This document shows, in pieces, positions 1 through 64,000 of a DNA stretch of 64,000 bases (its first letter is position 1; every line of letters starts with the position of its first letter). Made by a program: the position numbers and the translations under genes. This DNA is from Macrostomum lignano. Lineage: Eukaryota. The notes under the pieces are model-generated. The model did not search any database. It was not told the DNA's origin and was given only the letters and a program-made list of their open reading frames with translations. The stretch lies in contig NIVC01001653.1 in assembly GCA_002269645.1 (NCBI GenBank), positions 1 to 64,000 on the forward strand, written 5' to 3'.

Positions 1-700
1 TCAGGCACAATGCAACACAAACAAGACACAAGGATCAGGCACAATGCAACACGTACAAGACACAAGGATCAGGCACAATGCAACACAAACAAGACACAAG
101 GATCAGGCACAATGCAACACACACAAGACACAAGGATCAGGCACAATGCAACACACACAAGTCACAAGGATCAGCACAATGCAACACACACAAGACACAA
201 GGATCAGGCACAATGCAAACACACACAAGACACAAGGATCAGGCACAATGCAACACACACAAGACACAAGGGTCAGGCAAAATGCAACACACACAAGTCA
301 CAAGGATCAGGCACAATGCAACACACACAAGACACAAGGATCAGGCACAATGCAACACGTACAAGACACAAGGATCAGGCACAATGCAATACACGTAAAA
401 CACAAGGATCAGGCACAATGCAACACGTACAAGACACAAGGATCAGGCACAATGCAACACACACAAGACACAAGGATCAGGCACAATGCAACACACACAA
501 GTCACAAGGATCAGGCACAATGCAACACACACAATTCACAAGGATCAGGCACAATGCAACACACAGAAGACACAAGGATCAGGCAAAATGCAACACACAC
601 AAGACACAAGGATCAGGCACAATGCAACACACACAAGACACAAGGATCAGGCACAATGCAACACACACAAGACACAAGGATCAGGCACAATGCAACACAT
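1..700. repeat. 34-bp minisatellite (TCAGGCACAATGCAACACACACAAGACACAAGGA)n, about 20 copies, truncated by the window start
   Basis: Tandem units are directly visible. ORFs 10..774, 44..718, 78..398 and 486..1028 are translations of this repeat. Confidence 0.95.
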
Positions 701-703
701 TAC

Positions 704-980
704 CACTGCACTCACTAAGCACAATGTCACTGCCTGGCATCCAGAGCTCCGCGCCATCGGAAAGTGTCAACTGACCCGAGACCGGAGAAGGCCAATATGC
801 CAGCTGGCCGACCGGACATTGGAGTCCCGTTGGGTCCAGCTGATCCGCAGGCTACAGAATGTGTCCGTGGCTGCTGCACCAATTAGCGAACAGACGCCAA
901 CAAAGCTAGCAATGGCTCCAGCCAGGTACAGCCTCCATGTGATGATGACTAAGGACATGACATTGGCAAGGGGCTCCTCT
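704..980 (-). CDS. Possible coding exon of a minus-strand gene (unknown protein)
   Basis: The minus strand reads PADQLDPTGLQCPVGQLAYWPSPVSGQLTLSDGAELWMPGSDIVLSECS (851-704) and ends at a GTAATG donor next to the 34-bp repeat. Upstream lies a hydrophobic MSLVIITWRLYLAGAIASFVGVCSLIGAAA segment in a different frame, which needs either a weak TAG acceptor at 852-854 or a 1-nt indel. Confidence 0.3.
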
Positions 981-1482
981 GCAAAATATTCGATAGAAAT
1001 AGGGACTGAGAGCCATTTTAGCAGGTAGACATCTTACTAACAACAATCTGGACAATTAATCTAATCAACTGCTGTTTACGTTCGAAACAGAAAATTAGCA
1101 GAAATAAGCGAGGGTCAAAAAGTCCGTGAAAAATTTGATATACTTTTAGAAACTGCGGTCATTTGCAAAAGATGCGTAAATTCTATTTCTACAAACTTCT
1201 TTTCTTGCTTGGCCATGTTAATCTGGCCATGTGTACGCGCAAAAGTTCATCTCTGGGCGCGTTTTAGGTGAAGGAAGTACGTCGATGCGGCGAAGCTAGC
1301 CAATTTCCTAGAAACTCTGAAAATCCGACTGTGCGGTGGCAGTACAGGGCAAGCCCGCAGACAAACTTCCTCTAACGACTGTTCGCAATAAGTTTCTCTG
1401 CTTCATGAAAAATAGATTTTGTTTCTTCAGTAATCTTTACCAACTTACCATATATTCCATATCAGCTATGGCCCCTACCCAC

Positions 1483-3290
1483 TTAGTCAATGATAGGCTT
1501 AGTCAGTAGTTTACTCAATCGGTAGGTTAGTCAATCGGTAGGTTAGTCAATCGGTAGCTTAGTCAATCGGTAGCTTAGTCAATCTGTAGCTTAGTCAATC
1601 GGTAGCTTAGTCAATCGGTAGCTTAGTCAATCGGTAGCTTAGTCAATCGGTAGCTTAGTCAATCGGTAGCTTAGTCAATCGGTAGCTTAGTCAATCGGTA
1701 GCTTAGTCAATCGGTAGCTTAGTCAATCGGTAGCTTAGTCAATCGGTAGCTTAGTCAATCTGTAGCTTAGTCAATCGGTAGCTTAGTCAATCGGTAGCTT
1801 AGTCAATCGGTAGCTTAGTCAATCGGTAGCTTAGTCAATCGGTAGCTTAGTCAATCGGTAGCTTAGTCAATCGGTAGCTTAGTCAATCGGTCGCTTAGTC
1901 AATCGGTAGCTTAGTCAATCGGTAGCTTAGTCAATCGGTAGCTTAGTCAATCGGTAGCTTAGTCAATCGGTAGCTTAGTCAATCGGTAGCTTAGTCAATC
2001 GGTAGCTTAGTCAATCGGTAGCTTAGTCAATCGGTAGCTTAGTCAATCGGTAGTTTACTCAATCGGTAGCTTAGTCAATCGGTAGCTTAGTCAATCGGTA
2101 GTTTACTCAATCGGTAGCTTAGTCAATCGGTAGCTTAGTCAATCGGTAGCTTAGTCAATCGGTAGCTTAGTCAATCGGTAGCTTAGTCAATCGGTAGCTT
2201 AGTCAATCGGTAGCTTAGTCAATCGGTAGCTTAGTCAATCGGTAGCTTAGTCAATCGGTAGCTTAGTCAATCGGTAGCTTAGTCAATCGGTAGCTTAGTC
2301 AATCGGTAGCTTAGTCAATCGGTAGCTTAGTCAATCGGTAGCTTAGTCAATCGGTAGCTTAGTCAATCGGTAGCTTAGTCAATCGGTAGCTTAGTCAATC
2401 GGTAGCTTAGTCAATCGGTAGCTTAGTCAATCGGTAGCTTAGTCAATCGGTAGGTTAGTCAATCGGTAGCTTAGTCAATCTGTAGCTTAGTCAATCGGTA
2501 CCTTAGTCAATCGGTAGCTTAGTCAATCGGTAGCTTAGTCAATCGGTAGCTTAGTCAATCTGTAGCTTAGTCAATCGGTAGCTTAGTCAATCGGTAGCTT
2601 AGTCAATCGGTAGCTTAGTCAATCGGTAGCTTAGTCAATCGGTACCTTAGTCAATCGGTAGCTTAGTCAATCGGTACCTTAGTCAATCGGTAGCTTAGTC
2701 AATCGGTAGCTGAGTCAATCGGTAGCTTAGTCAATCGGTAGCTTAGTCAATCGGTAGTTTACTCAATCGGTAGCTTAGTCAATCGGTAGCTTAGTCAATC
2801 GGTAGCTTAGTCAATCGGTAGCTTAGTCAATCGGTAGCTTAGTCAATCGGTAGCTTAGTCAATCGGTAGCTTAGTCAATCGGTAGCTTAGTCAATCGGTA
2901 GCTTAGTCAATCGGTAGCTTAGTCAATCGGTAGCTTAGTCAATCGGTAGCTTAGTCAATCGGTAGCTTAGTCAATCGGTAGCTTAGTCAATCGGTAGCTT
3001 AGTCAATCGGTAGCTTAGTCAATCGGTAGCTTAGTCAATCGGTAGCTTAGTCAATCGGTAGCTTAGTCAATCGGTAGCTTAGTCAATCGGTAGCTTAGTC
3101 AATCGGTAGCTTAGTCAATCGGTAGCTTAGTCAATCGGTAGCTTAGTCAATCGGTACCTTAGTCAATCGGTAGCTTAGTCAATCGGTAGTTTACTCAATC
3201 GGTAGCTTAGTCAATCGGTAGCTTAGTCAATAGGTAGCTTAGTCAATCGGTAGCTTAGTCAATGACTATCGGAGTAAATCAGTAGCTTAG
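1483..3290. repeat. 16-bp minisatellite (AGTCAATCGGTAGCTT)n, about 110 copies
   Basis: Highly homogeneous tandem units with rare variants (TAGTTTACTC, TACC, TGTAG). Confidence 0.97.
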
Positions 3291-4254
3291 CAACTTTGAC
3301 TCACCTTACCAAAAGCTGCTAAAGGTGCAAACCAGCAAACAGAACGCAGGTTTCAAAATAAAAGGGTCCACCAAAAAAAGGTAATGGAAAAGAAGTTTTC
3401 AAAGCTGGCAGACTAAATACAGTTCCACATAATTGTTCCGTTGGCAGACGGCAAACACGAAAAAGTTTTGCGACCAATCAGCGAAAAAATCAGCTAATGA
3501 AAAAGTTAGGTCTATCTGCACAGGTCTAAGTTCCTCCTGGGCCAAGAAGGTGCAGGGCATGACTGATGATGGTTCCTATGCCTGTTCTTTCTGTTGCCTG
3601 CATGGCTTTATGGATACGAGCTTTCCATCATCCTGCTTCTCCTGCTAGAGCGGACCTGCGGATGTACATACATAACCTACAGGTCGCGTGATCTACATGT
3701 AGACTGATGCTCGTCTTGAAGTGAAATTGACGTTGAAATATTCTGTCGACGTCAGCATGAGAATCCTTTTTCGGAGCTAACCTCCTGTTGGATTATCCTG
3801 ATTGACTTACTGATTCAACCCAGCAGAGCACAATATTCACAAGCTGATGTCCCAAGAGAACAAGGGACAACTTGATATCTCTCGAACACTGCTCCGCCTG
3901 AGTTCTGCAGTAGAGATCGCCGCTTTTGATAGAGAACTTCTGCTAGACCGATTTAACAGGGAGGCTAATTGGGATTTTAAGAATCATTTCGTCTTCGTGT
4001 AGGCAAGTCCGTTCCGTGTTCGGTTCTGGGTCGGTGCGCATACAAAAAATCACATTGAAAAGTGATATGCATTTTCAAGTTGATTAACTAAACCAATGAA
4101 GTTGGAAATCCATTCGTTTCTATGGACTATTCGGTATTTATGGGAATTTCGGCCATTCGACCCTTCACCCTCTGGTCGTTCTCTAGAGATCACCATTCTT
4201 ATTTAATCAGTGACAGTCGTTTGCTCGCATTAAATCAAAATTTGGTGACAAGAA

Positions 4255-4830
4255 GGGGTTGTAGCCTAGTGGGTTGTAGCCTAGTGGGTTGTAGCCTAGT
4301 GGGTTGTAGCCTAGTGGGTTGTAGCCTAGGGGTTGTAGCCTAGTGGGTTGTAGCCTAGTGGGTTGTAGCCTAGTGGGTTGTAGCCTAGTGGGTTGTAGCC
4401 TAGTGGGTTGTAGCCTAGTGGGTTGTAGCCTAGGGGGTTGTAGCCTAGTGGGTTGTAGCCTAGTGGGTTGTAGCCTAGTGGGTTGTAGCCTAGTGGGTTG
4501 TAGCCTAGTGGGTTGTAGCCTAGTGGGTTGTAGCCTAGTGGGTTGTAGCCTAGTGGGTTGTAGCCTAGTGGGTTGTAGCCTAGGGGTTGTAGCCTAGTGG
4601 GTTGTAGCCTAGTGGGTTGTAGCCTAGTGGGTTGTAGCCTAGTGGGTTGTAGCCTAGTGGGTTGTAGCCTAGTGGGTTGTAGCCTAGTGGGTTGTAGCCT
4701 AGTGGGTTGTAGCCTAGTGGGTTGTAGCCTAGTGGGTTGTAGCCTAGTGGGTTGGAGCCTAGTGGGTTGTAGCCTAGTGGGTTGTAGCCTAGTGGGTTGT
4801 AGCCTAGTGGGTTGGAGCCTAGTGGGTTGG
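4255..4830 (+). repeat. 15-bp tandem array (GGGTTGTAGCCTAGT)n, about 38 copies, equal to the SINE 5' end and A-box
   Basis: The unit is identical to the start of the SINE copy at 27589 (GGGGTTGTAGCCTAGTGGTTAGAGCG). Confidence 0.95.
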
Positions 4831-5115
4831 AGCGACGGACTCCGACTGAAAGGTCGGGGGTTCGATTCTCGACCCAATCGGAACGATTTGTGTCCTTGAG
4901 CAAGACACTTAACTCTGCATTGCTTCAGTTCACCCAGCTGTAAAATGGGTGCCAGCATTAGCTGGGGTAATTGAGGCTGTGTGGCGACCCCCCCAGTCCT
5001 TGGACTGAAAGCCGTACACAGCCTTCAGATACGCCGCGCAATGGCTGCGGCTGAGCTGTCGGTTGCACATCTGGCCCAATTGGGGCAGGTGTAATCAATA
5101 ATAATCATTATTATT
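4255..5115 (+). mobile_element. tRNA-derived CORE-type SINE whose 5' end is tandemly amplified
   Basis: B-box GGTTCGATTC, followed by a MIR-CORE-like block (TGTGTCCTTGAGCAAGACACTTAACTCTGCATTGCTTCAGTTCACCCAGCTGTAAAATGGG), a 3' region shared with the copy at 11507, and an AAT/ATT tail. Confidence 0.85.
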
Positions 5116-5568
5116 GTTGGCAAGGTTATAAGTTAAACGGGACCCTAACATCTACTGCCAGCAATATATTAAGTTCTGTTTGAAGAGTGCTTCGAGGTAA
5201 TTAATAAAGGATTTCGTAATTGCTTGACAGTATGCCTTTTTTAGCGTGAATTTAAATTGGATTTAGGTGATCGAAAGCAATTTAGGATGCTCTCATCTTA
5301 ATTCCGTAGCCTGATTCTAGTGTTTCGGCACACAAGTCTCGGCAGTCGGAGTTCAATTTTCAATGTTAGCTATATGGCTGGTTGGTTGCAGCATCTTGCC
5401 TGCCAACTGGAGGCTAAATTTACACTGATTAATATTTAATTCAAGATTTTCGAGACAACAGATTAAATATGATAAATTTGACTAGCTGCAAAGTGGGTTA
5501 TACTTTATACAGGCCACCCGAAGCGGGCATATTATTAGAATACAATTTGTGTTAAAAAGCCCCGCGCT

Positions 5569-5801
5569 GGAAATTCCAAAGAATTATTTCTCTATCCACG
5601 CAGATTCGTGTCCCGCTATTTCCTAGAAACATCACGAACCTGTTGCTATTTTTAGCAACAGCCGCATTGGGTCACCCCCGGCCCCCGCCAGCCAGGCAAA
5701 ATGGTGGGCGCTGCGGCGACGGCGGCGGCGGTGCCGAAATCTGTGAAAACTAGGAATTTCCAGGGAATTGAGTAGCACCATCTGGACGATGCTGATATAA
5801 A
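5569..5801 (+). promoter_or_regulatory. Putative promoter: TATAAA (5796-5801), kB-like sites (5569-5577, 5753-5761) and STAT/GAS-like sites (5620-5628, 5758-5767)
   Basis: The motifs GGAAATTCC, GGAATTTCC, TTCCTAGAA, TTCCAGGGAA and TATAAA are directly visible 60-290 bp upstream of the ATG at 5861. Function is inferred. Confidence 0.4.
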
Positions 5802-5860
5802 GCTGCCAGGTCGACAGCGATTTGCAATGTTAACAGATAAAATTTCGACACACAGAGAAA

Positions 5861-6971
5861 ATGCGACTCAATTTGCTGCTCGCTTTGATGTTCACCTCGG
5901 CGGCCGCCTGCGAGCTGCCGATGCTGGGCGAGGAGCTCGGCCGCCGCGGCTGCCAGGAGCGGCGTCACCTGGCCCGCGGCATCGACCTCGCCTATCGGCA
6001 CTTGCAGAAAGTCCGCCTGCTGCTGAGCCGGTTCGAGTCGGCTGCTGGGACCACCGATGCCGAAGGTGGCGGCGACAGCAACTCGTGGTGTTGGAAGCCG
6101 CTGACAGCTGCGGCAGAGCAGCAGGACTGCGACTTGGTGCGCCTGGCTGAGTTCCGACTGCGCCTGATGACCGCTGCAGTGCGCGGCCTGCAGACCTGCC
6201 CAGGATGGTAGGCTTAGCAACTGGCTTTTTTCCGATTCGAAAATACCCCAAGCTCGAAAAATACCCCACGCTCGAAAAATACACCACGCTCGAAAAATAC
6301 CCTAGGCTCGAAAAATACCCTAGGCTCGAAAAATACCCTAGGCTCGAAAAATAGTGGGTTGTAGCCTAGTGGCTTCGAAAGTTCGAAAGTTCGAAAAATA
6401 CCCCACCCCAAGCTCGAAAAATACCCCACCCCAAGCACAAAAAATACTCCAAGCTCATAAATTCCCCAAGCTAAACACAATCTATCTCGTCTGCAGCGAT
6501 CGGGATTCAGTCTGGCTCGCCCGCCACCTCGCACGGCGCATCTTCGCCCTGAACGCCACAGTCTTCAGTGACTTGCCAAGGCCGCAGTCGCCGGAATGGC
6601 CGCAGTCGCTGCAGTCGGAGGCGGCCCGTCAGCTCGCCTGCCTGGAGGCGGCCGCCAAGCCGGCGCAGGCAGCGTCAGCCAGCCTTCAGCGGCCGTGGAG
6701 CCGGCGGCGGCGTCAGCGCTGGCTCGGCCGGTTTGTCACCGAGTTGCGCGCAGCGGCGGCGGAGCTTGAGTCGGAGTTCGGCGCCCAACCGGCCGCGGAG
6801 CTCCTGGCTTCGGCCAACGACGAGGCCGAATGCAACCAACTCGTCAAGGAGGAGCAGGCCGACCAGCTGACAGCGTTGACAGACGACTACAGCGGCAGCG
6901 TCACCTGGGAGACCAGCACAGTGAGGAGCGCGGACATTGCGGATCTGGAGACGAGTTCCATCGCTACTTGA
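5861..6971 (+). CDS. Secreted, mostly alpha-helical Cys-containing protein, 273 aa; exons 5861-6207 and 6497-6971; helical-cytokine-like (hypothesis)
   Basis: Signal peptide MRLNLLLALMFTSAAA. A phase-2 GTAGGC...CTGCAG intron joins ORF 5861..6211 to ORF 6354..6971 in frame (TG+C = Cys, giving CPGC). Both exons are GC-rich, and a CTAAAC branch-like motif precedes the acceptor. Confidence 0.7.
6237..6475. repeat. Degenerate ~18-bp tandem repeat (CTCGAAAAATACCCTAGG-like) filling the intron
   Basis: Repeated CGAAAAATACCC units are visible. Confidence 0.85.
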
Positions 6972-7704
6972 TGACGCATGCTCAGGGACTCTCTTTAGCA
7001 CAAGGACGCTCGGTACGTGTTCGAACAGCTTCCAAAGAGTCAGCGATAAACGCGCAAATCCGATTCTTGCACCGAAGGTTCCCGGATTTGATCGATTTCT
7101 TTGAGGCTAATATCTAAGGCTATGTTAGACTTCTTATTCGTGGACTGTGAGAGCTACAGGGCTCTGTCTGCTAGCAATTGTATGCTCTTTTCGGAATGTT
7201 TGTATTACTTTCTTTGACCCCAACTGGGGGGCCAGATCGCTAGTCCATGCACTAAACAGATTTGTGGTCTTCTAAAATTCAGCTATCCAAAAGCGTCAAT
7301 GAGGCTTGAATAATTCTGCCTAATGTTAATTGCAGGTTTCGCAGCAGTGCTTTTGCAGGGTTATAATCATACTGTCCACTCTCGTACAATATTTAATTCA
7401 CACATTTGCTAACTCCGCTAGTGGCTTTCTGCGACATTCATTGCACTACAATCCGTTCGCATAATTCAGTAAAACACAGATTTCTAAAAATGCTTCATTG
7501 CCATATATATTTTACTTAATAGAAGAATTTCGAATTTTTAGTAATCTGTTTTATGATCCGCCGTTTTGCGAATGATAAATAAATAGCTTCTTCTCAGTGT
7601 GTTTATTCATCAATACCCTTCGCTCACTCGCTTGAATCTTGTTAATACGACAAAATTTGGTAAAATTTATGAATGCGTTTGCCTGGAATATGACTAGAGT
7701 TTAA

Positions 7705-7900
7705 TAGATCATGACGAGACTATGACTAAATTAGACTAGATCATGACTAGACTATGACTAGATTAGACTAGATCAAGACTAGACTATGACTAGATTAGAC
7801 TAGATCATGATTAGACTATGACTGGATCATGGCTAGATCATGACTAGACTATGACTGGATCATGACTAGACTATGACTGGATCATGACTAGACTATGACT
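7705..7900. repeat. Degenerate 22/33-bp repeat (GATCATGACTAGACTATGACT...)
   Basis: Tandem units are visible. Confidence 0.85.
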
Positions 7901-8395
7901 GGGCCGCAAGCCACCGCCGCCACTGAATGACGACGTCGTCGACTTTGCTGACGTCACGGCCACCGCCGCTGCCGCCCCAGCCGACTGCGGCGCTGATTTG
8001 GGCAGGCCGGCGCTTGCGCGGACCTCGCGCTCGATGTCGTCAAGCTCGTGGCGGACCCGGTCTAGCAGTCCGGATGGGCCGACTTTGCCGGGTGCCGGTG
8101 CCGCTGAAGTGGTCGATGATGGAGCCGGTTGCCTCGGCGGTTCGCGCCGCCTATCCTGTGCGACAGCGGTCGGCGGCGATGCGTCCAGCGACTTGTCGCG
8201 CTGCTGCATCCAGGCGTCACGGCGGCTCTGCAGCTCGCGCAGGCGCTCTTGAAGGTCCGGACGACCGGCCGCGACTCCGGCGGGGCCCCAGAAGTCTTGC
8301 CTCGACCGGCGCCACCGCCGCCAGCGCGCTTGCCGCCCCCGTTTGATGGGGCTGGGCCGAAGGACATTCCAAGTGGATCACGGGAGCGACAACGG
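7871..8395 (-). CDS. Probable terminal coding exon of a minus-strand gene (low-complexity, coiled-coil-like), frame uncertain
   Basis: GC-rich island in AT-rich DNA with a TTCCAG acceptor at 8396-8401 on the minus strand. Natural-looking segments (DLQERLRELQSRRDAWMQQRDK; LLDRVRHELDDIEREVRA) are present, but a frame change seems needed near 8290-8300. Confidence 0.35.
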
Positions 8396-10245
8396 CTGGA
8401 AATTTCGAATGCAAATACATGCATAAATGCAATCACAGTATTTGAGATGGTTACAGAATTTATTTAAGTTTTTTTACAATAAATCTGCTCTTTTGCAGTC
8501 GTCGCGTTGTGCTCTACTTCGTCATAAAGCTATCAGAATAGATTATTATAGCGGAAAAGCTCAACCAATTTTAAATCCTGGCAAAGGAGAAACCATTAAA
8601 AGTAAATATTTAATCTACTCGTAGCTACGTGCTGCTACATGTTATGTCAAATATAAGGTATGCCCCATGGAATTTAGAAGAGGAAAATATTCATGGAAAT
8701 GAGATCCAGTGTCCCAAAGATTCAATGTGTATCTGGTTTGCTGGTTTAATCTTAAAAGTGTTTTAATAAAACATGCATGTTAAACAAATTTACAAATCTG
8801 TTTCTCAAATATATTTAGATAGTATCACTTAAACCTTTGGAGAATATTCATTGGTTTTATATTTTGAAAAGAAACAGAATGTAAAAAACTAAGCCAGTCA
8901 CATACAAAGAGATTTCTTACTCTTGCTAAAGGTACAACTAATTTTCATCCTAAAAGAAAACTTTTTAGATACATAAAATAGCAGTACTGAAGTTAATAAT
9001 ATTCTAATGCAAAAAACCGTATTGTATAAATCTTTGAGACTTGCATATAGTTAATGATGGCTTGAGCCAAACTTCTAAATGTATTTCTAAATAATGCTTA
9101 AATTGATCAAATCGATTTAAGGCAAGGCAGACGGGCAACTTTTATTATCTAGATATTCTTACATATGTAGAGCACGCGATGCAAGTTTAATTTAAGCCTT
9201 AAAAACCACTTTCAAAATAAAAGTATGCCTCAAATTTTGCTGCACTTGAAATGTTTTATTGAAAATATGTAGTACTTATGTATCTTTTTATTACTTGATT
9301 TATTCTTGTAATAATTATTTTGCTTTAAAATTTGACGTTTTATTTTGTTTTACTTCTCCGTTACTCTGCAAACGGCTAGGGCGATATTTTGGAATTGTAA
9401 ATTAACTGTCATTTTACATTCAACTTTGAAAGGTCAAATATTATGGCTAAAGCTTGTTATAAAGCTTCAACTGCAATGTTAGGCACCTAACACTTGCTCC
9501 TAAAATTCTCGTAAATTAAAGCAAGATTCATTGTTTTTTTGCAATTCAGAGCTGGTATAAGTTAAATAATTATCTACAATATTATATTTTGACAGAACCG
9601 TGTCAACCTTATATATTAGTTTGTACTCGATTAAATTAATTAGTATATGGATAAAAATCCTTTGGATCACGGGTAATAGACTGCTTTCAGTGGAACTAAA
9701 TACGAAAGAATTAAGATTTAATATGGCTGGTATTTCTAAAAAGCTATAGCTTGCACGCCTAGCAAGTCCTAAAATACATCTAGACATTCAAAATGTTTGC
9801 TTGAATTTTAAACGAAATTCAAGTAAATCGATATATACTCGTAGTGTGTAGTGTATATACATGTATAGTGAATAGCTTCAGTGTATGTATTCATTTTTGA
9901 AAAGTTTTAATACTTGATTAATGAAGTATAGTATTTTCATAAACAAGTGGATTTTTATGTAACAATCAACAGTGATTAATAAATTTTACATTTCACTAGT
10001 AATACTGTCTAAAATAAGTAATTAAAATGTCTCGAGAAATACATTAAAGCAGTACCTTTAGCCTTTAGCACCTTTAGAGCGTATTGACCTTTTTAAAAGA
10101 CTTTTCTAATGGTCTTTCTTAATTTTTCTACTTGTCATATGCTTCGAAAATAGATGCAACACATCTATTTAGCATTTACTGATTAATTAATTTTACCATA
10201 CTTCTGTTGCATGATAAAAGAATTTGCACCAGCAACACCAGCCAG

Positions 10246-13172
10246 ATGTCCCGCCAGCCAGCCAAAGGTCGCGCAGACCGCGGGAAAGGAGCCCAGTCCA
10301 CGCCGAATCCGGCTGTGCAGAATGAAATCATTCCTGGAAAATTCACAGAACACGACTGGTAATGAATGCTCTTTCCCGTGTCACCTACGCTGCGCCTCAA
10401 TTTCTTAAATGATTTGTGTAAGTATTCCCTCCCCAAAACTCTCGCCAGGAACCTGGCCATGGGACCCAGCGAAAACGAGGAATTCGTGCTGGGCATCGTG
10501 AATGATGTTGTTGACACGGCGTTGGCGAGATTTACGAGAAGTACCTGCAGCGACAGCTCATTCCCTACACTGTGTCGCTGGCCAAGGATGCTATGCTGCA
10601 AATTATTGAGGTATTTTTTGGACTTCTAATTCTGTAGCTTTTTATCGTACACGTGTTAATTTAATTATGATTTCAAGCCAAAGCAACAAAGTAGAAGCCC
10701 CACTGATTATTTGGAGTCCTTGAAGCTCATGAAGACTCACCCCGCCTCCCCCTCTCGCCCCAGTGGAATTTTCTGTCCCACGACGAAGGCGAGAGCCCGG
10801 ACCGCCTGACCGGCGAGGCCTGGTCCGAGGACCGCGAGCCGGCATCGGCCACCATCGACTCCTGGGGCCAGGGCTGCATCCCCAAGACGGTGCTCACGCC
10901 GCGTTCTTCGCGACTGTCAACCCCGGCTCCGCAGCCGGAGGCCATCGCTGAGGAAGACGACGCCGACCTCGTAGAAGCGGCGGCGGCGGCGGCCGAGTCA
11001 TCTGGGGTAGATGAGGAAGCGGAATTCGCCGCAGCGACTGCGGAGGCTGAGGCGGAGACGGCCACCGGCCCCGAGTCGGAGGAGGCGGCCCCGGCCGGAG
11101 CCTCAGCAGAGCAGGGCAGCTCCAGGCCGGGCGCCCGGTTCCGCTTCCGGCCGTACCGCGGCAAGCTGAAGTCGGCTGGCCTGTCGGCAATGAGTGAGAC
11201 GCTTCTGGAGACCGAGCTGCGCCTGCGCGATGTCGATGATCCGCGGCGTGGCGCGGCCGCCGAGGCGGCTGGAGGAGGCAGCGGCGGCGGCGGCGGCGTA
11301 GGCGGCATGCCGACCTCCTGCCTGAGCATCCTGAAAGTGCAGGCGGGCCGGCCGCCCGGCAACAAGGAGGTGATCTACGACGAGGCCGGCAATGTTGTCA
11401 GCGTGGTGAAGATCCCGGCGGATCGCCTGCCCTCGCACAGGTGAGTGAGGAGAGAGTGAGTAGCGCTGAATGGTGTTTTCGCCATAGACTAAATGGCTGT
11501 CCTAAAGGGTTGCAGCCTGGTGATTAGAGCGTCGGGCTCACGTTGATAGGTCGGGGGTTCGTTTCCGATCCCACCCGGAACAGTTTGTGTTCTTGAGCAA
11601 GACACTTAACGATCTGCATTGCTTCAGTTCACCCAGCTGTAAAATGGGTGCCAGCATTAGCTGGGGTAATTGAGGCTGTGTGTGGCGACCTTCCAGTCCT
11701 TGGACTGAACAGCCGTACGCAGCCTTCAGATACGCCGCGCAATAGCTGCGGCTGAGCAGTCGATTGCACATCTGTCTATTAGGGAAGGTGCAATAAAAAA
11801 AATAATACTTCCTCACAGCAGCTGATACAGTACGGGCGAATTTAAATTTACATAACTACTATAGTAAAAGGCCTTTATGGTTTAAAGCATTGATGTGACA
11901 CATCTATAGGGCAAATGCTATCAAACTACTTTTCCAAAATTAAACTTCATAGTGCGGACTGGCTTTCCCGCTTGAGAACTGTGATTATTTTGCAAGCCAA
12001 CCTGAAAAACACATACGCAGCTCCACTTCGCTGCCAGACCGACTCAGGCCAGCCAGTGGTAGCTCAGAGCCCAGGTAACAATCCACCCAGGTAGCAACTG
12101 GCTCCGGTGTACTCTCTTTGTCGGAAGTCACTTTTTGCGTTTTTCACGGAAGTCACTAAAATATTTAAACGAATAACACTAATATTATACCGCAAAAAAC
12201 AGCCACAATTAATTGTTACAAATTCTCCCATTCAAAATACCAGAGCTAACTTCAGTTTAACAATTATGGAATGTCTCTACTCTGTATATTTTAGTTATTT
12301 TTTACTATCTACATTATTTTATTACTATCTACATGTATTGCGCTACTTGCATCACTTCCATTGTTTATCTATGCGTGCATCACTTCCATTGTTTATCTAT
12401 GGCCTGTGCATCACTCCATTGTTTATCTATGGCTTGTGCATCACTGCCATTGTTTATCTATGGCTTGTGCATCACTGCCATTGTTTATCTATGGCTTGTG
12501 CATCACTGCCATTGTTTATCTATGGCTGTGCATCACTGCCATTGTTTAACTATGGCTTGTGCATCACTGCCATTGTTTGTCTATGGCTTGTGCATCACTG
12601 CCATTGTTTATCTATGGCCTGTGCATCACTGCCATTGTTTATCTATGGCTTGTGCATCACTGCCATTGTTTATCGATGCCCGCAGGGTGAACGTCGGCTA
12701 TCGCGTGCTGCAGGCGGAGCTGGAGGCAGAGAAGGCTCGCCTAGAGGCGCTCAAACGCGGAATTCGGGTACCGCAGGCTGGCGCGGGCGGGGCGCCGACA
12801 GCGGCTGGCCGGCGGCAGGTGGCAGCCTCCTCGGATCCGCGTCTGCCGCAGCAGGCGCCGAGCGGCCCGGCGCCCGACCAGAAGGTGGAGGCGCTGCCGC
12901 CGTCGCTAGTGGAGACCATCGACCTGGCGCCAGGCGTCAGCGTTCGCGAGGGCGGCCTCGTCCGCTCCGGGCCGCCGGCGCAGCGGAACGGCAACGAGAA
13001 GTTCGCCGAGATCCACCTGAAAGGCCTGCGGCCCGTGCAGGCCCGCCTGGCCGCTGGCGAGCCGCCGAAGGTGACGGCGACAGACCTGCTGCCTGCGGGC
13101 AGGGTGGCTGTGCGGCCGCCCATCAACGGCCGACAGCCGATCCCGCCCATCCAGCCGGCCGCCGCCCGCTGA
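10246..13172 (+). CDS. C2orf81: C2orf81-like (DUF4639) protein; exons 10246-10358, 10449-10610, 10764-11440, 12686-13172; apparent 1-nt deletion near 10525
   Basis: The spliced translation gives EIIPGKFTEHDW...EEFVLGIVNDVVD...YEKYLQRQLIPYTVSLAKDAMLQIIE|WNFLSHDEGE...WSEDREPASATIDSWGQGCIP. This matches the C2orf81 motifs recalled as DIVPGRL..EW / YL.QQCIPFTI.QA..AML.I.EWRFL..DEGE / W.ED.EP...TDSWAQG. All introns are GT-AG with consistent phases. Confidence 0.85.
11507..11806 (+). mobile_element. Full-length CORE-type tRNA SINE in intron 3 of the C2orf81-like gene
   Basis: A-box-like GGGTTGCAGCCTGGTG, B-box-like GGTTCGTTTCC, the CORE block, the shared 3' region and an A-rich tail. Clearly homologous to 4830-5115. 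Confidence 0.85.
12345..12675. repeat. 31-bp minisatellite (CCATTGTTTATCTATGGCTTGTGCATCACTG)n abutting the exon-4 acceptor
   Basis: About 10 tandem units are visible. Confidence 0.93.
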
Positions 13173-13958
13173 CCGCTGTCCCCTCCAGCTTCCCTCGCCG
13201 CCTACGCTTTCCCGATTCCCAAAATCTCCCTAAGCCTAATCCTAATGTGTTGTAAAATTCCTTGATTGTCAGTAAGGAAAACGGTTCAAGACTGACAGAC
13301 TTTCAGCTAAATGCTTCACTGTCAGTAGTTTGCCTCAAACATGCTGATTTAGATATATTCTAGTGGGATACTGGAGCCACTTTTAAGCTAGTACATTTTT
13401 TAAACATTATTTTAATTAACCAGCAGAGAAGCACCCGTGGAACATCAAGTTTTGCGCCAACGTGCAATTAACATAGAACACTTAAATCGGTCTTGAACTA
13501 AGGGCGTCTAATTAGAAATTTCAACTGTCCTACTTTAAGTAGCATGTCTGATATAATTTTTCCGTTACAAATAAATCACGGAAAAAGTCCTTTCGTGGAA
13601 TTGTTTCGTTGAACATGCTATCGAACTGTTATTTGAATTATTGTTTTCCAGACCCCCCCCCCGAGCTCACTGTAAAGAACCCGATGGGAATTTGTTCTCG
13701 TCAGATGCCCTTTTTTCGATCGTCCCAATCTGTTATTCTTAACTTTATTCGCTTGTGCCTGAATAATTAAAAATAAACCAATAAATTCTATAACAGCAAA
13801 AGACTGCTGTTACACAAGTTTACAATTGTAACTCGCAAGTACGCCTTGGATGGCACCATGAAGCTTTCATTCGTGACGCTCCATTTTAATAACTGAGACT
13901 GCTGCAATCAGATCTACAAGCAGTTCGTGCTCGAAAGACCGACTCTGGCAACCTGCGA

Positions 13959-14153
13959 TGTCCAGAGTCTATACAATGTCCAGAGTGTATACAATGTCCA
14001 GAGTCTATACAATGTCCAGAGTCTATACAATGTCCAGAGTCTATACAATGTCCAGAGTGTATACAATGTCCAGAGTCTATACAATGTCCAGAGTCTATAC
14101 AATGTCCAGAGTCTATACAATGTCCAGAGTCTATACAATGTCCAGAGTCTATA
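13959..14153. repeat. 18-bp minisatellite (ATGTCCAGAGTCTATACA)n, about 11 copies
   Basis: Tandem units end at the TA flanking the transposon TIR. Confidence 0.95.
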
Positions 14154-14416
14154 CACCATTTTAATTCCTATTTTGAACAAAGTCTTGTTCAAAAGAAACA
14201 AGCAAAACTTCAATTCAATTACTTTAAGAAATAACAGCCCTTGCGGAAATTCAATTCAAACAAAGTCCCTTTCTATTGAAACAGACGAACTTCAATTCAG
14301 ACTGTCTGTGGCCAAAATTGTCCCCGAGTGACGCGCATGCGCAGATTTGAAATTCAAAAGAAACAAAGTCACATTCTATTTCGACAGAGGGATAAGACAC
14401 AGCATATCGACGAACA

Positions 14417-14641
14417 TGTAGGCACCTGCTGCCCAGTGCTTGCATAATAAGTGTTTTTAGTCCTGGTGTGCATTTCCGATGTACATCCAATATTCTTGGC
14501 TTTCTGTTTTTAATGTACGCAGTCTCAACTGCAGGGTCGCTGCTAAATATATAAATCGATCGCACAGAGCCTACAATGGATTGAGGCTTTATCGGCTACA
14601 CACAACACATAACTTTCTCTCTCTCGGCTTCGCTCTCTACA
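14417..14641 (+). repeat. 5' LTR of Gypsy copy A
   Basis: TGTAGG...CTACA, identical by eye to 18877-19101. Confidence 0.97.
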
Positions 14642-14679
14642 GTGGCGTCGCAAGCCGCCTACCGCGCGGTAAACAAATC

Positions 14680-17600
14680 ATGGCAGCCAACTTTCTCTCA
14701 CTGCCCCCACCTGAGCCATTCTCAGTATCAGCAGACCCACACAACGCGGGCAAGCGCTGGAGTCAATGGGCGGACCGCTTTGAAGACTTCATCGATGCAT
14801 CAGGCATCACCAACGAGAAGCAAAAGTGCAAACTACTCAGCTACACAGCAGGCAAGGAAATCGCCGACATCATCCGCGAGGAGGCCAAGCCTGCAGCGGC
14901 CACAGAGGACGGCTAAGTCACCCTCAAGCAGACGCTGGACGCTTTGAAGACATTCTTCAACGGAAGAAAGAACATAGTATTCGCCAGATATCAGTTCCGC
15001 CTATGCACCCAGGCCACCGGAGAGTCCATCGAGTCCTGGTACGCCAGACTGCGCACTGCGGCAGAGCCGTGCGACTTCGAGCAGCTGAAGGACTCGCTCA
15101 TCAGAGACCAGCTCGTGGCAACCTGCAGCTCTGACAAGCTGCGCAGGCGGCTGCTTCAGGAGGCGAACATCAGCTTGGAAGAGGCCTTGCGAAAGGCGAG
15201 GGCATTCGAGGCTGCTGAGGAACAAGCCACGGAGATGGAGAAGACAGACTCGCACGTGGCCAGCGTTGCCAAGGGCGACAAGGTGAGAACGAACAGGCGT
15301 GGCCCGGCTCAGACGACCAGCAGGCCCGGCGACCAGCAGCAGCGCACCTGCTACCGCTGCGGCGAGAAAGGCCACGCTACCTGCGACGCTGCCAAGGGCA
15401 AGATCTGCCACAACTGCGGTAAGCCCAACCACCTCGCTCTTGCCTGCCGTCAGCCTCGGCAGTCAAACAGCAGCCGGATTCCACAGCAGCAAATCAGCAC
15501 CAATGCTGTATTCACAGCTGCCGACGGCTCCGTCAACGAGGATGTGTTTGCGCTGTACAACCGCGACAAATACCCATCCGACGTCTCACTGACTGTGCAG
15601 GTGGCAAACCGGCAGCTTCCCATGATGATTGACAGCGGAGCCAGCTGCAGTATCATGAGTCTCGGCACCTTCAGAGCGCTCAGCCTGCCAAGCCCACGCC
15701 CTACAAGAGCCGAAGTTCGCGCCTACGGGGTACCGACACCTCTCAGGATTGTGGGTACCGCCGATCTTGACATCCAAGTGGGATCTGCCAGAACAACCGC
15801 GACCTTCCACATCATGGACGGCGACGGCCTGACGATACTGGGGCGTCAGCCCGCATTCAAGCTAGGAGTGCTGAAGATCCAGCGACCTGAAGCTACCAAG
15901 CCGCAAAACATAAACGCCATCGCCGACACCACACCCTCCAAGCAGTGTAGCGACCCCCAGCTCAAGGCCATCCTGCAGAGGCACAAAGAAGTCTTCAACG
16001 GCATCGGCTGCATCAAGGGTGTAGAGGTCCAGATCCAGCTGTCCGATGACGCTGTTCCAGTCTGCCAGGCGCCCTCACGTGTGGCGGCGCACCTGAAAGA
16101 GGCCGTAGTTGACGAGCTCAAGGCTTTGGAGGAGCAGGGCATCATTGAGGCAGTCAAAGGTCCTAGCGCCTGGGTGTCACGCATGGTGGTGGTGCCCAAG
16201 GACGACGGTGGCGTTCGAATCTGCCAGGACCTCCGTGATCTCAACGCTTTCGTCATCCCAGAGAAGCAGCAAATCCCCACGCTGGATGAAATCACCGAGG
16301 AAATGGCAGACGCCAAGCTGTTCAGCGAACTCGATATCCGGAAGGCTTTTTATCAGATCCCAGTCCACGAGAGCAGCCGTCACCTCTTCACCTTCAGCAC
16401 GCCCCTCGGACTGATGCCGCTCAAGAGGCTCAGCATGGGGTTCACAAATGCCTCGGAAATCCTTCAACGAGTCATGCTTGGCATCCTCAGCGGCATCGAC
16501 GGCGTCCGGTGGGCGCACGACGACGTGGTGGTATACGCCTCCGACCTGAAGCAGCACCATGAGAGGCTGGACGCCTGCCTTCAACGCCTCCGAGAGTTCG
16601 GGATCACCCTCAATCAGGACAAGTGCAGGTTCGCCCGGCCGACTGTCGAGTTTCTCGGGATGCGCCTGACCGCCCGGGGCATGCAACCGGCCACCGAGAA
16701 AATTGACGCCATGCAGAACTTCCGAGAGCCCTCCAACGTGGCCGACGTCCGCTCTTTCCTGGGAACCGCTAACTTCCTGGCAAAGTTCATCCCAAACTTC
16801 GCTGACCTCGCGGCCCCACTCCGGCAGCTGACGAAGAAGGGCCAAGCCTGGGAGTGGACAGAAAAACACACAGCGGCGTTTAACGGCATCAAGAAGGCAT
16901 TCTCAGACGCGGACACGCTGGCCTTTTTCGACCGCAGGCTGCACACGGAGCTCCTGGTGGACGCATCGCCGATCGGCCTCGGCGCCATCCTCACGCAGCG
17001 GCAGCCAGACGGCAACAGCAGACCCGTCGCCTACGCCAGCAGAGCCCTCTCGCCGGTGGAGCAGCGGTACGCGCAGATCGAGCGGGAGGCGTTGGCCATC
17101 AAATTTGGGTGTCTAAAGTTTGAGCACTATCTGGCTGGCGACCCAGACTTCACCGTGGTGACGGACCACCGACCACTCGTGCCGCTTTTCAAGCCTGGCT
17201 CCCGTCCGCCACCGCGGATCGAGCGAATGGCACTGCGCATTCAGCATCTCCGCTTCAACCTGCTCTACCGGCCAGGCTCGACCAACCCGGCTGACCTGCT
17301 GAGTCGGCAGCCACTGCCAGAGCGGCGTCGGAATGTAGGTGAAGAGCTCGACGCCGCCTTCATCAACGCCGTGTCGACCGGGGCCGTGCCAAAGGGCTTC
17401 AGTCTCGACCAGGTTCGGGAAGCATCGCGCACCGACAGGGACGTCCAGGCGGCGCTGAACGCGATTCGAACCGGCCGCTGGGACATGCGAGCGGCAGCCC
17501 AGCGCTCCTTCAAGTCCATCAGCGGCGAACTGTCAGAAAGCGACGGAGTATTACTCCGCGGTGACCTCATCGTCATCCCCGAGTCGCTGCGCAGGCCGAT

Positions 17601-18759
17601 CCTTCAACTGGCGCACACCGGTCATCTGGGCGCCGATCGCACCCTTAAACGCCTGCAGACGAAGGTGTGGTGGCCTCGGATGCGCAGCGACTGCGAGCTC
17701 TTCGTCCAGTGCTGCACACTGTGCCAGGCTGCGGCCACCGGATTGCGACAGACACCATTGAGGCCGACAGATATTCCGGACGGTGCCTGGCTGCTACTAG
17801 GTATGGATTTCTACGGCCCAGTGCAGGGCCAGATGCTCCTGGTCACCACCGACTTGTATTCAAAATACCCAGAAGTCAATTTTCTCAACTCGACGACGGC
17901 GGAGAGCGTGATCCCCCACCTGCGGAGGCTGTTCGGCAGATACGGCGTCCCGATTGAGGTGGTCACCGACAACGGCCCGCCATTCAGCTCGGCAGCTTTC
18001 CGCAGCTTCCTCGCTTCGTACGGCATTCACCACCGCCTCATCTGCCCGCTGCACCCAGAATCCAATGGAGCGACGGAGCGAGTCAACCGCAGCATCGGGA
18101 AAGTGATTCAGACGGCAGTGGCCGAAGGTCGTAACTGGCGGGAGGCTATCGAGGACTGGCTGTTGGCGTTCCGCACGACACCACATCGAGCGACCGGCCG
18201 CGCACCTGCTGAGCTACTCATGGGCAGGACGATGAACGACGGCATCCCGACCATCAAACCATCACAGCTCATCGACGTTAACCATGAAGAGGTACAGAGC
18301 TGGCACAGAAACTATGTCCAAGACATGAAGGCGCGCTTCGATGATCGCAAGGGTGTCAACGAGCACGGCGTCAGAGTCGGCAACAAAGTTCTGCGAAAGA
18401 AGCAGCAACGTAACAAACTGCAGCTGCCGTTCGAGCCACATCCTTGGACAGTCAAGCAGGTCCAGGGAGACACGTGTGTCCTGCAACGCGGCGAACAGTC
18501 CTGCATGCGCCACGTCTCGCAGCTGCGGCCCCTGGTCGGAGAGCCTGCCGGCCAGCCTGCCGGAGAGCCTGCCGGCCAGCCTGCCGGAGAGCCTGCCGGC
18601 CAGCCTGCCGGAGAGCCTGCCGGCCAACCTGCCGGCGAACCTGCCGGCCAACCTGCCGGCCAACCTGCCGGAGAGCCCGCCGGTCTACCCAGCGGTAGCA
18701 TCGCCACGCGAGAACATCCAAGAGCTGCCCGTAACAGAGTGCTCAGCTACAAATTGTGA
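14680..18759 (+). CDS. Gag-Pol polyprotein of Gypsy A, with an in-frame TAA at 14914-14916
   Basis: Two CCHC knuckles (CYRCGEKGH; CHNCGKPNH), protease IDSGAS, RT core with WAHDD, RNase H (VDASP...IERE...TDH), and integrase HHCC plus D,D,E (MDF, TDNGP, ERVN). ORF 14944 is in the same frame as the ATG at 14680. Confidence 0.92.
18536..18690 (+). repeat. 24-bp coding repeat (EPAGQPAG)n at the integrase C-terminus
   Basis: GAGCCTGCCGGCCAGCCTGCCGGA units are visible. Confidence 0.9.
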
Positions 18760-18876
18760 TCCTAGGGTTTTTGTGCGTGGGCGGGCCGCTTTGATTGCTT
18801 TGGGGTTTGGGCCGGTAGTAACTGAGTAATTGAGCTCGTTTTTTTATCCCCTGAGATCTCTCTGGTTGGGGAGAAT

Positions 18877-19101
18877 TGTAGGCACCTGCTGCCCAGTGCT
18901 TGCATAATAAGTGTTTTTAGTCCTGGTGTGCATTTCCGATGTACATCCAATATTCTTGGCTTTCTGTTTTTAATGTACGCAGTCTCAACTGCAGGGTCGC
19001 TGCTAAATATATAAATCGATCGCACAGAGCCTACAATGGATTGAGGCTTTATCGGCTACACACAACACATAACTTTCTCTCTCTCGGCTTCGCTCTCTAC
19101 A
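18877..19101 (+). repeat. 3' LTR of Gypsy copy A
   Basis: Identical by eye to 14417-14641. Confidence 0.97.
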
Positions 19102-19222
19102 GAACATAAGAGTAAAATGAAAAACAGGAACAAGACAGTGTCAGTTGGCCAACTTGAGACACCTAACCATCAATTGCCTGTCCACCAACGCAGCGAGGTA
19201 CGTATGTAAACACATGGTTGAA

Positions 19223-19620
19223 TCACCCAGTGCATTTGTCCACAGAGATGCCGCCAATGGTTCTGTCCACCATGTTGTACAGAATGTCTCGCCGATAGGC
19301 CGCCATTGACTGATTCCCGTGCTGCTCAGCTATCGGAGTGATGAAATTTTGCTGGTCTGCTGCCAGTTTTCTCTTCAGAGTGCCCTTCCAACAGGAGATT
19401 GAGTTCTCCACAGGAATCAAAAATGGACTGTATGGTGGAAGCCACTTGACCTGAATGGTGTCCAGAATCTCGTAGGCTGCTTTTCCGCTCTCCCTGACCT
19501 CACGATCGTGTTCGCTGTTGACCTCTTGACTACAAGTTGGCGCGCCAGTTCCACAAGTCATCCCCAACAATCAGCAGCCCTTATGATACGGTCTCTGTCA
19601 CTGTTGCTTAAACAATAGTG
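19223..19620 (-). pseudogene. Internally deleted Tc1-type transposase remnant
   Basis: An N-terminal HTH-like segment (SDRDRIIRAA...ELARQL.VKRSTANTIVRSGR) is joined out of frame to the C-terminal catalytic motif WLPPYSPFL.PVE..S.WK, which resembles the LPPYSPDLNPIE motif of DDE_3 transposases. Confidence 0.8.
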
Positions 19621-21519
19621 CAAACTATTTGGAACTGGCGCGCCAACTTGGAGTCAAGAGGTCAACAGCGAACACGATCGTGAGGTCAGGCCAGGCAATT
19701 GATGGTTAGGTGTCTCAAGTTGGCCAACTGACACTGTCTTGTTCCTGTTTTTCATTTTACTCTTATGTTCGTCGATATGCTGTGTCTTATCCCTCTGTCG
19801 AAATAGAATGTGACTTTGTTTCTTTTGAATTTCAAATCTGCGCATGCGCGTCACTCAAGGACAATTTAGGCCACAGACAGTCTGAATTGAAGTTCTTCTG
19901 TTTCAATAGAAAGGAACTTTGTTTGATTTGAATTTCCTCAAGGGCTGATATTTCTTAAAGTGTTTGAATTGAAGTTCTGCTTGTTTCTTTTGAACAAGAC
20001 TTTGTTCAAAATAGGAGGTAAAATGGTGTATTAAAATTATTTTTTATTTAGCTCTGTGAGCATAAGACTTGGGATGCCTTTGTGCGAGTAGTGTATGATT
20101 ATCATCAGCAGAGTGCGTTTGAGAGAAAGAAATCGTCTATCTAGTGTAAATAAGATCTATGGACAACACACATTTTTTTAATTTGTCACAAAAGCCCACG
20201 CTTTCAAGTCCTGCATTGGGGCAGAGCAGTTCAGTGGAAAACGCGGCGCCTGACTCTCTCGCGCCACGACCTGTTCGGCCACATTCATTCGGGGCTTTTT
20301 GTGTGCTCGAACATTGGCCAGAGATAATTCACTTTGTACTGCGGCAATAGGAACAGTGCGACCGCTGCTTTTCGTCAGTAAAAAAAAGCTTAAAAAGCCG
20401 ACATGGGTGCTTAAATTTTGAGTTCAGTAGCTTAGGGACGTAGTCGCTATTTTTTTAAGAAGTTAATAGAACTTCTAATTAAGTTGGAGTAGATCAAAGA
20501 TCATATATAAGATCTATGGAGTAGATAAGTTCAACACACAGTGAATAGATTTCGACTATCAGCAGAGCTCTGGAAAAGCGGAAGAAAATTGTTGGTAGAG
20601 ACGCTGTTGTTGACATTCCAGCGGTACTCAACAACCCACAGACGGTTGCGAGAAGGCAGCAGTTTGTCCAGTGGCTCACGAGCGTTCAGACCAAATTGAT
20701 TATTGTTGTACCAAATTAAATGCCGCTGTGCCAGCCTTGCTACCATAGACAAAAGCTCCGTTGCATTGGCAAACGTATCTTGAATTAAATTCAATGCGCG
20801 TAAGCCCAAATGGGCTGCAAAAAGCAAATATTAGAGACCGGCTCAATGTTAAACTCGAGGTTTTCTTGGACTCATGGTTGCAACTGTATGAAAATGTCAT
20901 TCTGCACCATTTTCCAAAATTTGATTCTGCCGCTCAGCGTCGGATCGACGCATTGAAAGAAGAGGCTACTGTATTATGAGATAAAGACGCACATGTATGC
21001 TTAAGAACGACCAGCAGTTAACTATTGTTAGCACTGACAATAGGGAAAGTTTAATATACGAGTTATTTAATGTTTGTCATGCCCCGATTTTAAAAGAAGA
21101 TTTTAGTTTAACGGACTGACCAATTAAAGTTTTATTGAAAATAGAATAAAAATTCTTCGGCCAAGAACATTTTTTGCTAGCTTTTAGAAGACTAGTTTGC
21201 CAATAGCATGCCACTCAAAGTTATTCTTCTTTAAAACTGTGTTAATGGCGTCTAGCGTCGTGTTTTGTGTACGCGGTTGAGACCGCTGCGTGCTGTTGCC
21301 AACCACTCAGTGATGAGTCCCTCCCAGACTGACCCCCTCTTGTCTATACAGTACTGTGTGTTAGCTCTCATGCTAGTGAGGTTAGCACAAAACCACACCT
21401 GCGGTACAGCTCATTAGCCAAGCATATCTAAAATGCAGTATCAAAAAGTAGTTAAACTAATTATAGGAATGCAAAGTTGATTTTCCATACAAGATTTATC
21501 AATTAACACGACAGCCTTT

Positions 21520-22115
21520 TATGATTGCACTGCTGTCATCAATGATTGCACTGCTGTCATCAATGATTGCACTGCTGTCATCAATGATTGCACTGTTGTC
21601 ATCAATGATTGCACTGTTGTCATCGATGATTCCACTGTTGTCATCAATGATTGCAATGCTGTCATCGATGATTGCACTGCTGTCATCTATGATTGGACTG
21701 CTGTTATCAATGATTGCACTGTTGTCATCAATGATTGCACTGTTGTCATCGATGATTCCACTGTTGTCATCAATGATTGCGATGCTGTCATCGATGATTG
21801 CACTGCTGTCATCTATGATTGGACTGCTGTTATCAATGATTGCACTGTTGTCATCAATGATTGCACTGTTGTCATCGATGATTCCACTGTTGTCATCAAT
21901 GATTGCAATGCTGTCATCAATGATTTCACTATTGTCATCAATGATTGCAATGCTGTCATCGATGATTGCACTGCTGTCATCTATGATTGGACTGCTGTTA
22001 TCAATGATTGCAATGCTGTCATCAATGATTTCACTATTGTCATCAATGATTTCACTATTGTCATCAATGATTGCACTGCTGTCATCAATGATTGCACTGC
22101 TGTCATCTATGATGG
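21520..22115. repeat. 21-bp minisatellite (ATGATTGCACTGTTGTCATCA)n, about 28 copies
   Basis: Tandem units are visible. ORFs 21499..22134 and 21521..22126 are artefacts of the repeat. Confidence 0.95.
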
Positions 22116-23029
22116 CAGCGCTATGAGACGGCACGTTGCAAAAATTTAATCAATTATTTTAGCCCACAATACTAAAATGACTGGTGTATATTTAGTTAGG
22201 TATGCGATTGATTTCAGAAAAAAAGCTCAAACGATTTTCCTGTAACTTAAAATGCTACCAAAACAGTTTAAACAAAACTCATAGCAAAAGCGTTTTCGAA
22301 CGTTTAAATGTTGCTTTACTTAAGTCTTAGTAGTTGAAAGTCAAAGAATGCAGGTATTGTGGTCAGAGAAGCAGGTATATGAAGGCGCTTTGCTTTGCTT
22401 TTTTGGAGAAGGCAGACTTGCACAATGGCCGGTTTTTAACCAAGCTTAAACATCGCACGACTACGCAGGAATGAAAAGCTTTAGAATGCTTGAAATTTAT
22501 GTCAACAAGTCTATTCACAAAGAAGTCGCCAGAGAAGAGAAATAAAATATGAAATGAAATTCTGGCGCACTGCGAGCCACAATGCTCAGCGCTGGCTATT
22601 TTAGTTTATTGCCAAGAGAAACAACATAAAGCCTGGCAATTGCATTCTCAGCCGAGCTGCCCCCTCAATATGGTTGCTATGGCCTTAAAGTCATGCCTAG
22701 CAGCAGGGGTTTGCAGATCACGCCACCCGAGAGACTGTGCTCTCCTGCCCTGCTCAAACTCTGCGCGCGGCTCACGCCATGGCGCGACCGTCGCCGCCAT
22801 GTTACACCGGACGCCCCCCTGGCACAGCGCAGCGAAAGCAAGCAACCCCCCCCCCCAGTCAGTTTGCCATTGGCACACATCTCGCACCCCGCCGCAGTGA
22901 GGTGGGCTTGGATCAGGGCGTCTCCGCCGTTGAATATTTAATGCTCCGTGTGCCCAGCCCAGTTCTCACACAAGCCCCGAATTAACTATCGCGAACTGAC
23001 CAGTGAGCTGAACTCGAACAGACCGAAAG

Positions 23030-23452
23030 ATGGGAGGAGAGTTTCAGAATGGACTTTGCGGCTGCTTCAATGACTGCGGTAAGTTGATTCACACTTGCAG
23101 TTCCAGCTAAAACCACAAGTTCCTCACCGTGCGACACTGGACCAATGCACTGCCTTTGAAATTATCCGCAGGTCTGTGCGTGATCACCTATTTTGTCCCC
23201 TGCTACACCTTCGGCAAGAACGCCGAAGCGGTCGGGCAGAGCTGCGTACTATGCGGCTTGGGCATGTTCTTCGGCTTCGCCATCTGCCTGGGCCCGTTCA
23301 TCCGCGGCAAAATCCGCGAGAAGCAGGGCATCGACGGCAGCTGCTGCGGAGACGTGCTGACCTGGTGGTTCTGCTCGTTCTGCGCCCTGATGCAGGAGGC
23401 CCAGGAGGTCAAGGGTCTCAGTCCTAGCGGGGCTGCTATCGAGAGAGAATGA
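23030..23452 (+). CDS. PLAC8/cornifelin-family Cys-rich protein, 109 aa; exons 23030-23078 and 23172-23452
   Basis: The spliced product MGGEFQNGLCGCFNDC|GLCVITYFVPCYTFGKNAE...IRGKIREKQGIDGSCCGD....FCSFCALMQEAQE has the PLAC8 signature. The phase-1 intron is GTAAGT...CCGCAG. Confidence 0.93.
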
Positions 23453-24550
23453 AAGCTGCGACTGACTACGCACCATCACGAACTACCCACGCTGGTTATC
23501 GTATAAACGACACTAATGTAGCACTTTAGTTTGAAACATGACCCGTTAATCTCTTTTTTCTCGCTCCCTCAAGCAGGCTTTTTTTCCCAGCTGAAAAAAA
23601 TCAATGACTTATTTGTTCGATTTTAAATAAACGAGTTTTATAACAGTGCATCTATAGTAAGCATACTATGAAGTAGAAAAGTACGATTGCAACAACGGTG
23701 TGCATGTGTTCAAGCGAATTTGCGACAGCAATGCGGTGGGCTAAAACTGAACTGTGATAAAGTATTGTGCAGAACTTTAAACAAAAGATTGCATGCTGAG
23801 CAGATCTGCTCAAACAGACAGACTCTTGGGCGTATCGTAGGAAATTCTAATTAAAATTCTTTCCAAGCTGCATCTGGTTCGAGACTGTGTGCCTCTCTTT
23901 GTCTTGCTGGTTCGTTTACTCAGAGAGCAGCGTTTAAACAATCTAAGGCTTCTTTTAAAGCCGTCCTATTTTGTAGAGCGTCTTTCAAAAAACTTACAAA
24001 AGTTTTAGTCTTATCTACTACTAAAAGTATTGAGATTGAATGGCCAAGGCGGACAAGGTGCTTCCGGAGCTATACATGCTGAAATGTTTGGCCTCAGAAA
24101 GTATAGTTACCAGGAACGCACCAGAAAGACAGCTGGGGACTTTGGACTGGGATGAGGGAGTGTTTCCACTGTACAATGCATTTCGCTTCACTGCCCTCGA
24201 ATTTTCAGCTGCGTCCCACACAGAGTCAGGCCCGGCCCCGTGTGAACCAGAATCTGAAAGAACATTGAGGGATGAGGGAAAGGGAGGGTTCAGTCCCGAG
24301 GTTTGAATGCGGCTAATATCTTTTACTGCAGGAAAGGCTTGGAACCTTTCGATCCTGCACAAACAAGAGGGATGGGATGAGGGGTGAACCAGGCGGAACA
24401 CTAGAGACCCAGGTACCTGACCTAACGGAAGAATCTGTAGACTGAAGCAAATAAGAGGCTGCAATTCCTTGGCTCGATCCATTGGCAAGACAGTATTACA
24501 GTTTGAAAAATTGAAAAAGGTGCGATTGATTGACAAACAGCAAGAAAGCA

Positions 24551-26745
24551 ATGCCGACAGTTCGCAGTGTTGTCAGGAACTTCCACGAGTATGGTCACAG
24601 AACGTCAATGCACGGTCTGGGCCATATGTACCAGAGCGGCGATCTGTGCCGGAAGGCGTTCTGGTTCGTGCTGACCATTGCGGGAACCTGCGCCTGCTTC
24701 TTCCACGTGATCATGACGGTGCAGAACTACTTGGAGACGCCGGTCACCTCCATTCTGATTGATGACGCAGCGATGGCCGAGTTCCCGGATGTGACCCTGT
24801 GCAACTTGAAGCCGATGTCCGAGTCGCTGGGCGAGTACTACAAGGATGTGGTGCACCAGCACTTTGAAGACAATTGGGGCTTCTTTGAGCAGTGGTGGCC
24901 TAATGAGAGAAAACGGCAGGTTAATGAGTCCCGAGTTGACTATCAGCGAAGACTTAGGAAAATATTTGAGCGCTACCTGCAGATATTCTGGGTGTCGGAC
25001 GACAGCCGAGACCTCGGCATGATGGACAAGGTGATGCTGCTGCACTGCTCCTTCAATGGAATTCCGTGCGGCCACAAGAACTTCAGTCTGGTGCAGAACT
25101 ACCGGTACTGGAACTGCTACACGTTCAGTCCGTCGCCGCAATTCAGATTTGCAAGCAGCGGTCACACTGAGGACACGGGCTTGAATCTGATTCTGTACAC
25201 GGATAGCAACTTTCACGAGTCAATCTACGACCAATTCGCTGCTTATAGTCGACAAAAGTTTGACGAAGAAGAGATGACGCATCCCTATTCGCTAAAGGAG
25301 TACATTACGACAGGTGGACGCACTTTCAATAGAATTCTTTCAGGCGGGCGGTACGACATTGAAGGCATTAGAATCTGGCTGCACATGAGAGTTGATCATC
25401 CCATGATGTGTAAGTTTTAATCTGATTTACTGTGTGAAACGCCTGTATTAATATGCAAGTAAATACACGCATGCGTGCCATGCCATTTTATTTCCAGCCT
25501 CGATATACAACGACGTTCAAAACGGCAAGTCGGCTTTGGTTCACGTGGATCAGATGCAATACGTGACTCTGAACCAGCCAGGCGAGCGGCAATGCACCAA
25601 TGATCCGCAGGAGATCATTGAGTACACAACCAGCTTCGGTCACAACCCCAGCACCGAGAGGAAGCGCCGGTACACCAAAACCGACAGAGAATTCGCGGTG
25701 GAGGCGAAGCAGCAATTCGTGTTCGATAACTGCGGCTGTTATTCGCATCATTTCCCTTTCCACGTCAATCTGACGCAGCTCTGCTATTTCGTGCCGCTGG
25801 CGCTCAGGCGACACCCGAGCAAGAAGCTGCTGGACCGCGTAGCTTGCCACGACGAACACCTGCGCATAGCTGAAGAGAACTCGTACAATTTTATCCAGGA
25901 CTACCTCAAGTACAAGCCCTGTGAGTACAGGAAGTTCACCACATTCAAGACCATCAGCACATGGCCTAGAAGCGATGAGCACATCGACTTTGTGAACGAG
26001 TTCCTCATCCCCAAGATGCAGAGCGGCAAGGAGTTCATCGGCAAAGGAGACGCTCACGTGCATCACATTTTCAATTTTACCAATGAAAACTCTGCCGCGT
26101 TATTAAATAAACCGATCTTGAGCCACGAGGAGCTGGCACTGAGTCGACTGCTCAACCAGGATTGTCATCCGAACAAGAGTGCGGAGGACTCAATCCGCGA
26201 CATGTGGTGCTTAGACAAGGAAAAGATGGCCTACAACGTGCTGCAAGTGATTATCAGACTTACTTCACCAGCGGCTGCGAAATACGAGGAGAAATTCAGC
26301 TACGAATGGCCGGAAGCTCTCTCTGAAGTGAGTTACTGAAGTCCTGAAGCAGGGAGAGCGTATGTTTTGCGACCTGTAATTATTTAATGATCCTTAAATA
26401 TGCTGAAGCTTAGAATCAAGCTTTGCTCATGTAACGTCGCATAGGTCTCAGCTTAATAAAAATTGCTACACAACATCACTATTTCATTTATCTCAGATCG
26501 GTGGAATATTCGGCCTGTGGGTTGGAATGAGCCTGCTGACTTTCTTCGAATTCATTGAGCTTTTCTACGTCATGGTCGTCAGCCGCGATTCCAGGCCTCA
26601 GCAGCAGCCGAGCGGCGATCGCGAGAGTCTGCCAAATAGCAGCAGCATGCAGCATCAGATGGAGCTGCTGCTCAGCCGCCTGATGGAGGAGGAAACGATC
26701 CGGCGAGCTCCCGGTCCCGTACAGATGACAGCAGGGCGACGGTGA
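24551..26745 (+). CDS. DEG/ENaC (amiloride-sensitive channel family) subunit 1, about 645 aa; exons 24551-25409, 25498-26327, 26497-26745
   Basis: Pre-TM1 TSMHG motif, TM1, FPDVTLCN, CSFNG, YWNCYTF, a Cys-containing thumb, and TM2 IGGIFGLWVGMSLLTFFE. Intron phases are consistent. Confidence 0.95.
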
Positions 26746-27588
26746 CATCGGCATTAAAACGCCTGGCCGAATATTTACCCAAGCGACGGCTAACTTTTCC
26801 AAGAGTGCTCGCGGCAGTTACGTTGAAATTGGTACAATTACTACATTTTCTTTTGCTAACAATTTTCATCTGATTTTAACGTGCTTGAAGATTGATCGTA
26901 GTAATGTACTGTGATGTCATCCAGAATGCATCCCGTGACTTCGAGATATGAAGCTCTATAATACTGTAGAGGCCAGTGAAACTTGAGTATTCAGCAATGC
27001 TGAGGACAAAGTCTACGAGCCATCCACTATCCACCATCAAAAGCTGCCGCAGCAGCACAACTCTGCACCAAGCCTACTGCATCCGAAATAGAGAAATTGT
27101 ATTCGCGAGAAGGCTTGACCGCGTGCACTTTGATAACAAAGACAGCCGTATTGATTTTTTCGACTCCTTTCGATTATTTTCGTTACCAAGTTATAGCGTT
27201 GATCCTGCCACTATTGCACAGGTAAGGGGAAAGCCAGTAAAAGACTGCCCTGCAAAACCAGTTCAAGTTCTTTGTAAGGATTTACACAGATGAATCGAAG
27301 TGTTTTGGTAATCTAAACAGTTATGTAAACAATTGCATATTGTAGCATGGAATCGGTGAAAAAACGAATAAGCTTAGTTTTCAGGAGTCATATATAATAG
27401 TCAGCACTGTGTAAGTTACACTTAAACTTTCTGCACATAGGTAGAATAATCTATGTTACATTGGTTTCAAATTTCTATAAGGAAATCAGGTAAAAACTAC
27501 TTGCTTGGCTTTTGCTTCAGGTTTACTATGGTAAAGTAGAAAGCCATGAACCCACTCAGCTTCGTACTGATGGGTATTTTATCGTATA

Positions 27589-27733
27589 GGGGGTTGTAGC
27601 CTAGTGGTTAGAGCGTCGGACTCACGACTGAAAGGTCGGGGGTTCGATTCTAGATACAACTCAGAACAATTTGTGTCCTTGAGCAAGACACTTAACTCTG
27701 CATTGCTTCAGTTCACCCAGCTGTAAAATGGGT
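27589..27733 (+). mobile_element. 3'-truncated CORE-type tRNA SINE
   Basis: Intact tRNA-like head GGGGTTGTAGCCTAGTGGTTAGAGCG...GGTTCGATTC plus the CORE block. It ends after CTGTAAAATGGGT. Confidence 0.85.
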
Positions 27734-28302
27734 TTTGGCACAATTTCAAAAGTAGTTAAAATTAATACTAGCTCATAGTTGCTACTAAAATCAGAAAGTC
27801 TCTGCCATTCCTTTTGCAGCTTCATTGGCAAAGAATTAAATTCAAAAAAATTTGACAAACACGAGAAAGAAATCTTAATCCGCTAAATTTAATTGTCACA
27901 CGCTTTTTAAAAATTGGGTAGGCTTCCCAGCTGAGGTCACGAACACAGCGACCATGTTGTCGCTTTGGATTGCATTGCGACGCTAATTGCTATTCATTTT
28001 GGAATAAACCGAACTGGAAACTCACTGGGCAATTTGCCTGGTTCAGTTCACTCACGGCATGATAATGAGAGTGGAACAGTAAATGGGGAGTCATATCTGA
28101 GCTGCGAATCTTGCGCTGACCGGAAGCCGGAAGTTATAGAAACAATTTGGCCAACCCTCGGACCAAGCGCTCATCCATTGGGCCTGAACTCGGATGAGCA
28201 TAATTTCCCCAGTTAATTGCCTGTCATATAAGCATACTCACCAAACTCGGGAAAGCTCCACTCCCTTAGTCCCACTGCACCTGCCCAGCCTAGCAGCCAG
28301 CC

Positions 28303-30462
28303 ATGCCCCCTACACGGCGCAGCGTATTGAAAAAATTCCACGAATATGGCCACAGGTCGTCCATGCACGGCCTGAGCCACATGTACCACACTAACGACAA
28401 CTGTCGAAAAATCTTCTGGTTCGTGCTGACCATCGTTGGCACTTTTGCCTGCTTCTTTCACGTCACCATGACAGTGCAGAACTACTTGGAGACGCCGGTC
28501 ACGTCCATTCTGATTGACGACTTAGTTAAGGCTGAGTTCCCGGATGTGACCCTGTGCAACTTGAAGCCGATGTCCGAGTCTCTGGGAGAGTACTACAAGA
28601 ATGTGGTGTATCAGCACCTTAACAGCACCTTCAATTTCTTCGACAACTGGTGGCCAGAGAAGCGAAAGCGTCGAGCCAATGAGTCCCGAGTTGCGTATCA
28701 TCGAAGGCTGAATGACATATTCGAACGGTTTTTGCAGATATTCTGGGTGTCGGACGACAGCCGAGACCTAGGCATGATGGACAAGGTGATGCTGCTGCAC
28801 TGCTCCTTCAATGGAATTCCGTGCGGCCACAAGAACTTCAGTCTGGTGCAGAACTACCGGTACTGGAACTGCTACACGTTCAGTCCGTCGCCGCAATACA
28901 GATTCGCAAGCAGCGGTCACACGGAGGACATGGGCTTGAATCTGATTCTGTACACGGATAGCAACTTTCACGAGTCCGTCTACGAAGCAATGACTTCGTA
29001 CAGCCGGAAGAAAACGGATGAAGAAGAGATGATGAAGCCGTACTCACTGCGGGAGTTAATCACTAGTGGCGAACGCACTTTTAACCAAATCTTGTCAGGC
29101 GGTCGGTACGATATCGAAGGCATTAGGATCTGGTTGCACAGCCAGTATGACTATCCCATGCTTTGTAAGCTTGCCTATCTCAACTTTATCGCATTATTTT
29201 TCATCGTACAGATTTTCTCTCAAATCCACTTGTTTCAGCCAATACCTACATAGACCTACAGAACGGCTTCTCCGCCATGCTAGACGTCGACCAGACCAAA
29301 TACGTGACGCTGAATCAGCCGGGTGAGCGCGAGTGCACCATGGCGAAGCAGCCGAACATCTGGTATGTGACCAGCTTTGGCAGCAATTCTAACGGCATTC
29401 GACGACGAAAGTACACGAGGACGGACCGCGAGTCAGTCGTGGAAGCCAAGCAGCAGTACGTCTACCGCAAGTGCCGCTGCTACTCTCACCATTTTCCATT
29501 TCAAGTGAACACCACGGAGCTCTGCTACTATGTCTCCAAGGAGCACAGCGTCAATCCGCCTGGCGAGCTGATTAATCGGATCTCCTGTCACGACGCGTCC
29601 GTCTTGGAGGCGGAGGCCGATTCCTATAAGTATATTAAACAATTTCGGAACTTTAAGCCGTGCGAATACACAAAGTTCATCGCGTACAAGACCTCAAGCT
29701 CCTGGCCAAGAAACGATGATTATATTTCATTCATCAATGAGTACTTGCTGCCCAATTTGTACAACGGTTCGGAATACATCAACGTTGAGACAGACCAGCA
29801 CTCTCATCATATTTTTAACTTTTCCGATCCTAGCGTTGTGGCAGTTCTCAATGGTTCTGAGCCACTGAGCCACGAGGACCTGGTCATCAAGGAAATGTTC
29901 ACCGGAGGCTATGGTTGCCCGAAGGATAATAAGACAGATGGCGAGCTTATCAACCGGTGGTGCATGGACAAGTCCAAACTATCATTCAACGTGCTGAGAG
30001 TCATCATCAAGCCGACTTCTCCTGCCGCAGCAAAATACGAGGAGAAATACAGCTACGAATGGCCGGAAGTGCTCTCTGAGGTAGCTTTTTCAATGCTTGC
30101 TCACCAAATTGTTTCAAATTTTTACCGTTTTTTTAGCTTTTCGAATAAATACATGGCTTTTATACCAACAGATTGGCGGTATCTTTGGCCTGTGGGTTGG
30201 CATGAGCCTGCTGACATTCTTTGAGTTCATCGAGCTGGTGTACATAATTGCGGCAAACCGGACCGACCCACCCTCTGTGCTGCGCATCGATCAGAATTTG
30301 GCGCCGGAGCAGCTCGAGCAGCCGCTGAACCGCATCAATATTGATGAAATCGAGCTGACTGCCGGAGCAAAGTCGGAGCAGAATGCTGCGGAGGTGGTGA
30401 AGTCCGACGAAAATGATGGAGAGGCCAAGGAGGAGCCAGAAAATCACAGCAACGTCGTCTGA
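28303..30462 (+). CDS. DEG/ENaC subunit 2 (tandem paralog), about 664 aa; exons 28303-29164, 29239-30080, 30172-30462
   Basis: Same motifs (SSMHG, FPDVTLCN, GLWVGMS) and the same two intron positions and phases as paralog 1. Confidence 0.95.
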
Positions 30463-30475
30463 CAGACAGAAAGAC

Positions 30476-30536
<61 letters not shown>

Positions 30537-30560
30537 GGACAGACAGACAGACAGACACTA

Positions 30561-30611
<51 letters not shown>
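30460..30611. repeat. (GACA)n microsatellite, left part, starting at the stop codon of channel 2
   Basis: Directly visible; it continues at 35220-35360. Confidence 0.95.
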
Positions 30612-30884
30612 TGTTATTGCCACCTAGTTGAATTAGCCTAGCAGGGCGGTGCCTGTTCCCAGCGCTCTCTCTCTCTCTCGCCCGCTCTGTCCTAATCAAT
30701 AGCGTAGCAATGTACATGTTCATGAATGTACGCATCGTTCACTGTCACCTAAGAAATATATATATATTGGGCCCACGGCCATATGGGGCCTTAAGCCTTT
30801 CGTTTCGCGCTCACACTGCCGCCTTCACTATCGCAGTCTTTACAGTGGCATCGCAAGCAGAGCTTACCCCTACGGTTAGCCACA

Positions 30885-33800
30885 ATGGCGCATTTCATCT
30901 CCCTGCCACCGCCTGAGCAATTCAGCACAAACACTGATCAACAAAACATCTCTAAACGGTGGAGCGTGTGGGCCGATCGCTTCCGCGACTTTATCGACGC
31001 ATCCGGAATTACGGCCGAAACTCTGAAGTGCAAACTGCTGTCCTACACGGCAGGCAGGGAGATCGCCCAAATCGTCAAGGACCTGCCGGACGACAAGAAA
31101 GACAGCCTCAGCAACTTGCTGGCCGCTCTTACAGCACACTTTGACGAACGCAAGAGTATCGTCTTCGCCCGCTACCAGTTCAGACTTTGCGTGCAGCAGA
31201 CTGGAGAGCCAGTGGACGCCTGGTACGCTAGACTAAAGGCAGCTGCTGAAGCCTGCGAGTTCTCCACCCTGAAGGATTCTCTCATTAGAGACCAGATCGT
31301 CGCAACTTGCTGCTCCGACAAGCTCAGACGGCGACTGCTCCAGGAGAGCAACATCGCATTGAACGATGCTCTCAGACAGGCTCGGGCACTAGAAGCCGCG
31401 GAAGAGCAGGCCACAGCCATGGAGAGCAGCAGCAGCAGCATCGCGGCCATTCACAAGTCGGCATCAAACCAGCGCAGAGACCAGCCACAGCTAAACGGCC
31501 AGAGGCCGACATTCGCCTCCAACACCACCTGCTACCGCTGTGGAGAGCGCGGCCACAGCAGCTGCGGCGCCGCGAAAGGGAAGACCTGCTCGTCATGCGG
31601 CAAGCCCAACCACCTCGCAAAGGCCTGCAGGCAACGCCGGCAGCAGAACTCTTCCAGCATCAACGTGGTTGCAAACAACACGGACGGCAGCTCAATCTAT
31701 GTCTCGCCCGACAACCTCACCGAAGAAGCATTCACGATACAGACGCCGGCTGCGTCGTCAGGGCAGAGATCGGCCAACATGCGCCTGCAGATCGAAGGGA
31801 AAGAATTCAACGTGCTGGTCGACAGCGGCGCGAGCTGCAATGTCATGAGCGAGCAGAACTTCCAACACCTGCAGCACGTTCCCCTGCGTGGCGCCACCCA
31901 GCAGATCTTCAGCTATGGCTCATCAACACCGCTGCAAGTGCTTGGCCTTGCCGATCTAGCTCTCCGCACCGACTCAGATGAGCTACAAGCCCCGTTTTTC
32001 ATCACCAAGGGCAGTGGCATCACTCTGCTTGGGCGCAACACCGCCTTCGACATGGGAATCCTACACATCCAGCAGCCGGCCCGACAGATCAACGCTGTGA
32101 AACCTCGTGACAGCGCCGAATCCTCGACATTGAAGAAGCTACTCGCCAAACACGATCAAAATCTGGACAACGACCTACAACCGGACTTACGGTTAGGCAA
32201 CATACTTTGCGAGTTCCAGCCAGTTTTTGAAGGCCTTGGCCGGGTCAAGGACGTTGAAGTCGACGTTCGGCTGCGCCCCGAAGCCGTGCCAGTGTGCCAT
32301 CCACCGTCCAGGATACCCGTCCACCAGCGACAGGCCGTCATCGACGAGCTACAGCTCCTGCTAGATGAAGGCATCATCGAGCGCGTGCATTTGCCTTCAC
32401 CGTGGGTCTCCCGGATGGTTGTCGTGCCAAAGGAGTCTGGCGGCATTCGTATTTGCCAGGATCTTGGCAATGTGAACTCTTTTGCCGTGCCGGAAAAGCA
32501 GCCGATCCCGACCTTCGAGGAAATCACTGACGACATGGCGGGCTCGACCGTATTTAGCGAGTTAGACATCACGAAAGCCTTTCACCAGATCCCCGTGAGC
32601 CCGGAGTCCCGCCACCTCTTCACCTTCAGCACCCCGCTGGGCCTCATGCGACTCACCAGGCTCAGCATGGGTTTCACCAACGCGTCGGAGGTGCTGCAGA
32701 GAGTCATGACGGGAGTCCTCAGCGGCCTAAATGGTGTCAGGTGGGCCCACGACGATATCACGATCTTCGCGCGCAACATGGCCGAACACAACAGCCGTTT
32801 GAAGGCGTGCCTCCAGCGCCTCAGAGACCACGGGATCACCCTTAACCCCGATAAGTGCCGTCTCGCCCAACCTTCCATCGAATTTCTCGGAATGCGCATC
32901 AGCGCCAGCGGCGTCCAGCCAACAGAGGAGAAAATAAAGGCGCTCAAGGCCTTCAAGGAGCCCACGAACACATCGGAGCTACGCTCATTCCTTGGGCTGG
33001 CAACCTACCTGTCAAGGTTCATTCCTAACTTCTCCGACCTGACTCAACCGATGCGAGAGCTGCTCAAGAAGGGGCCACGTCTGGAGCTGGACGGACAAGC
33101 AGCAAGAAGCCTTCAAGCAAACTAGGGCCGCCATTTGTTCAGAAAACATTCTGGCCTTCTTCGACGTCAACATGGAGACGGAGGTGCACGTGGACGCCTC
33201 GCCGGTCGGCCTCGGCGCTATCCTGAGCCAGACGGACAAGAGAGGAGTCCGCAGACCTATCGCCTTCGCCAGCAGATCGCTGACGGCCGTCGAGCAACGG
33301 TATGCTCAGATAGAGCGGGAGGCACTTGCTGTGAAGTTTGGCTGCCTCCGATTCGAGCACTACCTCAGCGGCTGCCCAAGGTTCACCATCGTGACAGACC
33401 ACCGCCCGCTGGTACCACTCTTCCAGCCGGGGTCTCGGCCGCCGCCCAGAATCGAGCGTATGGCACTGAGAGTGCAGCACCTCAGCTTCAACATCATCTA
33501 CCAGCCCGGGCCGCAAAACCCAGCCGACGTGCTCAGCAGGCAGCCGCAAATGCAGACAACCGACAACACCGGCGAAGTGCTCGACCGGCAGTTCATCAAC
33601 GCCATCGCCCTCGGATCAACGCCACAAGGTCTCAGCTTCGAGTCAATCAAGCAGGCGGCCAGGCTCGACGGTGTCACTCAGGCAGCCATTTCGGCACTTC
33701 AGACCAACCAGTGGACCAGCAACGACCATGAGCTCCGTGCGCTTGCCTGCATCCGGCAAGAACTGTCGGCCCACGACGGCGTTCTGCTTCGCGGTTCTTC

Positions 33801-34884
33801 GATCATCGTGCCAGCGAGTCTTCGGCGAGTAGTACTCATGCTGGCGCACAAAGGCCATCAGTGCTGGCGGAAAACGCTAGACCGGCTTCAAACGAAGGTG
33901 TGGTGGCCAGGCATGAGGGGCGACTGCCAGGTCTTCGTGCAAAGCTGCCTCGCCTGCCAAGCAACGTCGCCTAAAACGACCAATCCGCCACCTCTTCAGC
34001 CCTCGCAGCTCCCCGACGGAGCCTGGCTCGTCCTCGGCATGGACTTCTACGGTCCGGTGCAGGACAAAATGCTGCTAGTGACAACAGACCTTTACTCAAA
34101 GTTTCCAGAGATCAACATCGTCAGTTCGACCTCCGCAGAGGCTGTGCTGCCACACCTGAAAACTCTCTTCAGCAGGTACGGCATCCCACAAGAAATCATC
34201 AGCGACAACGGCCCACCCTTCAATTCTGCAGAGTTCCACAACTTTCTCGCTGAGCAAGGCGTCAAGCACCGCCGCATCTGCCCGCTGCACCCGGAGGCCA
34301 ACGGAGCGACCGAGCGCGTCAACCGATGCGTCAACAAGGTCGTCAGGGCGGCCATCGCCGAAGGCCGCAGCTGGCGCAGTGCCCTAGACGACTGGCTCCT
34401 CGCATACCGCGTCACTCCTCATTCGGCAACCGGAGTCGCGCCGGCCGAATTGCTAATGGGCCGGACCTTCAACGACACCGTCCCGTCGGCGCGCCCCTCG
34501 CAGCCCGTGTACCATCATCGCACACAGCTGACCCAGCGACACTCGGCCTACACCAGAGCGATGGCCAGGGACTTCAACCGTTCCCGGAGGGCCAAGGCCT
34601 GCAGCGTGAGGCCGGGTACTGCGGTGCTACGGAGGCGAAATCAGCGAACAAAGACTCAGACACCCTTCGAGGTCGAGCCCTGGACCGTCGTGGACAGGCG
34701 GGGTGACTCCTACGTGCTACAACAGGGCGACCGCACCTGCACTCGACACCTGACGCACATCCGCCCGCTGGTGGCGGCAGAGGGCGCTGCGGCGAACGCG
34801 GAACCGACGCCGCCAGAATGCGGCATTGCCCATCGGCCGCATCCCCGCGCAGCCAAAGACAAGCCAATCAGCTACAAGGACTGA
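30885..34884 (+). CDS. Gag-Pol polyprotein of Gypsy B, with a +1 frameshift in the G run at 33071-33074
   Basis: CCHC knuckles, VDSGAS, WAHDD, RNase H and integrase. Removing one G gives KKGHVWSW, collinear with KKGQAWEW in copy A. Confidence 0.92.
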
Positions 34885-34988
34885 TTTGGGGTTGGGGCTG
34901 ATTAAGGACTGGAACTATTGTACGAGTACTTCGATGACTGTCATTCGAGCTTTTATCCCCTCTTTGTTTCTTTCTGCTTTGGGAGAAG

Positions 34989-35219
34989 TGTTATTGCCAC
35001 CTAGTTGAATTAGCCTAGCAGGGCGGTGCCTGTTCCCAGCGCTCTCTCTCTCTCGCCCGCTCTGTCCTAATCAATAGCGTAGCAATGTACATGTTCATGA
35101 ATGTACGCATCGTTCACTGTCACCTAAGAAATATATATATATTGGGCCCACGGCCATATGGGGCCTTAAGCCTTTCGTTTCGCGCTCACACTGCCGCCTT
35201 CACTATCGCAGTATTTACA
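34989..35219 (+). repeat. 3' LTR of Gypsy copy B
   Basis: Near-identical to 30612-30844. Confidence 0.96.
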
Positions 35220-35360
35220 ACAGACAGACAGACAGACAGACAGACACTAAGACAGACAGACAAACAGACAGACAGAAAGACAGACAGAAAGACAGACAGA
35301 CAGACAGAAAGACAGACAGACAGATAGACAGACAGACAGAAAGACAGACAGACCAGACAG
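35220..35360. repeat. (GACA)n microsatellite, right part
   Basis: Directly visible. Confidence 0.95.
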
Positions 35361-35925
35361 CCTGTCCGCATCGCATCTCGGATTGTCAATCGCGCAGTGA
35401 CGCATGCACTTCACAATGACCTTCCGCCTTTAGGCACCTCCATGGTAAAAACGGAAATAGCTAACTGAGCTTCCAACATTTGTCGGCGATGAGCAAGGCT
35501 AGCAGAGCAAAACTAAGAAATGCAGACTCATCTCTCAATGCAAGACTGCATCCATGTATTTTTTCACATCAAACTCAACAAACATTATTATCTCACTGCT
35601 ATTAACTCGATTAAGCATTGATTTTTGTTTTGTCTCTTTTTCAGAGACTCAAATTATAACAGTAAGTAAATATAGATTACATATTCAGGTACAACCAGTC
35701 AGAAAAAAATTTAGTCTCAACCTTCAACTTGTACCAACTGCTAGGTTATAAAAACTACGGAATTGTTCTTTGTACTTCTTGAGCTCTCGAGTGCAAGGCA
35801 ATACTGATGCCGCAATACAGAAAGACAACGGTGGCCTGCGACTGATGCACAATGAGAAAAGCCTAGGCTTTAAGTTCTAAAGCTCGTGGAGTTCACGGAT
35901 GCAAGGCGAGTGACAGGGGCACATG

Positions 35926-38900
35926 CTTGTGAATGAAAGAGTCTAGATCTACTTGTAAACGGCCAAGTCTAGATCTACTTGTGAATGACCGAGTCTAGAT
36001 CTACTTGTGAATGACCGAGTCTAGATCTACTTGTGAATGAGTCTAGATCTACTTGTGAATGACCGAGTCTAGATCTACTTGTGAATGACCGTGTCTAGAT
36101 CTAATTGTGAACGGCCGAGTCTAGATCTAATTGTGAATGGCCGAGTCTAGATCTACTTGTGAATGACCGAGTCTAGATCTACTTGTGAATGACCGAGTCT
36201 AGATCTACTTGTGAATGACCGAGTCTAGATCTACTTGTGAATGACCGAGTCTAGATCTACTTGTGAATGCCGAGTCTAGATCTACTTGTGAATGACCGAG
36301 TCTAGATCTACTTGTGAATGACCGAGTCTAGATCTACTTGTGAATGACCGAGTCTAGATCTACTTGTGAATGACCGAGTCTAGATCTACTTGTGAATGAC
36401 CGAGTCTAGATCTACTTGTGAATGACCGAGTCTAGATCTACTTGTGAATGACCGAGTCTAGATCTACTTGTGAATGACCGAGTCTAGATCTACTTGTGAA
36501 TGACCGAGTCTAGATCTACTTGTGAATGACCGAGTCTAGATCTACTTGTGAATGACCGAGTCTAGATCTACTTGTGAATGACCGAGTCTAGATCTACTTG
36601 TGAATGACCGAGTCTAGATCTACTTGTGAATGCCGAGTCTAGATCTACTTGTGAATGGCCGAGTCTAGATCTACTTGTGAACGGCCGAGTCTAGATCTAC
36701 TTGTGAACGGCCGAGTCTAGATCTACTTGTGAACGGCCGAGTCTAGATCTACTTGTGAACGGCCGAGTCTAGATCTACTTGTGAACGGCCGAGTCTAGAT
36801 CTACTTGTGAACGGCCGAGTCTAGATCTACTTGTGAACGGCCGAGTCTAGATCTACTTGTGAATGGCCGAGTCTAGATCTACTTGTGAATGGCCGAGTCT
36901 AGATCTACTTGTGAACGGCCGAGTCTAGATCTACTTGTGAATGGCCGAGTCTAGATCTACTTGTGAATGACCGAGTCTAGATCTACTTGTGAATGACCGA
37001 GTCTAGATCTACTTGTGAATGCCGAGTCTAGATCTACTTGTGAATGGCCGAGTCTAGATCTACTTGTGAATGGCCGAGTCTAGATCTACTTGTGAATGCC
37101 GAGTCTAGATCTACTTGTGAATGCCGAGTCTAGATCTACTTGTGAATGCCGAGTCTAGATCTACTTGTGAATGGCCGAGTCTAGATCTACTTGTGAATGG
37201 CCGAGTCTAGATCTACTTGTGAATGGCCGAGTCTAGATCTACTTGTGAATGGCCGAGTCTAGATCTACTTGTGAATGGCCGAGTCTAGATCTACTTGTGA
37301 ATGGCCGAGTCTAGATCTACTTGTGAATGCCGAGTCTAGATCTACTTGTGAATGCCGAGTCTAGATCTACTTGTGAATGCCGAGTCTAGATCTACTTGTG
37401 AATGACCGAGTCTAGATCTACTTGTGAATGACCGAGTCTAGATCTACTTGTGAATGACCGAGTCTAGATCTACTTGTGAATGACCGAGTCTAGATCTACT
37501 TGTGAATGACCGAGTCTAGATCTACTTGTGAATGACCGAGTCTAGATCTACTTGTGAATGACCGAGTCTAGATCTACTTGTGAATGACCGAGTCTAGATC
37601 TACTTGTGAATGACCGAGTCTAGATCTACTTGTGAATGCCGAGTCTAGATCTACTTGTGAATGCCGAGTCTAGATCTACTTGTGAATGACCGAGTCTAGA
37701 TCTACTTGTGAATGACCGAGTCTAGATCTACTTGTGAATGACCGAGTCTAGATCTACTTGTGAATGACCGAGTCTAGATCTACTTGTGAATGACCGAGTC
37801 TAGATCTACTTGTGAATGACCGAGTCTAGATCTACTTGTGAATGACCGAGTCTAGATCTACTTGTGAATGACCGAGTCTAGATCTACTTGTGAATGCCGA
37901 GTCTAGATCTACTTGTGAATGACCGAGTCTAGATCTACTTGTGAATGACCGAGTCTAGATCTACTTGTGAATGACCGAGTCTAGATCTACTTGTGAATGC
38001 CGAGTCTAGATCTACTTGTGAATGGCCGAGTCTAGATCTACTTGTGAACGGCCGAGTCTAGATCTACTTGTGAACGGCCGAGTCTAGATCTACTTGTGAA
38101 CGGCCGAGTCTAGATCTACTTGTGAACGGCCGAGTCTAGATCTACTTGTGAACGGCCGAGTCTAGATCTACTTGTGAACGGCCGAGTCTAGATCTACTTG
38201 TGAACGGCCGAGTCTAGATCTACTTGTGAACGGCCGAGTCTAGATCTACTTGTGAACGGCCGAGTCTAGATCTACTTGTGAACGGCCGAGTCTAGATCTA
38301 CTTGTGAATGGCCGAGTCTAGATCTACTTGTGAACGGCCGAGTCTAGATCTACTTGTGAACGGCCGAGTCTAGATCTACTTGTGAATGCCGAGTCTAGAT
38401 CTACTTGTGAATGACCGAGTCTAGATCTACTTGTGAATGACCGAGTCTAGATCTACTTGTGAATGACCGAGTCTAGATCTACTTGTGAATGACCGAGTCT
38501 AGATCTACTTGTGAATGACCGAGTCTAGATCTAATTGTGAATGCCGAGTCTAGATCTAATTGTGAATGCCGAGTCTAGATCTACTTGTGAATGACCGAGT
38601 CTAGATCTACTTGTGAATGACCGAGTCTAGATCTACTTGTGAATGACCGAGTCTAGATCTACTTGTGAATGACCGAGTCTAGATCTACTTGTGAATGACC
38701 GAGTCTAGATCTACTTGTGAATGGCCGAGTCTAGATCTACTTGTGAATGACCGAGTCTAGATCTACTTGTGAATGACCGAGTCTAGATCTACTTGTGAAT
38801 GACCGAGTCTAGATCTACTTGTGAATGACCGAGTCTAGATCTACTTGTGAATGACCGAGTCTAGATCTACTTGTGAATGACCGAGTCTAGATCTACTTGT

Positions 38901-41900
38901 GAATGACCGAGTCTAGATCTACTTGTGAATGACCGAGTCTAGATCTACTTGTGAATGACCGAGTCTAGATCTACTTGTGAATGACCGAGTCTAGATCTAC
39001 TTGTGAATGACCGAGTCTAGATCTACTTGTGAATGACCGAGTCTAGATCTACTTGTGAATGCCGAGTCTAGATCTACTTGTGAATGACCGAGTCTAGATC
39101 TACTTGTGAATGCCGAGTCTAGATCTACTTGTGAACGGCCGAGTCTAGATCTACTTGTGAACGGCCGAGTCTAGATCTACTTGTGAATGCCGAGTCTAGA
39201 TCTACTTGTGAATGCCGAGTCTAGATCTACTTGTGAATGCCGAGTCTAGATCTACTTGTGAACGGCCGAGTCTAGATCTACTTGTGAATGCCGAGTCTAG
39301 ATCTACTTGTGAATGGCCGAGTCTAGATCTACTTGTGAACGGCCGAGTCTAGATCTACTTGTGAATGCCGAGTCTAGATCTACTTGTGAATGCCGAGTCT
39401 AGATCTACTTGTGAACGGCCGAGTCTAGATCTACTTGTGAACGGCCGAGTCTAGATCTACTTGTGAACGGCCGAGTCTAGATCTACTTGTGAACGGCCGA
39501 GTCTAGATCTACTTGTGAATGGCCGAGTCTAGATCTACTTGTGAATGGCCGAGTCTAGATCTACTTGTGAATGCCGAGTCTAGATCTACTTGTGAATGCC
39601 GAGTCTAGATCTACTTGTGAATGCCGAGTCTAGATCTACTTGTGAATGACCGAGTCTAGATCTACTTGTGAATGACCGAGTCTAGATCTACTTGTGAATG
39701 CCGAGTCTAGATCTACTTGTGAATGACCGAGTCTAGATCTACTTGTGAATGACCGAGTCTAGATCTATTGTGAATGACCGAGTCTAGATCTACTTGTGAA
39801 TGCCGAGTCTAGATCTACTTGTGAATGACCGAGTCTAGATCTACTTGTGAATGACCGAGTCTAGATCTACTTGTGAATGACCGAGTCTAGATCTACTTGT
39901 GAATGACCGAGTCTAGATCTACTTGTGAATGACCGAGTCTAGATCTACTTGTGAATGACCGAGTCTAGATCTACTTGTGAATGACCGAGTCTAGATCTAC
40001 TTGTGAATGACCGAGTCTAGATCTACTTGTGAATGACCGAGTCTAGATCTACTTGTGAATGACCGAGTCTAGATCTACTTGTGAATGACCGAGTCTAGAT
40101 CTACTTGTGAATGACCGAGTCTAGATCTACTTGTGAATGACCGAGTCTAGATCTACTTGTGAATGACCGAGTCTAGATCTACTTGTGAATGACCGAGTCT
40201 AGATCTACTTGTGAATGCCGAGTCTAGATCTACTTGTGAATGACCGAGTCTAGATCTACTTGTGAATGACCGAGTCTAGATCTACTTGTGAATGACCGAG
40301 TCTAGATCTACTTGTGAATGCCGAGTCTAGATCTACTTGTGAATGGCCGAGTCTAGATCTACTTGTGAATGGCCGAGTCTAGATCTACTTGTGAACGGCC
40401 GAGTCTAGATCTACTTGTGAACGGCCGAGTCTAGATCTACTTGTGAACGGCCGAGTCTAGATCTACTTGTGAATGCCGAGTCTAGATCTACTTGTGAACG
40501 GCCGAGTCTAGATCTACTTGTGAACGGCCGAGTCTAGATCTACTTGTGAACGGCCGAGTCTAGATCTACTTGTGAACGGCCGAGTCTAGATCTACTTGTG
40601 AATGCCGAGTCTAGATCTACTTGTGAATGACCGAGTCTAGATCTACTTGTGAATGCCGAGTCTAGATCTACTTGTGAATGCCGAGTCTAGATCTACTTGT
40701 GAATGACCGAGTCTAGATCTACTTGTGAATGCCGAGTCTAGATCTACTTGTGAATGACCGAGTCTAGATCTACTTGTGAATGACCGAGTCTAGATCTACT
40801 TGTGAATGACCGAGTCTAGATCTACTTGTGAATGACCGAGTCTAGATCTACTTGTGAATGACCGAGTCTAGATCTACTTGTGAATGACCGAGTCTAGATC
40901 TACTTGTGAATGACCGAGTCTAGATCTACTTGTGAATGACCGAGTCTAGATCTACTTGTGAATGACCGAGTCTAGATCTACTTGTGAATGACCGAGTCTA
41001 GATCTACTTGTGAATGCCGAGTCTAGATCTACTTGTGAATGACCGAGTCTAGATCTACTTGTGAATGACCGAGTCTAGATCTACTTGTGAATGACCGAGT
41101 CTAGATCTACTTGTGAATGACCGAGTCTAGATCTACTTGTGAATGCCGAGTCTAGATCTACTTGTGAATGACCGAGTCTAGATCTACTTGTGAATGCCGA
41201 GTCTAGATCTACTTGTGAATGCCGAGTCTAGATCTACTTGTGAACGGCCGAGTCTAGATCTACTTGTGAATGCCGAGTCTAGATCTACTTGTGAATGACC
41301 GAGTCTAGATCTACTTGTGAACGGCCGAGTCTAGATCTACTTGTGAACGGCCGAGTCTAGATCTACTTGTGAATGCCGAGTCTAGATCTACTTGTGAACG
41401 GCCGAGTCTAGATCTACTTGTGAACGGCCGAGTCTAGATCTACTTGTGAACGGCCGAGTCTAGATCTACTTGTGAACGGCCGAGTCTAGATCTACTTGTG
41501 AATGCCGAGTCTAGATCTACTTGTGAATGCCGAGTCTAGATCTACTTGTGAATGACCGAGTCTAGATCTACTTGTGAATGCCGAGTCTAGATCTACTTGT
41601 GAATGACCGAGTCTAGATCTACTTGTGAATGACCGAGTCTAGATCTACTTGTGAATGACCGAGTCTAGATCTACTTGTGAATGACCGAGTCTAGATCTAC
41701 TTGTGAATGACCGAGTCTAGATCTACTTGTGAATGCCGAGTCTAGATCTACTTGTGAATGACCGAGTCTAGATCTACTTGTGAATGACCGAGTCTAGATC
41801 TACTTGTGAATGCCGAGTCTAGATCTACTTGTGAACGGCCGAGTCTAGATCTACTTGTGAATGGCCGAGTCTAGATCTACTTGTGAATGCCGAGTCTAGA

Positions 41901-44900
41901 TCTACTTGTGAATGGCCGAGTCTAGATCTACTTGTGAACGGCCGAGTCTAGATCTACTTGTGAACGGCCGAGTCTAGATCTACTTGTGAACGGCCGAGTC
42001 TAGATCTACTTGTGAACGGCCGAGTCTAGATCTACTTGTGAACGGCCGAGTCTAGATCTACTTGTGAATGCCGAGTCTAGATCTACTTGTGAATGACCGA
42101 GTCTAGATCTACTTGTGAACGGCCGAGTCTAGATCTACTTGTGAATGCCGAGTCTAGATCTACTTGTGAATGACCGAGTCTAGATCTACTTGTGAATGAC
42201 CGAGTCTAGATCTACTTGTGAATGACCGAGTCTAGATCTACTTGTGAATGACCGAGTCTAGATCTACTTGTGAATGACCGAGTCTAGATCTACTTGTGAA
42301 TGACCGAGTCTAGATCTACTTGTGAATGACCGAGTCTAGATCTACTTGTGAATGACCGAGTCTAGATCTACTTGTGAATGCCGAGTCTAGATCTACTTGT
42401 GAATGACCGAGTCTAGATCTACTTGTGAATGACCGAGTCTAGATCTACTTGTGAATGACCGAGTCTAGATCTACTTGTGAATGCCGAGTCTAGATCTACT
42501 TGTGAATGACCGAGTCTAGATCTACTTGTGAATGACCGAGTCTAGATCTACTTGTGAATGACCGAGTCTAGATCTACTTGTGAATGACCGAGTCTAGATC
42601 TACTTGTGAATGACCGAGTCTAGATCTACTTGTGAATGACCGAGTCTAGATCTACTTGTGAATGACCGAGTCTAGATCTACTTGTGAATGACCGAGTCTA
42701 GATCTACTTGTGAATGACCGAGTCTAGATCTACTTGTGAATGCCGAGTCTAGATCTACTTGTGAATGCCGAGTCTAGATCTACTTGTGAACGGCCGAGTC
42801 TAGATCTACTTGTGAACGGCCGAGTCTAGATCTACTTGTGAACGGCCGAGTCTAGATCTACTTGTGAACGGCCGAGTCTAGATCTACTTGTGAACGGCCG
42901 AGTCTAGATCTACTTGTGAACGGCCGAGTCTAGATCTACTTGTGAACGGCCGAGTCTAGATCTACTTGTGAATGCCGAGTCTAGATCTACTTGTGAACGG
43001 CCGAGTCTAGATCTACTTGTGAATGCCGAGTCTAGATCTACTTGTGAATGACCGAGTCTAGATCTACTTGTGAATGACCGAGTCTAGATCTACTTGTGAA
43101 TGACCGAGTCTAGATCTACTTGTGAATGCCGAGTCTAGATCTACTTGTGAATGCCGAGTCTAGATCTACTTGTGAATGCCGAGTCTAGATCTACTTGTGA
43201 ATGCCGAGTCTAGATCTACTTGTGAATGCCGAGTCTAGATCTACTTGTGAATGCCGAGTCTAGATCTACTTGTGAATGCCGAGTCTAGATCTACTTGTGA
43301 ATGCCGAGTCTAGATCTACTTGTGAATGACCGAGTCTAGATCTACTTGTGAATGACCGAGTCTAGATCTACTTGTGAATGCCGAGTCTAGATCTACTTGT
43401 GAATGACCGAGTCTAGATCTACTTGTGAATGACCGAGTCTAGATCTACTTGTGAATGACCGAGTCTAGATCTACTTGTGAATGCCGAGTCTAGATCTACT
43501 TGTGAATGACCGAGTCTAGATCTACTTGTGAATGACCGAGTCTAGATCTACTTGTGAATGACCGAGTCTAGATCTACTTGTGAATGACCGAGTCTAGATC
43601 TACTTGTGAATGACCGAGTCTAGATCTACTTGTGAATGACCGAGTCTAGATCTACTTGTGAATGACCGAGTCTAGATCTACTTGTGAATGACCGAGTCTA
43701 GATCTACTTGTGAATGACCGAGTCTAGATCTACTTGTGAACGGCCGAGTCTAGATCTACTTGTGAATGACCGAGTCTAGATCTACTTGTGAATGACCGAG
43801 TCTAGATCTACTTGTGAATGCCGAGTCTAGATCTACTTGTGAATGACCGAGTCTAGATCTACTTGTGAATGACCGAGTCTAGATCTACTTGTGAATGACC
43901 GAGTCTAGATCTACTTGTGAATGACCGAGTCTAGATCTACTTGTGAATGACCGAGTCTAGATCTACTTGTGAATGACCGAGTCTAGATCTACTTGTGAAT
44001 GCCGAGTCTAGATCTACTTGTGAATGACCGAGTCTAGATCTACTTGTGAATGACCGAGTCTAGATCTACTTGTGAATGGCCGAGTCTAGATCTACTTGTG
44101 AATGCCGAGTCTAGATCTACTTGTGAACGGCCGAGTCTAGATCTACTTGTGAATGCCGAGTCTAGATCTACTTGTGAACGGCCGAGTCTAGATCTACTTG
44201 TGAACGGCCGAGTCTAGATCTACTTGTGAATGCCGAGTCTAGATCTACTTGTGAACGGCCGAGTCTAGATCTACTTGTGAATGCCGAGTCTAGATCTACT
44301 TGTGAATGGCCGAGTCTAGATCTACTTGTGAATGGCCGAGTCTAGATCTACTTGTGAATGCCGAGTCTAGATCTACTTGTGAACGGCCGAGTCTAGATCT
44401 ACTTGTGAATGCCGAGTCTAGATCTACTTGTGAATGCCGAGTCTAGATCTACTTGTGAATGCCGAGTCTAGATCTACTTGTGAATGACCGAGTCTAGATC
44501 TACTTGTGAATGCCGAGTCTAGATCTACTTGTGAACGGCCGAGTCTAGATCTACTTGTGAATGACCGAGTCTAGATCTACTTGTGAATGACCGAGTCTAG
44601 ATCTACTTGTGAATGACCGAGTCTAGATCTACTTGTGAATGACCGAGTCTAGATCTACTTGTGAATGACCGAGTCTAGATCTACTTGTGAATGCCGAGTC
44701 TAGATCTACTTGTGAATGACCGAGTCTAGATCTACTTGTGAATGACCGAGTCTAGATCTACTTGTGAATGCCGAGTCTAGATCTACTTGTGAATGCCGAG
44801 TCTAGATCTACTTGTGAATGACCGAGTCTAGATCTACTTGTGAATGCCGAGTCTAGATCTACTTGTGAATGCCGAGTCTAGATCTACTTGTGAATGCCGA

Positions 44901-47900
44901 GTCTAGATCTACTTGTGAATGCCGAGTCTAGATCTACTTGTGAATGACCGAGTCTAGATCTACTTGTGAATGACCGAGTCTAGATCTACTTGTGAATGAC
45001 CGAGTCTAGATCTACTTGTGAATGACCGAGTCTAGATCTACTTGTGAATGCCGAGTCTAGATCTACTTGTGAATGCCGAGTCTAGATCTACTTGTGAACG
45101 GCCGAGTCTAGATCTACTTGTGAATGGCCGAGTCTAGATCTACTTGTGAATGCCGAGTCTAGATCTACTTGTGAACGGCCGAGTCTAGATCTACTTGTGA
45201 ACGGCCGAGTCTAGATCTACTTGTGAACGGCCGAGTCTAGATCTACTTGTGAACGGCCGAGTCTAGATCTACTTGTGAATGACCGAGTCTAGATCTACTT
45301 GTGAACGGCCGAGTCTAGATCTACTTGTGAATGACCGAGTCTAGATCTACTTGTGAATGACCGAGTCTAGATCTACTTGTGAATGCCGAGTCTAGATCTA
45401 CTTGTGAATGCCGAGTCTAGATCTACTTGTGAATGACCGAGTCTAGATCTACTTGTGAATGCCGAGTCTAGATCTACTTGTGAATGACCGAGTCTAGATC
45501 TACTTGTGAATGCCGAGTCTAGATCTACTTGTGAATGGCCGAGTCTAGATCTACTTGTGAATGGCCGAGTCTAGATCTACTTGTGAATGCCGAGTCTAGA
45601 TCTACTTGTGAATGCCGAGTCTAGATCTACTTGTGAACGGCCGAGTCTAGATCTACTTGTGAATGGCCGAGTCTAGATCTACTTGTGAACGGCCGAGTCT
45701 AGATCTACTTGTGAACGGCCGAGTCTAGATCTACTTGTGAATGCCGAGTCTAGATCTACTTGTGAATGCCGAGTCTAGATCTACTTGTGAACGGCCGAGT
45801 CTAGATCTACTTGTGAATGCCGAGTCTAGATCTACTTGTGAATGCCGAGTCTAGATCTACTTGTGAATGACCGAGTCTAGATCTACTTGTGAATGACCGA
45901 GTCTAGATCTACTTGTGAATGCCGAGTCTAGATCTACTTGTGAATGACCGAGTCTAGATCTACTTGTGAATGACCGAGTCTAGATCTACTTGTGAATGAC
46001 CGAGTCTAGATCTACTTGTGAATGCCGAGTCTAGATCTACTTGTGAATGACCGAGTCTAGATCTACTTGTGAATGACCGAGTCTAGATCTACTTGTGAAT
46101 GACCGAGTCTAGATCTACTTGTGAATGCCGAGTCTAGATCTACTTGTGAATGACCGAGTCTAGATCTACTTGTGAATGACCGAGTCTAGATCTACTTGTG
46201 AATGACCGAGTCTAGATCTACTTGTGAATGACCGAGTCTAGATCTACTTGTGAATGCCGAGTCTAGATCTACTTGTGAATGACCGAGTCTAGATCTACTT
46301 GTGAATGACCGAGTCTAGATCTACTTGTGAATGACCGAGTCTAGATCTACTTGTGAATGACCGAGTCTAGATCTACTTGTGAATGCCGAGTCTAGATCTA
46401 CTTGTGAATGACCGAGTCTAGATCTACTTGTGAATGACCGAGTCTAGATCTACTTGTGAATGGCCGAGTCTAGATCTACTTGTGAATGCCGAGTCTAGAT
46501 CTACTTGTGAACGGCCGAGTCTAGATCTACTTGTGAATGCCGAGTCTAGATCTACTTGTGAATGCCGAGTCTAGATCTACTTGTGAATGCCGAGTCTAGA
46601 TCTACTTGTGAATGACCGAGTCTAGATCTACTTGTGAATGCCGAGTCTAGATCTACTTGTGAATGACCGAGTCTAGATCTATTGTGAATGACCGAGTCTA
46701 GATCTACTTGTGAATGACCGAGTCTAGATCTACTTGTGAATGACCGAGTCTAGATCTACTTGTGAATGCCGAGTCTAGATCTACTTGTGAATGCCGAGTC
46801 TAGATCTACTTGTGAACGGCCGAGTCTAGATCTACTTGTGAATGACCGAGTCTAGATCTACTTGTGAATGCCGAGTCTAGATCTACTTGTGAATGACCGA
46901 GTCTAGATCTACTTGTGAATGACCGAGTCTAGATCTACTTGTGAATGACCGAGTCTAGATCTACTTGTGAATGACCGAGTCTAGATCTACTTGTGAATGC
47001 CGAGTCTAGATCTACTTGTGAATGACCGAGTCTAGATCTACTTGTGAATGCCGAGTCTAGATCTACTTGTGAATGACCGAGTCTAGATCTACTTGTGAAT
47101 GACCGAGTCTAGATCTACTTGTGAATGCCGAGTCTAGATCTACTTGTGAATGACCGAGTCTAGATCTACTTGTGAATGGCCGAGTCTAGATCTACTTGTG
47201 AATGGCCGAGTCTAGATCTACTTGTGAACGGCCGAGTCTAGATCTACTTGTGAACGGCCGAGTCTAGATCTACTTGTGAATGGCCGAGTCTAGATCTACT
47301 TGTGAACGGCCGAGTCTAGATCTACTTGTGAACGGCCGAGTCTAGATCTACTTGTGAACGGCCGAGTCTAGATCTACTTGTGAACGGCCGAGTCTAGATC
47401 TACTTGTGAATGCCGAGTCTAGATCTACTTGTGAATGGCCGAGTCTAGATCTACTTGTGAATGCCGAGTCTAGATCTACTTGTGAATGGCCGAGTCTAGA
47501 TCTACTTGTGAACGGCCGAGTCTAGATCTACTTGTGAATGACCGAGTCTAGATCTACTTGTGAATGACCGAGTCTAGATCTACTTGTGAATGCCGAGTCT
47601 AGATCTACTTGTGAATGACCGAGTCTAGATCTACTTGTGAATGCCGAGTCTAGATCTACTTGTGAATGGCCGAGTCTAGATCTACTTGTGAATGACCGAG
47701 TCTAGATCTACTTGTGAATGACCGAGTCTAGATCTAATTGTGAATGACCGAGTCTAGATCTACTTGTGAATGACCGAGTCTAGATCTACTTGTGAATGAC
47801 CGAGTCTAGATCTACTTGTGAACGGCCGAGTCTAGATCTACTTGTGAATGACCGAGTCTAGATCTACTTGTGAATGACCGAGTCTAGATCTACTTGTGAA

Positions 47901-50900
47901 TGACCGAGTCTAGATCTACTTGTGAACGGCCGAGTCTAGATCTACTTGTGAATGACCGAGTCTAGATCTACTTGTGAATGACCGAGTCTAGATCTACTTG
48001 TGAATGGCCGAGTCTAGATCTACTTGTGAATGACCGAGTCTAGATCTACTTGTGAACGGCCGAGTCTAGATCTACTTGTGAATGACCGAGTCTAGATCTA
48101 CTTGTGAATGACCGAGTCTAGATCTACTTGTGAATGGCCGAGTCTAGATCTACTTGTGAATGACCGAGTCTAGATCTACTTGTGAATGCCGAGTCTAGAT
48201 CTACTTGTGAATGGCCGAGTCTAGATCTACTTGTGAATGCCGAGTCTAGATCTACTTGTGAATGCCGAGTCTAGATCTAATTGTGAACGGCCGAGTCTAG
48301 ATCTACTTGTGAACGGCCGAGTCTAGATCTACTTGTGAATGACCGAGTCTAGATCTACTTGTGAATGCCGAGTCTAGATCTACTTGTGAAACGGCCGAGT
48401 CTAGATCTACTTGTGAATGACCGAGTCTAGATCTAATTGTGAACGGCCGAGTCTAGATCTACTTGTGAATGACCGAGTCTAGATCTACTTGTGAATGACC
48501 GAGTCTAGATCTACTTGTGAATGACCGAGTCTAGATCTACTTGTGAATGGCCGAGTCTAGATCTACTTGTGAATGACCGAGTCTAGATCTACTTGTGAAT
48601 GCCGAGTCTAGATCTACTTGTGAATGACCGAGTCTAGATCTACTTGTGAATGCCGAGTCTAGATCTACTTGTGAATGCCGAGTCTAGATCTACTTGTGAA
48701 CGGCCGAGTCTAGATCTACTTGTGAACGGCCGAGTCTAGATCTACTTGTGAATGCCGAGTCTAGATCTAATTGTGAACGGCCGAGTCTAGATCTACTTGT
48801 GAATGGCCGAGTCTAGATCTACTTGTGAATGCCGAGTCTAGATCTACTTGTGAACGGCCGAGTCTAGATCTACTTGTGAATGCCGAGTCTAGATCTACTT
48901 GTGAATGGCCGAGTCTAGATCTACTTGTGAACGGCCGAGTCTAGATCTACTTGTGAACGGCCGAGTCTAGATCTATTGTGAACGGCCGAGTCTAGATCTA
49001 CTTGTGAATGACCGAGTCTAGATCTACTTGTGAATGACCGAGTCTAGATCTACTTGTGAACGGCCGAGTCTAGATCTACTTGTGAATGACCGAGTCTAGA
49101 TCTACTTGTGAATGACCGAGTCTAGATCTACTTGTGAACGGCCGAGTCTAGATCTACTTGTGAATGCCGAGTCTAGATCTACTTGTGAATGACCGAGTCT
49201 AGATCTACTTGTGAATGACCGAGTCTAGATCTACTTGTGAATGACCGAGTCTAGATTTACTTGTGAATGACCGAGTCTAGATCTAATTGTGAACGGCCGA
49301 GTCTAGATCTACTTGTGAATGGCCGAGTCTAGATCTACTTGTGAATGACCGAGTCTAGATCTACTTGTGAATGACCGAGTCTAGATCTACTTGTGAATGC
49401 CGAGTCTAGATCTACTTGTGAATGACCGAGTCTAGATCTACTTGTGAATGACCGAGTCTAGATCTACTTGTGAATGACCGAGTCTAGATCTACTTGTGAA
49501 TGACCGAGTCTAGATCTACTTGTGAACGGCCGAGTCTAGATCTACTTGTGAATGACCGAGTCTAGATCTAATTGTGAATGACCGAGTCTAGATCTACTTG
49601 TGAATGGCCGAGTCTAGATCTACTTGTGAATGACCGAGTCTAGATCTACTTGTGAACGGCCGAGTCTAGATCTACTTGTGAATGGCCGAGTCTAGATCTA
49701 ATTGTGAACGGCCGAGTCTAGATCTACTTGTGAACGGCCGAGTCTAGATCTAATTGTGAACGGCCGAGTCTAGATCTACTTGTGAACGGCCGAGTCTAGA
49801 TCTACTTGTGAATGACCGAGTCTAGATCTACTTGTGAACGGCCGAGTCTAGATCTACTTGTGAACGGCCGAGTCTAGATCTACTTGTGAATGACCGAGTC
49901 TAGATCTAATTGTGAACGGCCGAGTCTAGATCTACTTGTGAATGACCGAGTCTAGATCTACTTGTGAATGACCGAGTCTAGATCTACTTGTGAATGACTG
50001 AGTCTAGATCTACTTGTGAATGGCCGAGTCTAGATCTAATTGTGAACGGCCGAGTCTAGATCTACTTGTGAACGGCCGAGTCTAGATCTAATTGTGAACG
50101 GCCGAGTCTAGATCTACTTGTGAACGGCCGAGTCTAGATCTACTTTTGAATGGCCGAGTCTAGATCTACTTGTGAATGACCGAGTCTAGATCTACTTGTG
50201 AATGAAAGAGTCTAGATCTACTTGTGAATGGCCGAGTCTAGATCTACTTGTGAATGGCCGAGTCTAGATCTACTTGTGAATGAAAGAGTCTAGATCTACT
50301 TGTGAATGACCGAGTCTAGATCTACTTGTGAATGACCGTGTCTAGATCTAATTGTGAACGGCCGAGTCTAGATCTAATTGTGAATGGCCGAGTCTAGATC
50401 TACTTGTGAATGACCGAGTCTTGATCTAATTGTGAATGACCGAGTCTAGATCTACTTGTGAATGACCGAGTCTAGATTTACTTGTGAATGACCGAGTCTA
50501 GATCTAATTGTGAACGGCCGAGTCTAGATCTACTTGTGAACGGCCGAATCTAGATCTACTTGTGAATGACCGAATTTAGATCTACTTGTGAATGACCGTG
50601 TCTAGATCTAATTGTGAACGGCCAGTCTAGATCTACTTGTGAATGACCGAATCTAGATCTACTTGTGAATGACCGAGTCTAGATCTACTTGTGAACGGCC
50701 GAGTCTAGATCTACTTGTGAATGACCGAGTCTAGATCTACTTGTGAATGACCGAGTCTAGATCTACTTGTGAATGAACGAGTCTAGATCTACTTGTGAAC
50801 GGCCGAGTCTAGATCTACTTGTGAATGACCGAGTCTAGATCTAATTGTGAATGACCGAGTCTAGATCTACTTGTGAACGGCCGAGTCTAGATCTACTTGT

Positions 50901-53824
50901 GAATGACCGAGTCTAGATCTACTTGTGAACGGCCGAGTCTAGATCTACTTGTGAATGGCCGAGTCTAGATCTAATTGTGAACGGCCGAGTCCAGATCTAC
51001 TTGTGAACGGCCGAGTCTAGATCTAATTGTGAACGGCCGAGTCTAGATCTACTTGTGAACGGCCGAGTCTAGATCTACTTGTGAATGACCGAGTCTAGAT
51101 CTACTTGTAAATGGCCGAGTCTAGATCTACTTGTGAACGGCCGAGTCTAGATCTACTTGTGAATGACCGAGTCTAGATCTAATTGTGAACGGCCGAGTCT
51201 AGATCTTATTGTGAATGACCGTGTCTAGATCTACTTGTGAATGACCGAGTCTAGATCTACTTGTGAATGACCGAGTCTAGATCTACTTGTGAATGGCCGA
51301 GTCTAGATCTAATTGTGAACGGCCGAGTCTAGATCTACTTGTGAACGGCCGAGTCTAGATCTAATTGTGAACGGCCGAGTCTAGATCTACTTGTGAACGG
51401 CCGAGTCTAGATCTACTTGTGAATGACCGAGTCTAGATCTACTTGTGAACGGCCGAGTCTAGATCTACTTGTGAATGACCGAGTCTAGATCTACTTGTGA
51501 ATGACCGAGTCTAGATCTACTTGTGAATGGCCGAGTCTAGATCTACTTGTGAATGACCGAGTCTAGATCTACTTGTAAATGACCGAGTCTAGATCTACTT
51601 GTGAATGACCGAGGCTAGATCTACTTGTGAACGCCTGAACGGCCGAGTCTAGATCTTCTTGTGAATGGCCGAGTCTAGATCTACTTGTGAACGCCTGACC
51701 GAGTCTAGATCTTCTTGTGAATGGCCGAGTCTAGATCTACTTGTGAATGACCGAGTCTAGATCTAATTGTGAATGACTGAGTCTAGATCTACTTGTGAAT
51801 GGCCGAGTCTAGATCTAATTGTGAACGGCCGAGTCTAGATCTACTTGTGAACGGCCGAGTCTAGATCTACTTGTGAATGGCCGAGTCTAGATCTACTTGT
51901 AAACGGCCAAGTCTAGATCTACTTGTGAATGACCGAGTCTAGATCTACTTGTGAACGGCCGAGTCTAGATCTACTTTTGAATGGCCGAGTCTAGATCTAC
52001 TTGTGAATGACCGAGTCTAGATCTACTTGTGAATGAAAGAGTCTAGATCTACTTGTGAATGGCCGAGTCTAGATCTACTTGTGAATGGCCGAGTCTAGAT
52101 CTACTTGTGAATGAAAGAGTCTAGATCTACTTGTGAATGACCGAGTCTAGATCTACTTGTGAATGACCGTGTCTAGATCTAATTGTGAACGGCCGAGTCT
52201 AGATCTAATTGTGAATGGCCGAGTCTAGATCTACTTGTGAATGACCGAGTCTTGATCTAATTGTGAATGACCGAGTCTAGATCTACTTGTGAATGACCGA
52301 GTCTAGATCTACTTGTGAATGACCGAGTCTAGATCTAATTGTGAACGGCCGAGTCTAGATCTACTTGTGAACGGCCGAATCTAGATCTACTTGTGAATGA
52401 CCGAATTTAGATCTACTTGTGAATGACCGTGTCTAGATCTAATTGTGAACGGCCCAGTCTAGATCTACTTGTGAATGACCGAATCTAGATCTACTTGTGA
52501 ATGACCGAGTCTAGATCTACTTGTGAACGGCCGAGTCTAGATCTACTTGTGAATGACCGAGTCTAGATCTACTTGTGAATGACCGAGTCTAGATCTACTT
52601 GTGAATGAACGAGTCTAGATCTACTTGTGAACGGCCGAGTCTAGATCTACTTGTGAATGACCGAGTCTAGATCTAATTGTGAATGACCGAGTCTAGATCT
52701 ACTTGTGAACGGCCGAGTCTAGATCTACTTGTGAATGACCGAGTCTAGATCTACTTGTGAACGGCCGAGTCTAGATCTACTTGTGAATGGCCGAGTCTAG
52801 ATCTAATTGTGAACGGCCGAGTCCAGATCTACTTGTGAACGGCCGAGTCTAGATCTAATTGTGAACGGCCGAGTCTAGATCTACTTGTGAACGGCCGAGT
52901 CTAGATCTACTTGTGAATGACCGAGTCTAGATCTACTTGTAAATGGCCGAGTCTAGATCTACTTGTGAACGGCCGAGTCTAGATCTACTTGTGAATGACC
53001 GAGTCTAGATCTAATTGTGAACGGCCGAGTCTAGATCTTATTGTGAATGACCGTGTCTAGATCTACTTGTGAATGACCGAGTCTAGATCTACTTGTGAAT
53101 GAAAGAGTCTAGATCTACTTGTGAATGGCCGAGTCTAGATCTAATTGTGAACGGCCGAGTCTAGATCTACTTGTGAACGGCCGAGTCTAGATCTAATTGT
53201 GAACGGCCGAGTCTAGATCTACTTGTGAACGGCCGAGTCTAGATCTACTTGTGAATGACCGAGTCTAGATCTACTTGTGAACGGCCGAGTCTAGATCTAC
53301 TTGTGAATGACCGAGTCTAGATCTACTTGTGAATGACCGAGTCTAGATCTACTTGTGAATGGCCGAGTCTAGATCTACTTGTGAATGACCGAGTCTAGAT
53401 CTACTTGTAAATGACCGAGTCTAGATCTACTTGTGAATGACCGAGGCTAGATCTACTTGTGAACGCCTGAACGGCCGAGTCTAGATCTTCTTGTGAATGG
53501 CCGAGTCTAGATCTACTTGTGAATGACCGAGTTTAGATCTAATTGTGAATGACTGAGTCTAGATCTACTTGTGAATGGCCGAGTCTAGATCTAATTGTGA
53601 ACGGCCGAGTCTAGATCTACTTGTGAACGGCCGAGTCTAGATCTACTTGTGAATGACCGAGTCTAGATCTACTTGTGAATGGCCGAGTCTAGATCTACTT
53701 GTGAATGGCCGAGTCTAGATCTACTTGTAAACGGCCAAGTCTAGATCTACTTGTGAATGACCGAGTCTAGATCTACTTGTGAACGGCCGAGTCTAGATCT
53801 ACTTGTGAATGGCCGAGTCTAGAT
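35926..53824. repeat. ~17.9-kb satellite array with 25/26-bp unit GAGTCTAGATCTACTTGTGAA(TGA/TG/TGG/CGG)CC, roughly 690 units
   Basis: Continuous tandem units with no unique spacers. Every unit carries overlapping TCTAGA and AGATCT palindromes. Confidence 0.99.
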
Positions 53825-54078
53825 CAGGGGGGTCGCCACCTGGGGGGGGGCACATGCCAATGCTTTGTCATCCCACCTCACCTTGTGACCTGTTGTGGTA
53901 TTCAATAAGTTTGCTTCAGGGCGCCAGAATATAGCGCCTTTGACGCCAAGAGAGTGCTAGCAACACCGATTCTCAAAATAATGTACATGTAGGAATTTAG
54001 TCATGTACATGTAGCTCTTGCCTCGTAGAATTCTTAGCTTTGTACCCCCCCCCACCATGAAATCCATGGCGAGGACTG
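53825..54078. mobile_element. Possible MITE-like element with imperfect CAG..TCGCCA / G-run termini
   Basis: The left end CAGGGGGGTCGCCACCTG9 resembles the reverse complement of the right end, CAGTCCTCGCCATGG...G-run. No clean TSD was seen. Confidence 0.3.
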
Positions 54079-55198
54079 AGTCTATCTTCTCCTAAATAAC
54101 CGACTCAATCTCATTTTTAAAGTGACTGATTCAGTTTAAATTTGGCTCTGCTCGTAGCTCCTGCTTGGGGGGGGAGGCAGAAGCATCTGTTTAACCTGAA
54201 ACTGAAATCCATGTTTACTGACTTCACTGGCCAAACATGCAAGTTCGCATTCGCTTCTCCGTTAACCCCCCCCCCAAGGCGAAGGAATTGCCGGAAAACG
54301 TGTCTGACTGCATTGTTTGCCAATAGTGTCTACCTCCTGAACCTGTGGAACCATGGCGATTTAAAACAAAGTTAATCTTAAATAGTTGTACCAAGGACCA
54401 CTGTAGTACAACGGGACGGACAACTCAAAGATTGCGGCGAAAATTTTCAGAATGTCGATTTCATGCAAAAAAAACACTGCGAACATTGGGAACACATTTT
54501 TTATCACAAAATCAATGATTGCTTTTGATCTGGGGCAGTGAAGATTACCATTCTATTAATTTAGCACGCAAAACACGTTACTCAATTGTATTTTATACGC
54601 TCGTAGTTGTGCAGCGAAAGTTTCAATTTTGTATTGTCTTGTTTTTTTATAAGCCCAAGCCAAAGTTGTAAATACTCAAAGGTGAATTTTTTTGTTTTGT
54701 TTCAAAAATCCATAATATCCATATGGCTGTACTTTCGTACTTTTAGGATCAAGTTAATCACATTTTTAATGGACGCTGCACATCCTGAGAAACTTCTGCA
54801 TCTTACACCATAATGTACTCCCCAGGATGCTTTCGGCACCTTATCATTGGCCAGCCAATGGTAAGAGAGACGGTATGCTTCACTATCCCACGTGAAACGG
54901 CTGCTTATAGTGAGATAGAGATGCTGAAAGCAAGTCAATAGAAATCTAATGACAACTGCTGATGAGGCGCCAGTCTCTGCGTTGGAGTTACTGCTGCATT
55001 AAATCCCAACCTTAGTATATCCGTGATGGATCAAAGTTGAATGAATTCATGGAGTTCAACATCAGCGCTTCAGTTGATAACGCAACATCCGGTTCAGGGG
55101 ATCTGCACCCAGCCTCCGTGTTCTTCTCTGCCTGGCTGGGTAAACACACTGACGTATATTGTACCAGAATTCTCTTTATTTAACGTATCTTTATTCTG

Positions 55199-56097
55199 GA
55201 GTGATTCTCAGGGTTGGGAGGCAACAGATCAGGAGTGATTCTCAGGGTTTGGAGACAACAGATCAGGAGTGATTCTCAGGGTTTGGAGACAACAGATCAG
55301 GAGTGACTCTCAGGGTTTGGAGACAACAGATCAGGAGTGATTCTCAGGGTTTGGAGACAACAGATCAGGAGTGATTCTCAGGGTTTGGAGACAACAGATC
55401 AGGAGTGACTCTCAGGGTTTGGAGACAACAGATCAGGAGTGATTCTCAGGGTTTGGAGACAACAGATCAGGAGTGACTCTCAGGGTTTGGAGACAACAGA
55501 TCAGGAGTGATTCTCAGGGTTGGGTGACAACAGATCAGGAGTGACTCTCAGGGTTGGGAGACAACAGATCAGGAGTGACTCTCAGGGTTTGGAGACAACA
55601 GATCAGGAGTGACTCTCAGGGTTTGGAGACAACAGATCAGGAGTGACTCTCAGGGTTTGGAGACAACAGATCAGGAGTGACTCTCAGGGTTTGGAGACAA
55701 CAGATCAGGAGTGACTCTCAGGGTTGGGTGACAACAGATCAGGAGTGACTCTCAGGGTTGGGAGACAACAGATCAGGAGTGACTCTCAGGGTTTGGAGAC
55801 AACAGATCAGGAGTGACTCTCAGGGTTTGGAGACAACAGATCAGGAGTGACTCTCAGGGTTTGGAGACAACAGATCAGGAGTGACTCTCAGGGTTTGGAG
55901 ACAACAGATCAGGAGTGACTCTCAGGGTCGGGTGACAACAGATCAGGAGTGACTCTCAGGGTTGGGAGACAACAGATCAGGAGTGACTCTCAGGGTTTGG
56001 AGACAACAGATCAGGAGTGACTCTCAGGGTTTGGAGACAACAGATCAGGAGTGACTCTCAGGGTTGGGAGACAACAGATCAGGAGTGATTCTCAGGG
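55199..56097. repeat. 34-bp minisatellite (GAGTGACTCTCAGGGTTTGGAGACAACAGATCAG)n, about 26 copies
   Basis: Tandem units are visible. Confidence 0.96.
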
Positions 56098-57283
56098 ATC
56101 AAGCAGAGCAGGACAGTTTTTCAATGGGGCAGATTAGGAGTGATTAGGAAAAAACCACCCAAAGCATTTCCTTGATGCCGTATTTGCTATTGAGTGTTCC
56201 TGTTTCAAGCTATGACCTCTTGAAGTGCAATACTTGCTGATTTTCTAAGGCAAAACTATTTTTTTAAGAGCAGCGAACTGAAGTTGTAATCACGCAGGTT
56301 TTTCACTTCAAGGATACTTCATGACAAAAAGCTAGCTTTTAATCAAAATTCTAACGCAGAGTGATCAAGGCTGGATATTGATTTATAGGTAGCTGGGATA
56401 CCCACCAATGCAAGCTGTTAGCCAGCTTCAGCTGTGACGCTGTTGTCGTTGGATCTCACATCCGGGATGTCAGCTTACTTTAAGAGCTTGAAAGCTGGTG
56501 AGCTGGTGAGCTACTCAATGACAGGAAGAGCTCCAAAGAGCACAAGGGCAATTTGCTGGTTCTAGTAGCTAAGCGTCGACCTAATTATTCTCCAGGATAT
56601 GGCGAAATATATTGATTGACCTTGCAGTTAAAAGCTTGATTCTTTCTATCCCCTATCTTCCCTTCCTCTTATCTTCCCTTGATTAATGCGAAAGAAATCC
56701 AAAATCCAATTCTTTCCACTGGAACAATGGAATGCAGAACTCATGTGCAACCCGTTACCTGGCGCAAGCAAATAAAGAACTCTTACGGAAATGGTTGGGA
56801 AGGCAAGCAATCATGCTCATCCCTCTGACACCTGAGCTTGATAATCAATTACCTAGTCAACGTGAGGTCCGGGGGTTCGGTAATTATGTTGGCGGAAAAA
56901 TTAGTGACCGTGGCTCAAGAGTCACGGCTCAAAAGTCACGGCTCAAGTTCCTGTGCACTGGGTTCTCAAATCGTATTTTGTAATTATTCGATCCTAGTCA
57001 TAAAATTATCATCATAGCGTTGGTCCCTAAAATTCACAGAACTCTGCAAAATTTTATGGCATGATAAAATATAATTGACTGTTGGTCACTTTCGAATTTC
57101 TGATGTTAAATTGCTCATATGGCTAGCATTACTTCGGAAAATGTTGTAGCATCCCTCGTAGATTAGCTTAAACAATTACATGCAAAAGCAGCCAAAAAAC
57201 AATGCAGCACTTAAATCGAAGCGCCCTGATCTGATGCCGAAACCGCCTCTTATTGAATGCAATCGCTGCCCCCCCCCGCTCAG

Positions 57284-58200
57284 CTCTGGCCATCTGCTTT
57301 GGAGCCGCCGGCAACGCCGTCATCACCCTCACCATCGCCACCACCCGCCAGCTGCACATCACCCCGAACGTCTACTTGGCCAACCAGGCTGTGGTAGACT
57401 TTCTCGTCTCGACCGTGACCACACCGGGTCTGTTAGCGAACTACGCTGGCAGTCCGACCAGGTTCGACTTCGACATGTCAGCGTGCTGCGTCCACTGCTG
57501 CGTGGTGCTGGCCTACGCCGGGATGCTGTTACTCGAGACCAGCCTCTACAACATGGCCCTGGTGGCGGCCAATCGCTACCTGTTTATCGCTCGCTCGCAG
57601 TCGACGTTCAACAAAATCTTCAATCGTCGTGGCGTGGCGATCAGCCTGGTCCTCGTCTGGCTGGTGCCGGCCTTGTTCGCCCTGCCGCCCCTGCTCGGGC
57701 TCGGCCGCTACGGCCTGAACGAAGCGTTCGGCGCCTGTCTGTTCTTGTCGAACCACCAGCCCAGCTACTACTACATCCTGGGCTTCGGCTGTCTGGCCGT
57801 TGGCTTCCCAGCGCTCGGCGTCTCTCTGGGCTGCTACATCGGCATCTACGTGGCCTACCGACGGTCGCAGAAGGCGGTCGGAGGCGACGCTAGCTCACCA
57901 GCCGTCGCTACGACGACAGGCGGAAGCGGAGTCGGCGGCAAGGCGAAAGAGTCGCGTAGCTCAGCAACTAGGCTGGCTCGAAGCCTCTTCATCACTTGGT
58001 GCCTGTTTCTAGCGCTGTGGGGCCCGATCATTCTGGTGACCCTGTGTAACCTGCTGGTGCCCCGGCTGCTCACAATGACCCGCCTGCTGTTCCTCATGGC
58101 GGTCAGCAACAGCGCCTGCAATCCGCTGCTCATGCTCGCCACCAACCAGCGCCTGCGTGAGGCTGCCGTTCGGAAGCTGCTTCGTCGACGACGTGGTTAA
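57284..58200 (+). CDS. Class A (rhodopsin-like) GPCR, main exon; NRY-type (melatonin/Tre1/Moody-like motif); N-terminal exon not located
   Basis: Seven-TM pattern: TM1 GN, TM2 NVYLANQAVVDF, TM3 ending NRY, TM4 W, an ECL2 Cys, TM5 GFP, TM6 LWGP and TM7 NSACNP. A polypyrimidine-CAG acceptor at 57281-83 falls inside TM1. Confidence 0.9.
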
Positions 58201-59082
58201 AAACTGCAGCTTATTTTAGCCATGACGTCATCATCAGAAGTTACTGTAATCTTTGATCGAACAAGTTTTCTAACCCTATAAAAGTCCTTCGTAATCCTGC
58301 CTAATCAACTAATGCCAGCAGCCTTGGTTCCGTGTGTTTCTGACCAATTAATTGCCTGTAGTCCTATTTAAACATATCAAATCGCTTCGTTGCACGCATT
58401 ATTTTTTACAAAAGTTTATCGATATATTTTATATAGTACGAGAGCCTGCTGCAACGCTGGTAACAGACAAGAGCAAATACTCAGTAGCACAAAGCAGTCA
58501 GTATAGAGCCATCGTGAATGACGTGAACTGTACGTGATAATTTTATTCACACAGTCACGTACAGCGGAGACACCAGCCGGATGCTGATTCTTCACCACGT
58601 GCCAGTGAGCGGCAACAGCAGGCCACAAGCGAGTGACAATAAACGATTTTTTTCCAGTTAGACATTTCGCCAACAAAAGTTGCACTCTTTCCATTCTTGA
58701 TGATGCTTCCAAGCCGTCTGATTCTTTTTTCTGATCGTTAGTCATAGAGTGAGCTCAGGGCAAGGCGTGTTTTAATGGCACCTTCGAAAAGCGAAATCAA
58801 TAGGGAATCTGCTTTTGTAAAAAAATATAACCGCTTTACTGATCTATTAGCTCTCAAGCCCGATAGTGAATGGTACTTAAACACTCGCTTTTAGCAACCA
58901 AACTCTTTCAGGGATACGCTCAAGAATATCCCTGAATTTTTTACAACAATGATCTTGTTTCAATCCAAAAAAACGTTAGCGATCGTGGTCCATTGAAACT
59001 AGCAAACCCATTGATTCGCAGAAAGCATTATTTTTGTATGACTAAAGTGCATAAACTTACGAGCAGAAGGCAGCCGCGGGTT

Positions 59083-59560
59083 TATGTTGTTGTTGAGACC
59101 GCCCTGCAGTACAATGCTGAGACCTGGACGCTGACCGGGGCGCTTGAGGCGCAGCTCGACGCGGCACATGCGGCCCTAGTCCGCGCCGCTCTCGGCGCCC
59201 GCCGCGGCCCTGGCAGTGAGACAACCGAGTCCCTGTACAAGCGCACAGGCCTGACGCGGCCTTCTGCCCTGCTGAGTCAGCGGCGCCTGCGGCTGGCCGG
59301 ACATGTCATCCGGGCCGAAGCTTACTGCCCAGAGCCGCTGCAGGACGTCCTGTTGTGGACACCGCAGGGACCGCGCAGGCGTGGCCAGGGACGATCAGCC
59401 CGCTACGTCGACCGCCTTTTTGAAGATGCGCGAGCACCCAGCCAGGCGGCCGGTGTGAAGCACATTAGAGACCTAGCTCTGAAACGCGCGATTTGACGCT
59501 CCCCCCTTTTGGCTCTTCTGTGGCTGGCGTGGGGCGTAACTATTATTATTATTATTATTA
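59083..59560 (+). mobile_element. 5'-truncated RTE-like non-LTR retrotransposon (3' end of ORF2 plus an (ATT)n tail)
   Basis: LQYNAETWTLT...RRLRLAGHVIR...PQGPRRRG matches the post-RT C-terminal motifs of RTE-clade LINEs. A short 3' UTR is followed by a TAT repeat tail. Confidence 0.8.
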
Positions 59561-60922
59561 AGTACTAACCTCGAATTACCAAATAAGCTTAACCTGCTCA
59601 GGTGTAATCTCAAATTATTTCAAACAGTTATTTTCAACATAGTTTAGAGACAGGATTTTAATACGAAGTTCTACATGCAGCTTGTGTACTAATTTCCATT
59701 ATTATCAGATCCGTTTACACAGGAATTGGCTCACCTCTAATCTTCTTTACCTTTCTCTTACATTTTCCTTTCAACTCTCCACTGCCTACCCAATTCCCAA
59801 TTGTAGGCTGAAGTGCACTGAGCCAGAAATCGCAGGTAAATCGATTTATAAGGGTCGTCACTCGGATTGCTGCATCGGCCACCAGGTAACCTGTGAGTAC
59901 CAAAGTACTCCGGTACGCCACTATGAGTCGCGAGAACTGCATTTAGTACGAGAGGGCGCTTTTTATCACTTCACAATGTCCTAAAGTAGATAGATATGAA
60001 CCCTGGGAAGCTCAATATTTATTCTAGTGGATGACAATAGCATTGAGGGAGGACGGAAGCCTGCAATTTAAGAAGATTTCCCGAGCTCATGGAGCTGAAT
60101 TTTTAATCTAGCTGAGTGCTCTTGGCTCTGAGACGCGGTAAATAATCTTTTCTGCTAGATAGATTTGGCAGACCCAATGCTGAAACAATTTGTGCTCCGT
60201 GATTAAACTGGGATTGGGATACGCAAGTCTTTCTCGGAAAAACATAAAAATTTCACTGCAACAGTTATTAGAGAATTCTATTTCAGATAGTTAAGTGGAG
60301 TTCGATTGCAGCAGAAATTAAAAGCATAAGACTTTTTATTCCTACTATTAGTAGCTATAATAATTTGGGGGCCCAGGCTTGATTCCAAGTGCAGTCACAT
60401 TAATTTGTGACCAAATTGAAATCTGCTCGTGCAATTAAGGCCCTTGAAGGCCAAACCCCAAGGCACAGTGAAGTGTACATGCCTAACGATAAATAAAGTC
60501 AGGGCCGCTGTACACTCCTGTGTGAGTGTGTGCCTGTGCGTATGACTGCGTACGTATCCGCGCGCTTGTGTGCCTGCTCAGAGTGAGAGTAATGCCTCTC
60601 GCCGGTTCTCACACAGCGCCCTGCCTCTAATAAAAACATAGTAGCTAGCGATCGAACTATTTCAAAACAGGTGGCAACTTTGGCTTGATTATTAAGCGGA
60701 AATGTCGTTTCCAATAGCAACAGTATAGTATATTTGAAACATTCTAAACGCCTTCAATTTTCGAAGCACTAGCACAGCAACTCGGCATACAAAAATATCG
60801 CAGACGCTATTGTTCTTGGAAATATCTGTCGTCGACTGCCTGAGAGCTTTTAAGAGCTTAGCTGGGCCACAGTAACAACAACAGTAACTACATTTATTGT
60901 GCAGCCTCTCAAGCTCAGTAAT

Positions 60923-60926
<4 letters not shown>

Positions 60927-60971
<45 letters not shown>

Positions 60972-60988
60972 CTCTCTCTCTCTCTCTT
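60927..60988. repeat. (CT)n microsatellite
   Basis: Directly visible. Confidence 0.95.
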
Positions 60989-61235
60989 GGAGACAGCCAC
61001 TTTCAGTTGAGGCCTCGCATTCTCTTGAACTACAGAGACAGACGGCGAAACGCAGCTGTGCGATCTCGCGGGCACAGACCGCCACCCCTTCGCCACTTCC
61101 AACTACCATTTTGTTAAGCAACTGTAACGGGGCATCGTCTGCAGTAAAAAAGATGCCAGCCCCCTCCCTGCACTGCTAAAAGAGACATACAATAGAGCAA
61201 CAGCAGCCACAGCGGCAGCAACAGTTCCAGAAAGC

Positions 61236-63436
61236 ATGCTGAACTCAGCCGCCGCCGGAAGGCGACAGGTCAACGATTTCAACACAGTCGCCGATGAAGT
61301 CAGGCCGGGCACTGGCGGCAGCGCCAGAAGCGATCCCGGCGTTCGGGGCGGTGGCGTCGAGCCAGCCGAGCCCGACCGAGCGCCAACGCCAGCACCGGCC
61401 CCCTCGGTCGATGAGGAGGAGGCCAACGTTGATGTCGGTGGTGTCGAGACAACCGACGCTACTGAACAGCGTCTGCCAGCGCCATCAACTCCACAGGAAT
61501 TCACGTCGCTGACTACTTCTCCGCCACCGCCGCCGATGATGCACACACCTTCGCAGGAGAACATTGAGTCTCCAGCGCTGCAACCCGCTGATCGGGAGCT
61601 CCTGGCAAGAAGTCAGCCAGCCAACACGCCAACGACACCGTGTACAGTTTTCTCTAAGCGGCCTGGCGTTAGCAGGTTTGATTTGGGGGTTGGTAGAGGG
61701 AACTGTGGGTTTACATTTAGCTCCAATCCCAACTTGACACTCAGCAACAGCTCCAATCCTAAAATGACACTCAGCAACAGCTCCAATCCCAACTTGACAC
61801 TCAGCAACAGCTCCAATCCCAACTTGACACTCAGCAACAGCTCCAATCCTAAAATGACACTCAGAAACAGCTCCAATCCTAAAATGACACTCAGCAACAG
61901 CTCCAATCCTAAAATGACACTCAGCAACAGCTCCAATCCCAACTTGACACTCAGCAACAGCTCCAATCCCAACTTGACACTCAGCAACAGCTCCAATCCT
62001 AAAATGACACTCAGCAACAGCTCCAATCCTAAAATGACACTCAGAAACAGCTCCAATCCTAAAATGACACTCAGCAACAGCTCCAATTCTAAAATGACAC
62101 TCAGCTTCTATCCTAGTTTAACACTGAACAGCAGCTGCAACTCCGACCAAAACCAACTTCCTAACGCCCAACTCGACTTTCAGACCGTCTCAGCAGACGG
62201 CAAACACCACCATGCGTCGGAATTGCTACGAGCAGGCGGTGAACCTGGTCGCTGCTCGTTGCGTGACGAACCCGCTGGTTTCGCCCAACTGGCAGAGACA
62301 ACGCAGCGGCGGAGGCGATCCCGCGGACGATCCACCGCCAGGATTTGGTGGCCCGAGAGTGTTTTATATCCGTCAGAAACGGCCAAGGCCCATGACTCCA
62401 CTGAAGGTGACTTAGGAAAGGGGAGAATTGGCAAAATATTCGGTCTACTTTTCAAGTTGTATGTCAGTTCAGAATTGTCACTGACTCAATTGCACCCAAA
62501 AGTGTGCGCAGAAATTGCACTTCTTCTGTGCCAGTGCTTTTGAATTACGGTTGTTTAGTATGCTCACACAAAACGGAAGCAGAATTTGCACATGCATAAG
62601 GACTATGGTTCGTTACGTTCGTGACGTTCGTTAGTACTCAAACATTCACGCTTAGATTGAAAGTGCTGAAGACTTTTTTATCCATATTTATTCTACTGAC
62701 TTAAATGGCGTTCCCGCAGGCCTGGGCTGGTTACCATGGCAACGTCTACTTCAGCCCCCTGCGCATCCGCCGATCCGAGTTCGCGCACCCGGACTCGCAG
62801 CTCTCCCTGCCCTCCCTGCCTGCCTGCAGCGGCCGCCTGCAGCAAGTTCTTGAGTCCAGCCGACTCAACGCCGAGCACCTGCTACTCCTGCGCGCCCGGT
62901 CGGACGCCGCCGCAATGAAGCGGAGGCCGCCGCCCCGACGCGCGGCCATGGTTGGCGGTCAGTCGTCCGGACAGCAGCCGCTGGTGCAGCTGGACCGAGC
63001 CTACCTGGCATCCAGGGCCGCCTCCAGGCAGCAGGGACCTGACGGGCCCGAGACAGCCGGCGGCACCATGTCAGTCAGTCGCGATGTGCACCTGTACCGC
63101 AGCGCTCACGCCACCGGCACTCTGCAATTCCAGAATCAGCAGCTCCATGAGCAGCCGCAGCAGTTCGAGCCCGAGCCGCAACCAACAGCTGGTCGAGTCT
63201 ATCGGGGCAGCGTCAGCAGGAAGCTGCGCGACCTCCGTCTGACGAGATCAACGGAGACGTCAACAAAATCTCCGACTGGGTCGCAGCGGCAGCAGCAGCT
63301 GCGCCAAGCGCACAACAACTCGATGGTGAGCCTCGATCGAGGAGAGATCGACCGGCTGTACGACCAGCTGCCGTCGCTGATGGCCAGCGTGCCTCGGTCG
63401 CAGGCACGGCAGTTTCAGAGTGGAACAGATCATTAA
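61236..63436 (+). CDS. Uncharacterised, largely disordered protein, about 459 aa; exons 61236-61675, 62184-62406, 62720-63436 (start uncertain)
   Basis: A phase-2 intron (GTTTGA...CTAAC...TTTCAG) and a phase-0 intron (GTGACT...CTGAC...CCGCAG) link ORFs 61236, 62212 and 62705 in frame. The frame is open upstream of the ATG to about 61125, with a possible acceptor at 61144. Confidence 0.6.
61718..62105. repeat. 30-bp minisatellite (GCTCCAATCCCAACTTGACACTCAGCAACA and the CCTAAAATGACAC variant), intronic
   Basis: About 13 tandem units of two alternating variants. Confidence 0.93.
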
Positions 63437-64000
63437 CAACAGGCTTCAATGATGTCTTCGCTGATTTCTATTTAACAAATGTTTGCACACTTGTTAAAAC
63501 GATGCTAAATTACTTGTAATTCAAGCATTAAAAACTCTAACGAAATCAAAAATAAAATCTGGCCAAGAATTTTACTATTTTTAATTTATTTAGAAGAATT
63601 GTCGACACGAGGTCTCCCATTAAGCCATCACAAAGTAAATGTAATCCTAAAAAGCAGATTGCATTTAGGAAGGGCTGGGTTAAAATTATTCGGAATTAAG
63701 TCATGCCGTTGCCATACTACAGTAGGATAGATTTCTGCCAGCTCAGCTCTTGAGCAGTCTTGGGGACTTCTCAAAATCCGGATTTCTCTTCCTCAGCCTT
63801 CCCTTCTTCCGGGGTTTCCCTCGCCCCCAGCAAAATTGCTAGCAAAAAGCAAGGAGGCAGTGAAGCAGTGAGAGCAGAAATTTTATGCGTCTCTGCGTGG
63901 GAGAAAGGGGGTTGGGGCTGGGAGAACAAGAGGGGAGAACGCGGCAACAGCGGAAGAAGATTTAATCCCCGCAATCCCCATTTGCATGTCCGATCCCTTA

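What the first reader, a model, noticed from the sequence alone, without database searches (positions are those of the whole stretch)
5861..6971. Candidate invertebrate long-chain four-helix cytokine (IL-6/Unpaired-like architecture)
Seen: two separately listed ORFs splice into one 273-aa secreted protein. It has a signal peptide, amphipathic stretches (ERRHLARGIDLAYRHLQKVRLLLSRF; DLVRLAEFRLRLMTAAVRGL; SVWLARHLARRIFALNATVF; WSRRRRQRWLGRFVTELRAAAAELESEF), long loops after the first and third stretches, several Cys including a CPGC made by the splice, an NAT sequon and an acidic tail. Known: IL-6/LIF/CNTF-type cytokines have an up-up-down-down bundle with long AB and CD loops and an aromatic-x-x-basic motif opening helix D, and they diverge too fast for BLAST. 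Inferred: WSRR at the start of the last helix fits that motif. JAK/STAT ligands are poorly known outside insects and deuterostomes. The RRRRQR run could instead be a furin site, making this a prohormone-type precursor.
Basis: partly seen in the sequence, partly recalled or inferred. Interest (0 to 1): 0.75.

Follow-up and report, generated by a model that had tools for sequence, protein, structure and literature searches.

The report
Orphan secreted helical protein gene
This is a real two-exon animal gene for a secreted, mostly helical protein with no detectable relatives; it could be a missing invertebrate cytokine, but the test that would show this (the fold of the spliced protein) could not be run here.

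Summary
The sequence description holds. Exon 1 (5861-6207) and exon 2 (6497-6971) join through a GT..AG intron of 289 nt into an 822-nt reading frame of 273 aa. Two GC-rich islands match the exons exactly. Third-position GC is 0.82-0.83, and its phase shifts across the intron as the splice predicts.

The protein has:
- a signal peptide and 8 Cys, including CPGC across the splice;
- one NAT sequon and an RRRRQR run;
- a basic core (pI 9.2) and an acidic tail (pI 4.05).

Its amphipathic periodicity exceeds shuffles. The cytokine reading stays untested. They give about five core helices plus tail helices, and the supposed C-D loop is partly helical. There was no Pfam, PDB or Foldseek hit. The WSRR motif is unspecific. 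Missing homologues mean little, because control genes from the same window also found nothing.

One new observation: a 17-nt kappaB/STAT-like element occurs only twice in 64 kb, both times just upstream of this gene's TATA box.

Verdict: a genuine orphan secreted helical protein. A cytokine-like ligand is plausible (about 0.2-0.35) but unproven.

The parts
5569..5585 (+). Upstream element copy 1, GGAAATTCCAAAGAATT. It contains a kappaB-like GGAAATTCC overlapping a TTCN4GAA STAT-like motif.
   Evidence: One of only two matches in 64 kb to GGAAATTCC (0.30 expected) and to the 17-mer GGAAWTTCCARRGAATT. The flanks of the two copies are unrelated.
5753..5769 (+). Upstream element copy 2, GGAATTTCCAGGGAATT. 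Same orientation as copy 1, ending 27 nt before the TATA box.
5796..5801 (+). TATAAA box, starting 65 nt before the ATG. It is the only TATA-type match in the 460 nt upstream.
5861..6207 (+). Exon 1: ATG, signal peptide and residues 1-115, plus the first two bases of codon 116.
   Evidence: GC3 0.82. The GC island coincides with the exon.
5861..5908 (+). Signal peptide MRLNLLLALMFTSAAA, with predicted cleavage before Cys17.
   Evidence: Read from the sequence (n/h/c regions, Ala at -3 and -1). No signal-peptide predictor was available.
5951..6046 (+). Predicted helix A (residues 31-62).
   Evidence: AlphaFold2 on the exon-1 peptide, pLDDT 74-79 in this stretch. Hydrophobic moment up to 0.70.
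6047..6106 (+). A-B connection (residues 63-82), rich in Gly/Ser/Thr/Asp and containing Cys77.
   Evidence: Coil with pLDDT below 50.
6107..6190 (+). Predicted helix B (residues 83-110), containing Cys90.
6197..6207 (+). Exon-1 part of the CPGC motif (Cys113-Pro-Gly-Cys116). Codon 116 is completed by base 6497. The motif lies in the short B-C turn.
6208..6496 (+). Phase-2 intron of 289 nt (GT..AG), 45% G+C. It is filled with 17-23-nt minisatellites and a SINE-head fragment (6356-6372).
6497..6971 (+). Exon 2: last base of codon 116, residues 117-273, and the TGA stop.
   Evidence: GC3 0.83, sustained to the stop.
6501..6569 (+). Predicted helix C (residues 118-140), including the N135-A-T sequon (6552-6560).
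6603..6683 (+). It contains Cys164 and a Pro at 170.
   Evidence: pLDDT 55-58, low
6702..6719 (+). RRRRQR (residues 185-190). Either a furin-type R-X-K/R-R site or a basic cluster that binds glycosaminoglycans. It sits at the start of helix D.
6702..6779 (+). Predicted helix D (residues 185-210), the best-predicted part of exon 2.
   Evidence: pLDDT 66-73
6795..6968 (+). Acidic C-terminal tail (residues 216-273, pI 4.05) with predicted helices 212-222 and 225-246, Cys228 and a Ser/Thr-rich end.
7578..7583 (+). First AATAAA downstream of the stop. Putative polyadenylation signal, implying a 3' UTR of about 600 nt.

Best explanation
Shown: this is a genuine two-exon protein-coding gene of an animal genome. 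It encodes a 273-aa precursor with no detectable relatives in the databases I could search.

Read from the sequence:
- The precursor enters the secretory pathway and loses a 16-residue signal peptide.
- It can be N-glycosylated at Asn135.
- It has an even number of cysteines (8), enough for four disulfides.
- It consists of a basic core of about 200 residues, built from long amphipathic helices, followed by a 58-residue acidic tail.

Inferred: the core folds into a disulfide-stabilised helical bundle. The connection pattern is long A-B (20 aa), short B-C (7 aa, CPGC) and long, partly helical C-D (44 aa). That is the pattern an up-up-down-down cytokine bundle needs, with the extra helix in the second crossover as in five-helix interferon-type cytokines.

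Proposed working (inferred, not shown): it acts as an inducible extracellular signalling ligand of helical-cytokine type. Transcription would start from a TATA promoter carrying two copies of a kappaB/STAT-like element. The RRRRQR cluster would either tether the protein to the matrix, or be cut by a furin-type convertase to release the acidic tail and unmask the basic core.

My confidence that the gene and its secreted helical product are real is about 0.85. The 0.35 given here is for the function as a cytokine-like ligand.
For: Gene reality:
- Canonical splice sites and a closed 822-nt frame.
- GC islands matching the exons, third-position GC of 0.82-0.83, and the phase shift across the intron that the splice predicts.
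- Codon-position composition like the window's GPCR gene.
- A TATA box starting 65 nt upstream and an AATAAA downstream.

Protein architecture:
- Cys, sequon, basic run and pI values.
- Amphipathic periodicity beyond shuffles: 4 of 2000 reach the mean moment and 24 of 2000 reach the count of strong windows.
- Helices predicted at all four quoted stretches, 23-32 residues long, with a disordered 20-residue A-B loop and a 7-residue B-C turn.

Inducibility hint:
- GGAAATTCC occurs only twice in 64 kb (0.30 expected), both within 300 nt upstream of the ATG. Both copies sit in the same 17-nt context with unrelated flanks.

Open niche:
- Domeless ligands are unidentified in ticks and mites, and are called largely unknown for arthropods in a shrimp study (PMC11754740, PMC12027997, PMC9195186).
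- A mosquito Upd-like protein was recognised only in 2025 (bioRxiv 10.1101/2025.09.21.677592).
Against: - No fold evidence exists for the whole protein. Only the halves could be modelled, at mean pLDDT 62 and 53.
- Those models show 6-7 helices rather than 4.
- The isolated A-B half folds as an antiparallel hairpin.
- Foldseek finds only generic bundles, with no match at E <= 0.001.
- No Pfam hit at E <= 10. No credible PDB sequence hit. The CNTF comparison is not significant and not collinear.
- WSRR is an unspecific motif here.
- The promoter element was noticed post hoc, and its binding factors are guessed from vertebrate and Drosophila consensus sequences recalled from general knowledge.
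- The prior that an orphan secreted helical protein is a cytokine is low.
Confidence: 0.35

Rival explanations
1. Convertase-processed precursor. Furin cuts after RRRR188 (or after RRQR190). This yields a basic, Cys-rich N-terminal product (residues 17-188, 7 Cys) and an acidic C-terminal propeptide of about 85 residues, which neutralises or chaperones the basic part until secretion. That is the layout of prohormones and of cationic antimicrobial or cytotoxic proteins made with an anionic pro-piece. The active part is then a hormone or a membrane-active effector, not a receptor-dimerising cytokine.
For: - RRRR is an optimal R-X-K/R-R site, placed next to a predicted coil (179-184).
- There is a strong charge split: pI 9.2 for the core against 4.05 for the tail.
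- An LGRR at 26-29 resembles an amidation and cleavage signal (read from the sequence).
- A kappaB-like promoter element fits an immune effector equally well.
Against: - The basic run opens the most confidently predicted helix of exon 2 (185-210, pLDDT 66-73). Cleavage there would remove an amphipathic helix that looks like part of the bundle.
- The four dibasic loci observed are close to the roughly 2.8 I estimate by hand for a protein with 10.5% Arg (composition and sites).
- Cleavage would leave 7 Cys in one fragment and 1 in the other, so the chains would probably stay linked.
- 170 residues is large for an antimicrobial peptide.
Confidence: 0.2
2. Lineage-specific secreted helical protein without a signalling role. 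Examples would be a carrier or lipid-binding bundle, a secretion of a specialised gland (salivary, seminal), or a matrix component.
For: - No similarity to any known family.
- The gene sits in a region full of repeats and transposons, where young, fast-evolving genes are common.
- Amphipathic helices alone do not imply signalling.
Against: - Eight spaced cysteines, a single copy (no paralogue in the window) and a compact TATA promoter with a repeated element are less typical of bulk secretory or structural proteins. Gland-secretion families usually occur as tandem arrays.
- This reading predicts nothing specific.
Confidence: 0.25
3. Not a functional gene: a chance pair of open frames in GC-rich DNA, a decayed pseudogene, or a fragment derived from a transposon.
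For: - GC-rich DNA gives long ORFs in several frames here.
- There are no homologues and no transcript data.
- SINE copies and minisatellites surround and invade the locus.
Against: - Three-base periodicity is present in one frame only, and it changes phase exactly at canonical splice sites.
- The N-terminus is a well-formed signal peptide directly downstream of a TATA box.
- The frame is closed, with no internal stops.
- Amphipathic periodicity is far beyond shuffles.
- No transposon protein domain was found.
Confidence: 0.05

Closest known systems
Unpaired family (Drosophila Upd1-3; mosquito Upd-like, bioRxiv 10.1101/2025.09.21.677592; Anopheles gambiae AGAP013506 'UPD3', PMC8604914)
   Same: Secreted invertebrate proteins with a signal peptide and N-glycosylation. 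They are predicted to be helical and evolve so fast that BLAST often fails between orders. Induction on infection or damage is documented in that preprint for the mosquito Upd-like gene. From general knowledge, Upd1 is basic and binds the matrix, which could parallel the RRRRQR cluster.
   Different: Upd proteins are longer (about 400 aa, from general knowledge). The mosquito protein is described as having disordered regions rich in Pro, Lys and Ser around a central Unpaired domain. This protein has 273 aa, is rich in Arg, Ala and Leu, and has an acidic tail. No Upd sequence was available here, so homology was not tested.
Vertebrate IL-6/LIF/CNTF-type long-chain class-I helical cytokines
   Same: Size of the mature core (about 200 aa). 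Helices of 23-32 residues. A long A-B, short B-C, long C-D connection pattern. Cysteines near loop ends. A possible short helix in the C-D connection.
   Different: No sequence or profile similarity. Topology not established. Extra predicted helices and a 58-residue acidic tail. The 'site III' aromatic-x-x-basic motif is not specific in this sequence.
Five-helix (interferon / IL-10-type) helical cytokines
   Same: One long overhand A-B loop is followed by three short connections, with an additional helix forming the second crossover. This matches the order A, long loop, B, C, extra helix, D predicted here. The architecture of this class is from general knowledge.
   Different: This class is known only from vertebrates. 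There is no sequence similarity, and the prediction is low confidence.
Cationic secreted proteins made with an anionic pro-piece (for example mussel myticin-type precursors and eosinophil proMBP; from general knowledge)
   Same: A basic domain followed or preceded by a strongly acidic extension, separated by a basic cleavage site.
   Different: Those active domains are small, or beta-rich and Cys-rich. Here the basic part is a large helical domain, and the 'site' lies at the start of a predicted helix.

Membership tests
Long-chain class-I helical cytokines (IL-6/LIF/CNTF type) | Four long amphipathic alpha-helices (about 25 residues each) forming the core | tested here: inconclusive
   Helices are predicted at 31-62, 83-110, 118-140 and 185-210. 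Further helices are predicted at 152-178 and 212-246. Mean pLDDT is only 62 and 53. Amphipathicity exceeds shuffles.
Long-chain class-I helical cytokines (IL-6/LIF/CNTF type) | Up-up-down-down topology with long A-B and C-D crossover connections | not testable with these tools
Connection lengths of 20, 7 and 44 residues are compatible. The isolated A-B half folds as an antiparallel hairpin, which says little.
Long-chain class-I helical cytokines (IL-6/LIF/CNTF type) | Sequence or profile match to a cytokine family model or a solved cytokine | tested here: not met
   Pfam-A gives 0 families at E <= 10. PDB phmmer gives only a P450 at E = 0.036. BLASTP against CNTF (verified identical to 1CNT) gives E = 0.14 and is not collinear. 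This is expected even for true remote members.
Long-chain class-I helical cytokines (IL-6/LIF/CNTF type) | Structural similarity to solved cytokines | tested here: inconclusive
   Foldseek of the two low-confidence half-models against the PDB gives no match at E <= 0.001. Top hits are generic bundles and hairpins such as Csp, Dps and EsxA.
Long-chain class-I helical cytokines (IL-6/LIF/CNTF type) | Aromatic-x-x-basic receptor-site motif at the start of helix D (LIF/CNTF subgroup) | tested here: inconclusive
   W183-S-R-R186 is present, but [FWY]xx[KR] occurs at 5 of 16 aromatic residues in a protein with 12% K+R.
Long-chain class-I helical cytokines (IL-6/LIF/CNTF type) | Binds a gp130/Domeless-type receptor and activates JAK/STAT | not testable with these tools
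   There is no receptor sequence in the window and no way to co-fold or assay.
Unpaired (Upd) family | Detectable homology to Upd1-3 or to the mosquito Upd-like domain | not tested
   No Upd sequence could be obtained. The protein databases returned no hits even for the window's own control genes. I do not know whether Pfam-A holds an Unpaired model, so the empty Pfam result does not decide this.
Unpaired (Upd) family | Secreted, N-glycosylated protein | tested here: met
   Signal peptide 1-16 and sequon N135-A-T. These are sequence features only.
Furin-processed precursor (prohormone / pro-effector) | R-X-K/R-R site in an accessible segment between two domains | tested here: inconclusive
   RRRR is present at 185-188 after a predicted coil (179-184), but the model places it in the first turn of helix D.
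Furin-processed precursor (prohormone / pro-effector) | Dibasic sites more frequent than composition predicts, flanking discrete peptides | tested here: not met
   Four dibasic loci are observed. My hand estimate from 10.5% Arg is about 2.8 RR pairs expected. No repeated or discrete peptide units are present, and the two halves show no internal repeat.

The most novel reading that the evidence does not exclude
This is the endogenous helical-cytokine ligand of the Domeless/gp130-JAK-STAT pathway in an invertebrate lineage where no Unpaired homologue can be found by sequence. The window carries a SINE that, by my recollection of that domain, has a Nin-DC-like body. Among arthropods, that domain is listed only for the tick Ixodes (PMC5804259). 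The Domeless ligand is stated to be unidentified in ticks and mites (PMC11754740, PMC12027997). Its own promoter would carry Rel/STAT-type elements, giving an infection-inducible or self-amplifying loop.
Probability: 0.15. Interest if true: 0.85.

Novelty: new member of a known kind. Interest (0 to 1): 0.45.

Why it matters
JAK/STAT receptors, kinases and STATs are found across animals, but their ligands are known by sequence almost only from vertebrates and flies. A mosquito Upd-like gene was recognised only in 2025. Reviews state that ticks and mites have no identified Domeless ligand (PMC11754740, PMC12027997), and a shrimp study calls arthropod activators largely unknown (PMC9195186).

A secreted protein of the right size, with this helix and loop pattern and a kappaB/STAT-like promoter, is a cheap candidate to test. 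One structure prediction of the spliced protein and one co-fold with the species' receptor would largely settle it.

If the fold turns out otherwise, the result is still a correctly delimited, probably unannotated orphan gene for a secreted protein with a possible convertase site.

Tried and rejected
2. The search for homologous proteins with the whole protein: nothing at E <= 0.01.
   - Controls show this is uninformative. The window's GPCR ORF (Pfam 7tm_1, 6e-27) found nothing at 1e-20. The ASC-channel ORF (Pfam 8e-30) found nothing at 1e-3.
3. Exhaustive phmmer of the exon-1 peptide against 1.84 billion representatives: only two repeat-protein artefacts.
4. Pfam at E <= 10: nothing. PDB sequence search: a spurious P450 only.
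5. Foldseek of both half-models against the PDB: generic helical hits only.
6. A local resemblance I recalled between helix C (CDRDSVWLARHLARRIFAL) and CNTF helix A. The CNTF sequence was verified against 1CNT. BLASTP gives E = 0.14 and maps helix C onto helix A, so I rejected it as chance.
7. Paralogues in the window, as in a Upd-type gene cluster: none by tblastn.
8. Internal duplication of a two-helix unit (RHLARGI against RHLARRI): not significant, reached by 344 of 1000 shuffles.
9. Identifying the organism. None of these worked:
   - Rfam and tRNA scans were empty.
   - Peptide and repeat strings were not found in the paper library.
   - The exon-2 peptide and a SINE 26-mer were not found in metagenome or prokaryote-genome contigs.
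   - The Nin-DC-type SINE hints only at a tick or another non-insect invertebrate.
10. Bacterial-type promoter and terminator scan of the upstream region: irrelevant and at chance level.

Full report
**Context.** The window is animal DNA rich in repeats.
- It holds two Ty3/gypsy retrotransposons, two neighbouring genes for amiloride-sensitive (DEG/ENaC) channels, and a divergent rhodopsin-class GPCR.
- It has many minisatellites, including an 18-kb array of a 26-mer.
- It has no Rfam or tRNA matches.
- Two copies of a tRNA-headed SINE flank the locus. By my recollection of that domain, the SINE body resembles the Nin-DC conserved domain. Published carriers of that domain include Ixodes, molluscs, an annelid, a sea anemone, a sea urchin and amphioxus (PMC5804259).
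- The species could not be established. A mean G+C of about 0.47 with GC3 near 0.8 would fit a tick from general knowledge, but that is a guess.

**The observation.** Exon 1 runs from the ATG at 5861 to 6207 and is followed by GTAGGC. A pyrimidine-rich tract ending in CAG precedes exon 2 at 6497. The joined frame is 822 nt, coding for 273 aa, and ends at TGA 6969-6971.

This is more than two chance ORFs.
- G+C rises to 0.61-0.76 exactly over the two exons and is 0.43-0.46 in the intron and flanks.
- GC at the third codon position is 0.82 and 0.83.
- The GC-rich phase moves from coordinate%3=1 to coordinate%3=2 across the intron, which is what a phase-2 splice at these sites requires.
- Base composition by codon position resembles the window's GPCR gene.
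- A TATAAA lies at 5796 and the first AATAAA at 7578.
- One other in-frame acceptor (6413) exists, but it would add low-GC3 repeat-coded residues. No transcript data could be consulted.

**The protein.**
- Residues 1-16 form a standard signal peptide with Ala at -3 and -1.
- The mature chain has Cys at 17, 31, 77, 90, 113, 116, 164 and 228, one sequon (N135-A-T), and RRRRQR at 185-190.
- The core (17-215) has pI 9.2 and the tail (216-273) has pI 4.05.
- The periodicity is real. The mean moment is 0.325 against 0.242 +/- 0.028 in shuffles, reached by 4 of 2000. There are 38 strongly amphipathic windows against 11.8 +/- 8.8, reached by 24 of 2000.

**Fold.** The decisive test could not be run. 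I therefore folded the two exon products separately, without alignments.
- The exon-1 peptide (mean pLDDT 62) gives helices at 22-28, 31-62 and 83-110, with a disordered 63-82 loop.
- The exon-2 peptide (mean pLDDT 53) gives helices at 118-140, 152-178, 185-210, 212-222 and 225-246.
- The order is therefore A, 20-residue loop, B, 7-residue CPGC turn, C, 11 residues, an extra helix, 6 residues, D, then a helical acidic tail.
- This pattern is compatible with an up-up-down-down bundle in which the second crossover carries a helix. From general knowledge, that arrangement is seen in IL-6 and more fully in five-helix interferon-type cytokines. The pattern does not demonstrate it.
- Foldseek of both half-models against the PDB gives nothing at E <= 0.001. 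The hits are generic bundles and hairpins, as expected for low-confidence fragments.

**Similarity searches.**
- Pfam-A returns no family at E <= 10.
- The PDB sequence search returns one spurious P450.
- The whole protein finds nothing in the word-indexed database.
- The exon-1 peptide finds only two repeat-protein artefacts in an exhaustive scan of 1.84 billion representatives.
- These negatives are weak evidence. Two control ORFs from the same window with clear Pfam domains also found nothing in the word-indexed database, so at least that database lacks close relatives of this organism. No control was run for the exhaustive scan.
- No paralogue lies in the window, and the two halves are not an internal duplication.
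- A resemblance of helix C to CNTF helix A is not significant and not collinear.
- The 'aromatic-x-x-basic' argument fails as evidence, because the motif occurs at 5 of 16 aromatic residues.

**A new observation.**
- The 9-mer GGAAATTCC matches 9 of 10 positions of the kappaB consensus as I recall it, and 0.30 copies are expected in the whole window. It occurs exactly twice in 64 kb, at 5569 and 5753, both within 300 nt upstream of this gene's ATG.
- Both copies sit in the same 17-nt context, GGAAWTTCCARRGAATT, in the same orientation. Each overlaps a TTCN4GAA motif of STAT type, and their flanks are unrelated.
- This looks like a repeated cis-element rather than a duplication. It suggests inducible, possibly Rel- or STAT-dependent, transcription.
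- It was found post hoc, and the factor assignment is inference.

**Mechanism.** The best-supported account has a shown part and an inferred part.
- Shown: a real gene for a secreted, cysteine-bearing, amphipathic-helical protein with a basic core and an acidic tail.
- Inferred: a disulfide-stabilised helical bundle acting as an inducible extracellular ligand. The RRRRQR cluster would serve as a matrix-binding patch or as a furin site that frees the acidic tail.
- Probabilities: cytokine-like ligand 0.35, within which a true Domeless/gp130 ligand is about 0.15. Convertase-processed precursor of a hormone or cationic effector 0.2. Non-signalling secreted protein 0.25. Non-gene 0.05.

**Comparison with what is known.** It resembles Unpaired and IL-6-type cytokines in size, secretion and helix-loop pattern. 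Membership of either family is not established.
- Sequence criteria were tested and not met for the vertebrate families.
- Topology and receptor binding could not be tested.
- Homology to Unpaired could not be tested, because no Upd sequence was available.
- Literature shows why the candidate is worth a quick test. Anopheles has an annotated UPD3 (PMC8604914) and Aedes gained a Upd-like gene only in 2025 (bioRxiv 10.1101/2025.09.21.677592). Ticks and mites are said to lack any identified ligand (PMC11754740, PMC12027997).

**Verdict.** The finding is a well-delimited orphan gene with a suggestive but unproven cytokine-like architecture. Interest is moderate (0.45) and would rise sharply if a full-length model shows the cytokine topology.

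Noticed in passing
window 35926-53825 (also 1-699, 1506-3263, 55198-56097): There is an 18-kb tandem array of a 26-nt unit (CTTGTGAATGGCCGAGTCTAGATCTA, about 693 copies, 95% matches). It explains the uniform composition and GC skew of 36-54 kb. The window also holds a 16-mer array of 110 copies and two unrelated 34-mer arrays.
   Followed up: partly
window 4256-5100, 11524-11800 and 6356-6372: Two copies of a tRNA-headed SINE with a conserved body resembling the Nin-DC domain are present (79-100% identical blocks, 6.7 kb apart). The SINE head GGGTTGTAGCCTAGT has expanded into a 15-nt minisatellite of 38 copies next to the first copy. A head fragment also lies inside the candidate gene's intron. 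The Nin-DC assignment is from memory of the domain and was not aligned to a reference.
   Followed up: partly
window 14944-18759 and 30885-34884: There are two Ty3/gypsy retrotransposons. The first has an uninterrupted 1271-aa ORF (zinc knuckle, protease, RT, RNase H, integrase). In the second, pol is split into two ORFs between RT and RNase H near 33125-33172.
   Followed up: no
window 24530-26339 and 28303-30224: Two neighbouring genes on the same strand for amiloride-sensitive (DEG/ENaC, pickpocket-type) channels. Each starts with an ORF matching the first half of Pfam ASC (E about 1e-28 to 1e-30), followed by a second long ORF without a Pfam hit. Neither ORF tested found relatives in the protein database.
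   Followed up: partly
window 57253-58200: An apparently intron-free, divergent class-A GPCR (Pfam 7tm_1, 6e-27). Its best solved relatives are adrenergic receptors and invertebrate rhodopsins, at only E about 1e-14 to 1e-15.
   Followed up: partly
window 7900-8370, 10730-11440 and 12700-13170: Three further GC-rich islands (about 0.7 G+C at 7900-8370) carry long ORFs on both strands and have no Pfam match. They are possibly exons of unannotated neighbouring genes. The first lies about 900 nt beyond the candidate's stop codon.
   Followed up: no
window 5670-5735: A short, very GC-rich stretch (0.67 G+C, GCG/GCC repeats) lies about 60-125 nt upstream of the TATA box, between the two 17-nt elements. 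Its role is unknown.
   Followed up: no
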